DNA from: Epithemia pelagica | Taxonomy: Eukaryota > Protista > Bacillariophyta | Direction: 5' to 3' | Assembly: GCA_946965045.2 (NCBI GenBank) | Contig: OX337230.1 | Location: 372,001 to 436,000 of the forward strand | Length of the DNA stretch: 64,000 nucleotides | In this document: piece after piece, positions 1 through 64,000 of the stretch | How the letters are laid out: each line of letters starts with the position of its first letter | Position numbering within the stretch: the first letter of the stretch is position 1 | The notes under the pieces: generated by a model | Told to the model about the DNA's origin: nothing | Seen by the model: only the letters and a program-made list of their open reading frames with translations | Database searches by the model: none | Program-made: the position numbers and the translations under genes

Positions 1-72
1 ATTCATCCAAACGACGAGAGAGAGCGGAAGAAGAACAAACAAGCAAGTGTCTCGTATCAAAATCCTCTTGTC

Positions 73-74
<2 letters not shown>

Positions 75-108
<34 letters not shown>
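75..108. repeat. (TC)17 microsatellite
   Basis: Perfect TC dinucleotide run read directly. Confidence 0.97.
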
Positions 109-110
<2 letters not shown>

Positions 111-384
111 CTTCTTCTTCGTTTGGAGTTCTTTGGTTGTTGTATTCCTCACCAGAGAGGAGTACGGTACAGTGAAAGACGCATCGTCGACACTGACTCG
201 GACAAGGAAGAAGAGGACAAAGGGTGTCGTGTGACGATTTTCCTCCAGAGAAGTGTCACGATCCACTTTCTAGTTCTCTGGTTGGCTGGCGAGTCCACAA
301 TCCAAACATATCGTTTTCTTCCTTGTTTGTTTTGGGGGGGCGCATTCCTAGTTTGTAAACACCACCACCAGACACACCACCATT

Positions 385-3300
385 ATGTGGGGTAATTTTC
401 GAGGAGTTGGATCGGCCATGCGCGCCATTGGAGATGCCATGGCACCCACTGGGGATGATTATGAAGAGGAAGACGACGAAGAATATGAAGAGGATGAGGA
501 GGAGGAGGAGGAAGAAGAAGACGACGAGGAAGAAATTGTGTTGCAAGATGCGGAAGACGACGAAGATGAGGAACCACCCAATGCCATGCAACAACAATTG
601 CGACGTCAATTTTATAACAACAACAATCACAATCAGCATCCTTCGAAAACAATGGGTACCAATTCTACTGCTGATACAACAATTTCCAATCCATCCTTGT
701 CCAGTACCACCAAGCCTTCAACCATGACTCCCAAACCTCCTCCTTCGCCATTGGTTCCGGCAGCTGCTTCTGCGGCCACAACACTACCAAGGCAAGCACC
801 TAACAATGATCATCATGCCGATGAGGAAGAAGATTATGATGATGAATCAGCCGTCACGGACGATTTCGATGAAGATGACATTGATTTGTCCATTGATGAC
901 GACGATGATGACTCGATTGATACCGCGGGGGACGAAGAACCGGGCTCGCCCTCTTTGAACAGCAGTAGCTTTCATCGATCCAGTCGTCGCAACAAAAAGA
1001 AAATGAGTAGTTCATCCATGTCTGCTGCCGTTTCCTCTCCGCCGTCCTTGCTGGGAGCACCACGGAGATTGTTGCAAGCGTCGCCCCTCGTCACCGGAAC
1101 CAACAACAATAATCAGGCATCTCCCTTTTCTTCGTTGGTATCGGGGGTGTTGAAAGCTGCCGCGGTCGCTGGACCGCAAGGGCCCGTGGATGAGGATAAC
1201 GATGAAGAAGACGTGGACGAGGATGACCTACCGCTTCAACGGAGAGTCGGTCGTCCCCATTTGAAGAAACCTCCCGAAGCTACGGCTGACACTGTGCCTC
1301 CCACCACAACAGCCACTGCTGCTGTTGGTACGGATCCCAGCCATTCGGGTCACACGGATCCCAGTCACACGGACGACGACCCTGACGACGATGACGATGA
1401 GGATGTCATGCCGAAATTGGAACCCTTTGTATCTTCACGAACCGACGAAGAAGTCAGCGAAGATTGGGACGATACAACCATGGATCATTCCCAATCCTAT
1501 CATACCATTACGGACGATCACTTGTCCTTACAACAATCCAGTCATAGCAGTAGCCACAATCACAAGTCCTTGCTCTTGCAATCGCCCAAGGAAGGCAAAG
1601 ATGATGACGACGATGATGATCCGGAACCTCTCATAATTACCGAAGCCGCCGTTCCGCCCCTATCCACGACTTCGGCCATGAAGAAACCAAACAGTTCCTT
1701 GCGACCGCGTCCTCCCAGTGCACCAATTATATCCAAGGAACCAGTGGCTTCGTCGAACAAAGCACCGCCACAAACAGCTTCTTCTTCTTCGTTACCAACG
1801 ACCACTCCGTTGACCCACAATCTACCAGACAAAACTAACGCCAACTCGGCGACCGGAGTTTCCGCACCACGAAGGGCACCTCCCCCACCACCGCATCGAG
1901 CAACCAATCAAGATTCTGTGCCAAAAACGACAACAACAACAACACCATCCTTGGTCAAGGAAGAAGAATCCACCACCAATCCCATTGCGAGAACTTCCGG
2001 TGACCTTACGACGACGACCGCCACATCCACTCCACGGCAGTCCTTATCACCCTCGGCATCGTCAACCTTGCACGAAAAGGAACGCGAATGCCAGTCCTTG
2101 CAAGAGCGATTGGAGCAGGCCGAAAAAGTCATTTTGCAGCTGCAACAAGAAAAAATGGCCTTGGCGCAAGAAGAGGAACAAGCGCACGATGCCTTTGCCC
2201 AAAAGGAAGCACGGCTTCTCCAAGCGGCGGCCGAAGAACATGAGATTGAAACGCGCACGATGCAAGAACGCTATCAGACCAAACTCAAAACGCTCAAAGA
2301 GAAGCATGAACAAGAAGTGAAGAAAATGCAGAAGGAATACGATCAAAGAGGTCTTTTGTTGAAAGATTCGCAGAATCGATTGGCCGAATCCTTGCGAAGT
2401 CAAGAAACGGGCTTGTCCAAATTGGAAAACAAGTATCAACAACAAATGAAACGACAAGAACGAGCGGTGCGGATTGCCCAAGATCAATTGGCGACAAGTC
2501 AAGCGAAATTAGAAGAATCCCAAGAGCAGTGTCAAGAACTGTCGGCTACCATTGAACATTTAAATTCACACGTTGCCCAACACGAAGATGGAGCGGAGGC
2601 GGCGGAAGAAGAAATGGATGAATTGCACAATGAAAATGAACGATTGCAAAAACAACTTACCAAAGCCGAAGGGGAAAGTACCAAATGGAAGACCAAGGCA
2701 CAAGAAGCCAACAAAGAAGTGGAACAGCTACGTGGCATCAAAATGGAACTGCAGCTTCTCAAAGAAGAACAAGAGCGTGATCGCGTCCATTCTGAAACCA
2801 CAATTCAAACGGCTGAGAGCAATACAGCTCAACTTGCCTCGGCCCGGGATGCGGCCTTGGCTCAAGTGCAAGATTTGGAACGACAATTGTCCGCTGTCAC
2901 TGCCGATTGGAATTTGGCCAAGGCCGATACTGAGCGAGTCATGACTGCCAATCAAAATTTGCAGACGGCTTTGGAAGCGTTGCAAGCAGAGCGGGAAGCC
3001 GAATTACAGTTGCTGGGAGAGCAACAAATGCAGCAAATACAAGCAACCGAAGCCGCCCATCAGGCGACTTTGGAGGCGACAGCACAAACGCATCAGGCGC
3101 AACTGCAACAAGTAGAGGCCACCCATTCCAACCAATTAAGACAAGTACACGAGACTACGCAATCTTTGGAACAATCACTGCAAGCAGTTCGACACGAGAA
3201 TCAACAATTGCGTAGATCGCTCGATGAAGCCATTCGGCGATTACAAACCACACAAGAAGATGTGGTGGATCGAGCTCTCATGAAAAACATCCTGTTGGAT

Positions 3301-3690
3301 TGGTTACTCGCTGGCCAGGCACAGCATCATCCTCATGCAGAGCACGCTACGGCATCTTCGAATTCGTCCAATCATTTGCCGACAGCAGCCAATCATCAAC
3401 TTGCCTCTCCCCAAAAGCAACCACAACAAAATCCACGAGCAAAACGACAAGCCATTTTGCAAGTCATGGCTAGTTTACTGCATTTCACCGAAGAAGAAAA
3501 GGCTTCGGTGAATGTCAATGATGATTTTGGTGGGTCCAATGATTTGACGCGGTTGGGCGCCAAAGTCGTCCAATCCGTCATGTCCATGCCCCCACCACCC
3601 AGCAACGTCGATGACTTGCAGGGAGAAAATGTTCGAGAAAAATGGGTCAACTTTCTCATGGCTGAAACAGACGATGGGGCCACGTCCTGA
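385..3690 (+). CDS. Golgin-like coiled-coil protein with C-terminal GRAB domain (GMAP-210/Rud3/plant GC3-GC4 type)
   Basis: 1101-aa ORF with an acidic, low-complexity N-terminal half and a long heptad-rich coiled coil. The C-terminus has VDRALMKNILLDWL...ILQVMASLLHFTEEEK and a terminal VREKWVNFLMAET, resembling the GRAB plus GA1 motifs of this golgin family. Confidence 0.75.
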   Translation: MWGNFRGVGSAMRAIGDAMAPTGDDYEEEDDEEYEEDEEEEEEEEDDEEEIVLQDAEDDEDEEPPNAMQQQLRRQFYNNNNHNQHPSKTMGTNSTADTTISNPSLSSTTKPSTMTPKPPPSPLVPAAASAATTLPRQAPNNDHHADEEEDYDDESAVTDDFDEDDIDLSIDDDDDDSIDTAGDEEPGSPSLNSSSFHRSSRRNKKKMSSSSMSAAVSSPPSLLGAPRRLLQASPLVTGTNNNNQASPFSSLVSGVLKAAAVAGPQGPVDEDNDEEDVDEDDLPLQRRVGRPHLKKPPEATADTVPPTTTATAAVGTDPSHSGHTDPSHTDDDPDDDDDEDVMPKLEPFVSSRTDEEVSEDWDDTTMDHSQSYHTITDDHLSLQQSSHSSSHNHKSLLLQSPKEGKDDDDDDDPEPLIITEAAVPPLSTTSAMKKPNSSLRPRPPSAPIISKEPVASSNKAPPQTASSSSLPTTTPLTHNLPDKTNANSATGVSAPRRAPPPPPHRATNQDSVPKTTTTTTPSLVKEEESTTNPIARTSGDLTTTTATSTPRQSLSPSASSTLHEKERECQSLQERLEQAEKVILQLQQEKMALAQEEEQAHDAFAQKEARLLQAAAEEHEIETRTMQERYQTKLKTLKEKHEQEVKKMQKEYDQRGLLLKDSQNRLAESLRSQETGLSKLENKYQQQMKRQERAVRIAQDQLATSQAKLEESQEQCQELSATIEHLNSHVAQHEDGAEAAEEEMDELHNENERLQKQLTKAEGESTKWKTKAQEANKEVEQLRGIKMELQLLKEEQERDRVHSETTIQTAESNTAQLASARDAALAQVQDLERQLSAVTADWNLAKADTERVMTANQNLQTALEALQAEREAELQLLGEQQMQQIQATEAAHQATLEATAQTHQAQLQQVEATHSNQLRQVHETTQSLEQSLQAVRHENQQLRRSLDEAIRRLQTTQEDVVDRALMKNILLDWLLAGQAQHHPHAEHATASSNSSNHLPTAANHQLASPQKQPQQNPRAKRQAILQVMASLLHFTEEEKASVNVNDDFGGSNDLTRLGAKVVQSVMSMPPPPSNVDDLQGENVREKWVNFLMAETDDGATS

Positions 3691-4206
3691 AATCTTATTG
3701 TGAAACCGTGACGAACATATGACTGAGAGATGCGTAGTCTTTTGTAGCGTGTGTCGTGCCCTATAGACTCATGGCTAGCAGCACTCCCTTCAATCAAGAC
3801 TTAGTGATTGACGAATCATTTTCGACTTGTATCCCGCTTTTGTCGCCACAGGATCTCCGCTATCGTCCTTCAATACGTTGTCAACAAGGAGTCTATGCTC
3901 CTATTCCTCTGCTGTAGAGAGAGACCGAGAGAGATGGAATGCAAAATATAGATGTGGATGTGGATCGCACATGTGCATGGCACTGGTTCGTCCAAAACAC
4001 ATTGCTTCTAGAGAGAGAAAATACCATTTTCTGCAGTAGGCTTGTCCAGCAGACCCTTTTCTTAGGCAGCTTCGTCGAGGGAGAGAAGAGACCGTAACAG
4101 ATAGGCTATGAGGAGGCGGATCACATACATAGCGCAGCTATTCAGTTCCCTTTTTGGAACTGCCACTCGTGAATGAACAAACGTTGAGATTTCTTTTGGA
4201 TTTTGC

Positions 4207-5997
4207 ATGGACACAGAGGTCGACACACCCAAGGCAGAGAGAGAGAGGCAGAGAACATCTCGGACAATGGACACAGCAAAGGAACAGCAAGAAGAGCGTG
4301 CGCATCGCGTACGACCACTAGATGCTTTCGAGGAAGAAAATGAGTTAGCGCAGCTCCTCATCTTGACGTGGAATAAATATTCTCCTCATCCTGATGACTG
4401 GGATGAGAGATTAGAAGAGCAAACCTATCTGATCGACCTTGATGAAGATGCTCCCCTGTCCGTCCTCTCGGAGGGTTTGGAATTGGATCATGAGCATGAC
4501 TTTGGAGAATATGGTGAGATTTCATTTACGATCAAGCTTGTGCAAAGAAGGACAAAGAATACAAAGAAACAAACGGTAGATCATGTGTCACGTGAGAAAA
4601 ACGCAAGTCGCTCGGATAAAAACGACGAGAGAGTATTGGCTTCCTGCAAGTTTAAATGGTGGCAGAATGGGTATAATGCGAGTTTGATGAATTTCAATCA
4701 ACTGAGTCAAGATTTGGCCGATTTGTGTTACGACCTTTGGACCAGCTCGGGCAAGCCCCAGCATGAATACAATGATTGTGACATTGAAATGGGAGATTCT
4801 CGCCATTCTAATGTTCGTGTGAATGATGTGATTGAAGCCATTGCCTGCAGGCAAAACCAATCGAGAAATGAGTCGGATCAACTACCCACCACAGACTGTT
4901 TTGAAACGGCGTACATAAAGAGTTGCGAATGCAACGAATCGTCAGCAAACACGGTTCTTCTGGAAAGTCTGTTGACTCTCCTGGGTTCAGAATGTGTCCT
5001 CATTGGGCATGGTTCTGACTTGGAAAAGCTTGAGTATCGCACGATCCCGTCTGGATTCTTTTCACAGACGGAATTAGGAGACTTTGCCAAAAGATGGTAC
5101 CTCCACATTCCAAACTGTTCCCCAGGTCTGGAAGTTCTCCCAGTGGAGACGACAAAGGAACTTGACGAAAAGGCTATTGATCACTCTAGACGAATAGACC
5201 ACAAGACTAAGGAAGAAAATGAGGTACAACAGCTCCTCATCTTGACGTGGAATAAATATTCGCCGCATCCTGATGACTTGGCTGAGAGATTAGAGGAGCA
5301 AACCTACCTGATCGACCTTGATGAAGATGCTCCCTTGTCCGTCCTCTCGGAGGGTTTGGAATTGGATCAGGAGCACGACTATGGAGAATATGGTGAGATT
5401 TCATTTACGATCAAGCTTGTGCAAAGAAGGACAAAGAATACAAAGAAACAAACGGTAGATCATGTGTTACGTGAGAAAAACGCAAGTCGCTCGGATGAAA
5501 ACAACGAGAGAGTCTTAGCCTCCTGCAGGTTTACGTGGTGGCAGAATGGGTATAATGCGAGTTTGATGAATTTCAATCAACTGAGTCAAGATTTGGCCGA
5601 TTTGTGTTACGACCTCTGGACCAGCTCGGGCAAGCCCCAGCATGAATACAATGATTGTGAGATTGAAATGGGAGATTCTCGCCATTCTAATGTTCGTGTG
5701 AATGATGTGATTGAAGCCATTGCCTGCAGGCAAAAACAATCGAGAAATGAGTCGGATCAACTACCCACCACAGACTGTTTTGAAACGGCGTACATAAAGA
5801 GTTGCGAATGCAACGAATCGTCAGCAAACACGGTTCTTCTGGAAAGTCTGTTGACTCTCCTGGGTTCAGAATGTGTCCTCATTGGGCATGGTTCTGACTT
5901 GGAAAAGCTTGAGTATCGCACGATCCCGTCTGGATTCTTTTCACAGACGGAATTTGGCGACTTTGCAAAAAGATGGTACCTCCACATTCCCAGATAA
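4207..5997 (+). CDS. Hypothetical protein built from two near-identical ~260-aa units
   Basis: 596-aa ORF that stays open through both repeat units. No family recognised. Confidence 0.6.
   Translation: MDTEVDTPKAERERQRTSRTMDTAKEQQEERAHRVRPLDAFEEENELAQLLILTWNKYSPHPDDWDERLEEQTYLIDLDEDAPLSVLSEGLELDHEHDFGEYGEISFTIKLVQRRTKNTKKQTVDHVSREKNASRSDKNDERVLASCKFKWWQNGYNASLMNFNQLSQDLADLCYDLWTSSGKPQHEYNDCDIEMGDSRHSNVRVNDVIEAIACRQNQSRNESDQLPTTDCFETAYIKSCECNESSANTVLLESLLTLLGSECVLIGHGSDLEKLEYRTIPSGFFSQTELGDFAKRWYLHIPNCSPGLEVLPVETTKELDEKAIDHSRRIDHKTKEENEVQQLLILTWNKYSPHPDDLAERLEEQTYLIDLDEDAPLSVLSEGLELDQEHDYGEYGEISFTIKLVQRRTKNTKKQTVDHVLREKNASRSDENNERVLASCRFTWWQNGYNASLMNFNQLSQDLADLCYDLWTSSGKPQHEYNDCEIEMGDSRHSNVRVNDVIEAIACRQKQSRNESDQLPTTDCFETAYIKSCECNESSANTVLLESLLTLLGSECVLIGHGSDLEKLEYRTIPSGFFSQTEFGDFAKRWYLHIPR
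4331..5990 (+). repeat. Direct duplication: 4331-5111 and 5210-5990 (offset 879 bp)
   Basis: AGGAAGAAAATGAG...CAGCTCCTCATCTTGACGTGG starts both copies and GATGGTACCTCCACATTCC ends both. The 879-bp offset (293 codons) preserves frame. Confidence 0.97.
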
Positions 5998-6491
5998 AGA
6001 ATTTCGAGGAGGAATGTGTGGCGCGCTTTCTTTGTTTTTCGTAGTTCTATCGGTGGAAGAGATGTGAGTACATGTTCACCACGGTACGATGTCATCAAGT
6101 CTTATCAACCGCGTGAAGAGCTGTCTAACTTCTCCTTAGCGTCGTTTCTGAAAAAGACATGTCGGAGTAGATTGTAACTCCTTTCATCACTCAATGGTTA
6201 GAACATGGGCTTATCGACGAACGTTGATACATTGGTCAGGATTATTGTGTTGACGCCGAAAACTGGGAGTTGTGGGTGTTAAAGTGTGGCGATAGATGAC
6301 TCGCCGTACGCGCGAGATCTTTTCCAGCGTAATTTTAAAATTCAAACATTTCTGATGGAAAAGATACGCAAGCGTCTCACCATGGCAGTGTTGTCAAACA
6401 GAAGAGCTCAAGACGTATCGAGGACGGTACGGAAAAGGAGCAAGAACACGCTACATGACCTGCCTATGCTACGACTGATACAAAGCAAACC

Positions 6492-7619
6492 ATGAAAGTG
6501 AATGGCAAGCAATATCGCACGGTTTGGATGGAGGGCTCCACCGTCCATTTGATTGAACAAAATCTCTTGCCCTTTGAGTTTCGGATACACCAGTGCGAAA
6601 CCTACTTGGACACATGCCGAGCCATCAAAACCATGATTGTACGAGGTGCAGGCGCGATTGGAGCCACAGCCGGCTATGCCATGGCGCAAGCATTTGTAGA
6701 AGCTACGACTCTCTAGGAAACAACAACCGCTGGATCGGAAGAAGGAGAAGAACGTGACAGTGGCTTTCTTGAGTTTGCCACAAAGGCCAAACAAGACATT
6801 GAAAATACACGACCAACGGCACAGAACCTATTTTATGCGACCAGTCGAGTCTACAAGGCCGCCATGAACAGCAAAACTCCCGCACAGGATGCCCGAAAGG
6901 AAGCGCAGGCTGTTGCCGATGAAGATGCCGAGAATTGCAGATTGATTGGGGAATACGGCAAGCACCTCATCCAGGATGGAACGCGAGTTGAAACCCATTG
7001 TAATGCGGGCTGGTTAGCCTTTGTCGATCACGGAAGCGCCCTGTCACCGATTTATGCAGCTCGTGACGCGGGGCGTCAACAGATTCATGTCTGGGTGGAC
7101 GAAACAAGGCCTCGCAGTCAGGGTGCAAGACTTACGGCATGGGAACTCGAAAAGGAAGGTATATCCCATGCCATTCTTCCCGACAATGCCGGTGCCTTCT
7201 ACATGAATGAAGGAAAGGTTGATTTGTTGATTGTCGGCGCAGATCGGATTGCAGCCAATGGGGACGTGGCCAATAAAATTGGGACCTTGGAAAAAGCCAT
7301 TGCGGCTCATTACTTCGGCATACCGTTTTATGTCGCAGCCCCAACAAGTACCATTGACCTCAACTGTCCTTCGGGCAAGGACATTCCCATTGAACATCGA
7401 AGTCCGAATGAAGTCTTGTATCAAACCGGGCCTTCCCATAACATGAGCGACAACAACACTGCCATTGAGATGCATACGATTCGAGTGGCATCGCCTAATT
7501 CCTCCGCCGAAAATCCAGCCTTTGATGTGACTCCAGCAAAACTTGTCAAAGGTATAATTACCGAAAAAGGAATCATAGAGTCTCCGTCGACTGCGTCCAT
7601 TCGTAATCTACTTGGATGA
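6492..7619 (+). pseudogene. mtnA: Methylthioribose-1-phosphate isomerase (MtnA/MRI1, eIF-2B alpha/beta/delta family) with one in-frame TAG at 6714-6716
   Basis: ORFs 6492-6716 and 6864-7619 share a frame. Motifs present: IVRGAGAIG, TRPTAQNLF (in the segment between the two ORFs), HCNAG, WVDETRPRSQGARLTAWEL, VGADRIAANGDVANKIGT, NPAFDVTP. Status (pseudogene, allele or sequence error) is uncertain. Confidence 0.88.
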
Positions 7620-7736
7620 AACACTTCGTCTTCTTAGATATCACGTTATGGCCATTACAGCTTTTAGTCATATGAGAACAGTCACATGTCGTTCACTTTC
7701 GTCTACAACTACGATTTTATGACGCGACAAAAAAGA

Positions 7737-7809
7737 CTCCTCGTGTGGGGATCGAACCCACGACCTTAAGATTAACAGTCTCACGCTCTACCAACTGAGC
7801 TAACAAGGA
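7737..7809 (-). tRNA. tRNA-Asn (GTT)
   Basis: Minus strand reads TCCTTGT TA GCTC AGTTGGTA GAGC G TGAGA CTGTTAA TCTTA AGGTC GTGGG TTCGATC CCCAC ACGAGGA G. All four stems pair, the anticodon is GTT, and a T6 Pol III terminator follows (A run at 7729-7734). Confidence 0.97.
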
Positions 7810-9852
7810 CGTCTCTGCGACGACATATCCTAGGTACTTTAAGACAAGTGGATATTATCAACGCTCGAGGCACTGTCACCTCGTTTGGTGGAGTCTTGCG
7901 TCTCGCTTGTCGCTGCCACCGAATAGATGTTGCCGGTTACGAGATACGAGTGTACTGTGACGAAATTTCGCGAGCCTTTTTGCTTCTGGGGCTCGGGCTC
8001 GGGGGCTTCGGAAGAATGCGCTTGTTTTCGTCGGCTATCGACGTCGATGGCACAAGATTAGATTAACTACTAAGTACTAAGTACCCCATTGCCGATGTCG
8101 AGAGTAAAGAATCAACAAGTGAATACGAGTACTCGTAATAATACTATTATGATCGGTAGATGAAAGGGATGCGTATTCTTGGAGCGTAGAATTAGATTCT
8201 ACTCCTAGCGAGCTTTTGCTATTAGCTCTAGCTAAGAATAGCTCTGGATCGGGTAGGAAGTAGGAATAGGGAGGAGTAGGAAGTAGGAAGTAGGAAGTGG
8301 GCCTCTACTGTATGTCATAAGTCATAAACTTAATCCAATGCAAAACTTAGAAATAATTCTAAGGAGTAGAGCTTAAGTATAAGATCACGACTGCTACTGA
8401 ATGTCTTAGACGCAAAATGACAAGCTGTGAATCACACGCCAGCATATTTTATATTTTATATTTTATGCAATCAACAAGGATGAATATGTTAATTATTTTT
8501 TCGCGCCGTATCCCCCACAGACCCCAAGACACTTCTCAAAATAACAAATAAGGTTGTTTAAATAATAATGTCACGGGGAAGGCATACGATTTAGAATATC
8601 CATGTCTGAATATTTATAAGCTTTTTGATTTCAGAATAAGTTTACGACGAAAGTTCATTAGCCGGGGCCTACTACCCCCCAGCGGGGTATAAATTTCGAT
8701 GTGAATTCAATCCACCTTTAAAATACTCTCCTCCGCTGGGGGATAGGGGCCAACCCCCGGAAAAATTTCGTCTCAGATTTATCTCAAATCTAAAATGCTC
8801 AGGTTATGGGCTCAAATTTAAGAGCCGGTTGGGATTGAGATTTGGGGGTTACGACATACAGTAGTGTTCCAGTAGGAACAGGGAGGAGTAGGAAGTAGGA
8901 AGGGCCAGGTACAAGGTAGCTAGAGGAAGTAGGTAGAGTGTATCGACCACCCATGTCTCTGTCTATCTATGGTGTAGGTAGTAGAATCGTACTAAGGTAC
9001 TCCTATTCCCGTTGAGTTGTGAAGGTATTCTAGTACTCGAGTGTGCAGTTCGCAAGCCTACGTACGACCAAGAGCAGAATATAGAATATGTTCTCCTAAA
9101 TCGTGAGCGATTCAGCTTGGTGATGGGTGACCGTGACCATGGCCATGGGCAATGAGAAATGAGAAATGAGGGAATAGGGAATGGAGAAATCCTTGCTTTG
9201 ATTGTTCCATTTTCAGAGGTGAGGGATCACCCTTTACTCTCTTTCAATGCGCCGACAACGATTGCGTCTTGCTGCTTCGCGAAGTGAAACGTGAAACTGA
9301 GAAGGTGGGTCTTGTATCTTGCATCAGTTCGGACGTACTTGGTACTTGAGCCATGGACAAAATTACTACGTCGTAGTAGAAGGTAGCATATTATAGCATA
9401 TCAGCATATCCCAAATCCCAACAAGATGATCGGCGACTTGGAATGGATTCGATCCCATTCTTCTCACTGGAAACATGAAACATAGTTACTCTTTTTTAGA
9501 TGCCCCCCGGTTCCCCTTGCCCCGTGGTCCGTGGTATTTGGTATTGGCATCCAATTCCCAGCCAATGGAACAGATGGAACAACAACTACTCCTAACAACT
9601 AGCTCTAGGTAGACGACTTCATCTCTTTTTGGGGGTTCATGTATATGAAAAACAACCTAGCGTACCAATTGCGACCCCCTATCCAAGTCCATAGTCCATA
9701 TAATAGCAGAAATAGGATTTCTAAGGCCCTGTGTCCACGGAATGTGTTTTCGAGGTCTGAAATCGAGTTTCGAGTTTTGAGGTGGGGCTCTGTCCCTACC
9801 TCGAAACAAGGATCTGAAGACACATGTCCAGGTAAAACGTAACCCGATGTCT

Positions 9853-10631
9853 CTATTTTAGATTCAAGAATCGAGCTTCACTGCTGTGAATGTACAAACC
9901 TCCCCCACCCCCACCAGTGTCGTTCGACATAGTCTGCATTGTTTCCAAACACGAGGGACGGCGCAATGCCTTCTCCTTCTTGTGTATATATGAGACGCAG
10001 GCCGGATTCACAATTGGGTTTTGACACAGCCAATCCTTGCATCTTGGAATACTATACGAGCTACAAGCCTTGTCTTTGCTTGTAGGATTTTCAAGTCGGA
10101 AGCGGCGGATAATCTCTGATTTGTAGTCATCTGCGGTGGGAAGCAAAGCTGTCTTGCCCTTTGCATTTTATAGTCTTCATCCACTTTCGGGTCACACCAA
10201 CCCTTGTTGTTTGTGTGAACCTTCAGCCCCATACACATGGCCAGGAGTACTTTGTTCCTGAGCTCAGGTTGGGTCTCTTTCAGATTCTTGCGAGCATCAC
10301 ACTCCCTCTCAGCTTCATCACAAACAGAGTCGGAGTCACCTTGATTGCCTTGTTCTTTGTTCCTGAGCTCAGGTTGGGTCTCTTTCAGATTCTTGCGAGC
10401 ATCACACTCCCTCTCAGCTTCATCACCATCAGAGTCGGAGTCACCTTGGTTGCCTTGTTCTTGTTGAAACCGGCCAAGTACTGGCGTGGTGAACATCAAG
10501 TCAGAGGGAGATGATGTAGAACCCAATGTTGCCTGGGTTGCGGTTGGGCCATGTGGTCTACTAAGTCTTGAGGTCTGTTCTCTTGATTCCTCTGTCTCTA
10601 GAGAATCTGTCAAATGATCTGTGTCACTCAT
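9853..10631 (-). pseudogene. Cargo ORF of the Harbinger-like element with a 1-nt frameshift; unknown function
   Basis: ORFs 10008-10646 and 9853-10146 join into 260 codons if one A is added to the A4 run at 10166-10169, giving ...VDEDYKNAKGKTALLPTADDYKSEIIRR...CKDWLCQNPI. Confidence 0.5.
10250..10460. repeat. 105-bp tandem duplication (35-aa repeat in the cargo ORF)
   Basis: TTTGTTCCTGAGCTCAGGTTGGGTCTC occurs at 10251 and 10356. It encodes EQGNQGDSDS(D/V)(G/C)DEAERECDARKNLKETQPELRNK twice on the minus strand. Confidence 0.95.
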
Positions 10632-12481
10632 TTTCTTTTGTTGCAAACAATAGTGGAAGTATCCTTCAATGCTTTCTGCCTTCCGGAGGATCTTTTTTCC
10701 GGTGCTGTTGGTGCTCGGAGGGAAGTGGGAACAGTGGGGCTCTTTGGAAACCTCGAAACTCGAAACTCGATTTCAGAATCTTGGCAAGGTCGTTGGGGGA
10801 TTGCCAAGATTTGGGGGATTCGAGGTTGTGTTTTCGAGTTTTCAAGGGGACCATAACCTATTGGCTCAACCTCAAAACTCGAAACTCGATTTCAGAACTC
10901 AAAAACACATTCCGTGGACACAGGCCCTAAAAGACCAAAGACCTTCGTGCAAGATCCTGAATTCTCATCCTGAAACAATAAATGATCCGTTCATCCTTCA
11001 GCGTTCAGCGAGCACATCATCTACCATTCATTCCAGACCACAGCTCCCCCGTTAGTGTATAGATAGCCTAACTAGCCAGATGCACAGCTGGACACTGGAC
11101 ACGGAGCACTGATTGATAAACCGGCAAAATTCGTCTCTTGACAGTGGCTCTGTGATAAGCTATCGGATATGGAATACAAGCTGAAAAGTGCGGTCAAGAA
11201 GATGCTCGGTATAGCTTTAAGATTTGCTTGCCCTCAGATTTATGAATTCTCGAATCGACTTCCAGGTTCCAGGGTTACATGTTACATTCAGGATTCAGGA
11301 TTCAGGGCTCCTTTGAAGCAAGATCAATTTTATTCGTCAGAAGACTTCCGTTGAGAGTTTTTTGAAACTCAATTGAAGAGTTGAGAATTGAAGATCCCCC
11401 ACCATCAAAGCCCAGCCGCAAGGAATCAGGAATAGGACATACGACCACGAACTAGGAGCTAGCTAGGAGCTAGCTAGGAGTACTCATTACTCGTACAGAG
11501 TAGTAAGAATAAACCACCATACGAGTACTCGTCATTCGTCGTGTCTGCTCTCCCATCTCCATCTAAATCTAACATCTAACGTCTAATACGTGATCAAATG
11601 GTTTGATTTTGATGTTTCAAGCTTCAAGAGTGAATTGACGCCGCGTTGAATCATGCTTAGACTCATAGCAATACGGCTTATCGAGTCAACACATAATGGC
11701 TGATATCGTTTTGCCTATCGCTCAGGCACCTAGATTAATCAAACATATCTTTCTACCTATTCGTGATCCAATCGCCAAGTAGTCTAGAGGATATGGATAT
11801 GATGGTGTATCGGTCCTCAGTATCAAACTATTCGATATCTGATAGAGGGAAACTGGTCGGATACGGAGACTCGGAGTCTCCGGATGGAGTCTCCGGATGA
11901 TAAGTGTTTTAGTTTTTCCTGTGTTTCCTTTCCCTTCCTTGGTCGTTGACAGATCACGGTCGAACGTCCGCAATCCGCAATCCGCAACGGGTCGGCTAGG
12001 TCTTGGCTCCACACTTCACGATACCAATCATCCAACGACTAAGAAGGGAAGAACACAAAGAACACAACCCATCTCTGACACTTTTTATACGCTCCCAAAT
12101 TATAATTGAAATCTCCTCGGGGGAAACTTTCCAGTAAAAGGAGGAGTAAAGACGGAATGACCAATGACCATCGCCAAATGATAGTTCGCAAGTCTCTCTG
12201 CAATCTGCAATGCGCACGAAACAAACCAGAACAATCAGACCGATTCTGCATTGCCACGGTATAGAGTGTACTCGTAGCACTCGCTGATCACTGATTGATC
12301 ACAGTTTAGCTCATATTATAATTAATAGGAGTACAAAAATTGGGGATGCACCCACATTGACATTGCCCACACACGATCACTATCGACTATCGACAGGAGA
12401 TTATCACACGCTGTCAATTGACTTGAGCGCAAACGGAACTTTGGACCTTGACCTCCTTCACCACATGCTCCTTTGTTGGCC

Positions 12482-14872
12482 ATGATGAACAAGAAATCGA
12501 CACAAGAGGACGAAGACGATAAGCTTCTTTCGTCTGCCGAGGCCATGATGACAATGGGCGAAGGTTACTCGGTTTCTGCGCAACAGAAAATAGATATGCA
12601 TTCTAAGGCGCAAGAGGAAGGTAAAAAACGAGAAAACAAAGCACATAAAAGCATCCTTCTTCGCCGGAAAGAAGAGGAGGAAGCTGCAGCTTCGGCAGAA
12701 GTGGCTTCCACTCATAAGGAAAAGAACATTGTAAACAAGTGGAGCAACAATAGCGAGATTATCAGCAAACAAAAGAGCGGCCTTGGTAGCCCCAGCAGCA
12801 GTAAAAAGTCCATACAAGAAGATAAAAATGAAGCAGGTGCTGACGGAGGTATTGCAGTTCCTCGCGATAGCGATATCTTATCGGGAAGAGGCAAGTATGT
12901 GAATAGCCATCCAGGAAATGTTCGCTTTCGAGCCCTCGTGACAAAGCACAAAGTCGCCTATGTCTCGTGCCCCAAGCCTCAAAAGACTGCCTATGCTGAA
13001 CTGATTGTACACGAATTGCATCAAGAAGGAGCACGCTTTTTGAAGCAACGAGAGCCTTCCAAGAAAGACGTGGCGGCGACATCCAATAGCAGTGATAACA
13101 AGGGCCAGCTGAGCACTCATAAGCCTTCGCCGCATATGAAATGGTACGAATTGGATTTGAAGCAGGCATTGCTCAAGACTCGGCAGGCATTGCGTGAAGG
13201 GGCACCTCAAATTACTGAGCAGTTGCAGAACCATAACGAAGATGGAGTAAGTCGAGGGAGTAGCAGTGGAGAGGAAGAAGAAGTGGAAGTGGATGAGGAA
13301 AGTGAAGGAGGTAATGAACAAAGAAGAGCTAAGTTAAAAGGAGTTCCTTCTCCAGTGGAAAAGGGGTTATTCAAACGACCAGCTGGTTCTTTCCCCCCTG
13401 GTATGGAGTCTCGAGGCTTCAAGAGAGCTGCGCTCGATGCGCTCTCCTTCGATGCGTCAACTTCCTCCCTGCTTCGTCGCCACCAGCAGCATAATCCAAA
13501 TCAGTATGCGTTGAGAGCCAGTCCATCGACAGCCATGATTCTTTCCGCTTCTTCATCATCTCCAGAAGCATCGGCTGTGGCACGTATTTTGGCACAGCAG
13601 CAGCAACAGCAGCATTCGTTGTTGCAGCAACCACAAGCACCGCACCATCGCCAACTTCCTCCACAACTTCCCCTACCTCAAGGCCAGCACAATGCATCGT
13701 CTTCCTCTACAGGCCCTCCAAGTTCGTCACCCGCGCTTCTCTCAAGATCTGTGATTGGAGACTCAATGCCCATTTCCTCATCAAATCTGGGTTCGTCCCT
13801 CATGACGTCCGGTGCGGTTGTGGGTGGTCCCTCAACCACGCCGGTCCTTTACAGCGGAGCAGGTACCTCCAGTGTACTCTCTAGCTATCCAGGCGCTCAT
13901 CAAGCCTTGCCACATTCCCAGTTGCTGCAACAAGCGCAAACGTCCTCTTCGCCCGCTTCAGTGCTGCTGTCCTCGTCTCATCCGGGTGCAGTCTTAGCCG
14001 AGTCGCATCCTCCTCAGCAGTCAACGATCTTCCTTAATTCAGGAGCACCGGGTCCAAGTCATTCAGCTTCCGAAACGGCTCTCTTGGCCGCTCAAGCGGG
14101 TAACTCGGCAGAGATTCTGCTAGGTGGTCCTGGACAGCATGCTGCTGTAGCCCAGCCACTTCTCCACCAAACACAGTTGCAACCTGTTGCTAACGGTGCT
14201 TCTTCTGCATTTACCTCAGCGCCAGGTTCCACCCAGCTATCTAGCCTTTTACTACCGAGCCACGGTGCGTCCTCACTAGCCGGTGGCCACGTTCTAACCA
14301 ATGAACCAAACACCGCAGCGTCTCCGGCTATCATGATGCTCCTTCAACAACAGCAAGAACAGGACCAGTTTCTTGTTTCAGAACGTAATCGGCTGTTGGC
14401 GCAACATCGTGATCCGCTCGCATTGCATCCATTCAACGGAAGTTCCATTTACCATTCCTTGACACCGCAGCAGCAACTACAGCTTCAAGGCGGCACAGAT
14501 CTCCAGTCTTCAGTTGTAGGCACGCCTTCATTGGGCGGAGTTACGACTGTCTTACCACCACAACAGCACTCTTTGTTGTCTCTCTCAGCTCTACCTGCTG
14601 GAACTCTCCCGGTTTCCTTAACGGCAGGGCCATCTTCTTCGGGGACGCTGCCCGTGCTTTCCACTTCTGCGTTGCCCTTGGTCCATAATATGAGAACTGT
14701 ACCGGGTAACAACCTTGAGCAGGCGGCAGCACGTTCCGATGAAGATCCTTCGTCACGATCTCCCAGGCATCCTTCTACAATGGACGATGCTTCGCAGAGG
14801 ACCTCGAACACGGACCGTTCCTCGTCTTCTTCGGGTCCTCGTCGTCGTAACCGCCGTCCTTCGAATCCATAA
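12482..14872 (+). CDS. DUF6824-domain protein with Q/S/P-rich low-complexity C-terminus (possible transcriptional regulator)
   Basis: DSDILSGRG...HPGNVRFRALV...IVHELHQEGARFLKQ...WYEL...ALLKTRQALRE matches the diatom-expanded DUF6824 pattern. First ATG is at 12482. Confidence 0.8.
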   Translation: MMNKKSTQEDEDDKLLSSAEAMMTMGEGYSVSAQQKIDMHSKAQEEGKKRENKAHKSILLRRKEEEEAAASAEVASTHKEKNIVNKWSNNSEIISKQKSGLGSPSSSKKSIQEDKNEAGADGGIAVPRDSDILSGRGKYVNSHPGNVRFRALVTKHKVAYVSCPKPQKTAYAELIVHELHQEGARFLKQREPSKKDVAATSNSSDNKGQLSTHKPSPHMKWYELDLKQALLKTRQALREGAPQITEQLQNHNEDGVSRGSSSGEEEEVEVDEESEGGNEQRRAKLKGVPSPVEKGLFKRPAGSFPPGMESRGFKRAALDALSFDASTSSLLRRHQQHNPNQYALRASPSTAMILSASSSSPEASAVARILAQQQQQQHSLLQQPQAPHHRQLPPQLPLPQGQHNASSSSTGPPSSSPALLSRSVIGDSMPISSSNLGSSLMTSGAVVGGPSTTPVLYSGAGTSSVLSSYPGAHQALPHSQLLQQAQTSSSPASVLLSSSHPGAVLAESHPPQQSTIFLNSGAPGPSHSASETALLAAQAGNSAEILLGGPGQHAAVAQPLLHQTQLQPVANGASSAFTSAPGSTQLSSLLLPSHGASSLAGGHVLTNEPNTAASPAIMMLLQQQQEQDQFLVSERNRLLAQHRDPLALHPFNGSSIYHSLTPQQQLQLQGGTDLQSSVVGTPSLGGVTTVLPPQQHSLLSLSALPAGTLPVSLTAGPSSSGTLPVLSTSALPLVHNMRTVPGNNLEQAAARSDEDPSSRSPRHPSTMDDASQRTSNTDRSSSSSGPRRRNRRPSNP

Positions 14873-15262
14873 TCCTTCATGTGTCATCTCTATCCACGCC
14901 ACACGTACACACTTACCACCAAAGATTTTGTTTATGGGTCATTTTTGTTCCTACGACTCTCCCATGAATGACAAATGTCTTGCCTCTTTTGTTTTTCTCT
15001 CTTGCTATAGCTTGCGCAACAATGAGGAAAAGAGAGAGGCAGACGTCATAAGGGGGAGGTTTTTTTCATTCATCGTTGCCCTATTTCCTTGGTCTCTGTA
15101 CGGATCCACTGGAATATTCCAACTACTACATGTCTACATATATAAGTATACAATCGGATTGTTTTTGGGTAACTGGAGTTTTAGGGATACACTCTTTGTG
15201 AGATAGCTATGCTAATGAAAGCGCAAGATTTGTTGATCACGCGGTCTTAGCGGTCCTTTGTT

Positions 15263-15907
15263 TCACATCACTTCGGCGCTTGGAAATGCCATCGCAACAC
15301 GTTCGGATACACAGCAACAGGATTGTTCTTCCTGTCCCTGGTATGTGTCCTGTTGGAGGATTCCATTACGAACCTCCACGATGAACATGATGTGAGGGTA
15401 ACAAAAAAGAACCGGACAAGCCATGGCAAACCAATCTCTAAACATCAAGTACACCACTGCACGGGCAACCAATACGACGACATTGAGCGCCACCAACATC
15501 CCTTGAAAAGTCATGGCACCGAAGAGCGAAATGACGGCGGCCATGACATACATGAGCGTGAGTAACATGAATGCACCAATCTGAGTTTCCGCCTCTCTTG
15601 TTCGGATCATTAGACTGTCATCATTGACAGCAAAGGTGTAGTCATCGTTGGATTCCTCGTCTGATGCATACGTATGAGCGCGTTCCAGTCCATAGGTTTC
15701 CAGACTCAACATCAAGATTCCCGTCACAATCAAAAAGATGTCACACATGATGACTGCGCTTCTCATATCACAGCAACAGCCAAAACAGGAGTGGCCTCGT
15801 TTCACAGCACCAGCATTGGAATCATTGATATCCAATGCGGTGGCTGATTCCGCCGGAGAAGTAACATCCACGCAAACCACTTCATTGGAAGGTGTCTCGG
15901 AAGGCAT
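15263..15907 (-). CDS. Small multi-pass membrane protein with Cys clusters
   Basis: ATG at 15907. Contains HSCFGCCCDMRSAVI, about four hydrophobic segments and a C-terminal QSCCCV. Confidence 0.7.
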   Translation of the reverse strand: MPSETPSNEVVCVDVTSPAESATALDINDSNAGAVKRGHSCFGCCCDMRSAVIMCDIFLIVTGILMLSLETYGLERAHTYASDEESNDDYTFAVNDDSLMIRTREAETQIGAFMLLTLMYVMAAVISLFGAMTFQGMLVALNVVVLVARAVVYLMFRDWFAMACPVLFCYPHIMFIVEVRNGILQQDTYQGQEEQSCCCVSERVAMAFPSAEVM

Positions 15908-16658
15908 TCTATGAGAAGAGATAATGATTAATCTCCAACAAGAGAGAAGAGCTTTCTGGTGCGTGCAAATCGCAAACAATGACAACACTTCATCTCAATC
16001 TCCCAGCAGTTGCAAGTGTCCAGACATGTGCCATGGTGTCGCTACTGGATGCGAGTCTCAAAAGGAGCAACGAGCAAATCGTGAATCGCGTTCGCGGTTG
16101 CGGCCATGGTTCAAAGTCGATCGTGCGTGCTCTTGATTCTTCTCGAACAATCATCATGCGACAACCGAGAACACCCATTACAATTACTGGATGCGAGCTT
16201 CGACTTGTCCCTTCCCTGTTCCATGGTCGAACCTGGAAGGAGTAACGGGTAACTGGTGAGTCGCATTCGCGGATGCGTCCAAGGTCCAATCGCACAACCG
16301 CGTGATCAAAACGAACACGATAGTTCGTGGTCTTGCTTCTTCTTCAAGACAGGCGTCAGGCGACGACACCCGACACAAACATCCAGCACCAAAAGTAATG
16401 AGGAACGATTCTTTGTTGTGGCGCTGTTACGGCCTTGGATTCTGGAAAAAGAATGGACGTTCCACCATGTCCACACCTTTTTGTTCGAGCGCAAGGGCCC
16501 TCACACCGTCCATCTGTCACATCTCAATGCTGGCTACCCCATTCGCGCTGCTGTCAATCGCACTCTCTATACTGAATACAAGATTTGAACTGGAAGCACC
16601 TCAGGACTCGAGTTTAGCGTCGTGTGGCCAGTTTTGTTGGTCCAGAATGTGCTTCCAC

Positions 16659-18491
16659 TCACGACGACGAAAACAGTGCATGATAGGCCAATCCCAAAAA
16701 GGTAGCCACGGCATAGCCCAAATTTCCCACCAAGAGACTGGGAACCTTGAGGGATTCCCATTGGGAGGCTTCGGCCAAGGCCACGGCCGTGGCGGGGCCC
16801 CCAATGGCGGCCGATGAGGCACAGAGCAAGCGAGGAATTTCCAGACTTTGAGCCACCAAAGAGGACGACGACGAGGAATGGGGTTGCTCCGTTTCGTTTT
16901 CATGGTCTGTGGTAGGATTCGCCAACACTAGGGAATGCAACTTGTACAGAGCCCATAAAATGCCTCCATGAATACTATACAAGAGGGTCAAAAAGAGTCC
17001 CAGGGGTACCACCGAAGCTCGGACCGATTCGGCCACGGCCAATCCCGGTGCACCAGCTGTGGAAAAGAATACATAGAGTGCGACCGTTCCCATGACTTGA
17101 GCTGCCGGTCGGACGTGGGCCATCCAGGCTTGTCGACAATTGCTGGCCACCAACACGGTCAACAAGGTACACAAGGGCAAGGATGCTGCGGCACCGCCAT
17201 TGCTGCTGCTGGCAAACAAGCCCGCACCCAATCGTTGACCGCCATAGAGGAGGGAAGCGGCCACAAAGAGTGTTGCCGTGATTTGTTCCACCGTAATCAT
17301 ACCCTTTTCATCGTCCTCATTGTCATCCTTCTCAGTGACGGCGAGGAGAGCTTCGTTCGGTTCCAACATGTCTGTATCCTCAGGAATCGTACTAGTGGAG
17401 ATATCTCCATTGGTCGATTCGTCTTTTGGCGTCACGGAGGAACCTGTCGTTGTTGTAGTAGTTGTAGTGTTGCTAGTACATGCGGATTCCGTTTCCAGTG
17501 CTAGCGGCAATTCGTTGGATTCAGAGTCCGCCAATGGCGTCGTCCTCGTTTGTTGTTCTTCTTGTTGTGGTTGAATTCCAGGATCGGCTCGTCCGGCGGC
17601 CAAGTAGGATGTCGCCGGAAAGTAAAGGAGGGCAAAGACATTGTCGACGCACAATCCAGCGGCAATGGCGGTGGGGGAGGCCTGTAAGGTACTGCACACG
17701 GCCATGTAATTGAGTCCTCCCCCAATATTCTTGGCCATGAGAGCGGCCGCCAAAATCAACCCTTGTCCTTGTGGCAAGGCCTGGGTCAAGGACGATCCCA
17801 CGACCCACCAACCGACCACACACGCCGTGACGGTTGCCACTGCGGCATAGACAAAGGAGAGGAGGAGCGATCCACACCGTGGTACAATGGTTTGTCGACG
17901 CAAATCGGCTCCCAACAACACGAGTGGCGTGGCCAATTGCAAGGCCAATTGTTGCAAGGTTCGAGAGGCTTCGGTGCCACCGGCTGGTACAATGCCAATA
18001 GTGGCCATGACAAAGGTCAAGGCCATGGCCGTGACGGGTGGACCCAACAATTGACCGACTCGGGTCTTTTCTCCCAACACTTGTGCCACGGCCGCACTCC
18101 CCAACAAGGCCATCCAATTGCCCCATCGATCGTTCGGGCCAATCAAGGAAAAGGAGGACGACGATTCGTCCAACACTTGCAAAACAGTCGAGGAGGAGGG
18201 TACCTGCCAAACTCCTCGTCGAAGAATGGGGTGCAACAAGGGCATGGTAAGACGGCCTGTTGGTCTTCTTCTTTGTGTGAGTGGCCTCCCATTCTGGAGG
18301 CGTAAATTCAAGTGTGGCGATCGCGGTTCGGACCACAGGGGCAATGGAGAGTGCCAAGACGACGCCAAGTGGCCAAACCCGGAAACAGGGTGAGGGATGA
18401 TGTACAACAATATACCGAGCAGTATCAGCAGTTGCACCGAAGGAAACCGTCCATTGGGAGACATTGAATACTTTGCAGTGAAACGCCGCAT
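16659..18491 (-). CDS. DUF819-family multi-pass membrane protein, probably plastid-targeted
   Basis: Motifs WGNWMALLG, LLGPPVTAM, AAALMAKNIGGGLNY, SSAAIGGPATA and VGNLGYAVATFLG. The N-terminal hydrophobic stretch ends VSG-F, resembling a diatom bipartite signal. ATG at 18491. Confidence 0.8.
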   Translation of the reverse strand: MRRFTAKYSMSPNGRFPSVQLLILLGILLYIIPHPVSGFGHLASSWHSPLPLWSEPRSPHLNLRLQNGRPLTQRRRPTGRLTMPLLHPILRRGVWQVPSSSTVLQVLDESSSSFSLIGPNDRWGNWMALLGSAAVAQVLGEKTRVGQLLGPPVTAMALTFVMATIGIVPAGGTEASRTLQQLALQLATPLVLLGADLRRQTIVPRCGSLLLSFVYAAVATVTACVVGWWVVGSSLTQALPQGQGLILAAALMAKNIGGGLNYMAVCSTLQASPTAIAAGLCVDNVFALLYFPATSYLAAGRADPGIQPQQEEQQTRTTPLADSESNELPLALETESACTSNTTTTTTTTGSSVTPKDESTNGDISTSTIPEDTDMLEPNEALLAVTEKDDNEDDEKGMITVEQITATLFVAASLLYGGQRLGAGLFASSSNGGAAASLPLCTLLTVLVASNCRQAWMAHVRPAAQVMGTVALYVFFSTAGAPGLAVAESVRASVVPLGLFLTLLYSIHGGILWALYKLHSLVLANPTTDHENETEQPHSSSSSSLVAQSLEIPRLLCASSAAIGGPATAVALAEASQWESLKVPSLLVGNLGYAVATFLGLAYHALFSSS

Positions 18492-20925
18492 GGTGGTTCT
18501 CTCGCGTAGGTCTTTCTGACACAGGAGAGGACAACGCTTCGGGTCCTGTGGTGTGTTATCAACCAACAATCGTATCAATGTTGGATTGGACACGAATCCA
18601 GAAACTCTTCACTCTTGCTCAATTCTAATCAACGTTCAATCTATGACCAAAGGCCTTTTTTCTATATTCTCAACTCTTGTTCAGTCTCTGTCGCTCTCTG
18701 TTGGTGTCCAGAGGAGGATAAAGACCACACACACATTGTGGCATGTCTCATTGGCACTTGCCTGTCAAGGAAACAAAGCGCGAGCGAAAAAGATTCGTGG
18801 CTCCCAAAAGATTCCTCCATTTAAGAGCGACCCACATGCGCTACAAAGGATGCGGTCGCGGAATATAAACGGCTTCCGGGTGTGTAAACTTTTCTGTCAA
18901 ATCTCCTCACTTGGTAATAGGCAGGTAACAGGTAAGCCACCATCATCTTGTAATTGCGTCTCGACTGGATCCAAACACAACCGCAACAAGAGGGCGGACC
19001 ACGGATGCCTTTGCACTTCTTGCACAGAGACGCAACAATAGAACAGGACACATCGCCCTGTTACAACTTCACGATCCACCTTCCGGTCAAATTTCAGTCC
19101 CACACGCCTGTACCGACCCTGCATAACACTGGTTGCTTGGTCGTGCGTACAAGACCCCTTCTTACTTCTTACACGCAAGGTGAAGGGCTTGAGGGGGCTT
19201 TTCACAAAGTGATCTCTTGATCGAACCTACTCCTCTACAACTCTAACAGCCAAAAGATGATGATGTTGTAGGAATACATTCGAATTTTTTGTATCTAACG
19301 GCTAGAACCTAGGTAGAATATTCCGCAGCTTGCTTGTACTCCTAGAACCGAAAGGACATGGGAAGATTATTCGAAACAGCATTTGTGCAGCTCTTTCTCT
19401 CTAAGGAAGGACAACCCATGAATGAGATCGTCAGTATGGTTGGCGAAAGGAGGAACTGCCTCTTTTCGCACAAGAACTACCGTGCCTAGAGGTAGGAAGT
19501 CGACATGGCATAGCAAGTGCACCTGTTCACGAGGCAACATGGATGCTCTTTCGTGGGAATCGACGTCTACACATACATGGATCGCGAAGTAGCATGCTCC
19601 ACATGGTTGCTTTGGATGGCTCATTCTCGCAAATGAGTATTCGCAGAGTTGCAAGGAGAATGGTCGCGCAGTGTTGCAAGGAAAATGGTCGATTGTTCGT
19701 GTTGTTTCCTTTGCTTTTCGAGACACAATCCAAAAGCCCATGAGAGTGAGTGAGCTGATCCTCCATACACCAATATGTATAAAAAAGAACTGGAGGCAAC
19801 ACGAACTGTACGTCTCACGTATAAAACAGTTTACGGTTTGTTTGTTGTGGAAAGAGCTGGTTGGGACAAGATCTGTCCTTTCCACATAATGAGAACACTT
19901 GCATTCATCAACACCCTTCATATACCCATCCATCTACAATACAATGCCAATGATTGAGCTCGACCAGCAAAAAAATCGGTTCTTCATGTCCAAGTAGAAC
20001 AAAGACAAAAAGGAACGAGACAGACATCTTGTAAACCTTGGTTGTGACTCCACTCAGAAACCAAGAGATCGTGGCGTGAATGAGAACCTTTCAGAATTCC
20101 TTTCTCCCCTAAGTTGTCCATACTCGTAGTCACCTGGGCCTCCCTTCAATGGGATGGAACTTGGCGTCTCGGCTTGGTTGTGGCGCAAAATATGGGAGCA
20201 TCTGATTATTGGTTTTGTCCATTATTTTTTGTCATTCGCCATTCGCATTATCTTGTCTTCTCATTTGCATCCATTGACAATCGGCAAGGTCATTGTCTTC
20301 TCATTTGCAACAACGGACATCAGACTTTGTGGGGACGTTGTATGTTCCATCCTGTGAATCGGCCCAGTCGATTGCTTTTGGTTTGATCGTATCTGGTTGG
20401 GGCTATGTCTTCTAATTCTGATTTCAATTGACCCGTTGAAGAAGGAGTCCTTCCCAACCAAAAATGAGAACTTGCCGTAGAAAATACCAGGCGATCGTAT
20501 GTCATTTTATATGGAAAACTCACGTTAAATCATTGAGTTTGACATCCATTACAAACGAGAAGATCGCTAGATAGTTAAAAATGTGTTGGGTGATATTTTG
20601 AATGTTCCGTACAATTCTCGTCTCTTTCAAAGTTCGAATTTGTCTCACTTTTTGACGAACGATGCCGTACTGATCGTTAAAAACTCACCTCAACCAAACG
20701 ACAAGAGACAACCAAGGACAAACGGATGGCAAGAACAATAACAAGAAGAAATGAGACAACCGACACCAAACGAGTTCTCATTTGGTTCCCAAACCAAGCC
20801 CAAGACGAAACACATTATGGATTGGAGGATCTCACACAACCACTCATAAAAATTGACGGGCCGCAAACCCAAACGCAAACACACACAATCGTTTCTCTCT
20901 TGCCACTCCAAAATCGATCCACACA

Positions 20926-21491
20926 ATGGTACACGAACTTTCTTACAACACGACAGCTCTTGTCCTTGATAGCTGGGAACAAGTACGACGAAGAAAAGAA
21001 TTTGAAGTCGAGGTTGGGACAATTCTCTTCAAAAAGTAAGTCGCATACGGCTATGAAATTTGGCTCTTTGTCGACGAACCCGCTGTCTCTAACGATATCT
21101 TTCCAGCTTATTTAAAAACTCGCCCAAAACCCAAGTGCTCTTTGGCTTACCCAGTGACTTGGATCCCGAATCGTCCGAGCTCTTGGAGAGCAAACGATTC
21201 ACCATGCATGCCATTTACATGATTCAAATGTTGGATACGTCCTTGAATATGATTGGGCCCGATTTGGAACTCTTGACAGAAATCATGTACGATTTGGGCG
21301 TCAAACATGCCCGTTATGGTGTCGAAGAAAACATGTATGCCGTCATGGGAGTATCACTCATTACGGCTCTCAAGGAAACGTTGGGGAAGGACTTTACCGA
21401 TGTGACCGAAGAGGCATGGTTGGAAATGTACCGAGAACTCACCGATGACATGATACGGGGAGAACGATCCATGGAAAGGAAATACCGTTAA
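20926..21491 (+). CDS. Single-domain 3/3 globin, join(20926..21035,21107..21491), 164 aa
   Basis: Exon 1 encodes MVHELSYNTTALVLDSWEQVRRRKEFEVEVGTILFK. The 71-bp intron runs GTAAG...CTAAC...TTCCAG. Exon 2 encodes LFKNSPKTQVLFG...FTMHAIYMIQMLD...LGVKHARYGV...AW, with candidate distal and proximal His residues. Confidence 0.88.
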
Positions 21492-21997
21492 GAGAACAAG
21501 GCGCGCTCGCTACGATATCTTGAGTTGTTTTTGCATGTAACATTTATGGATTTGGCTATTAGTGCATCGCGAATGATTCACAGCATACCCCCGGCAATAT
21601 CAAGAAGTCTTGAAGGAAAACAGTAGGTGCTTGTCCTTTCTAGTCAACCGCAACCGACCACCAGGTCAGAGGATAACCAATCCAATTCTACCTAGTACCA
21701 TTCAAGACGACAACTGGGCTTCTGAAAACTGCAGAGTTAATACTTCTAGCATAGCATGAATTTCAATCAAATGTTCAGTTTCAACACGCACACAACGAAA
21801 ACAAAATAAACAAGCACAAACAACGCAGTGGGCGCGTGACTGCAACAGACTCTGCAGGGGCGCGGCAGGGGTAGCGATTCGGTCGTTGCAAGCAGGGTGC
21901 TGAGAAAGTCGTCCAGAGCCTGCCCTTTTTTATTCTTTCCAGTCTTGCTTGTTCCTTTTCAGTATCCAAAAAATGCCCATGATTCGCCTCTTCATCG

Positions 21998-24361
21998 TCA
22001 CGGAGTGGGTACACCGGCCGACGATAGGGTACAGGAAAAGAGTCCAAAAAAGGCAATGCCCAAAAAGGTTCCCATCATATCTCCGACATTGCCCGCCAAG
22101 AGACCAGGAACTTGAAGGGACTTCCACGAATTGGATTGGGCCAAGGCCACCGCCGTGGCGGGCCCCCCAATGGCGGCCGACGAGGCAATCAACAATCGGG
22201 GGACCGCCATGCTTCGTTTGTGGGGAAAGACGCGTCGGAGTGCCAACAACCAGGTGCCATGCAAAACGTACAAAATACCCAAAAAGGCTCCTAGAGGAAT
22301 CATGGACGATTTGAGCGTGGACACGGCGCGACCGCCTTGAGCTCCCAGTGTGGAAAAGAAAATGTGCAAGGCGACCGTGCCCAGCATTTGGGCCGTGGGT
22401 TGAATCGAGGCAATCCATCGATTGGCGGCGGGTAACCACCGAGGCGCTCCAAAGAACCAGGACGGAGCACTGTCCATGGTCACCACCTTGATCAACAAGA
22501 CCGACAAGAGTGTACACACGGGCAAGGCGGCACGCGCTCCTCCCACGAGTTGACTCAACCAAACCAAAATGGAAGCGGTAAACAACACATACATCATGCG
22601 GTCGACCGTCACAGAACTGTCTTGTCCTGTTACCACCGCCTCGTTTGGCTGAGTAGAGGATGACAACGACGAGTCCGAAACAACGGGTGAGGCCGTTCCA
22701 TTGGCACCCCTTTCGTTTTCCGAATGCGAATTGTGATGGTTCCGTCGTGTCATTTTTACCTTGGCAATTTTGCCATGACCATTCAGACTCTTGGTAGTTC
22801 GACCATTGACACGTCCATTCATCTTGGACGAAAGGTGGTGATGACGGGTCTTGCTTTTCAAGTTGCTGCTGGATTCTCCCCCATTCTGTTCATGTCCGCC
22901 GCCGCCATGACGATGACCCTGCAAGGGTCGAGGAGGAGGATGAATGGGAGGATGATCCATGTCGGCCACTTCGTCTTGATTCAGAATCAGGACATCTGCA
23001 ATGGGGCCCACTTCTTCGGTCGAGGTTTCCGACAGAGACGCTTTCAACGGCAATGATCGTGATAGTTTCTGGGACAAGCGCGAGTTTAGCAGTTGTGGTT
23101 CTTCCATAGTGGTTCGAAAGGTGGAAGCCTCGCCAGGTTCCAATGTGAGTTCCAGGGTTTGTGCCAGGGGTTGGTGTCGTCGTTTTTCTTCTTGTTCTTG
23201 TCGTTCTTCTTGTTGTTCTTCAATGGCCGGATCGGGTCGTCCCATGGCCAGGTAGGAAATGATTGGAAAGTAGCAAAGTCCAAAGATGTTGTCGGCACAC
23301 ATGCCGGCCGTAATGGCCATGGGGGAGGCCTGCAGAGTGGTACACACGGCAATGTAATTCAATCCTCCCCCAATGTTGCGGGCCATGAGAGCGGCGACAA
23401 TTTTGAGAGCATCGTCGGCGCCCATGGCAGCCGTCAAGGCCGGTCGCAACAACCCATAGCCCATGATGCTGGCCACCAAGGTGGCACAGGCCGCCAAGGC
23501 AAACGACGTATACATGGGTTCGCGATTCGAACTCGTGTTCTTATTGCTATTCCGACTCTTGTTCCAAGGAAATCGTCGTCGTCGTCCTGGTTCGGATGGT
23601 GAGGAAGCGCTGGTGGTTGTTGCGTGCGTGGTGTGTGGTTCGTCTTCTTCTCGGGGCCGCCGCCGAAAGTCATTGGCCACGCCGAGCAAGACGAGGGGTG
23701 TGGCGAGATAGAGGGTCAAGGCTTGGAGGGACGCGGCGGCGGGACTTCCTCCACTCGGCAAAATGCCGACGGTGGCCATGAAAAAGGTCCAAAACATGGC
23801 CCCAATGGGCGGTCCCAACAATCGGCCAATGGCCGTCGTCTTGGTCATGTATTGGGCCAAGGCCGTGTTGAAAATGAGCATCATCCAATTGCCCCAGGCA
23901 TCGTCTGGGGCAATCACACTAAAGGGTATAAGGGATTCCGAGGAGGAAGAGGAGAATAAGGAGGAACCAGAAGAAGAGAATGATGATCTCGGACGAACCC
24001 GTCTTATGGCGGAACGTGCCAAGGGCATGGGCCTTGGAGTGCCGACGATCCCATTGTGTGCTGTCTCTTGTTCTTCATGATTCCTTGTGGAAAACGACAG
24101 GCCCGAGTCGCTCGGTCTGGGTGGTCTTGAGGTACGAAATCTGGGTGGCATGGCTGGACCGCGTCGAGCGTCACGTCCCAAAACACCATGATGCGATTGC
24201 GAGGACGCACCATCCCGAATGGATGGCCGATTCCCTACCACCAAACCACCTACTCGCAAAGAAGAAGAAGAAGAATAGGCGTCCACCTTGGACAGACTGA
24301 CCACACAGAGTGTCACCATGAGAATCCACCATGGACGACCGCTTCTTGGAAGAACATTCAT
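21998..24361 (-). CDS. DUF819-family membrane protein, second paralog
   Basis: Same motif set as 16659-18491 (WGNWM, LLGPPIGAM, AALMARNIGGGLNY, SSAAIGGPATA). Signal-like N-terminus ends VDA-Y. ATG at 24361. Confidence 0.8.
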   Translation of the reverse strand: MNVLPRSGRPWWILMVTLCVVSLSKVDAYSSSSSLRVGGLVVGNRPSIRDGASSQSHHGVLGRDARRGPAMPPRFRTSRPPRPSDSGLSFSTRNHEEQETAHNGIVGTPRPMPLARSAIRRVRPRSSFSSSGSSLFSSSSSESLIPFSVIAPDDAWGNWMMLIFNTALAQYMTKTTAIGRLLGPPIGAMFWTFFMATVGILPSGGSPAAASLQALTLYLATPLVLLGVANDFRRRPREEDEPHTTHATTTSASSPSEPGRRRRFPWNKSRNSNKNTSSNREPMYTSFALAACATLVASIMGYGLLRPALTAAMGADDALKIVAALMARNIGGGLNYIAVCTTLQASPMAITAGMCADNIFGLCYFPIISYLAMGRPDPAIEEQQEERQEQEEKRRHQPLAQTLELTLEPGEASTFRTTMEEPQLLNSRLSQKLSRSLPLKASLSETSTEEVGPIADVLILNQDEVADMDHPPIHPPPRPLQGHRHGGGGHEQNGGESSSNLKSKTRHHHLSSKMNGRVNGRTTKSLNGHGKIAKVKMTRRNHHNSHSENERGANGTASPVVSDSSLSSSTQPNEAVVTGQDSSVTVDRMMYVLFTASILVWLSQLVGGARAALPVCTLLSVLLIKVVTMDSAPSWFFGAPRWLPAANRWIASIQPTAQMLGTVALHIFFSTLGAQGGRAVSTLKSSMIPLGAFLGILYVLHGTWLLALRRVFPHKRSMAVPRLLIASSAAIGGPATAVALAQSNSWKSLQVPGLLAGNVGDMMGTFLGIAFFGLFSCTLSSAGVPTP

Positions 24362-25271
24362 GGCGACAACAACTACCATGATCCTTCAATCGCGACGAAA
24401 AGTGCTCCCCCAACAGAGATGAACAAAAAACAAAACCAAGTGTCTATATATCTCTACAATGGTGTCAGGGTCTGCCAACGAATTGCAGGTAGGACAGATG
24501 AAACAATTCGAAAGCAAGAGCCGCCCCCGTGGTCCAAGGATGAGGGAGATGGGTGAGAGTTCTGTCAGAGTTTTTCGCGTTCATCATCGATCCTCATTGA
24601 ACCTACGTCCAACGCACATCTATCCACGCTAGATAGACCGCATAGGTACGTATCCACTTGGGCGACGGGTAGCAGATGGGGCCTGCTTATCTGCGACTGG
24701 AGCTCGGAACCACCCCACACGTGGCAGTTCGGCTGCCCTCGTCACTCAGTTTCGACCAATCACATCACATGGATTAATCCACCGGTGGCCACGGTTCTGT
24801 CGCATCGAACGTGTCCGTTCGCCACCTCTGTCCTCTATGTTCTGCTCTTGTCGGAGCCGGGCGCCGGGCGTACGAAACGATTTTGACCGGGCGGTGCTTC
24901 CGATTCTATCTGGCTCGTGGTGTCATCGGGCCTTCTCATTTTCTCCCGCATCCAAAATCCAACAAATTCTCTTGTAACACCCGGTAGAAGCAAGTGCTTT
25001 ACCTTGCATCTCTCTAACAATATATCGAAAGGAGAGACTGCATGGTGAGATCCATGTCGTTCCTGATTAGTTTGGTTCGTGGGTTACGAAACGTTGGTAC
25101 AGCTACAACCTATGCATATACGAGACACAAGGAAACTAGCAGTAATACTTTAAGCGACATTGTTGATAGCGATCCTTCTTTGCCCATGACACCGAATCAC
25201 AACTGTAGTTCTTTTACATACACCCTTTGAGCACATCATTCTTCTTGGAACATGGAATCGTTCTTGTCTGT

Positions 25272-25649
25272 TTACTTTTTGCCTTGCGCGGCTTCGGCCG
25301 CTTGCTGTTCCTTCTTGGCCGTGACTCGTTGCGCCACGGATCCCTTGAATCGAGGTTGTTCGGCTTGCCATTCCTTGCGACCCTGTTTCAATTCTTGAGT
25401 GCGTTGACGATCGGCGGCAGCCGCCTCCTTGCCCTGAAAGACACCAATAAAAAAGTTGCTCATGGCATCGATGGCATTCGTCACGACATTACCGGCCCCA
25501 TCGACCGGACTCTTTTGCGGCCACGTACGAGTATCCTTCTTGGTTGGTTCGGCGGCGGTCGTCGTCGTCGTCGTGGCTGCCTCGGCGGAAGCATCCGTCG
25601 TGGTACTGGTAGCGTCCGGGGTCTTGGGGATTTCTTCCGAGGTCGACAT
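25272..25649 (-). CDS. Hypothetical small protein
   Basis: 125-aa ATG-started ORF with a T/A-rich N-terminus and charged helical C-terminus. The 3' end could be spliced. Confidence 0.5.
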   Translation of the reverse strand: MSTSEEIPKTPDATSTTTDASAEAATTTTTTAAEPTKKDTRTWPQKSPVDGAGNVVTNAIDAMSNFFIGVFQGKEAAAADRQRTQELKQGRKEWQAEQPRFKGSVAQRVTAKKEQQAAEAAQGKK

Positions 25650-26527
25650 GGTGGTGGTGTGGTCAATCAGAACGGAAAGTGGATCTTTGGGGATGTGTCA
25701 ACAACAGAAAACGAGAAGCAGCAAAATCTTTTGGATTTCGCTCACAGAAATGGCACAGAAGAGGTATCTTTTTTGGGGAATAGGGAAATGAGGGACTTTT
25801 AGAGGAACATTTAGAAGGACTTTCGGATAAATAGTTTTTTACGCTACGAGAATTCTCTCTGGGCATCGTTTCTATTTGTCATGTACATTACTATAAGGAC
25901 TGGATACCAGCAATAGACAGACGTAAAGCCCCTCTTCTTGTCCAGTTAGAGCGCCAAAGGAAAAGTCCCAAAACTCTACCCCAGCTAGGCATACAAGCAC
26001 CTTCACCATGGTTTGTCAATCTAGACAAGCCCCAGTTTTTATCACAATGACTATTCCAAACAATTCATCCTAAAGATATATGCACATTGCTTGCACATGT
26101 AGAGTGGGGAACTCTGGTTTACCAATCTTATGTCCCCGTACTGCGCATCCGACTTTGAGTGTTCCTACTTTTCATAATTCAAAACTTATTTGATAAATGA
26201 GGAGGCGCTAATAGCACAACAATCAACCCGCCTCGTCTACGAGCTCGTATGCATATGAACAGCTACAAGTAGAGAGCATCTACCTAGCTTTGTACATGCT
26301 TGTATGTGTAGTAGGTTGTAGGCAATCGTTTCGTCTGCGTTCGTCGTTCATCCCATCCTGTCTTTTGCCTGCATGAATAGTTGGTTGTCGCGTTAGGGTT
26401 TTTGCATCCGGTAGGCGAGGTAAGACCATTTGGGTTGCTCTACCTATCACTGTGTTCATGACAGAGGACGGTGCTCTGTCGCTGTGCCGTCGTCGCCGAT
26501 TGTTTTGCCGTTTGGCCGAAACGAGCA

Positions 26528-26838
26528 GTTCATTGTCGCCGCATGTCGTTGTCCCTGGTTCGGTGACAGAGAGAAGTTGATTGTTGCATGTGGCTTGTTT
26601 TGGTTGTTGTTGGTGGTGGCGGTGTCTCGAAGTGCTTCTTCGTTCGGCAGCAGCGAGTAGTTGATTGTTGCGTTTGGCTTGTTGTTGTTGTTGTTGCGCC
26701 AAGTGTTTCGGTCACTTGTCGTTGGCGTTGTCATCGCTTGCCATTGTTGCCGTCGCTTATCGCAGATTTGCCCTGCTTGGTCCCATGGTGTTGAGGACGT
26801 TCTGCTCCCAATTGAATAACCCAGTTGATTGTTGTGTT
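26528..26838. repeat. Degenerate dispersed motif AGTTGATTGTTG(C/T)GTT, left part of the array split by retroelement A
   Basis: Copies at 26575, 26659 and 26823, plus a variant at 26528. Confidence 0.65.
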
Positions 26839-26883
26839 CATTCGCTCTGTCGTTGTCACGTCCGTTGTTTTGTTCGGTGGAGT

Positions 26884-27641
26884 TGATAAACTTCTCTCGA
26901 TTCAACAGGGGTTAGACAGATAGGTAGGATAGGTAAAAGGCTCGCTGAGCCGACAATCGAATCACCAACCGATACAACAATCCTCCACGGGTCAGAGAAG
27001 AGTTGCAAGTCGAAGTCCGCCGTGGGTGGGGGCAGTCGGTCCACTGATAAGAGGTTAGTCTTAAGATGAGTGTTAAAATGGTGATATTAATGATTGTGAG
27101 ACGATTACTAACTAAGGTGGTTGATGGTGCCGAAGTCCTGGCTCTTGCATACGGCCATGGATCTGGTGTGATAGGTCCTCACTGGTTGGAGTAGACCGGC
27201 ATTGGTGTATATTGAATGTATAGGGTGATGGATAACATGTATGGGATGCAACAGCTCTTGCTTTGTCGTGGTATAAGTCTTGTCCTGGGCGCGTTGCTGT
27301 TTGCATTCTTGGATTTGTGGGAACAGAGATATGGTCTCGCGTGATCGTGATTCGTGCCTTGATTACATAGACCGTTAGGTCGAATCGTGGATGCGCGTAC
27401 TCGGATAGTAGAGGCGCGCACTTGATAGTTTTGGGCGCGCACGTGTTGGGCCATAGTTAATATCCGAGCGGTCGCCGATAACGCGTGCACTGCGAGCATG
27501 CCGTGGCCAAATTTATAGTTTCGCGAGCATGCCGACATTCTTTTCTCACTTTTAGGAAAATGTCATCGGATGCCATAGAAAACTAGCATCATTCGATGAG
27601 TTGTAGGTTTCGCCACCTAGTTTTCGGTGAGAATCCTAACA
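26884..27641 (-). repeat. 3' LTR of element A
   Basis: Matches 42377-43134 at constant offset 15493. Only two mismatches were seen by eye (TTTCGCCACC vs TTTGGCAACC). Confidence 0.97.
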
Positions 27642-29364
27642 CTCCCCACAATTCGTCGAATGAGGATTGTCAATTCCCTCATCACTTTCCTGGATTTTTC
27701 CTCTCCAGAATAACAAAGATCTGAGCATGGGCCAAACTGCGGCAAATTCCCAATGTTTACTGAGGATATCAGCTGGGTTTGTCTTTCCATCTTTCCAGTA
27801 GAATGCGACGTACTTTGCAGCGATAGCTTCACGGACTCGGTGATAGGATAGGAGATGGTGCCTCTTGGAGATGATTGAGTGTGGTGTGGTGCTATTGATA
27901 ACGACAGAGCGGTTATCCCCAAACATGTAACTCTTCTCTCGCAGAGGGACTCCCAAGTATCGGAGTGTAAGGCGTAGCTCCGTGATCTGATCAACTGCAG
28001 TCCTTGCGGCAACAAATTCAGATCCATACGCGGCTGTTTCCACTGTGGCTTGTCGCTTACTGTACCAGTCCACGGGTGTACCATTTACAAAATGCAGGAT
28101 AGCTGTAACTGCTTTCCCAGTAACCGTATCATGCATGAGATTTGCGTCGACATAATGTATAGTTGTCACAAAACGCCCAAGTGGGGTTGGGCAGTCCTCA
28201 GGGATACGTTCCTTGGCGTCCATGTATACGGTACGACTCCAATCGTATTCTTGGATAGGTAAAGCTGATAAATCTGGCTCCCCAGTGCGGAATCTGATAG
28301 ACCCATCAGGAAATGACATGAGGTATCCATAGATGCGTTTAGCTCGCTTCAAATGACCAATCCTTGGAGCAGCTCTGAACCTTGATAGAGTCATGGTAGC
28401 AGGAAAGACATCAAAACGGCCAATGGTAATTAGCCATTGCAGTTGTCCAATAAGAGTCTGGAAATGCTGGGTCCCTTCTTCATCTAAGAGCTCAGAGTCA
28501 TCGAGTTCAGGATGATCGTTAGCAATGACTGGCGGCTTTGCTTTCTTGGGTTTCTCATTGAACAATCGTTCATAGGTATCCATCATTTTCTCGATGTACC
28601 TTCGTGGGTCAGACACAAGTGTACCGTCTGGATCTTTGGTATAACGACACCCCAAATGATACTCGATAGGTCCGACTCCTTTGAGTTTGAAGTTGTATTT
28701 TTCTGTAAAGATCTTGCAGACAGCTTCAGGGTCCATGGCAACGATAGCTAAGTCATCAACATATACAGCGATATATTCATAACAGTCTTCTCCAGGAGCC
28801 TTCTTCATCCAAATATCAGGGTCAGCCTTGCTTGGAGAAAATCCCATATCAATGAGAACATCAAACAGTTTGTCATGCCAGCGAGCACCTGAGGATTTGA
28901 GACCATATAATGCCTTGTAGATGATCAAGATATGTCCTTCTAACTCCTTGAACTCTGGTCCTGCAATGATGAAAATCTTCTCTCCTGTCAATGCTTCTAG
29001 GTATGCGTTCCCAATATCTGCTCCCCATATTTCCATGTCGTTCATGGTTCCAAGAAATATGGCAATGCGAAGGTTGCGAATGGAGACAACCCCTGAATAG
29101 ATGGTCTCAACGGGTTCCTTGGTGAGATGTCCATCTGCGACAAGTCGTGCCTTGTGCCTTCCGTCATGCTTGACATCAAAGACCAGATGTACTCTTATCT
29201 TATGATATCCTTCTGGTGCATTGGCCAATTTTCCATTAATGAACTTGGCTTTTCCATGGTCCTTGAAAGTGTTATACGATTGGATCTGTGAGAGTTCCAA
29301 TTCTGTTGCGTCTTGCCATTTCGTGTTCCCAAATTGCTTGTCTAGTTCCACTGCTTCTTCATAG
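27636..29364 (-). pseudogene. RT-RNase H half of element A gag-pol
   Basis: ADIGNAYL, KALYGLKSSG, YVDDL, YVDANL, YGSEF and NPADILSK motifs. Ends CGEC-stop inside the LTR. Confidence 0.95.
27642..27650 (-). promoter_or_regulatory. Polypurine tract of element A (TGTGGGGAG)
   Basis: Abuts the TG start of the 3' LTR on the minus strand. Identical to the tract in element B. Confidence 0.8.
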
Positions 29365-29369
29365 GTGCG

Positions 29370-30152
29370 TGTTAGAATTCTCACCGTCTATGGTGGCTAG
29401 ATTCTACATCTCATCGATTCCCCATGTCACATAGCCTCGTGCTATCGCATCATGCCATCTAGCTTCGAGCTATGTTTCCTAGCTTCGCGCTATATCGACC
29501 TATATTTCTTCGCAAATCATGAAAAGTGAGAATAGATTGACGAACTCACTCTCAAGACTAAACTGGGTCGTGCGGTATTACAACGGACGTAAATTTGGCC
29601 GTTGCTCGGACATTATACTAACGCCCTAAGCGTACGCGCCCGAAATCATCGAGCGCGCCCAAGCGACATCCGAGCGCTATCGGAATCTATCCGACCCAAC
29701 GGTCTAAGTATCCCAAGCACGACACACGATCACGCGAGACCATATTTCCATTCCCACAATCTCCAAATTGTCAACAAGCTGCGCGCCATGAAAACAACTA
29801 TGCCAACCCAAAGCAAGAGCTGTTGACCCTGTATATGTTATCCGCCCACATATACATGTCATATACATCACATGAATCAACTCCAACTATTCCAAACCTG
29901 TTGCCGCCAAGAACCTATGACACATGACCCTTGGCAGGACCGAACATTTCACGTAGACCTATCGTAGTAATCAACACACAATCTAACAATATCACCATTT
30001 ATCACATCTTCTTTTGTGTCCCGACTATCCTTCTGATAGACTTCGACTTGCTTGCTTCTCTGACCCTGAGAAGCTTGTATCGGTTGGTGACCTACCTGAT
30101 TGTCTGCTCTACCGAGCATCAATGCCCCTACGATTCAGAAAGAATTGTAACA
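29370..30152 (+). repeat. 5' LTR of element B
   Basis: TGTTAGAATTCTCACC...AATTGTAACA. Matches 36533-37315 at offset 7163 with one mismatch seen (AGCTTCGCGC vs AGCTTTGCGC). Confidence 0.97.
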
Positions 30153-30166
30153 GATTAACAGTCTCA
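30153..30166 (+). promoter_or_regulatory. Primer-binding site of element B (complementary to tRNA-Asn positions 27-40)
   Basis: GATTAACAGTCTCA lies directly after the 5' LTR and is identical to plus-strand 7770-7783 within the tRNA-Asn gene. Confidence 0.85.
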
Positions 30167-30188
30167 AAGCTTATTTCCTTGTGGTTTC

Positions 30189-30530
30189 ATGGATACTAAC
30201 GAGATTATCACTCCTGTACGACAGATCTATCGAGCCAACCTGCATCCCGGGCAGCCCGATACCCTGGTGCAGCAGGAACTGGTGCCGACGCCGAAGGCAG
30301 CCAACACATCGGTCAACATCTCTGTACGCCTAGATAACTACGTTGCCTACATCCACGAGGTCCATACCATCGAGGACCATCGTGCAACTATCTACCCTTT
30401 GCGTACCGAGGTCGAGAACCACCTGGCTGAAGGTGATACCCCTTCTTCTGTTGCTTGTGCTGCCCCATCTGAGCCTGGAAGCGACTCTGATCATTCGGAA
30501 GAGGGTGAGGATTCGGAGACCGAAGCCTAA
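30189..30530 (+). CDS. Extra ORF (ORF0) upstream of gag in element B, 113 aa
   Basis: ATG-started and lies between PBS and gag. Shares the RLDxYVxxxHExHxxxDxRATIYPL...NHL motif with ORF0 of element A. Confidence 0.7.
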   Translation: MDTNEIITPVRQIYRANLHPGQPDTLVQQELVPTPKAANTSVNISVRLDNYVAYIHEVHTIEDHRATIYPLRTEVENHLAEGDTPSSVACAAPSEPGSDSDHSEEGEDSETEA

Positions 30531-30850
30531 TTACTCATAGTTAACTCCCGTCCTCTCAAAACCTTTCCAAGACTTAAACTCAACGCATATCCGGGTACCA
30601 TTGGTCGCACAACACGCCACACATTCCCGTCAAATCGCGAAAATTCGGCGAAAATTTGTTGAAACTCGGCGAAAATTTGTCGAAATCAACGGAAATTTCC
30701 AGGAGTCGCACATCACAACACACATCCGGGTATCACATACGTGGTACATACGTGGCACACGTGGTACATCCGGGTTCACATCACATCACACATTAAATAA
30801 ACCACATCACACCGCACATTAAATAAACATCGAACCAACCAAATAACACC

Positions 30851-33800
30851 ATGGATCCTCAATCACCCAAGACACCTACGACTCTTAAGGGAGAAGATAA
30901 CCAAGACAATGTCTCGGACACAGACCTATTCGACCACATCATATTTACTGTCTGCCAATTCTTCACCAAAGAAAGGGCCGACTACTTAATGAAGTGGATG
31001 AAATACCATGGTTTTGAGAACATTACCCATGATATCTCGTATATGCAAACTAATACCGAGGAATCCATGAAGGAACTGACACAATACAAGGTCAACAAAC
31101 AGACACATGATCTACAAGGCCCCACAAGACAGCAGATCAAGCTCTTGGCTTATTGGGCCACATACAAGACCAATGAAATTCAAGACGAGCTATCCAATAG
31201 CGACTGGATGAACCTAACGAGGAAAGAGTTCAACACTTGGAGGATCAACACAGATTTCTCTAAGGGACCACCTAGCCAAGTCCCAGTCTCGCCAATGAAG
31301 TCACCGTCATCTGTGAAATCTGTCAGCACAGTTACTGCCGCATCCCAATCTCAACAAGACCTTACAGCATTCAGAAAGGGAACTAAGCGTGACGCAACTG
31401 CATATGAGGTATTCAAGGATGAACGATACTACGATTCATTCTGGCGTGTATTCAAGACTACAGCTAAGGCTCAAGGCCTATCCAACGTTCTGAATTTCAA
31501 ATACACACCACCCCATGATGATGAGTATGCCGAAGAACTTTTTCAAGAGCAACAAGTATTTCTTTACTCCGTTCTTGTCCGTATCATTCAGACTGACCAA
31601 GGTCGAGCCTATGTACGTGAACATGAACATGATGAAGATGCGCGTGCCGTATTGCAGAAGTTACACTCTTTGCATACCGAATCCGACCTAGCAAAGCGAG
31701 AGGTCCTCCGCTTAACCAACTACATTTCCAATCTACGTCTTGACGACACATGGCGCGGAACAACACGTCAATTTCTTCTACACTTTCAAGAGCAGCTACG
31801 TTTGCTAGACAATTTAGTGACATTGTCTGATCGCATCCCTGATCATACCAGGATGACCTTCCTCATGCAAGCTGTAGAAAAGGTACCTGATCTCCGCCGA
31901 GTCAAGATCTTGGATAATGTGGTGAACACCAAATCCGGTGCAAAATCCCTTTGCTATCAATCATACTTCCGTCTCCTTCTAGACGCAGCTTATGACCATG
32001 ATCAAGCAACCCAGTCATCTGTTCATAGTCGCCGTCGACATGTCAAACAACATGAATCACTATATGGCCAAGATACAGATGCTGACATAACCTCACAAGA
32101 TGATATGGAGTATCATGTCCACAACACCAAAGCGACATCTGAATCTCCATCCTCTTCGTCCAAGGTTAGTCTACCGCGTGACCTATGGTTCAAACTTTCT
32201 GAAGAAGATCGCAAGTTGATCATTGAGTATAACAAGATGATTCAAGCACCTTCATCAACAACACCGAGGACAGTGCAAACACATGCCCTCGACATTGATC
32301 CGGAACCTGATCCTGACCCCAACCAAGTTGCATCTGATGACGACTCACCTGGCGTAGTCCCTGAGCATTCAGATGATTCAGATCCGGTTACACAATTTAT
32401 CAACCAAGCCATGACGACTGATATCAATCACCCGGCAACTGACCTGACTAGTGTTCTTTCTAACGCCAAGTCCAAGACGAGCAAGAAGGTTACTTTCAAA
32501 GCCAACATGCATAAACAAGCAGGACATGTTCCACGCTATTTGTTTTCCAGGAAATCTACTTTACCAGGGAATCAATTGATTGACCGTGGTGCTAATGGAG
32601 GACTTGCTGGTTCTGACATGCGCATCCTTTCTAAGACTGGCCGCCATATCACTATTGTGGGTATTGATAACCATGAACTTACTGGACTTCCTGTCGTCAC
32701 ATGTGCCGCAAAGTTTGAGACCAATGATGGACCTATTGTCGGCATCTTCAATGAATATGCTTATTATGGGAAGGGCTTATCTATCCATGCTCCTGGTCAA
32801 TTCGAGCATTTCGGACTTGCTGTTGATGAACGATCTCTTAAAGTTGATGGTAAACAACGCATCACTACACTTGATGGTCGTGCCATACCCCTTCACATCA
32901 AGGATGGGTTAGCCTACATCCACTCCTTGGGTATCCCCAGCGACGATGACATGGATACCTTACCTCAGATCATCTTCACGTCACCCGACACATGGGATCC
33001 TGGTGTTCTGGACCATTCGTATTCTCCCACACCCTCTGACAATGATCCTGATTGGAAACACGTCAACACTGATGGTAGTATGTCGAACCATCCATATGAC
33101 AACTATGGGGAGTACACTGATCGTGTTGTTTGTAACCTCAATCTCCTTTTGGATCTCCCATACGATCATGGACCTGACGACGCACCCTTCTTTTCTATCT
33201 ATGCTGACGCAGAAGGTAATGATCCTACACTTCATGCCTCTGTCCACCGTCGTTACCAGGAAGCGTATGACTGGAAGAAGTTCCGTCCATTCTTTGGTTG
33301 GCAATCTGAAGATGTTATTGCCGATACGTTCAAGCACACTACACGTAATGGTAGCATTACTTTTGACCACGACACCCTCAAGAAACATTTCAAGGCTCGC
33401 AATCCGGTCCTTAATATACCTCGACGCCATGAACCCGTTGCTACTGACTCGGTTTTCTCCGACACTCCTGCTGTTGACCATGGCGGTAAAGTCGCACAAA
33501 TCTTTGTTGGTCGAGATACTCTGGTTACTGATATCTATGGGATCAAGTCAACCAAACAGTTTGTCAATACTCTTCAGGACAACATCCGGTTTCGTGGTGC
33601 CATGGAGACTCTTATCAGTGATGGTGGTTCATCTCTCATCTCTCAAAAGGTTAAAGACATTCTTCGCACTTTGCTTATTGGGGAGTATCGATCCGAACCT
33701 TATCATCAACACCAGAATAAGGCTGAAAACCGTTACCAGACCGTTAAACGTATGACCAACGCTCTCATGAATGCCACTGGTTGCCCTGCCAACACCTGGC

Positions 33801-36538
33801 TTCTTTGCCTTGAGTATGTCTGTGACTTATTGAACCATACGTCATCACCCACCCACTCCGGTCGCACTCCTCTTGAGGCTCTCTCCGGACGCCCACCCGA
33901 CATTACTCATCTCTTGTTCTTTCCTTTCTGGGATGAGGTTTACTACCGTGTCGACCCCGCTGAACCCAATTCCGGTTCATATCCATCTTCTTCTGACGAG
34001 AAACTTGGCCACTGGGTTGGTTTTGCTCACAACGTTGGTGATTCTTTTACTTGGAAGATTCTCACCCAGGATAACCAGATCATCTACCGTTCTGCCGTTC
34101 GCCGTGTTGAATCCACTACACCTAACCTACGTGTGGATCGACCTTCAGGGGAGGATTCGTTTGAGAAGGATGACAATGATAAGCAAGCTGACACTGTCTT
34201 CATTCGCAGTGATAGTGAAGATCCATCCAAACCAATGCCCACGATCGATTTTGACGACATGATAGGACGCACATTCCTATGCGACACAGAAGAAAATGGG
34301 GAGCGACACCGTGCACGTGTCATCAAACGAGTCATTGATCTTAATGAAGAAGCAACGAAACAGGAAGAACGTGTCAAGTACATCTACCGAAAGACAAATT
34401 CTGATGTTGATGAGATGATATCCTATAATCAACTCATGGAGTATATCGAACGAGATAACCAAGCTCAAACCTCTGGAGATAATCTTTTCAGGTTCAGGGA
34501 CGTCATTGCCCATCAAGGCCCACTGAACACAACTGATCCAGATTACAAGGGGAGCAAATATAATTTGCTTGTTGATTGGGAAACTGGGGAGACTACCTAT
34601 GAACCTTTATCACTCATCGCCAATGATGATCCGATCACTGTAGCAATTTATGGAAAGAAACATGATTTACTCAACGAACCTGGATGGAAGCATTTGAAAC
34701 GTTATGTCAAAACAAGCAAACGTCTCATTCGAGCAGCCAAACAGTCAAGGATTAAACAAGTTCACCATTCCGTCAAGTATAAGTTTGGATTCCAAGTACC
34801 ACGCAATTATGAGGAAGCTGTCGCTCTTGATAAACAACATGGCAACACAAAGTGGCAGGATGCAACAGAATTAGAATTGTCACAGATCCAGTCCTACAAG
34901 ACATTCAAGGATTTTGGGAAAGCCATCTTCATTAAAGGGAAAGTATCCAATGCACCTGAAGGATATCATAAGATACGTGTACATCTTGTCTTTGACGTAA
35001 AACATGATGGACGACATAAAGCAAGACTTGTCGCAGATGGACATCTCACGAAAGAACCTGTTGAGACAATCTATTCAGGTGTTGTTTCCATTCGCAACCT
35101 CCGCATTGCCTTATTCCTGGGTACTTTGAATGACTTGGAAATATGGGGAGCAGATATTGGAAATGCATATCTGGAAGCCTTGACAGGGGAGAAAATTTTC
35201 ATTGTCGCAGGACCTGAATTCAAGGAATTAGAAGGTCACATCCTGATTATATACAAGGCACTTTATGGATTGAAGTCATCAGGCGCACGCTGGCATGATG
35301 TCTTATTCGATGTTTTGACAGACATGGGATTTTCACCAAGCAAAGCAGATCTGGATATCTGGATGAGGAAAGCACCTGGAGAAGACTGTTACGAATACAT
35401 TGCCGTATACGTTGATGACTTAGCCATTATTTCTACTGATCCTGGGAATATCTGCAAGATCCTAAAGGAGAAATACAACTTCAAACTCAAAGGAGATGGA
35501 CCTATTGATTTCCATTTGGGATGTTGTTACACCAAGGATTCTGATGGAACATTAGTAGCAGATCCAAGACGCTACATTGGTAAGATGATGGACACTTTCG
35601 AACGAATCTTCAAGGAGAAACCCAAGAAAGCCAAAACACCTCTTATTGGTGGAGACCATCCTGAATTGGATGATTCTGAGCTCCTTGATGAAGAAGGTAC
35701 TAGCCATTTCCAAACTCTGATTGGACAACTCCAATGGGTGATCACTATTGGTCGTTTCGACGTCTTCACCGCTACAATGACGCTATCACGCTTTCGCGCT
35801 GCTCCGAGGAAAGGACATCTTGATAGAGCCAAGCGTATCTATGGATACCTTGCACATCTCCCAGAAGGCGCAATCAGATTTAGGATTGGAGAGCCTGATT
35901 ATTCAAGTCTTCCTACCCAAGAATTTGATTGGACTCGCACTGTCTATTCGAATGCAAGTGAACGTATTCCTGAAGACTGCCCAACACCTCTTGGCCGCTA
36001 TGTTACCACAACTCATTATGTTGATGCCAATCTCATGCATGACATAGTCACTGGTAAATCCGTCACTGCTGTTCTACATTTGTTGAACGGAACACCTATT
36101 GACTGGTACAGCAAGAGACAGAGCACGGTGGAAACTGCTACCTATGGATCCGAGTTTGTGGCTGCAAGGACAGCAATAGATCAGATTACAGAATTACGAC
36201 ATTCTCTCCGCTACCTTGGAGTACCTATCCGAGAGCAAAGTTACATGTACGGAGATAACAGATCCGTTGTGCTCAATGCAACCGTTCCTCATTCCATACT
36301 ATCCAAGAGACACCATCTTCTGTCATACCACCGAGTTCGTGAAGCCATCGCAGCAAAGTATGTTGCATTCTACTGGAAAGATGGAAAGACCAACCCTGCC
36401 GATATCCTTAGCAAACATTGGGATTTCGTATCTATTTGGCCCATGCTCAAGCCATTGCTGTTTTGGAAAGGAGAAGTTCAAGATCTCAACAAATCCAATG
36501 ATGACAAGGCTGAAACGACGAGCTGTGGGGAGTGTTAG
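30851..36538 (+). CDS. Gag-Pol polyprotein of element B (gag, protease, integrase, RT, RNase H)
   Basis: Protease LIDRGANGG; integrase VATDSVF / LISDGG / KAENRY; RT ADIGNAYL and YVDDL; RNase H YVDANL, TYGSEF and NPADILSK. Confidence 0.97.
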   Translation: MDPQSPKTPTTLKGEDNQDNVSDTDLFDHIIFTVCQFFTKERADYLMKWMKYHGFENITHDISYMQTNTEESMKELTQYKVNKQTHDLQGPTRQQIKLLAYWATYKTNEIQDELSNSDWMNLTRKEFNTWRINTDFSKGPPSQVPVSPMKSPSSVKSVSTVTAASQSQQDLTAFRKGTKRDATAYEVFKDERYYDSFWRVFKTTAKAQGLSNVLNFKYTPPHDDEYAEELFQEQQVFLYSVLVRIIQTDQGRAYVREHEHDEDARAVLQKLHSLHTESDLAKREVLRLTNYISNLRLDDTWRGTTRQFLLHFQEQLRLLDNLVTLSDRIPDHTRMTFLMQAVEKVPDLRRVKILDNVVNTKSGAKSLCYQSYFRLLLDAAYDHDQATQSSVHSRRRHVKQHESLYGQDTDADITSQDDMEYHVHNTKATSESPSSSSKVSLPRDLWFKLSEEDRKLIIEYNKMIQAPSSTTPRTVQTHALDIDPEPDPDPNQVASDDDSPGVVPEHSDDSDPVTQFINQAMTTDINHPATDLTSVLSNAKSKTSKKVTFKANMHKQAGHVPRYLFSRKSTLPGNQLIDRGANGGLAGSDMRILSKTGRHITIVGIDNHELTGLPVVTCAAKFETNDGPIVGIFNEYAYYGKGLSIHAPGQFEHFGLAVDERSLKVDGKQRITTLDGRAIPLHIKDGLAYIHSLGIPSDDDMDTLPQIIFTSPDTWDPGVLDHSYSPTPSDNDPDWKHVNTDGSMSNHPYDNYGEYTDRVVCNLNLLLDLPYDHGPDDAPFFSIYADAEGNDPTLHASVHRRYQEAYDWKKFRPFFGWQSEDVIADTFKHTTRNGSITFDHDTLKKHFKARNPVLNIPRRHEPVATDSVFSDTPAVDHGGKVAQIFVGRDTLVTDIYGIKSTKQFVNTLQDNIRFRGAMETLISDGGSSLISQKVKDILRTLLIGEYRSEPYHQHQNKAENRYQTVKRMTNALMNATGCPANTWLLCLEYVCDLLNHTSSPTHSGRTPLEALSGRPPDITHLLFFPFWDEVYYRVDPAEPNSGSYPSSSDEKLGHWVGFAHNVGDSFTWKILTQDNQIIYRSAVRRVESTTPNLRVDRPSGEDSFEKDDNDKQADTVFIRSDSEDPSKPMPTIDFDDMIGRTFLCDTEENGERHRARVIKRVIDLNEEATKQEERVKYIYRKTNSDVDEMISYNQLMEYIERDNQAQTSGDNLFRFRDVIAHQGPLNTTDPDYKGSKYNLLVDWETGETTYEPLSLIANDDPITVAIYGKKHDLLNEPGWKHLKRYVKTSKRLIRAAKQSRIKQVHHSVKYKFGFQVPRNYEEAVALDKQHGNTKWQDATELELSQIQSYKTFKDFGKAIFIKGKVSNAPEGYHKIRVHLVFDVKHDGRHKARLVADGHLTKEPVETIYSGVVSIRNLRIALFLGTLNDLEIWGADIGNAYLEALTGEKIFIVAGPEFKELEGHILIIYKALYGLKSSGARWHDVLFDVLTDMGFSPSKADLDIWMRKAPGEDCYEYIAVYVDDLAIISTDPGNICKILKEKYNFKLKGDGPIDFHLGCCYTKDSDGTLVADPRRYIGKMMDTFERIFKEKPKKAKTPLIGGDHPELDDSELLDEEGTSHFQTLIGQLQWVITIGRFDVFTATMTLSRFRAAPRKGHLDRAKRIYGYLAHLPEGAIRFRIGEPDYSSLPTQEFDWTRTVYSNASERIPEDCPTPLGRYVTTTHYVDANLMHDIVTGKSVTAVLHLLNGTPIDWYSKRQSTVETATYGSEFVAARTAIDQITELRHSLRYLGVPIREQSYMYGDNRSVVLNATVPHSILSKRHHLLSYHRVREAIAAKYVAFYWKDGKTNPADILSKHWDFVSIWPMLKPLLFWKGEVQDLNKSNDDKAETTSCGEC
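36524..36532 (+). promoter_or_regulatory. Polypurine tract of element B (TGTGGGGAG)
   Basis: Immediately upstream of the 3' LTR start at 36533. Confidence 0.8.
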
Positions 36539-37315
36539 AATTCTCACCGTCTATGGTGGCTAGATTCTACATCTCATCGATTCCCCATGTCACATAGCCT
36601 CGTGCTATCGCATCATGCCATCTAGCTTCGAGCTATGTTTCCTAGCTTTGCGCTATATCGACCTATATTTCTTCGCAAATCATGAAAAGTGAGAATAGAT
36701 TGACGAACTCACTCTCAAGACTAAACTGGGTCGTGCGGTATTACAACGGACGTAAATTTGGCCGTTGCTCGGACATTATACTAACGCCCTAAGCGTACGC
36801 GCCCGAAATCATCGAGCGCGCCCAAGCGACATCCGAGCGCTATCGGAATCTATCCGACCCAACGGTCTAAGTATCCCAAGCACGACACACGATCACGCGA
36901 GACCATATTTCCATTCCCACAATCTCCAAATTGTCAACAAGCTGCGCGCCATGAAAACAACTATGCCAACCCAAAGCAAGAGCTGTTGACCCTGTATATG
37001 TTATCCGCCCACATATACATGTCATATACATCACATGAATCAACTCCAACTATTCCAAACCTGTTGCCGCCAAGAACCTATGACACATGACCCTTGGCAG
37101 GACCGAACATTTCACGTAGACCTATCGTAGTAATCAACACACAATCTAACAATATCACCATTTATCACATCTTCTTTTGTGTCCCGACTATCCTTCTGAT
37201 AGACTTCGACTTGCTTGCTTCTCTGACCCTGAGAAGCTTGTATCGGTTGGTGACCTACCTGATTGTCTGCTCTACCGAGCATCAATGCCCCTACGATTCA
37301 GAAAGAATTGTAACA
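36533..37315 (+). repeat. 3' LTR of element B
   Basis: Near-identical to 29370-30152 and followed by TSD GTGCG. Confidence 0.97.
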
Positions 37316-40300
37316 GTGCGAGGTACTTGGAAACCAAACTTGTACTTGATAGAGCGACGAACTTGTTTGATCCTGGATTGTTTAGCTGCTCGAATGAGTC
37401 TTTTGCTTGTCTTGACGTATCGCTTGAGATGTTTCCATCCAGGTAGATCCAGCAAACCATTTTTCTTGGCATAGATGGCGACTGTGATGGGGTCATCATT
37501 TGCAATAAGAGATAGAGGTTCGTATGTCGTCTCCCCAGTCTCCCAATCAACAAGGACATTATATTTACTCCCTTTATAGTCTGGGTCGCTTGAGTTCAAA
37601 GGTCCTTGGTGTGCAATAACGTCTCTGAATCGGAAGAGACTATCCCCTGTCGTTTGGGCTTGATTATCCCTTTCAATGTATTCCATGAGCTGGTTGTAGG
37701 AGATCATCTCATCAACATTGGAGTTAGACTTGCGAAAGATATATTTGAGTCGATCTTCTTGTTTGGTTGCATCTTGTTCCAGGTCGACAACTCGTTTGAT
37801 TACTCGTGCTCGGTGGCGCTCCCCATTCTCTTCAGTGTCACAAAGGAATGTGCGTCCAACTAAATCGTCGTAGTCAATTGTTGGCATAGGTGTGGATGGG
37901 TCTTCACTTCTGCTGCGAATAAAGACAGTGTCACCTTGCTTGTCAGTGGGTTTATGCGGCGACTCCTCCCCTGAAGAGATATCCACACGAAGGTTGGGGG
38001 TAGTGGAGGCAACGCGACGGACAGCGGAACGGTAGATGATGACGTTGTCGGCAGTGAGGATCTTCCAAGTAAAGGCATCACCAACATTGTGGGCAAAACC
38101 AACCCAGTGGCCAATCTTCTCGTCGGGAGACGAAGGGTAAGAACCGGAGGTAGGTTCAGAAGGGTCGACACGATAGTAGACCTCATCCCAGAAAGGAAAG
38201 AAAAGGAGATGGGTAATGTCGGGTGGGGTACCGGTAAGAGCCTCAAGAGGGGTGCGGCCAGAGTGGGTGGGAGAGGAAGTGTGATTGAGGAGGTCACACA
38301 CATATTCTAAACAAAGTAACCATGCAGAAGCAGGGCAACCAGAGGCATTCATGATAGCATTGGTCATACGCTTAACGGTCTGGTAGCGGTTCTCAGCTTT
38401 GTTCTGGTGTTGATGATAGGGCTCGGAACGGTATTCACCAATCAGAAGGGTGCGAAGAATATCCTTGACCTTGTGGGAAATAAGTGACGAACCACCATCA
38501 CTGATCAAAGTCTCCATGACACCACGTGTACGAATGTTATCCTGGAGGGTATTGACAAATTGCTTGGTAGACTTGATACCATAAATGTCAGTAACCAAAG
38601 TATCACGACCAACAAAAATCTGAGCAATCTTGCCACCATGGTTAACAGCCGGGGTGTCGGAGAAGATGGAGTCAGTGGCAACGGGTTCATGCCGTCGTGG
38701 TAGGTTAAGGATAGGATTCCGGGCCTTAAAGTGTTTCTTCAAGGTATCCTGGTCAAAGGAAATGTGTCCATGACGAGTTGTATGCTTGAACGTATCGGCG
38801 ATTACGTCTTCCGATTGCCACCCAAAGAAAGGGCGAAATTTCTTCCAGTCGTATTGTTCCTTGTAGAGTTTGTGGACAGACGCATGAAGTGTGGGGTCGT
38901 TGCCATCTTGATCAGCATAGATGGAAAAGAAGGAAGGTGTATCGGGGCCATGATCATATGGGAGATCAAGGAGGAGATTCAAAGTGCATACAATGCGATC
39001 GGTATACTCCCCATATTGGTCATAGGGGTACGTTTCCATACTACCATCAGTCTCCACAGATGTCCAGTTCGGTGCAGGGTCTTGATGGGGGTCTGGATGG
39101 GTATGGTCAAGTACAGAAGGATCCCAGATATGGGGTGAAGTGAACACAATATGCGGATATTTATCCATATCGTCATCAGAAGGGATTCCCAGAGATTGAA
39201 TGTATGCGAGGCCATCCTTGATTCGTAAGGGCAATGCACGTCCATCAAGGGTAGTAATGCGTTGTTTGCCATCAACCTTGACGGATCGTTCGTCGACAGA
39301 TAGGCCGAAATGTTCAAATTGCGCTGGGGCATGGATAGATAAACCCTTTCCATAATGGGCATACTCATTGAAGATACCAATAATGGGTCCATCACTTGTA
39401 TCAAACTTGGCAGCACAGGTAACAACTGGAAGGCCAGTCAATTCATGATTGTCAATACCTACGATGGTAATATGACGTCCGGTTTTGGCAAGGATACGCA
39501 TGTCAGATCCTGCAAGGCCTCCATTGGCACCTCGATCGATGAGTTGATTACCAGAAAAGGTGGATTTGCGGGAGAATAGATATCGTGACATATGAACCTT
39601 TTGCTTGTGATCGGCAGAAGACTTGAACTTGACTTTAGGACTTGACTTTGTCGTAGAAGTTGACAAGATGTTGCTGAGGTCAGATGCTGGATGATTGATA
39701 TCTGTCGATGCAATAGCCTGGTGTACAAACTGGGTAACCGGATCAGAGGATGTATCGAATGGATCTTGTTCTGGTGCATCTTGATGGGTATCACCAATGT
39801 TGTTGGCATCAGGATCAGGGTCCGGTTCAGGATCAATGTCAAGAGAATGTGTTTGGACCTTGCATGGAGTTGTCGGGGAATCTTGGACGGATTTATTGAA
39901 GTCGACAATGATTTGCCGATCCTCTTCAGAGAGTTTAAACCATACATCTCTTGGAAGGCTGATTTTTGACGAAGTTGGGGACTTTTCGGATTGGATATTC
40001 GTGTTGTTGATCTGGTAGTCAGGAGGCTCCACTGGTTCAAAAGGTTCATCCGACTGAAATTCATGTTGCTTTACATGACGACGGCGGTTAGACGCAGAAG
40101 TTCGGGTAGCTTGGTCATGGTCAAAAGCAGCATCAAGAAGCAGGCGGAAATATGATTGATAACAGAGAGACTTGGCTCCAGATTTTGTGTTGACAACGTT
40201 ATCCAAGATCTTGACTCGTCTTAAATCAGGTACCTTTTCAACAGCTTGCATAAGGAAGGTCATCCTTGTATGGTCATGGATACGATCCGACAGTGGTACA

Positions 40301-41268
40301 AGGTTATCCAGAAGTCGTAGCTGTTCTTGAAAATGTAGGAGAAACTGACGAGTTGTACCACGCCAAGAGTCATCCAGTCGAAGATTCGAAATGTAGCTTG
40401 TTAGGCGTAACACTTCTCGCTTAGCTAGATCAGATTCAGTGTGTAGAACATGGAGTTTCTTCAAGACGGCTCTTGCATCTTCATCGTGTTCATGTTCTCG
40501 AACATATGCTCTTCCTTGGTTGGTTTGGATAATACGTACAAGTACAGAATAGACAAAGACTTGTTGTTCTCGGAAAAGTAACTCTGCGCATTCGTCATCC
40601 TTGGGTACCTTGTAATCGAAATCAAGAACATTCGACAATCCTTGTGCTTTCGCAGTTGATTTGAATACACGCCAAAACGAATCAAAATATCGTTCGTCTT
40701 TGAATGATTCAAATGCTGTTGCATCTCTTTTGGTTCCTTTCTTGAAAGCAGAGAGATCTAACATGGATTGAGATGTTGTAGAGGATGTAGTGGGAGATCG
40801 GGATGATACGGAGTGTGCAGGTGATTTCAGAGGAGAAACTGGGTCTTGGTTCATACCAGACTTGGTAAAGTCGGTGTTGATCCTCCAATCGTCATATTGG
40901 TCCCTCGTGAGGTTCATCCATGTAGCACGGGGTAGTTTTCCATGTTGGAGTTGCCGTTGTTGTAGTAACCAATATGCCATTAGTTTGAGTTGTAATCTTG
41001 TACTTGTCTGTAGGTTGTTGACTTGTTTTCCAACCTTGTATTGCATGAGATCCTTGAGTGTCTCCTCGGGATCAGTTGCAACATGGTCGAGGACATGAAG
41101 GATATGTTCAAAACCATGATGTCGCATCCACTTTTGAAGTGATTGGGCTCGTTCATCATTACAACCAAAGATGCCTTTAGTTATATGGTCGAAGAGATCT
41201 TGATTGGTTATATGACTTGACTTGTCCTCAGAAGGAGTAAACGGTGTCTTGGGTGATTGAGGATCCAT
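37316..41268 (-). pseudogene. Gag-protease-integrase half of element A gag-pol
   Basis: Runs MDPQSPKTP...LIDRGANGG...LISDGG...KYKFGFQVPRT. Joining it to 29364-27636 gives 5682 bp, i.e. 1894 codons in frame (QVPRT|YEEAV). Confidence 0.95.
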
Positions 41269-41582
41269 GGTGTTATTTGGTTGGTTCGATGTTTATTTAA
41301 TGTGCGGTGTGATGTGGTTTATTTAATGTGTGATGTGATGTGAACCCGGATGTACCACGTGTGCCACGTATGTACCACGTATATGATACCCGGATGTGTG
41401 TTGTGATGTGCGACTCCTGGAAATTTCCGTTGATTCCGACAAATTTTCGCCGAGTTTCAACAAATTTTCGCCGAATTTTCGCGATTTGACGGGAATGTGT
41501 GGCGTGTTGTGCGACCAAGGCTACCCGGATGTGCGGAACTCGGTCTTGTGTCTGGTTTGGTGTAGAAACTACGTAAAGTTAC

Positions 41583-42338
41583 TTATTCTTGGTCACTTTC
41601 GGCTCGGTACTGAAGACGAGATGCGGAATCGGTCACTGTAGTGGCTAGTTCTTCAACGTCGTCGTCTTCCAACAAGTGGTTCACGTGTTGAGTGAAGAGA
41701 GGGTAGATAGTCGCACGGAAATCCTGGCAGAGATGGATCTCGTGAACAAAGGAGACGTACTCGTCGAGACGAGTAGTCGGGGTAGGTAACGGATTCGACG
41801 TCGAGTTGACGATCCAGATGGTGTGGAAGTAGTTGGTTGGACGTTCAAAGGAGATGAACCGAATACGGATGGGTTCCACAGGGTTGCCCAACAGGGCTTG
41901 GACAATGAAACGGCGTCTCGAGCACTGGTTCAAGAGGTCGAGAAGTCGTTGGATGTCCTCAAGGTCAGTCACGGGTTGGACGGACTGGAAATCGATCTCG
42001 CGTTCGGTTGTGGAACGGATCACGTCGGGGTCGGTAGTCGACTCAGTCGGCTCGCGGAAGTGTCGGATATGCGCAGTAAGAAGACGGCTCGTACGTCGGG
42101 TGCGAGTAGGGTTCAAACGGCGAGGCGGAGTCGAAGGTTGAGTCGGGATCGAAGGAGGCTGGACCACTTGGTCCGGGGTCTGGAAGGGATTCGGAGCACT
42201 GGCCTGAGTCGGGGTCGGTTTCGGAGTTTCAATCAAGGGCTCGCCCGGATGGGCCACGGGTGGATGGAGTTCCTCCCCGCTTTGTTGGAAGGAATGAAAG
42301 ATGTGTCGAATAGAGAGGTTGGAATCGTCGTGAGACAT
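41583..42338 (-). CDS. Extra ORF (ORF0) upstream of gag in element A, 251 aa
   Basis: ATG at 42338, just past the PBS. Pro/Thr-rich middle, then RLDEYVSFVHEIHLCQDFRATIYPLFTQHVNHL, homologous to ORF0 of B. Confidence 0.72.
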   Translation of the reverse strand: MSHDDSNLSIRHIFHSFQQSGEELHPPVAHPGEPLIETPKPTPTQASAPNPFQTPDQVVQPPSIPTQPSTPPRRLNPTRTRRTSRLLTAHIRHFREPTESTTDPDVIRSTTEREIDFQSVQPVTDLEDIQRLLDLLNQCSRRRFIVQALLGNPVEPIRIRFISFERPTNYFHTIWIVNSTSNPLPTPTTRLDEYVSFVHEIHLCQDFRATIYPLFTQHVNHLLEDDDVEELATTVTDSASRLQYRAESDQE

Positions 42339-42362
42339 CGAAAGCTTCTCGGAAATAAACGA

Positions 42363-42376
42363 TGAGACTGTTAATC
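42363..42376 (-). promoter_or_regulatory. Primer-binding site of element A (tRNA-Asn anticodon arm)
   Basis: Plus strand TGAGACTGTTAATC, i.e. GATTAACAGTCTCA in element sense, abutting the 5' LTR end at 42377. Confidence 0.85.
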
Positions 42377-43134
42377 TGATAAACTTCTCTCGATTCAACA
42401 GGGGTTAGACAGATAGGTAGGATAGGTAAAAGGCTCGCTGAGCCGACAATCGAATCACCAACCGATACAACAATCCTCCACGGGTCAGAGAAGAGTTGCA
42501 AGTCGAAGTCCGCCGTGGGTGGGGGCAGTCGGTCCACTGATAAGAGGTTAGTCTTAAGATGAGTGTTAAAATGGTGATATTAATGATTGTGAGACGATTA
42601 CTAACTAAGGTGGTTGATGGTGCCGAAGTCCTGGCTCTTGCATACGGCCATGGATCTGGTGTGATAGGTCCTCACTGGTTGGAGTAGACCGGCATTGGTG
42701 TATATTGAATGTATAGGGTGATGGATAACATGTATGGGATGCAACAGCTCTTGCTTTGTCGTGGTATAAGTCTTGTCCTGGGCGCGTTGCTGTTTGCATT
42801 CTTGGATTTGTGGGAACAGAGATATGGTCTCGCGTGATCGTGATTCGTGCCTTGATTACATAGACCGTTAGGTCGAATCGTGGATGCGCGTACTCGGATA
42901 GTAGAGGCGCGCACTTGATAGTTTTGGGCGCGCACGTGTTGGGCCATAGTTAATATCCGAGCGGTCGCCGATAACGCGTGCACTGCGAGCATGCCGTGGC
43001 CAAATTTATAGTTTCGCGAGCATGCCGACATTCTTTTCTCACTTTTAGGAAAATGTCATCGGATGCCATAGAAAACTAGCATCATTCGATGAGTTGTAGG
43101 TTTGGCAACCTAGTTTTCGGTGAGAATCCTAACA
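42377..43134 (-). repeat. 5' LTR of element A
   Basis: Near-identical to 26884-27641 and followed by TSD GGAGT. Confidence 0.97.
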
Positions 43135-43138
43135 GGAG

Positions 43139-43328
43139 TCGATTGTTGCGTTCGTCTCATTTCGTTCAAGCGAGAAGTTGATTGTTGCGTTCAGACCTCC
43201 AAACGGACGAGGATTTGATTATAGCCTTGAGACGAGCAGCTGATTGTGGTGGACAACAAGAGAATTGGTGCGTTTGGACAACGATTTGAGTTTGGAAGCC
43301 GTTTGAGAAGAGAGTTGATTGTTGTGTT
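43139..43328. repeat. Right part of the AGTTGATTGTTG motif array
   Basis: Copies at about 43139 (variant), 43176 and 43313. Confidence 0.65.
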
Positions 43329-44039
43329 GTTCGTTGTTGGACGAGAATCAGCCAATTGATTCGCAAATGCCCTTGTCGGGGCTCTTCCACGCATTGATCA
43401 TCAACCTGAATCCCTTTATCTACCGGCATCCATCACAAGTCATGATGCTATCGAACATTGTTGTCTTTCTTACGGATGTTGTTGTTGCTTCGTTCTTCGA
43501 CCAAGTCGATTTGGTTGCTTCGAAATCCTCCAGTTGATTGCCGTGTGTCCTTGCCGTTGCTCTCCTACGCCTCATCCATCCATACCAAAGCTTCCATTGT
43601 CGTCCCTCCCTGCAATCTTCGTTCGTTCCATCATAATCCATCTCCAATGTCGATCACCTCGTCGCGACCTTCCAACCCCAAAGTGGAAGACTTTCCAACT
43701 ATTCTTGTAGGTCGATCAAACTCGCCAACTCAATGCCGCCCTTTTCACCCATCACGGCACACTTGATTCTGAAGACTCCTTGATGGTCGGAGGAGTGCTA
43801 GGACCTTTCGTTGGAGGTGCACACCGGCTTGAGTGTGCCATTGTGGTGTTATGCAGTGCAAAATGACCGTAGTGGTCTTCCTACGAAAATAGAATCACTA
43901 TAGAGAAAACAGTGGAGGCCTTGAAAAGCACGGGCTACTGCTGTAATAATTTCAGTCCGGTGGAGCTCGTAAGTACGAGTAGTATTGTGCCCACAATTCG
44001 TTGTTGGTTGGGCTCATTATATAGTAGTGTACGGGGATC

Positions 44040-44345
44040 AAAAGTTTTCCCGAAAGTCTCTCAAAAAGCTATCCTAGAACTCCGAACGTCTCTCAAAAAG
44101 CTATCCGAAAGTCTTTCATTTGACTTTTTCAGGCCTTCATAGCGAAATGAGAGACATTCGGGGAAACTTTCGTTTTTAGGGATAGGGTTAAACTTGGGAA
44201 TGCAGCTGAAGTGGCACTGACAAGACAGCTAGGGTCATTTTCTTTAAGAAGAGTCAATATGGAAGAGTAATGGAGACATCGACGGTCACTGGATGGTCTG
44301 TCCGAATGTCAGTCTAATTTTTGAAAGTTTCTCCGAACGTCTGTC
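44040..44345. repeat. Cluster of short direct and inverted repeats (CGAA[A/C]GTCTCTCAAAAAGCTATCC x2; AAAGTTT..CCGAA.GTC in both orientations)
   Basis: Direct copies at 44051 and 44083 (32-bp period), an inverted copy near 44151-44170 and a further direct copy near 44326-44343. Confidence 0.6.
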
Positions 44346-46289
44346 ATGAAAGTCCCTCATTTCACTCCTCTCTCTTTTTTGCAAGATAGAGAACAAAAGA
44401 GGCAGATGTCGAACTCCGTAGAGAGTTGGTAGGCAAAAATCCAGGCTGTGTCCGCAGAGGGAGGCAAGAAGTGCCGCTGGGGAGTCCGTGGAAGCACCAT
44501 GCCCCTTTCCACTCCCGAGCAGGGGTGTTTCGGAGGGAGTGATTTGAAGGGAACACAGCATTAAATCCTGGTATCCTTCCTCGCTAAGGGGTGAATGTGT
44601 ACCTTACTCAATTAACGCTGGGCATCAAGCAACACGTGACACCATTGTTGGAATCAAGGCTCCCTGTCTGCTCTTTCTCTCTGCTATCGAATCGTCGTCA
44701 TTGATGAGTGCGCTGGATCATCCGCATCGTGACTTGGCTTGGGTGACGAGGGATTCTCCAAAGGGTTTTCTCAACGACGACCGCGAAGAATCGGGTACGG
44801 TTGGAACAACGCATTCCTCGTCCACGGTTCCTCACAGCAACATATCAGAATTCGCAGTGGCTACTTCCAGACAGAAAGAGCATGCTTTGCTGCAAATCCG
44901 CGCCTTTCTCCGGTCACACCCTGTACATCACTTGTGTGTGCTGATCACTCACAACGTACTGATAACTGTTGTCCGTCGCGAACTGCCTGTTGATGATGGT
45001 ATCGTGACGGATGAAGAAATTACTCAAGAAGCGGAGACTTTTGGTTGATCTTGTGGCAGCTGTTGGTGATGATTTTGCTGTTGTTGCAGAATCATCACCA
45101 GCAGCTGCCACAAGATCAACCACCACAACAAAATCAACCTTCGCAACCAAGCCTCCCAGTACAAGATTTTGATATCACGCTAGTCAGTGGAGACGAGTCC
45201 GCTGTTTTCATGTCATGTCTGGAACATTCTGAACCCAATCGGTTGACCCCTGCACCTGCCGATATACCTACAACATCTGGGGGCTCGCGAACGCACACGC
45301 CCACATTGACATGTTGGAAGGTGAATATATAGAAGTGGGAATGTCGAAAGCGCTGGCAACAGGGAGCCTATCGTCGATAGAACAACAGCCGCCGTGGCTC
45401 CATATTGCCAACGCTTTCGACATTCTCACAAACTCAACTGCCAATTTGTTCATGACTGTTCTCACTAGGGAATCCTCAGATTCAGGCGCAGGGGCCAACC
45501 GATTTGTTTCAGAATTCCCCATACTTGACGTGGAGGACAGTGGAGGACAACGCCACCGAGGGCGATGAAGACCGAAAGCCGGAAGCAAAGAAGGAAGAAA
45601 AAGGACGACTATAGAGGGGTGGTTGCTGCTGCTCGTCGTAGAGGACGCCTGTCATGTTCGTTTCCTTCATGGAGCGACAAAAATTTTGGTGTGGGGAGAA
45701 TCTGAAGAGATTGAGTGGTTCTTGTTACAGGGGTTTCAACATGTTACCATGGGAACGCGAGTACTACGATCAGATTGTGCCGTTGTTAGTCTTCTTGCAC
45801 TGGCACATCTCACCATATCTGGTCAACTCGATCAGGCATTAACACGATGAGAGAGTTCAACGGAAACTTAACTCTGTTCCAAGGAGGAATTCGTTGTAAC
45901 CTTATTGCGAACGATCTTGTAGGACATGAAATCGATCGCTTTTCAGTAGCCTGGTCGCCTACAAAGTAATATAGAGCGCGGAACGGAGATAGGAAAAAAT
46001 TATCTTGTGCAGAATCGCACGATCAAAAGAGATCATAGAAGTACAACAATGTAACATTGAAACAATTCTGTTAACTAGTATGGGAAGCAGGCAGTCTAGA
46101 GATTAGATGTAGTGTGTGGGGAGAAATCCTTGTCATGAGGGGAACGGCAAGAGGAAAAAGTAGCAAATTGTGTATCAAGTAACATGACACGAGAATAAGG
46201 ACAACAACGATTTCTTCAGGGCACACCAGGTTGTGTAGAATCTTGGTACCCGCTTCAGTCGAAGAAAGGCAAACCGGTTGTCAACATCC

Positions 46290-48256
46290 TCAACCTTCCA
46301 CAACTTCTTCCTCTTGTTCTTCTTCTTCGTCGTCAAGGTCGTAGTCGGCATCGGCAAATCTCAACGAATGTTGGGCGGCACGCTTCTTGTCGACCCAGGC
46401 CTTGATTTCAAAGTCATCACCGTCCAACAAGTTCAATTCCCAGCCCTCAAAGAATCGGGGCAAAAAGAACAAACGGCCGGGGATACACAACAAGGTCATG
46501 AGGGGAAAGATAATGGAAATGGCCGACAAGTTCTGCACCAAAAAGACCAAGCCGAAAAAGAACAATTGAAGGACAGTGTACAAGTGAACCTTGCGCTTTT
46601 CAATAAATTGGTTAAAGACAGTGTCTGGGTACAGGCTTGGTTGTTGGAACCACAACAAGATTCGGTTCCAGAATTGCATGGCCGGCAAAGCGGAAAGACC
46701 CATAAACAAAAACACACCGTACAAGACTGGCAAGGGCAACAACTGGAGCAACTCCAAGACCAACAAGGAAAGACCAACCATCAAGTGGGAAAAGAAAAGA
46801 GTCAAACGAGTTTCTTGCACATCAATAATGTTGCCATCCTTGTCCTTGTCGGCCAAACTGTTGAGATGGATAGTGCAAGGAACCGTGGTGGCGACTTTCA
46901 TGGAAGACCAAGGATACCATTGACAAAGTTGAACATTCCGTTCAGGCACAAATCATAGTTGTACGCTTCCCCATGCTTGAGCTTGTGGTTGGGGTGGTTG
47001 ATCAAATGCCATGTGATACCGTTGTCAAGGAAGCAAAGCAAGAAGGCAAGGACGGCAGGTCCAGCAGCGACAATGGGCACCCATCCCTTTCCTCGCAAGT
47101 CGGAAAAGTCGACGAACCAGTCACGAGTTCCAGCGGCTTCGGCTTGATCCGGACAGTCATCAGGGAAGAAGGTTTTGCAAGTGCTGTCACAGCACTTGAA
47201 CGAAGGTTCAAACTTGTCAGGAACGTCCAATTGTTCAGTCTCAATGTCGGTGAACAAGAACTCCTTGATGGCAGTGGCAATCAACACAGACATGGTGACG
47301 GCAAAGTCATGAATGGAACTGCGGATGCCATCGTTGCAGAAAAAGGCAGTGTTCCTGAAGCCTCGGAACAAAAAGATCAAGGCTGTGGTTCTGAAGCCAA
47401 GAATGGTACTCAACAAGGCAACTTCCATGTAGTCGTAGTCCGGATCGTCTTCAAAGTCTTCATGCGAAGGGTGATTCGGGTCAAAGTATCGAAGGATACC
47501 GACATCCGAGAACGGATCACCAACAGCGTCAAACACAAAGATTGTCACAATCAAAAAGGCAAAAATCTCATCGGTGAATCGAGTGGCCAACCGGACGACA
47601 CGAGTCAAGTCGAAAAAGGCGGCAGTCACACAGTAGAACAACAACCAGCATGAAATCCAGGCATTGAAAGTCAAGAAAGGAACGCCAATATTGTCGGAGA
47701 TTCGGACGACGGCCTTGGTGAAAGCAAGAACTGGACCAGTGGAACCAATAACGCACTATAAAAAGGTGAAAACCATCAACGTGTAAGCTACCTGTGCACA
47801 AGCAGTGTATGTACTGCTCAGACGCAGAAAAGAAGCTCTTCTCCCTCTCATGTTTACAAGGCCCATTGGACTTACCAGAGGCATACCACCAATAAGGGCA
47901 TAGCACACACCGACCCAAGCCGTGGCCAAAATGGTCTCGACGGCTCCGATTTGGTTGTTTGTTTCTTTACCGTACACAGCTCCAAAGGTCAACGTGGGTG
48001 CAATGACGGAAATAAAGATCAAGAGTGTCACGGCTACAGTCTTTTGGTTAAAGTTGGTGAATTCAGTCACCCAGTGCGTTCCGACAGTGCGCTTGATGTC
48101 GCCAATAATACCAACTCCCCATGGTTGGCCTTCATCCGTGTGAACTTTTCCGGCATCCGGAACGAGCTCGGAGTTGGTCAATTGCGAGGCACGAAAGTTG
48201 CCCTTTCTATCATCGACCTCATCGACAATCTCTTCGTCTTGGTTGCGCGGAGCCAT
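46290..48256 (-). pseudogene. SLC4/Band-3-family bicarbonate transporter, copy 1, with stop plus frameshift at 46896-46900
   Basis: Exon 1 is 48256-47876 and the intron is 47875-47756 (GTAAG...TATAG). Motifs IAPTLTFGAVYG, IGSTGPVLAF, FTDEIFA, FLDNGIT, QETRLT, PVLYGVFLFMG. Reads CCA TGA AA GTC where the paralog has CCC TGG TTG GTG. Confidence 0.9.
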
Positions 48257-49940
48257 GGTGTTTTCTAGTGTTTGTTTCGATCGTCGGATGCAAGTGCGTC
48301 AATCTGCAAGCAGTTTACTCGTACCTCGTATCGCCAGAGTCGAAATTATGAGACTGACAAGGTTGTTTTGTGGGCGAAAAAGTTTTGGGTGTGTGGTGCC
48401 GTGGTCGATGGGGCAACGCACACACCTCAGATATGATGATGACATCATCATCTACAATACTATCGAATTTACATTGTGTAAAATTCAAATGTCGCAAGTT
48501 GCATTTGCCTGATGGATTTAATCTTTGAAAATGCTTTCTTCTGACTCGGTGTCACACTCTGCAAACGCTTCCTTGCGATCCTCGAATTTCTACTCTTTAT
48601 CCTATAGGTTTGGTCTTGATTCGAACCATTTATTTCGAACGGTACTAACTTATTTAACACTTTTCGGAAAGAGTTGGGTAACGATTCTGTCTCCGAGAGA
48701 GGACAGATAGCACCAATGCGAATCACATTTTCGTGCAAGCAACTGGACCGGAACCTTCTTCACAAGACAGATCCACTCGCATCATCATTGTGCTGACAGG
48801 TACAACGAAAGATTTGGACAAGAAGAGGACGAGAGCGAGATGAGACGTGGTTTCAACAACATGTCGCTCGACGTTTCTTGCACAAGCAAAGTGGCCAGGT
48901 CGCTCAAAGGGAAGACATTCGAATACGGAGACGACTGATTCTGATGGCATCGAATCGAATCCATTCCTACTAGAGAGTGAAGGTGTCGCCAACCATGAAA
49001 AGAAAGTTTGGAGAAGGCATCAATTCGCCAAGTTGTTCGTCGTTGAGTGATGATGAATTGATATATCCAGCCACGACATATTATATCGCTCCTTTGTCGG
49101 TGAAGTCAACCATGGATGCTCCAGTCTTCTTCATATGGATCAAAGCTGTTCTTTCTCTCCAGTGATTTTCATGATATTGGTCCTCTTCGACAAGGGGATA
49201 TTAGACTGTATGGAGTCCATCGACGTTAATTGATTTCAGCATGTTGATATCCGACGGAAGGTTCCATCCGAAATGTCAGTCAAGTGGATCTCTGATTGGA
49301 TCGTTGCTTGGTCTCAACGGCGTATTGTATTTTGAAGGCAGAGAAACTCCCTTTCTTCCATCCATGAATGGATTTGGCTGTTGGATAAGGAAGAGAAAAG
49401 GCCATTCCAATAGAATGGCAATCAACAATCAAACATTCTTTCCATTCGAACCGACATACCTTTCCATCGCACAGCGGCGACAGTTTGTGTCTTTTTGGAA
49501 CGGTGCAAAAATGTAAATTTTTCGCGCCTTGGACAGACTCTGGACCCAACCTTCTCGCGCATGTCTTTCTTGTGAATCTCGACCATGTGAATCCAACTCA
49601 TTCTAACTGACTTTTGGTCAAGGATCATGGACCATGACCATGGCAATCGGAGAGACCATCATGCTCGTGTTGAACCAATGTCGAATCTTGCATCTGGTCG
49701 TCCAATCTCAACAAGGAAACGGGTAAAGCATGCTCCGAGCTACCATTTCAGATTGGAGAAATTTGGTTTAACATCAATTTATAGTTCAGTCAAGACAAAT
49801 ATATTTTTATAAATCCACAAAGGCGTTGCAATTTTGGGAACATATTCACCAATGCGAGTGTCAATTGTCAAATACGTTCCCTCTATCAATCAGTCAGTCG
49901 CGCTAAAAATCAAGGGTGTCTACCCTTTTCACATCATTTC

Positions 49941-51864
49941 TTATGCCACCGACTCGGCATCTTCTTCCTCCTGCAAATCCTCAACATCGGCATCGGCAAA
50001 TCTCAACGAGTGCATGGCGTGTCGTTTCTTGTCCACCCAGGCCTTGATTTCAAAGTCATCACCATCCAACAAGTTCAATTCCCAGCCCTCAAAGAATCGG
50101 GGCAAAAAGAACCAACGGCCGGGGATACACAGCAAGGTCATGAGGGGAAAGATAATGGAAATGGCCGACAAGTTCTGCACCAAAAACACCAAGCCGAAAA
50201 AGAACAATTGGAGGACCGTGTACAAGTGAATCTTGGGCTTTTCCAAATACCAGTTAAAGACCATATCGGGGTATCGGCTGGGTTGTTGCAACCAAAGCAA
50301 GATGCGGTTCCAGAATTGCATGGTGGGCAAGGCAGAAAGACCCATGAACAAAAACACACCGTACAAGACAGGCATGGGTAGCAATTGCAGCAGTTCCAGA
50401 ACCAGCAAGGACAATCCAACCATCAAGTGGGAAAAGAAAAGGGTCAAACGAGTTTCTTGCACATCAATAATGTTGCCATCCTTATCCTTGTCGGCCAAAC
50501 TGTTGAGATGGATAATGCAAGGAACCGTGGTGGCCACCAACCAGGGAAGACCAAGGATACCATTGACAAAGTTGAACATTCCATTCAAGCACAAGTCATA
50601 GTTGTAAGCTTCACCGTGCTTGAGCTTGTGGTTGGGGTGGTTGATCAAATGCCATGTGATACCGTTATCGAGGAAACAAAGCAAGAAATCGAGAATGACA
50701 GGTCCAGCAGCAACAATGGGAACCCATCCCTTGCCGTTCAAATCCGAAAAGTCGACGAACCAGTCACGAGTTCTAGCAGCTTCGGCTTGATCGGGACAGT
50801 CGTCAGGGAAGAATGTGTTACAGGTGTCGTCACAGCACTTGAACGAAGGTTCAAATCGATCAGGGACGTTCAATTGTTCCGTTGCAACGTCGGTAAAGAG
50901 GAATTCCTTGATCACAGTGAAAATCAACACAGACATGGTGACGGCAAAGTCATGGACCGAGTTACGAATACCATCGTTGCAAAAGAAGGATGAGTTCTTG
51001 AAGCTTCGGAAGAAGAAGATCAAGGCGGTAGTTCCGAACCCAAGCAAGGTACTGAGAAGAGCAACTTCCATGTAGTCGTAGTCTGGGTCGTCTTCAAAGT
51101 CTTCATGCGAAGGGTGATTGGGGTCAAAGTATCGGAGGATACCGACATCCGAGAACGGATCACCAACAGCGTCAAACACAAAGATGGTCACAATTAAAAA
51201 GGCAAAGATTTCATCCGTGAAACGAGTGGCCAAACGGACGACACGCGTCAAGTCGAAAAAGGCGGCAGTGACACAGTAGAACAACAACCAGCAAGAAATC
51301 CACGCGTTGAACGTCAAGAACGGGACACCAATGTTGTCGGCAATTCGGACGACGGCCTTGGTAAAGGCGAGCACTGGACCAGTGGATCCAATAACACGCT
51401 GCAACGTGGACCAGATGCTGTTAGAAAGGATGGTACAATCACATCGAAGAATCATGAACTGTTTCTTCTTTACTTACGAGAGGCATACCACCAATGAGAC
51501 TGTAAGTCACTCCAACCCATGATGTGGCCAAAATGGTTTCGACGGCTCCAATCTTGTTGTCCGTTTCCTTGCCATAGACAGCTCCAAAGGTCAAGGTTGG
51601 GGCAGTGACGGAAATAAACACCAAGAGTGTCACGGCAACCGTCTTTTGGTTAAAGTTGGTGAATTCCGTGACCCAATGGGTACCGACGGTGCGCTTGAAA
51701 TCCTTGACAATTCCAGTTCCCCAAGGTTGACCCTCATCCATGTGAACCTTACCGGCATCCGGAACGAGTTCGGCATTGGACAACTGGGAGGCGCGAAAGT
51801 CGACAGCCTTTTGCGGTTCGTCGACTTCGTCGACCAAATCTTCGGTTTGGTTTTTGGGAGCCAT
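49941..51864 (-). CDS. SLC4/Band-3-family bicarbonate transporter, copy 2, join(51864..51478,51398..49941), 614 aa
   Basis: 79-bp intron GTAAGT...TTCTAAC...TTGCAG at the same position as in copy 1. Same SLC4 motifs with an intact frame. No N-terminal signal peptide. Confidence 0.93.
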
Positions 51865-53922
51865 GATGATTTCGTTTATGGTTGGTCTTCAGTTGGTAAC
51901 TTGATTCAACTTTGTCGAGTTGCTGAAATTATGACAGGATGGAGAGAGAGGTTGGAATGGCAATGGTGTTGATTTACACTCTTGCACGAAACTCGCATTG
52001 CCTCGTCTGAAATTGTGAGAAAGGATTTTCTGTCCGTTCGGAAGCAGCGGACGAAGATGGGGGAAGGAAACCACATGATGTCAGCATACTGTTCGATCTA
52101 TAGTAAACGGTCCACACGTTGAACCATGAGGCATGACGTCACTGACGTTTAACACGGAACTTGACCCCTCTGTTTTCTTCGGCTACTAGTTTCCGCACAG
52201 TCACTGTGTCATTTCCGCGCGATCGCTCTGTCTCTCCATGAGTTGCGTTCTGACCTGGGTCTCGTCGTGATGTCACAGCTGTTTATAGTAGTGTACAATC
52301 TATGAACTAGTACGGTCGCCAATATAACCGCCAAATCTGAAGTAAGAAACGACTCGGAAGGTGCATCGAAAGGGATTCAGAAAGAGAGGAATAAGAACCC
52401 CGCAAGAGGACAAGAGACAAGACACAAGACGTGGTGCTGCCTACCAACATTGAGAACAGGACAAACGTTGTCGAGAGAGAGAGACCTCGTGTTCGGTTAA
52501 AGGGACCATTCTACATTACACCTGACAACCTGTGGAAACTTTCTGTGGAAAAGACTATAGAAATCCGGAAAAAACTTGGGGGAGAAACCAAGGACGCAAC
52601 AATGAGCTCTTAGAGTTACATCCAGAAGAAGTATGCATCCTTTCTCAGGGTTTGCAGGCTATCCGTGAATCCCCCGTATGGCGCATGTCTCGTCTTGGAT
52701 ACGGTCGTCCTTGTCTGTGTCTGGAGATAGACGAGTTTGGCAGAGACGACGACAAGGCCATGACGGCACTACCCTTGACGGTATCCTTTCGACCGCCACG
52801 TTGGGGCAAGCCGACTTTGTGAGAGCAACTTTGCTGCTGTTGCTGCATTCGGTCTACTCGCTCGGACGTCCTCTCCATCATGTTCTCGTCGTTCGTTCGA
52901 AACGTTTCCTCGAACGTATGCACAAAGGCATGAAGTGAAGAAACTTTTTTGCACTGGCAAGAGATTATCATATTATCTTCATGACCAATCATACAATAAA
53001 AAGGTTGGCATTCCGGATTGAAATCGAAAACGGCCGTGGATGCAATGTCACAAAAGGGGCTGAGAGAATCGCCACCAGAGAGAATCATGGTGATGTCATG
53101 GGGTCTGGCTGTCCTTCATGACAAGCACGGTTGGCACAACTCCTTTCTCTAGAAAACTACCACCAAGAAGCCCCTACATGTGGCTTGTAAACTACCAGTC
53201 CTCCTCCAGAGAGAAGAAGAAGAAGGAGCGATATTCTCGGTCCATCACTGAATGGTTGTGGCCTGTTCAGTAAGCACTGCTACTGTATTGCAACAGACAC
53301 GACAATACGGACGAGAACCGTCCTCATGTGATGAGAAAAAGGTTGTGTGGAGCGACACAAACCTTGCATGCGCAAGGCTGCACCGTTCTGTCTCGCACTC
53401 GTGGTTCGAACCATGCGCGATTGGTATTCCATTCAGCAATCAAGAGAGAGTCTCGTCATTCATTCCTCCACAGTTGTGGTGGTTGTGGAAAATGACAAGT
53501 GTTGCCTGGGTCATTGTCGGTAGCTTCTTGCGAGCGCCACCTGTATCGATTGGATGTTGATCCTCCCTCTACTTAGATACATTTTTGTCCGCGTATGTCG
53601 ACCACCCGAACCAAACCATGCGAGCCATGTTGGTTGACGAATCGTGTAGATCCAATTCCATCCGTCACACATTCGGGTCTGCGATTCCTCTCTAGAAACA
53701 AGTAGTTTCTCTGTTTTGTGCTGGGAGGATTGCGTTTTGCGTTCGCAGTTTGTAGGATTGGGTTGTTCTTCCTCCAAATGGTCCTGGGTCGGAAACAGCC
53801 ACGACAACAACACAAAGCGCTGCATCTGTTTTTCAAAGCGTTGACCGAGCATATGTGTTGAGGAAAGACATTTTTATTAAAAGTGGTATGGTGAGAAAAA
53901 CAGACCGCTCCGTGGCAGCGAT

Positions 53923-53923
<1 letters not shown>

Positions 53924-54004
<81 letters not shown>
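53924..54004. repeat. (CT)~40 microsatellite
   Basis: 81-bp perfect dinucleotide run. Confidence 0.97.
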
Positions 54005-54006
<2 letters not shown>

Positions 54007-54433
54007 CATGGTCGAGAAGAACGCATTCTCGTTGAGGTCCTCCCCAAAACATGAGAATGACGGAGGCGGAATCTGGGGGTCCGTCACGCCGGGCGAGTCG
54101 GACCGGGAATGTGGTTCCGAATTCCTACAGACTTTGGTACACCATCTAAAACGCCGGGCGTGCCATGGATCGCTGTTTGGTGCGCCATCAAGTCGCTGAA
54201 GGGGAAAAGGAGGACAAACCGTGACCGAAGATTGATCGGCAACAACAAAATTTCCTTCGTTCTTCCCTTTTTCTCTTCCAGGACCGGACGAGAGACGCAA
54301 CATCTTTGTTGCAATAGAACATCAAACAACAAAGTCGCAACACAGTTTCTCCCAATCGCACTCTCTCTTTCATCAACTGTGGAGAAACGCAAGGACTGAT
54401 CCCATAAATCCTTCCGCACCACACAGTAATAGG

Positions 54434-57400
54434 ATGTTGGTACCCACTAGCTCTGCCAAAACCATTCATGAGGTACGTGTGCTCTACGGACTGTGTTGGA
54501 GAGTTTGCCTTTTCCTTTCTTTGAATCTCACATGGTTGGTTGGACAGCTTCGAGAACAAGGCAATGCCGCCTTCAAGGAGGGCGATTGGCAACGAGCCGT
54601 GGAGTTGTATACCCAAGCCATTGACTTTCATCACCAGGGTCGCAACAACAACAACAACACCCACCACAAAAACCCACCACCCTCCAACAATTCTCAATCG
54701 TTGAATTCGTCGTCGACGAGTCCAGTGCGCACGCCATCCGACCATTATTTGGTGTCGCTTTATTCCAATCGATCGGCCGCCTATTTGAAACAGGGCCACG
54801 CCGTCTTGGCCATAGGCGATGCCCACGAATGCATTGCCTTGAAACCCGATTATTACAAGGGGTATAGTCGATTGGGAGCGGCCTACTTGTCCTTGCAACA
54901 GTACGATTCCGCCATTGCCACCTTTCAACAAGGATTATTGAAATGTCCACCGCAAGAGGCCTTGCAAAAGGGATTGGCCGCCTCGCAACGAGCACATGAA
55001 CGATACCAACAACGACACCAACATCAACAACAATTGCACAATGATCCTTCTCGTCGTCGTCGACGACGACGATCCAGTCACTCCTTCTCGTCGCCGCCGC
55101 CGTTGTCTCCCGGCTATCATTCACCCATGACAACCACCACTACCACACTGCAATCCCCACAAGGACGATACGACGAAGAGGAGGACGAGCATGTGCCAAC
55201 AACAACAAGGAGCATGGTCGATCGTCCGACCGCCGTGGCTCGTGTCGCTCGGCAACGATCCATAGTGGCGGCCCGTCGCCTGTCATCATCACGGACAGGA
55301 GACCTGCGTCCTTCCTCCAATGCTCCTTTGTACGACCATTTGAGCACCAACAAAACGAACGGCGACAAGGATGACGATGATTACCGGACCGTCATTGCCG
55401 GCTTTGTGGCCCGTCAACAACACGACTTACGAGTGCTACTCGACGCCCTTCAAGCGCAATGGGACTTTGTGCAAATTTTGCAAACCTTGACGACCGAAGC
55501 GGCCAAACTGGCACTCTTGTTCAATGTCGTGGATACCAATCGCGATGGCACCATTTCCGCCACAGAATTGGCCGTCCTTCTCCAACACCAAGCACCCTTG
55601 GTACGAGTCAATACTAAAACGACGAACCAACCCAAACTCCACAATCCACATCCACAACCAGACACGACGAAAGGAACCAACCACCCACAACCACACGATT
55701 CATCCTGGACCGGTGTGTCTCCCTATTGGTTGGATCAAGCCATTACGGCCGTGGCCATTTTTGACAAGGATGGCGATGCTCGATTCAATGTCGACGAATT
55801 TTCCGAATATGTTCGCGTCTGGTTGGCCGAATTGAATTCCACTAGTCGTTTGACGACCAGTCCACCCCGCACTCCACAACCACCACCGCCCAATAATCAA
55901 CACTTGTCCCTGTTCGAGTTTGTCGATTACCTCGTGTTGCAAACCTTGTTTCATTCACCTCCCGCTGCCAATGACACGGATCCCCACCCGGAGGAGCAGG
56001 AGCCCTTGGTGGACCACCGTCGCGATTCGACTCGGACCATGACCCGACGGTCCTCGTCCATTCTCTCGCGTGATTGGAGTGTCGTCTTGGATCAAGGCGA
56101 TGACATTGATCGTCAAGTCAAATCGCGAGGACAATGGTTGGATATTTTGGGACAAGAAGACTTGTGGCAACTCTTTGCCCAGTGTTTGGCCTTGACACCC
56201 AAACAACCAAACCAACAACGAACCGAAACCACCACGGCCGTGTCCTGGGACGTGGTGGCCACAGCCTTGGTGCGGTTTGCCCAACAACAACCTGCGACTA
56301 CTACTAATACGACGACGACCATGCAGGCCGACATTCTCCCACCCACCATGGAGTTCTTACTCCACAGGGAACCGCAACGACCCGACCAACCATCCACCAC
56401 CAATCCTCCAGGAATGGCGGATTCCTCGCCTCAATCCTTGCCAACTACTAGTACCATGACTTATGAACAATTTGGACAATTCATGTTGGACTATGTGACA
56501 CTGGTTTGGAACCAACCCTTTGAGGCCGTGGCCAAAGAATTGGTGCACTTTCTCGAAAGTCTGCCATCCAATGACAACAACAACAACAGCAATGACGACG
56601 GATTTGGTCGTGCATGGAAGCAGATTCGGTCCGAATGGATCAACAAGAATACGATGAACGACCACACCACAACTACTCGTCCAGCCGAATCCGCTGTCAT
56701 TGGAACTACGTCGACCACCACAATACAACCTACGTTGGATTCCAGCCTTGTCGTCGTTCACCAAGAACCTCCGGCTCCTCCCACACCGCGCTTATCTCCT
56801 CCTTCCATTCGTCGTCACAAAAGACGCAACAGCAGTGAAGATTCCTCCGACAGTCCTCCAATCATGAGTACGGGCCCGACGGAACAGGACCGGCACGTAG
56901 CGCCTCCACAACCCGAAAGCAATACTACCGTCAGTCAAGTCGCTGCGGCTGCGGCGGCGGTTGCCGCAACTCAAAGTTCCGAAGGTTTACAGAAGGAAGA
57001 GAAAGAAACTGAAACGTCAAACATGGAGAAACTTTCATCCAACAATAAGGAAGAGGAACAAGAAGAAGATCAGAAACTGAACATGGACAACGAAGGAGCC
57101 AACAACGAGTCGGGCAAAGAAGACGAAAAACCGAAAACGGACAACGAAGGAGCCAACAAGGATCAGGACAAAGAAGACGAGGCATTGAAAATGGATACAC
57201 GAGAAACCGACAAGAAAGAAGAAAACGAAGATGCAAAAGAAACATCGAAAACGGGCGAACCAAAAACCAACATGGAAGAGGAAAAAGAAGAAACCGAAAA
57301 AGCAAAAATGGACGACAAAGAAATCAACAAAGAAAAGGAGAACGAAAACGAACACGATACATCGAAAATGGACGAACAAGAAAACAACAAGGAAGGGGAT

Positions 57401-59278
57401 AACGAAGAAGATAAAGAAAAATCGAATATGGACAAACCAGAAGAAGGACAGTCCGAAATGGACATCCAACAAAAAGTGGAGGGGAAACAGCTTCTTTCCG
57501 ATCGTGGCGAAGAATTTGAGGAACATTCTGTCCTGGAAGAGGAAGCATCTTTGGATTCCGTCTTGCATGGAAAGTTGGACCAGTTGTTCGAGTTGTGGGA
57601 CACGGCGGGCACTGGAATGGTTGAGCGAACGGTTTTGGAGCATGGTCTAAAGCTGTTTGAGCAAGAAAAGTCCTTGTTATCCCTGAACGAAGACGACATT
57701 GCTGTTGGTAAAGCACCAGCTGTCTCACCATCCCGACCAGCTCAAGAAACACCTCAACAGTTGGATCGAGATTCGTTTGCCCGTGTCGTGTCGGAATATG
57801 CCCGACACCAGCAACAACAACAAAATCCGCACCTTTCCAATCGAATGGAATACTTGCACGAGTTGATTGGCTTTCTGTGTTTGACGGCAGTGACAATGAC
57901 GGATATGGACATGGACATGTTTACTCACGCTACAATCGACCAAAGCGAAACGAACAATGACGAGGACGGAGAGAATGCTGGAGAGCGCAAACCATCGACC
58001 ACGGATCGTGGATTTCGACAACCGATTCGCCTCGAGTATGTCGATGACGAATCTACTTACACAAGTCCGCTGGATGGCCAGTTGTCTCTCTCGTCCTTGT
58101 CGACAAAGCTGGACGATACAAACTCATCCATCCATGACAGCCATCAGGTAGTTATTGTGACACCGTCGTCACCCACTCGAGATACACTCAACAAGAGCAA
58201 TGCTGTGACGGCTGACCGTCCCAGTGACGCCAAGGATAATCCGCCACTATCCGAGCAAAATGATCGTCTAGGCACGGAGAAGACTGAAGTGACCCCTATC
58301 GAGGGAAGAGAGTATATTGAAAATGATGGCACCAAGAGCCAAGAGGCAGGTCAAGTCGTGACAGCTTCATCCACAAGCGAAGTAACAGCGATTAAGAATG
58401 GCAACATGTCAACAAACGATCAGACGGGCACAACTGTACAAGCGCATGTCGAGCCTCACGGGGAGCCTTATGAGGACGAAAAGAAAGTCCAGGAACAAGA
58501 CTCTGGTAGGCAAGAGGCTCAGGCAGAAATTGATCAGATTCCGACCAACGGAGAAGATAATACCGCCCCTGTAGAGAATAATAACACATCAGAAGAGGTT
58601 TCAGATGAAAAGGCTGACGAAAAGCAACAAACAAAGGATGGAGGTGTGGGTGCAATCAGCACAATACCGATTCCGGCGAGTAAGGAAGCAGATGGTGACG
58701 ATAAGGCCACAGAAGAGATACCACAGCGGAACATCTCGATGGACGAGAAACAAGAATCACAGAATGAACCTGGGGTGGCTGAAGGCAAAGGGGGCGAAGC
58801 ATCTACCGAGATTCGGAGCGCTCCAGAAGGACAAGGTAAAGAAGGGGAGGGGATGGAAAACAATCCAAACGTTAATCGTACTACAGCCACGGCTGATGAA
58901 ACGGGTCAACCGGGTAGCAGCGAAGATCCGAAACCTGCTGAGAAACAATCTGATGCGGAGAAAGACGTGGCAGGTGACATGGTAACAACCGTTCCAGAAA
59001 TAATGAACGAGGAAACTGGAGGAGAAGAGAACCAACCGGTGCATGGACAACAACAGGCTAAAGAAAATACGGAAGCACAAGGCAGAAGTAACAAGGAAAA
59101 GGGAACAAGTATCAAGCTAAATGACAAAGAAGGTGACATGCCGCAAAAGGGGACTATCAGTGATTTCATTGAAGGGAACAATAAACGGAGCAGTGTTGTA
59201 AGTCAGGACGATTCGGATGGCTTTTTCAGCGCTTGTGAGGGCAATTCAGAAGACGGCTCAACGTGGGCAAGCGAGTGA
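54434..59278 (+). CDS. TPR (STI1-like) plus EF-hand protein with long acidic tail; probable 75-bp intron 54473-54547
   Basis: TPR segments LREQGNAAFKEGDWQRAVELYTQAI, YSNRSAAYLKQG and PDYYKGYSRLGAAY. EF loops DTNRDGTISATE and DKDGDARFNVDE. The in-frame GTACGT...GGACAG intron interrupts the first TPR helix. Confidence 0.8.
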   Translation: MLVPTSSAKTIHEVRVLYGLCWRVCLFLSLNLTWLVGQLREQGNAAFKEGDWQRAVELYTQAIDFHHQGRNNNNNTHHKNPPPSNNSQSLNSSSTSPVRTPSDHYLVSLYSNRSAAYLKQGHAVLAIGDAHECIALKPDYYKGYSRLGAAYLSLQQYDSAIATFQQGLLKCPPQEALQKGLAASQRAHERYQQRHQHQQQLHNDPSRRRRRRRSSHSFSSPPPLSPGYHSPMTTTTTTLQSPQGRYDEEEDEHVPTTTRSMVDRPTAVARVARQRSIVAARRLSSSRTGDLRPSSNAPLYDHLSTNKTNGDKDDDDYRTVIAGFVARQQHDLRVLLDALQAQWDFVQILQTLTTEAAKLALLFNVVDTNRDGTISATELAVLLQHQAPLVRVNTKTTNQPKLHNPHPQPDTTKGTNHPQPHDSSWTGVSPYWLDQAITAVAIFDKDGDARFNVDEFSEYVRVWLAELNSTSRLTTSPPRTPQPPPPNNQHLSLFEFVDYLVLQTLFHSPPAANDTDPHPEEQEPLVDHRRDSTRTMTRRSSSILSRDWSVVLDQGDDIDRQVKSRGQWLDILGQEDLWQLFAQCLALTPKQPNQQRTETTTAVSWDVVATALVRFAQQQPATTTNTTTTMQADILPPTMEFLLHREPQRPDQPSTTNPPGMADSSPQSLPTTSTMTYEQFGQFMLDYVTLVWNQPFEAVAKELVHFLESLPSNDNNNNSNDDGFGRAWKQIRSEWINKNTMNDHTTTTRPAESAVIGTTSTTTIQPTLDSSLVVVHQEPPAPPTPRLSPPSIRRHKRRNSSEDSSDSPPIMSTGPTEQDRHVAPPQPESNTTVSQVAAAAAAVAATQSSEGLQKEEKETETSNMEKLSSNNKEEEQEEDQKLNMDNEGANNESGKEDEKPKTDNEGANKDQDKEDEALKMDTRETDKKEENEDAKETSKTGEPKTNMEEEKEETEKAKMDDKEINKEKENENEHDTSKMDEQENNKEGDNEEDKEKSNMDKPEEGQSEMDIQQKVEGKQLLSDRGEEFEEHSVLEEEASLDSVLHGKLDQLFELWDTAGTGMVERTVLEHGLKLFEQEKSLLSLNEDDIAVGKAPAVSPSRPAQETPQQLDRDSFARVVSEYARHQQQQQNPHLSNRMEYLHELIGFLCLTAVTMTDMDMDMFTHATIDQSETNNDEDGENAGERKPSTTDRGFRQPIRLEYVDDESTYTSPLDGQLSLSSLSTKLDDTNSSIHDSHQVVIVTPSSPTRDTLNKSNAVTADRPSDAKDNPPLSEQNDRLGTEKTEVTPIEGREYIENDGTKSQEAGQVVTASSTSEVTAIKNGNMSTNDQTGTTVQAHVEPHGEPYEDEKKVQEQDSGRQEAQAEIDQIPTNGEDNTAPVENNNTSEEVSDEKADEKQQTKDGGVGAISTIPIPASKEADGDDKATEEIPQRNISMDEKQESQNEPGVAEGKGGEASTEIRSAPEGQGKEGEGMENNPNVNRTTATADETGQPGSSEDPKPAEKQSDAEKDVAGDMVTTVPEIMNEETGGEENQPVHGQQQAKENTEAQGRSNKEKGTSIKLNDKEGDMPQKGTISDFIEGNNKRSSVVSQDDSDGFFSACEGNSEDGSTWASE

Positions 59279-59876
59279 ACAACGCAACGTGCACATTCCG
59301 GTGCTTCCAGGACTGGGTAGATAGATATAGATGGATGGATTTGAAGGATGACAGCAAGAGTTAATTTAGCAATTTTGTTCTAAACTCTGGATCTTGGTAG
59401 AGCTGATCAACTGGATTGTCGTTCATTTCCTATTTCTCACTATACCGTACACATGATTGAAGTCGGTAGAGATAGCTAGCTATACACTTTGGACTTTTTC
59501 TTTACAATGCTCTCCCAATTCATCAAATGTACTCTTCTTTGCATTAACATCACACAAATGGAGGGAAACGTCCCCACCAAACGACAATCACACCGAGTGT
59601 TTTGGTACACAGCTGAGTCTCGGTAGTACATTCATTCGAAAAAAGTATAATACCAAGTGAATCCGCTTCCATATTCCATATTCCACATTCCACAGTAGAG
59701 TCGAATGCATGGTCCACGAACATCCTGAACTTGACAACGTCCTGGAAGTTTGCCACCTCATCCTTCTACTCTTTCGTAGCGGAATCTTGGGATGTGTCGT
59801 GGTGCCTGCTCGTGGTATGTATTCGTTGTGTGTGGTTCCTTCTTCTTCCCATGTATAGTATTCTTCTATCGTATTT

Positions 59877-62669
59877 TTACATGGGCACCATGATCAAGAG
59901 GGCGACAAACCAAACGGCAAAGGCCGCCACGGCACGGACGGGATCCAGGGGCGTGACTTCGTCGCGACAGGGCAATTCGCCATCCATGTGACAGGCACTG
60001 TAGACAGCCCAGGCTCCCACAAGGGCATCGGCCCGCGGCACCACCAGCGACGAGACAATCAAAACGAGCCACACCAACCCCGACAGTATGGCATGACCGC
60101 GTCGACCCAAGACGGACAGGGCCAATCGACCGCCATCGGTGGCCCCCAGGGGCAAGAGTTCCAAGGCATTCATCAAGAGTCCCACAAATCCGGCAATGGC
60201 AAAGGGATGCAAGGGAATGTAGGCGGAAAGGGCATCTTGTGTGGTAATAAAGCCGGCCGCCAAGGCCGAATCGACCACGGTTCCTCCCAAGGTACTCGTG
60301 AGCAAGGTATTGACCGACAAGGTGGGGAACAAGGACGCGAGTTGTGGTGAGGCGGTATTGGTCAATTCCAATCCCCAGACCAACCATGCCACGGAAACGG
60401 TGGAACCCACGAGGGGACCGGCCACGGCAAAATCAAACAAGACTTGCAGATTGGGAACCGGTTGTCTCAATCGCGTCAAACTGCACAAAATGGGAGGAAT
60501 CCCCAAACAGGGCAACAAGGTGGGCCAAGCAGTATCAATGGCAAGACTCTTGGATGATGATTGTGTCTCGTCATTGCCAATCACGGTTTGTTGCGAATTG
60601 TGCCAGGCCGCCACGGCTTGATGACCCAATTCGTGACAGAGCTGAATGGATAAAAGAGGTAGAAGCAGCAGGGAAAGTCGGGCCAGGTCATTGTCCAAGG
60701 GCGTCCACCAAAAGGGAACCACTATGGTGGTCATTTCGGAAAGGGTGGTTGGTGCTGTAGTCGTAAGCGCGGCCAACCGATGCCAGACTTCAGCTCCCGT
60801 GGCACCCTCGGTCGGATACAAACTCAATCCAAAGAGGACCGTCGACACGAGCGCCAAGGCATTGCTGGACCAGGTCAAGACTGGATTGGTCGTGGGTGTC
60901 AAGTCATGATTCAAGACCAACAAGACCGGATAGGGGTCTCCCGTTTCGTCATTGATCAGTAAGGGACCATTATAATTGTCGTCGTCATCCTCTTCGTCGT
61001 CAATGGTGAAGCGGGCAAATTCCGTCACCAAACAGACAGTGGGAATGGGATCCGTGATGGTCTTGGTGGTGGTCGTGGTGCTGCAGGTATCATTGGCAGT
61101 AACCGGTGGATTCCCCCAGTGTTGCTGCAAGGCGGTGTCCAATTGTTGAATCCAGGCAGCCGTCGTGGAATCCTCCTCCTTGGTTTTGTAAGTGGGAGAA
61201 GAGCTACTGGTCGTCCTACTGCGTGGTGATGGAGGAATTTTGCCCCGTACGATATAGCCACCCGGAATGGCTTGTTCGGCGGGGTGTGGACCAAAGTCCC
61301 ACAAGTTCCGCACCGACTCGTGTGACTGTGATTGTTGCAGAACGTGTTTGACGTGTTCCAATTGCCGGACCGTGACGGTTCGATCCGGATCGCGCGTGAC
61401 ACGTCCCCACGTGGCCATGGTACGACTGGCCGCCAGCGAATTCTCCACTTCCAAGAGCGTTTCATTTCCCACCAGTTCCGTGTCACCATTATCATCTTGG
61501 CGCACAATTTGAATGCGGGGATTCCGTCCAATGCGAATGTCAATGACAAAGCCGGGATCCTTTCGAAGGGTGGTGGAAGAAGAAGAACTCGAGGAATCCC
61601 ACAATGCAATTTCGTCCTCGTCCTTGTTCGATTCGATTCCTCCTCCTTGTTGCACACGAGCCATGGTTTGATTCAAGGACCGTTCCAAGGATTGATACAG
61701 GTACTGCTGTTGCATCAATTGATCTTGGTGTTCAATCAAGTCGCGCACAATGAAAGGTGCTTGATCAAATTGACAAGCGCGTTGTAAGGCAGCTGCGGCT
61801 GGGTCCTTGTTGTGGTCCTTGATGTTGAGGTCCTTGTTGAGCTTGACCGTGTCGTCGTCATCCTCCTCTTCCACAATATCTTGGAGGCAGCGACACAGCG
61901 CCCATCGACAGGACAGGGGCAAGTGCAAAAAGGTTTGAATGGCGCGTCGAAAGTCCAAGAGGGACGTATTGGGGGGTCGCAGTGGCATCCAGGCATTCAG
62001 TAAAAGCCAGGCCCGTTCCAATCCGTCCACAAGGGTTTGAAGCTCGTCCAAGGCGGCACGTCTCGTGCCATTGGACATGGGCATTTCCTGCAATGTACTT
62101 TGCAAATCGGTCAATTGATCCACCAAGGTTTGGTACCGAACACGGACTTGCTCCAATTCCCGCGCATCCTGGTCCTGGTCCTGGTCCTGGTTCTTGTCGT
62201 TGGGTGGGGGAGGCACGTGGACCAGTTCGGTTTGATTCGTGGAGGAGGAGGAGGAAGATACGGACGAGGACGACGATTCGGGAGTCGCCCCTAGTAGGGG
62301 AGGAACCGTTCGTCTGCTTCGTTTTGGTGTGGTGGTCCAAGAACCATTGGTCGTTCTTCGTCTCGGATGGGAGGGAACCGCCACAAAGGCATTGGCCATG
62401 GGAGGAGGAGTCCATTGGAGATTGCTTGGTTGAAACACAGCCACACGACTGCACCACCACCAAAGAATGCCGAGTCGTATCGTTATGGGGAACGAAGGGA
62501 TGGTCGTCGTCCTGGTCCGCATGGAGGATGCCACGACTCTCCCAGTTCTTGTTCTTGTCCATGTCTTGGTGGTGGGGACGACGATTGGAGCGTTGGTGCA
62601 AGAATCCATGGTCATGCTGTTGTTGTTGTTGGAGGTTTTTGTCGTTCTCGTCGCTTGGTACAAAATCAC
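59877..62669 (-). CDS. M50 (site-2 protease) family membrane metalloprotease, EGY-like, probably plastid; start uncertain
   Basis: HELGH zinc motif in a hydrophobic segment, FDFAVAGPLVG, LHPFAIAGFVGLLMNALELLPLGATDGGR. The N-terminal region contains ANA-F, resembling a plastid signal cleavage motif. Confidence 0.82.
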   Translation of the reverse strand: MILYQATRTTKTSNNNNSMTMDSCTNAPIVVPTTKTWTRTRTGRVVASSMRTRTTTIPSFPITIRLGILWWWCSRVAVFQPSNLQWTPPPMANAFVAVPSHPRRRTTNGSWTTTPKRSRRTVPPLLGATPESSSSSVSSSSSSTNQTELVHVPPPPNDKNQDQDQDQDARELEQVRVRYQTLVDQLTDLQSTLQEMPMSNGTRRAALDELQTLVDGLERAWLLLNAWMPLRPPNTSLLDFRRAIQTFLHLPLSCRWALCRCLQDIVEEEDDDDTVKLNKDLNIKDHNKDPAAAALQRACQFDQAPFIVRDLIEHQDQLMQQQYLYQSLERSLNQTMARVQQGGGIESNKDEDEIALWDSSSSSSSTTLRKDPGFVIDIRIGRNPRIQIVRQDDNGDTELVGNETLLEVENSLAASRTMATWGRVTRDPDRTVTVRQLEHVKHVLQQSQSHESVRNLWDFGPHPAEQAIPGGYIVRGKIPPSPRSRTTSSSSPTYKTKEEDSTTAAWIQQLDTALQQHWGNPPVTANDTCSTTTTTKTITDPIPTVCLVTEFARFTIDDEEDDDDNYNGPLLINDETGDPYPVLLVLNHDLTPTTNPVLTWSSNALALVSTVLFGLSLYPTEGATGAEVWHRLAALTTTAPTTLSEMTTIVVPFWWTPLDNDLARLSLLLLPLLSIQLCHELGHQAVAAWHNSQQTVIGNDETQSSSKSLAIDTAWPTLLPCLGIPPILCSLTRLRQPVPNLQVLFDFAVAGPLVGSTVSVAWLVWGLELTNTASPQLASLFPTLSVNTLLTSTLGGTVVDSALAAGFITTQDALSAYIPLHPFAIAGFVGLLMNALELLPLGATDGGRLALSVLGRRGHAILSGLVWLVLIVSSLVVPRADALVGAWAVYSACHMDGELPCRDEVTPLDPVRAVAAFAVWFVALLIMVPM

Positions 62670-64000
62670 ACAAATGTTCTGGATATCCTTTTTGTGGCCA
62701 GTGTTGTTGCTGTGTGGTTTCTATTATACCGAAGTAAAATAGGTAGTCGTCGAACTCTTGCTTGGTCGGTCGTCCTTCTCTTGCTTTCCGAGACACTTGT
62801 TTCTCTGTCGCTGGCTCTCTACTAGGTAATAGATGCGGTCGTCTCCTCGGGAAACACCACACACTCTCACAGTGATTCGACCAAAGGACGACGAGGAGGA
62901 GAGGATGAGAGGTGCAGATGAGAATACGAATAATAAAAGAAGAGAAGAGAGAGATGGTACTGGAGCTGGAGCGTCCGAGGGGTTGGCGCCGACCAACGAC
63001 GACGTCATGCCCGAGAGAGCGCGACTGCAAATCCCGTCCGAAACGAAAACTACCGACTAACGGTTCGATTCTGGTCCCGGAATTTTTTTGGTGGGGCCCA
63101 CAGGCGAGACGAGCGCGACAAAGTCCCGACTCCCGTCTCTCACCGGAAACTACCGTGGTGGATGCGTGGTCCCGGAAGTTTTGGTGGCGGCCCACATTCA
63201 TCACATTTTGTTATTTTTGAAAAAGAAACCAAGAGAGAATGAGAGAGCGGGAGCCACACGCAACAGGAGGAGCAAACAGTAGGGCTGTTGTGGTTGTTCG
63301 CTCCAACGCGAACTGTAAGTCGCCGTGTTGTGTAGTGTCGAGTGTATACGATTGTCGTTCCTGTGGATTCTCTCTCATCTCCCTTTTTGCTGTTTTGTTC
63401 GAGAGAGACTGCCGCGACGGTGGAGCAATCCAAGCACGGCTTCAACACACACACACGAACGGATTCACACAGCAAGAACAACAACAACAAGAAGAAACTG
63501 GTGTGTGCAACGGTGAGTAGAGAGAGAAAGCGCGCGTGAGTTTTGTCGTTTGGTTTGGTTGGTTGGTTGTCTCTCTCACACACCACACACGAACATATGA
63601 CTCGATGAGCGAGACGAGAGAGTTTTGTGGTTTGGTTTGGTTCGTTGGTTCGTTCGTTCGTTCTCTCTCCTTCGCGCACAAAATGGACTCGACACAGTTT
63701 TACATATACAGCGGCTGCATTTGTTTGGGCAGGATCCACATTTGGCAGATATGGCAGGTGAATTTTCGTTTCGACTATTGCCAGGGCTATTTCCATACTA
63801 TCTCTTTAAAATCTTGACGAAGTATCTACAAACACAAAATAGACTTGCGCCTGGAGTGTGGATTGGAGTCTTGGCCAATGGAATGAATGCCCTCTTCAAT
63901 TGGGCGTTGATTTTTGAGGCCGGGTGGGGCATTGCTGGGGCTCCCTGGGCGACGACTTTGACTCGCGCTGCAGAATTTGTCATGATTATTGGTTATGTTC

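Follow-up and report, generated by a model that had tools for sequence, protein, structure and literature searches.

In the hemiviruses copia, 1731, Ty5 and Osser, nucleotide 40 of the tRNA primer, in the anticodon stem-loop, provides the 3'-OH from which cDNA synthesis begins (PMC1181622). These elements, found in Drosophila (copia and 1731), yeast (Ty5) and Volvox (Osser), use half of the initiator tRNA-Met. [quoted passage not shown] Initiator tRNA-Met is not a strict requirement, as later surveys accept other tRNAs for half-tRNA priming (PMC6317226, PMC10886601). Candida LTR families were predicted to use half-tRNA priming with tRNA-Arg(UCU) (PMC4139406), the PBS of the fungal element FunCo1 complements an internal region of tRNA-Lys (PMC5445492), and the plant Bianca lineage is assigned half tRNA-Ile with inosine-34 (Neumann 2019, PMC6317226). 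In Puccinia, Copia and Helenus elements (Helenus TRIMs) have anticodon-loop PBSs for which 3'-truncated elongator primers, Tyr and Ile, were predicted, and tRNA-Asn-GTT was named for Helenus (Kojima 2024, PMC10886601); the text of that paper is inconsistent on the last point, with Asp written twice and Asn-GTT once (PMC10886601). The preliminary description of the present locus took half-tRNA priming by an elongator tRNA to be undescribed, which is incorrect, since it had already been predicted for Arg, Ile, Lys, Tyr and even tRNA-Asn-GTT. It also proposed checking the literature on the PBSs of CoDi elements. The founding paper on these diatom Copia elements reports stress-activated transcription and mentions neither PBS nor tRNA (Maumus 2009, PMC2806351), and we found no report of half-tRNA priming in diatoms in the literature.

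The DNA analysed here (the window) is a 64,000-nt stretch of the Epithemia pelagica genome. Repeat analysis followed by boundary extension identified two complete LTR elements in it. Element A lies on the plus strand between two copies of the TSD GTGCG (29365-29369 on the left, 37316-37320 on the right). Its 783-bp 5' LTR (29370-30152) has TG..CA ends and is followed by a 14-nt PBS (30153-30166), by ORF2 encoding an 1895-aa polyprotein (30851-36538; RVT_2 at residues 1365-1584), by the polypurine tract GGGGAG (36527-36532) and, directly abutting it, by the 3' LTR (36533-37315), which ends in CA next to the right TSD copy. Element B, on the minus strand, is flanked by the TSD GGAGT (43135-43139 and 26879-26883) and has a 758-bp TG..CA 5' LTR (42377-43134), the identical 14-nt PBS (42363-42376) and a TG..CA 3' LTR (26884-27641), preceded on the element strand by the polypurine tract GTGGGGAG (27642-27649). 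A GGGGAG polypurine run thus stands before the 3' LTR in both elements. Element A (29365-37320 including the TSD) is nested in the pol of element B (26884-43134) and splits ORF2 of B into a first part with 1333 aa open (41292-37294, minus strand) and a 582-aa remainder beyond the nested element, which contains RVT_2 (29387-27642, minus strand). The Copia-type reverse transcriptase match RVT_2 was clear in both (E = 2e-25 in A, 4e-25 in B); the integrase domain rve gave only a sub-threshold match in element A (E = 0.046), which lies ahead of RVT_2, around residues 900-950. The LTR pairs are 99.6% identical in A and 99.7% identical in B. The best explanation of these features is that A and B are Ty1/copia LTR retrotransposons of the predicted half-tRNA-primed, hemivirus-like kind.

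Two further observations concern the coding regions. Element A lacks 438 nt of ORF1 at 30322/30323, a stretch that is present in another copy of the family (L005) and in metagenome contigs, and its ORF1 is shortened to 123 codons despite the 99.6% LTR identity. A 293-nt patch (30584-30876 in A, 41243-41535 in B) is 98% identical between the two elements, which elsewhere are 75-79% identical; this patch may reflect recombination or template switching between the families.

The PBS sequence, GATTAACAGTCTCA, occurs three times in the window: at 30153-30166 (+), at 42363-42376 (-) and at 7770-7783 (+). Allowing up to one mismatch, the window still holds 3 matches, compared to 0.03 expected from shuffles. 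In both elements the 14-mer begins at the first base past the LTR-terminal CA, and the third match falls within the only tRNA gene that ARAGORN detected in the window, a minus-strand tRNA-Asn(GTT) gene (7737-7809; anticodon at position 34) that scores 68.7 bits with the Rfam tRNA model (C3:379737-379809). This gene, the proposed primer donor, has a T-run downstream. Its D loop is 8 nt long, so that linear numbering equals standard numbering and window positions 7783 to 7770, read on the minus strand, are tRNA positions 27 to 40. The PBS is the exact complement of these 14 positions, which run from the 5' strand of the anticodon stem through the loop CTGTTAA and two bases into the 3' strand. 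The LTR boundaries and the ARAGORN prediction therefore both agree with the placement of the 14-mer, and with its tRNA-Asn match, in the preliminary description. Genome-wide, only two tRNA-Asn genes have such an anticodon arm. The exon next to the tRNA gene (6864-7619) encodes an MtnA-type isomerase of the IF-2B family that is 65-70% identical to proteins labelled bacterial or archaeal.

A search of the genome (60.5 Mb in 23 contigs) yielded 292 exact copies of the 14-mer, two of them in the context of a tRNA-Asn gene, while the reversed 14-mer used as control yielded none; sites with one mismatch added 19 (3 for the control). Family A, defined by up to three mismatches over 41 nt, accounted for 138 sites; among the matches listed, all 100 were identical, and at least 50 copies retain an intact 1903-aa frame. 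Many of the roughly 290 copies are very young. Because family A is so young, its copies of the 14-mer are not independent evidence, and it is the diversity of flanking sequences that counts instead. We sampled the flanks of the first 30 sites; as these were picked by exact match to the 14-mer, the sample alone cannot show conservation. An LTR-like TA, CA or GA end preceded the site in 28 of the 30, and these ends represented at least seven flank families; one of the other two sites was the second tRNA-Asn gene and one (L013), after ...TGAC, was left unclassified. The base 3' of the 14-mer varied among A, T and C in the sampled sites, indicating that complementarity ends at tRNA position 27. 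When the 1.5 kb following the site were compared at the nucleotide and translated levels, 27 sampled Asn loci formed one related super-family, and L003, L009 and L028 formed a second, weakly related Asn group.

Assembled contigs from seven studies (marine sediment, biofilm and seawater metagenomes, and 'organism A') could be aligned on 29800-30600. They carried variants in U5 and in ORF1 and none at 30126-30203; contigs of the B type overlapped element A only at 30141-30178. These contigs lend the proposal weak support. At two places in the genome, Asn-type sites occurred three in a row at regular spacing, about 1755 nt at G000:C3:3282827-3286349 and 10510 nt at G000:C6:1680564-1701624. Tandem arrays or short non-autonomous elements may underlie this spacing.

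The site was also present outside this genome. Assembly ERZ25042306 contains a large family, and its polyprotein shows no more than 65% identity to anything in the Epithemia pelagica genome, which places the family in another organism. In three elements of this family the site abuts the element's own LTR, whose terminal bases are GTATCA; two of these sites are exact and one has a one-base insertion. ERZ21939226, probably of the same species, has a 99%-identical protein and likewise contains the site. The nearest relative in a named assembly, a polyprotein with 51% identity, is encoded by a contig of GCA_002217885.1 (which we take to be Fistulifera solaris) that opens with GATTAACAGTCGCA. This sequence differs from the 14-mer by one base, opposite tRNA nucleotide 29. 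A metagenome scan for GATTAACAGTCGCA returned 81 matches at 80 loci. Of these, 28 matches lay in tRNA-Asn(GTT) genes with the arm TGCGA-CTGTTAA-TCGC, a widespread arm to which GATTAACAGTCGCA is complementary, and several others followed LTR-like ends on contigs encoding relatives of the element A polyprotein (33-56% identity over the aligned parts). GATTAACAGTCGCA was absent from the Epithemia pelagica genome, whose tRNA-Asn has A29. Such a distribution would be expected if the site follows the tRNA-Asn of the host, and it is suggestive of such tracking, short of proof. More distant polyproteins (40-49% identity; L086-L090, from metagenome and Logan contigs) showed neither an Asn-type nor an Ile-type loop motif on their contigs, some of which are collapsed, circularly permuted single-LTR assemblies in which LTR ends cannot be placed.

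A second class of sites matched another tRNA over the same positions. The genome contains a nuclear tRNA-Ile(AAT) gene and about 250 copies of GTTTATCAGACCCA (for example at G000:C3:3672005-3672018, and at loci L052-L081), which complements positions 27-40 of tRNA-Ile(AAU) and carries a C opposite A34. The version with T opposite A34 was found in only two places among the sites listed, one of which is a confirmed tRNA-Ile gene. A C opposite position 34 is what an inosine template calls for, so that the Ile-type site mirrors the mature, edited tRNA. The C-type sites are preceded by a wide range of LTR ends and followed by a base that is not conserved. The footprint, positions 27-40, is therefore common to the Asn and Ile classes. 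In comparisons of the gag region, groups resembled only those of their own primer type, Asn with Asn and Ile with Ile, which indicates that primer type is a lineage trait, as it is in plants. The motif AGACTC was noted 0-2 nt after the PBS in L003, L028, the L054 group, L094, L102 and L161, loci with different tRNAs and from different organisms.

The Ile class also bears on the length of the paired region. The preliminary description had extended the match to 15 nt by including the LTR-terminal A. The match of this A to U41 of tRNA-Asn is real, but it probably does not belong to the primer duplex. The same A also ends the 3' LTR of elements A and B, so it is copied as DNA, which sets it outside the primer. 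The base before the Ile-type site is A in 20 of 30 cases, a mismatch to C41 of tRNA-Ile, and G, a match, in the other 10; in those 20 sites pairing starts at position 40. The fifteenth matching base is thus probably coincidental and outside the primer duplex.

We searched for other ways in which A and B might be primed. The preliminary description noted the lack of a TGG start, and no TGG was present within 30 nt of either LTR end, which leaves no place for canonical priming from a tRNA 3' end; the tRNA survey of the genome scored 63 of 1840 candidates, and many of those 63 were organellar. A bipartite PBS in the style of Ty1 or Ty3 was not supported, as the LTR together with 400 nt showed, in either element, no more than chance pairing with tRNA-Asn positions 1-26. 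Unlike in the classical hemivirus members, the tRNA matched by the site is tRNA-Asn(GTT) and not the initiator tRNA-Met. Self-priming in the manner of Tf1 (TAR-like), in which the PBS would pair with the beginning of the element's transcript inside the LTR, was examined by comparing the 40 nt after each LTR with the element's own LTR. The longest complement was 8 nt in A and shorter than 7 nt in B, no better than in shuffled sequence, and never involved the 14-mer. The better match to self-priming LTR sequence that had been named as potential counter-evidence was thus not found, and we consider this mode of priming extremely improbable. The same low probability applies to a tRNA match by chance: about 45 tRNA species with one fixed footprint give an expectation of ~2e-7 per 14-mer, and many families as well as a second organism share the site, beside which a parallel tRNA-Ile class exists.

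Two further readings accept the match to tRNA-Asn. The 14-mer might be kept for a different role, as a packaging or dimerisation signal or as the target of tRNA-derived small RNAs, with the real primer being something else. Conservation alone cannot separate such functions from priming, and the presence of AGACTC close behind the site in several lineages shows that further signals do reside in this region. Yet the position, the length and the tRNA footprint of the site equal those of experimentally defined hemivirus PBSs (PMC1181622), the second class matches tRNA-Ile over the same positions and records inosine-34, and no alternative primer site, neither a TGG nor a self-complement, is available to take over priming. 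We judge a separate role to be very unlikely. Only somewhat less unlikely, in our view, is a supply of primers from stress-induced tRNA halves, which would couple transposition to stress-triggered tRNA cleavage, a link drawn in the preliminary description. Nothing in our data supports this link. In stress-type tRNA halves the break lies in the anticodon loop, but the primer would need a 3' end at position 40, which lies in the stem. Moreover, tRNA-Asn and tRNA-Ile would share the position of the cut, which points to a structure-specific cut rather than to an anticodon-loop nuclease, and the corresponding cut for copia and Ty5 has been attributed to RNase P-type internal cleavage (Ty3 review, PMC5371799). 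Transcription of diatom Copia elements is stress-activated, but as the study reporting this contains nothing on PBS or tRNA (Maumus 2009), we did not count it as support for stress halves.

We consider it very likely that A and B are primed by a 5' fragment of tRNA-Asn through positions 27-40, in the manner of copia and Ty5. As far as the sequence can tell, this central claim of the preliminary description holds up: the complementarity and its position directly after the LTR were observed directly, as were the breadth of the site across many LTR families and a second organism, the lack of alternatives and the same footprint on tRNA-Ile. The footprint itself agrees with the start of hemivirus cDNA at the 3'-OH of nucleotide 40 (PMC1181622). 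Under the proposed mechanism, the 14 nt directly 3' of U5 would pair with positions 27-40 of the mature cytoplasmic tRNA-Asn(GUU). The primer would be the 5' fragment 1-40, released by a cut in the 3' strand of the anticodon stem that separates nucleotides 40 and 41. The 3'-OH of this fragment would then be extended into U5 by reverse transcriptase, and the first base added would be the T opposite the LTR-terminal A. From the observations above we infer not only priming itself but also the cut site, the kind of nuclease and a role for modification of G26.

This last role could account for the length of the site. Both tRNA-Asn and tRNA-Ile have G10-C25, C11-G24 and a 5-nt variable loop, and these three features are the determinants of m2,2G26. 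The m2,2G modification neither pairs nor lets reverse transcriptase pass, comparable to m1A58, which sets the 18-nt site of retroviruses. G26, if it is m2,2G as we suppose, would take no part in pairing and would stop reverse transcriptase, so that plus-strand strong-stop synthesis would copy back only 14 nt of the primer. The site is probably 14 nt long because G26 is m2,2G. One point speaks against priming by tRNA-Asn: t6A37 and queuosine-34, both expected in this tRNA, would fall inside the primer duplex, as is likewise the case for the initiator tRNA in copia and Ty5.

Standard LTR annotation tools seek only tRNA 3' ends and would label elements of the A and B type as lacking a PBS, even though in this diatom they are abundant, young and apparently active. 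Primer type offers a simple marker for two large lineages, as one 14-mer identifies the Asn and another the Ile class. A family with at least 50 copies of an intact 1903-aa frame is also a usable system in which to find the nuclease that makes the cut. A broader idea, which we regard as unlikely, is that several elongator tRNAs, Asn and Ile at the least, undergo a structure-specific cut after nucleotide 40, and that this cut feeds entire Copia lineages, ~540 sites in 60 Mb. If such a cut were regulated, for example by nutrient stress or stress of another kind, tRNA processing would gate retrotransposition bursts in diatoms, and the 5' fragments could also serve as small-RNA regulators of these elements.

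The general picture of retrotransposon priming is unchanged by these elements and is extended to another eukaryotic group. The hemivirus geometry, with the primer 3' end at nucleotide 40 and the end of the site at position 27, appears to hold whichever tRNA is used. Hemiviruses use initiator tRNA-Met, whereas A and B are predicted, from sequence alone, to use the elongator tRNA-Asn(GUU). The Candida families and FunCo1 resemble A and B in having a PBS directed against an internal region of an elongator tRNA, with other tRNAs and in other hosts (PMC4139406, PMC5445492); the FunCo1 site ATTAAGAGTCT and the core of the A and B site are identical but for a single base, opposite anticodon position 34. 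Bianca resembles the ~250 Ile sites found here, in that an elongator half-tRNA is used and the PBS reads the edited base (PMC6317226), and differs from A and B in its tRNA and its plant host. In Puccinia, internal regions of Helenus elements open with a 14-nt iMet site, the same length as the A and B site (PMC10886601), and the internal region of Helenus-3_PGr (supplementary consensus) opens with C followed by GATTAACAGTCGA, a tRNA-Asn-type site that has 12 of its 14 bases in common with A and B (PMC10886601). The Puccinia Asn case concerns rust fungi and mostly non-autonomous elements, in contrast to the autonomous Copia elements with ~290 sites in the diatom-like alga described here. Earlier predictions thus cover the priming mode and even the tRNA; the new aspects are the host group, the autonomy of the elements and the scale.

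Follow-up and report, generated by a model that had tools for sequence, protein, structure and literature searches.

An accessory gene ahead of gag in two nested diatom copia elements, and an AUG-free leader that points to leaky scanning

LTR retrotransposons are usually thought to translate gag first. Extra ORFs are common in plant LTR elements; in copia (SIRE) they mostly follow pol, in gypsy Ogre they precede gag, and 582 plant copia elements carried one in some position (Neumann 2019, PMC6317226; Vicient and Casacuberta 2020, PMC7264820; PMC2533021). An 'ORF1' upstream of the polyprotein was searched for and tabulated in diatom elements by Maumus et al. (2009, PMC2806351). Plant viruses offer models for the expression of such 5' genes. 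ORFs I, II and III of rice tungro bacilliform virus (RTBV) are translated by leaky scanning, whose signature spans about 900 nt (Firth and Brierley 2012, PMC3542737; Pooggin and Ryabova 2018, PMC5902531). Sobemovirus P1 starts at a weak first AUG and suppresses silencing (Ling et al. 2013, PMC3791421), and polerovirus P0/P1 is entered as leaky scanning in Table 1 of PMC3542737. Transposable elements of P. tricornutum are themselves targets of small RNAs and methylation (PMC4247016). Here, we show that two copia elements of a diatom do carry an accessory gene ahead of gag, which belongs to a new family confined to one lineage and is present in one of the two as a deleted copy.

The window, a stretch of 64,000 nucleotides from Epithemia pelagica, carries two young copia elements, of which B (forward strand) sits within the pol of A (reverse strand; Table 1). 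The features that define Ty1/copia elements are present, namely paired TG...CA LTRs, a target duplication (GTGCG, 5 bp, at 29365-29369 and 37316-37320 for B; ACTCC for A), a primer binding site (PBS) and a purine tract. The polyprotein of B has an rve match at residues 899-952 (E 0.0012, below the curated cut-off) ahead of RVT_2 at 1365-1584 (E 2e-25). The reading frame of pol extends into the 3' LTR of both A and B, its stop codon falling among the initial six bases (36533-36538 in B, 27636-27641 in A), and the purine tract is thus coding. Among the host genes of the window are DUF6824 and bicarbonate transporter genes (Pfam), in keeping with a diatom host, the latter as a tandem of HCO3_cotransp genes at 46345-48265 and 49987-51873 that are 83% identical. 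DUF819 genes also stand in tandem (16659-18491 and 21998-24379), and a 781-bp direct repeat (4331-5111 and 5210-5990, 96% identical) lies within a 596-aa ORF at 4207-5997.

Table 1. Coordinates of the two nested copia elements and of their leaders within the window
Feature	Position	Strand	Remarks
5' LTR of B	29370..30152	+	783 bp, TG...CA; 1 mismatch vs 3' LTR
Weak-context AUG in B LTR (-3 T, +4 C)	30122..30199	+	25-codon frame ending just past ORF0 start; no A counterpart
PBS of B	30153..30166	+	14 nt, GATTAACAGTCTCA, same letters in A
ORF0 of B	30189..30530	+	113 aa, internally deleted; joint 30322/30323; weak AUG context (-3 T)
ATG-free stretch, ORF0 start to gag start, B	30192..30850	+	659 nt; 0 ATG vs 9.9 expected
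Spacer and first gag codons, B	30584..30877	+	98% identical to A (288/294)
gag-pol of B	30851..36538	+	intact, 1895 aa; start in ACCATGG; integrase precedes RT; stop codon inside 3' LTR
3' LTR of B	36533..37315	+	short purine tract just before
5' LTR of A	42377..43134	-	758 bp; 2 mismatches vs 26884-27641
PBS of A	42363..42376	-	14 nt, GATTAACAGTCTCA
ORF0 of A	41583..42338	-	undeleted, 251 aa; AUG in weak context (-3 T, +4 T)
ATG-free stretch, ORF0 start to gag start, A	41269..42335	-	1067 nt; 0 ATG vs 8.3 expected
Conserved spacer, A	41242..41535	-	
gag-pol of A, 5' part	37316..41268	-	broken by B insertion
pol of A, 3' part (RT, RNase H)	27636..29369	-	
3' LTR of A	26884..27641	-	

We take A and B to resemble the CoDi (copia of diatoms) elements. 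A scan with the integrase gave 18 metagenome loci at 35-58% identity, and the integrase tree was limited to A, B and 14 metagenome loci. A segment 3' of the integrase core (34481-34705, residues 1211-1285 of B) is conserved in nine loci (47-64%). It may be chromodomain-like, but has no chromodomain match in Pfam or PDB; Llorens reportedly described in 2009 a chromodomain at the integrase C-terminus as the mark of CoDi clade A. The PBS of A, B, L001, L004, L005, L011, L012 and L013 is other than the usual TGG type, and its first 10 letters adjoin an LTR-like end in 6 of the 18 loci. Its reverse complement, CT-GTT-AA, resembles the anticodon loop of tRNA-Asn, a likeness which would mean half-tRNA priming. 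CpG is maintained in the LTR and leader (29370-30850; 1.0-1.3) and lower in gag-pol (30851-36532; 0.72-0.76), a contrast that is extreme in L011 (1.16 vs 0.13 in gag-pol) and missing in L005.

The preliminary description of this locus had reported an ATG-started sense ORF before gag in both elements, and this is what we find. The ORF, hereafter ORF0, begins shortly after the identical PBS, at a distance of 22 nt in B and of 24 nt in A, and ends about 315-320 nt short of gag; the shared motifs quoted at the time are there, and BLASTP of the pair gives 22/39 identities (E 3e-14). The difference in length between A and B is no trait of the two families: the B copy is a damaged form of a 259-codon gene. 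It consists of residues 1-46 and 193-259 of P0042 (259 aa, from a cluster of 145 sequences), with 146 codons lost in frame. Contig 22 of run X3 (6513 nt, from another study) has 438 extra letters, i.e. 146 codons, between 30322 and 30323, and runs on from the PBS via the spacer into gag; loose ends also occur at this joint in contigs of runs X1 and X6. The exact 113-aa form occurs in a single contig of the protein collection. Among the 15 members listed of the 145 in the B family, 8 have 259 aa and five are shorter calls of 80-210 aa. The A family comprises 39 sequences, with 251 aa in 13 of the 15 members listed, and a third family, P0007 (259 aa, 15 members), has this length in 12 of 15. For P0007, represented by protein sequences alone, we infer a link to a gag-pol. 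The sources of the contigs include marine sediment, biofilm or seawater metagenome runs.

The full-length proteins align end to end at 43-60% identity. Over the whole length A is 45% and P0007 43% identical to P0042, and P0007 is 59% identical to A. The conserved region covers about 180 residues, with 75 of 182 positions (47-228) invariant over the three families. Invariant positions number 9/46 in the N-terminus, 13/33 in a Pro-rich linker (NPF, T/S-P-P-R), 45/113 in the part deleted from B, 17/36 in the motif originally singled out as a special core and 2/31 in the acidic tail. The motif thus loses its special status, since the deleted part is about equally conserved. The stop-free frame of ORF0 in A (263 codons) was matched by 3 of 500 shuffles.

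That the protein of this copia-tied ORF is under constraint, as proposed from the first inspection, is borne out by the nearly fixed length of the three families and by substitution rates. In the shared 36-codon core, A vs B gives dN 0.35 and dS 1.34 (pN 0.28, pS 0.63), i.e. a dN/dS of ~0.26, a value from a single pair, from codons picked as alignable and with dS close to saturation. The pN/pS of the core, 0.45 (bootstrap 0.26-0.77), is near that of the gag N-terminus (0.43), the gag core and integrase having 0.11 and 0.13. Differences among copies of the same family do not clearly show purifying selection. They amount to 6 nonsynonymous and 1 synonymous among the B copies in the rows listed, where the acidic tail accounts for five of these changes, and to 7 of each kind among the A copies, with 8 of the 14 from one diverged contig.

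Several functional hints can be drawn from the protein itself. The idea that a His/Glu core, HE(V/I)H, binds metal finds little backing, as the third family has HVIK and there is no conserved Cys; H93, H202, D209, H224 and E227 are common to the three families, although P0043 has R in place of H202. Five arginines (R76, R82, R84, R85 and R88) are invariant, and residues 76-105 of P0042 have a net charge of +7. ORF0 has no hydrophobic segment (top 19-residue hydropathy 0.89-0.97) and its profile is that predicted of a soluble protein. We rejected its classification as an env-like extra ORF: it lies 5' rather than between pol and the 3' LTR, and has no transmembrane-like segment. The proteins of A, P0042 and P0007 have 1-3 Lys against 20-23 Arg in 251-259 aa, Lys making up 6.4% of gag-pol. 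A role in the ubiquitin system (PMC10169902) was considered for this scarcity and set aside; it is mostly a matter of base composition (4.6-6.2 Lys expected, p ~0.06), and we do not take it as evidence.

Searches placed ORF0 in its own three families only. When 1.84 billion representatives were searched with a four-sequence profile, each of the 5 hits belonged to one of these families, and word-index searches returned close relatives only (4/4, 3/400 and 2/43 candidates). No Pfam match came near the cut-off, including the plant mobile, Athila ORF-1 and Transposase_28 domains; a PDB sequence search gave nothing below E 3, and 19 fetched loci had no match to ORF0 at E 0.01. JGI metagenomes and IMG/VR had no ORF0 locus, and IMG/VR no relative of gag or integrase. 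A single hit, L019, came from a prokaryote genome; it matched integrase weakly and we disregarded it. AlphaFold2 models were unusable, with a mean pLDDT of 40.5 from the single sequence and 38.9 from 35 rows of low diversity, and Foldseek on these models, uninformative at such pLDDT, had no match at E 0.001.

The preliminary description saw ORF0 before gag, which stands, and overlooked the total lack of other AUGs, which points to the mode of expression. Between the starts of ORF0 and gag there is no ATG in any frame in either element, and none of 500 dinucleotide shuffles, from which the expected numbers in Table 1 derive, was as low. The same strands hold 25 (A) and 24 (B) CAT in these stretches. 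The resulting gaps of 1070 nt (A) and 662 nt (B) are the longest on their strands of the window, where the next measure 393 and 410 nt. Within ORF0, all 13 codons for His, Asp, Asn or Tyr that precede a G end in C, the corresponding figure for gag-pol being 44 of 210 (Fisher p 6e-9). No internal Met occurs in 41 of 43 stored ORF0 proteins of at least 200 aa, which represent three families and not 43 independent cases. The ATG deficit is weaker when ORF0's own codon usage is taken into account (p 0.014 for A, 0.20 for the deleted B). The ATG-poor zone opens inside the LTR, at 229 nt upstream of the PBS in B and 267 nt in A; in B it holds one further, weak AUG, at 30122. As to the starts, the ORF0 AUG has a T at -3 in both elements and the gag AUG stands in ACCATGG, while 8 of 10 long host ORFs (starts unverified) have a purine at -3. 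The features of an RTBV-type arrangement, i.e. a weak first start, no further AUG and a strong downstream start, are thus all present.

The related loci suggest that this is not a peculiarity of ORF0. A PBS is visible in 6 of the 18; in five of these the start of gag can be seen as well, and each of the five leaders is ATG-free. They measure 1382 nt in L005 (13.9 ATG expected), 1739 nt in L011 (12.4 expected), 514 nt in L001 (5.6 expected; read over the contig's terminal overlap), and 169 and 82 nt in L004 and L013, which are too short to tell. In L012, whose gag start is outside view, 10 ATGs occur in the 524 nt past the PBS. The ATG-free zone of L005 (112-1744, 1632 nt) has no stop-free frame above 85 codons. 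That of L011 (1946 nt) contains a Pro/Arg-rich ORF of 310 codons without Met (1486-2415), for which 0 of 500 shuffles gave an equal length, codon choice is 11:0 and Pfam has no match. This ORF, which does not align with ORF0 (probability 0.5%), is a candidate non-AUG accessory gene. The ATG purge is thus wider than ORF0. Its occurrence in L005 without a long ORF tells of a selective pressure to let ribosomes scan as far as gag and is no proof that ORF0 is translated. What argues for translation is the one AUG retained between PBS and gag, which in both A and B opens a long conserved frame.

We infer that the loss of AUGs within ORF0 is required by leaky scanning and not by reinitiation, an IRES or splicing. 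One full-length RNA started in the LTR would carry both ORF0 and gag-pol; few ribosomes would start at the weak ORF0 AUG, and most would scan some 1.1 kb without meeting another AUG until the strong one of gag-pol. Judged from the letters of the leader, ribosomes probably do scan past ORF0 to gag, and the protein would quite probably be made, as a soluble product of low abundance. Taken together, a family-wide gene of about 250-260 codons, leaky-scanned ahead of gag-pol, is the best overall explanation, to which we give a probability of roughly 0.65. In open papers, the scope of our literature search (subscription papers, theses and Repbase/GyDB lay outside it), we found no report of leaky scanning or of an AUG-free leader in a copia element.

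The role of the protein is a more tentative matter. An unrelated ORF occupies the slot of ORF0 in L011, and slot turnover between lineages is typical of conflict genes. Among possible functions we rank first, as a weak suggestion from analogy, that ORF0 may be a trans-acting counter-defence protein damping host silencing by RNA or methylation. This ranking follows from the position and start design shared with P1, the turnover of the slot, the young and numerous families, the targeting of P. tricornutum transposable elements by small RNAs and methylation, and the CpG pattern. The conserved Arg-rich segment may in this case bind nucleic acid or serve nuclear entry. One might speculate further that the AUG-purged leader of 1-2 kb is the exchangeable accessory slot of a virus-like bicistronic scheme in an algal copia lineage, filled by ORF0 or by the L011 ORF and empty in L005, and that ORF0 is a counter-defence protein of new fold behind the burst of its families; this broader scenario is rather doubtful.

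The spacer before gag invites other readings. Together with the first gag codons it is 288/294 identical between A and B, against 40-64% in its flanks, its folding z is -2.1, and Rfam had no match over 29300-31000. It might be a cis-element or a recently exchanged tract. ORF0, expressed as proposed above, could handle the element's RNA (export, dimerisation, packaging), for instance as a protein that binds these 294 nt. The spacer itself, the invariant Arg-rich segment with its net charge and a Gag without CCHC knuckle would fit such a role. Yet the knuckle is missing in most CoDi groups anyway, 113-162 nt of the spacer are missing from X1 and X2 contigs that belong to other families, a recent A-B recombination could equally account for its identity, and the short-leader elements L004 and L013 encode gag-pol without ORF0. 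We hold RNA handling to be rather unlikely.

The same spacer, near-invariant, modestly structured and directly 5' of gag, might instead allow gag-pol to be made through internal ribosome entry, an internal promoter or splicing, with ORF0 as a normal first ORF; a pyrimidine-preceded CAG at ~30700 could act as acceptor. But there would then be no need to purge out-of-frame ATGs inside ORF0, which were purged nonetheless (13:0), and the weak context of ORF0 would be left without explanation. Moreover, in each of A, B, L005 and L011 the ATG-free zone starts ~210-270 nt upstream of the PBS, at the place where one would look for a transcript start. We consider this route to gag-pol unlikely.

The weak AUG before gag in both families would also suit a translational attenuator, which matters by diverting some ribosomes from gag-pol and whose protein itself does little. 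The B copy seems to say as much, being young and intact in gag-pol, with 1 LTR mismatch, and yet short of 146 codons in frame; the mainly nonsynonymous changes among B copies point the same way. A short uORF would however suffice for attenuation, the deleted form is restricted to one contig, and the 75 invariant positions persist across the three families even with synonymous sites close to saturation. Such a role is improbable. Finally, it is very unlikely that ORF0 is untranslated and its similarity the product of common descent and RNA-level constraint, since third codon positions of the core are indeed little less identical (0.56) than first ones (0.61) but second positions are the most conserved (0.75), pN/pS is below 1, the single AUG kept in the leader opens a long frame in both elements and this frame withstands indels between families.

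Leaky scanning past a family-wide ORF0 remains our preferred reading, and its consequences would reach beyond this locus. If it is true, copia elements converged on a plant-virus way of adding 5' genes, and hidden accessory genes of algal genomes can be sought simply by their long ATG-free leaders. Should ORF0 also act against silencing, a transposon would here supply a probe of the small-RNA and methylation pathways of diatoms.

The architecture itself had been thought undescribed, and it is not, as an upstream ORF1 was already listed by Maumus et al. (2009, PMC2806351). In the available text of that paper, CoDi elements share with A and B the copia domain order, the lack of CCHC in Gag and an ORF that follows the 5' LTR and precedes the polyprotein ORF, and no function, conservation or translation mechanism is stated for ORF1. 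ORF0 and ORF1 are alike in position; no ORF1-like protein from that survey was among the profile hits from the 1.84 billion representatives. The available portions of PMC8147415, PMC2774666 and bioRxiv 10.1101/2025.10.24.684338 make no mention of such an upstream ORF in CoDi elements. Hence, the layout is not new, and the new point here is the AUG-free stretch from ORF0 to gag. The extra ORFs of plant elements resemble ORF0 in being lineage-restricted, fast-diverging, at least 250 codons long and of function not known. Unlike the Ogre, Athila and Retand proteins, ORF0 has no plant mobile domain nor any other Pfam match.

For the mode of expression the closest likenesses are viral. RTBV shares with A and B a weak upstream start, an AUG-free stretch of ~0.9-1.1 kb and a strong start for a capsid/RT polyprotein. 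It differs in being a plant pararetrovirus that relies on shunting and begins ORF I at AUU, and has no sequence relation to these elements; A and B have one AUG-started ORF in an LTR retrotransposon. Sobemovirus P1/P2a and polerovirus P0/P1 have, like ORF0, a 5'-proximal accessory ORF with a weak AUG before the replication polyprotein. They belong to plant RNA viruses, no homology to ORF0 was found, and P1 is a suppressor of silencing where ORF0 may be one. By analogy, the expression of ORF0 is likely to work as that of the 5' cistrons of RTBV or of the sobemoviruses.
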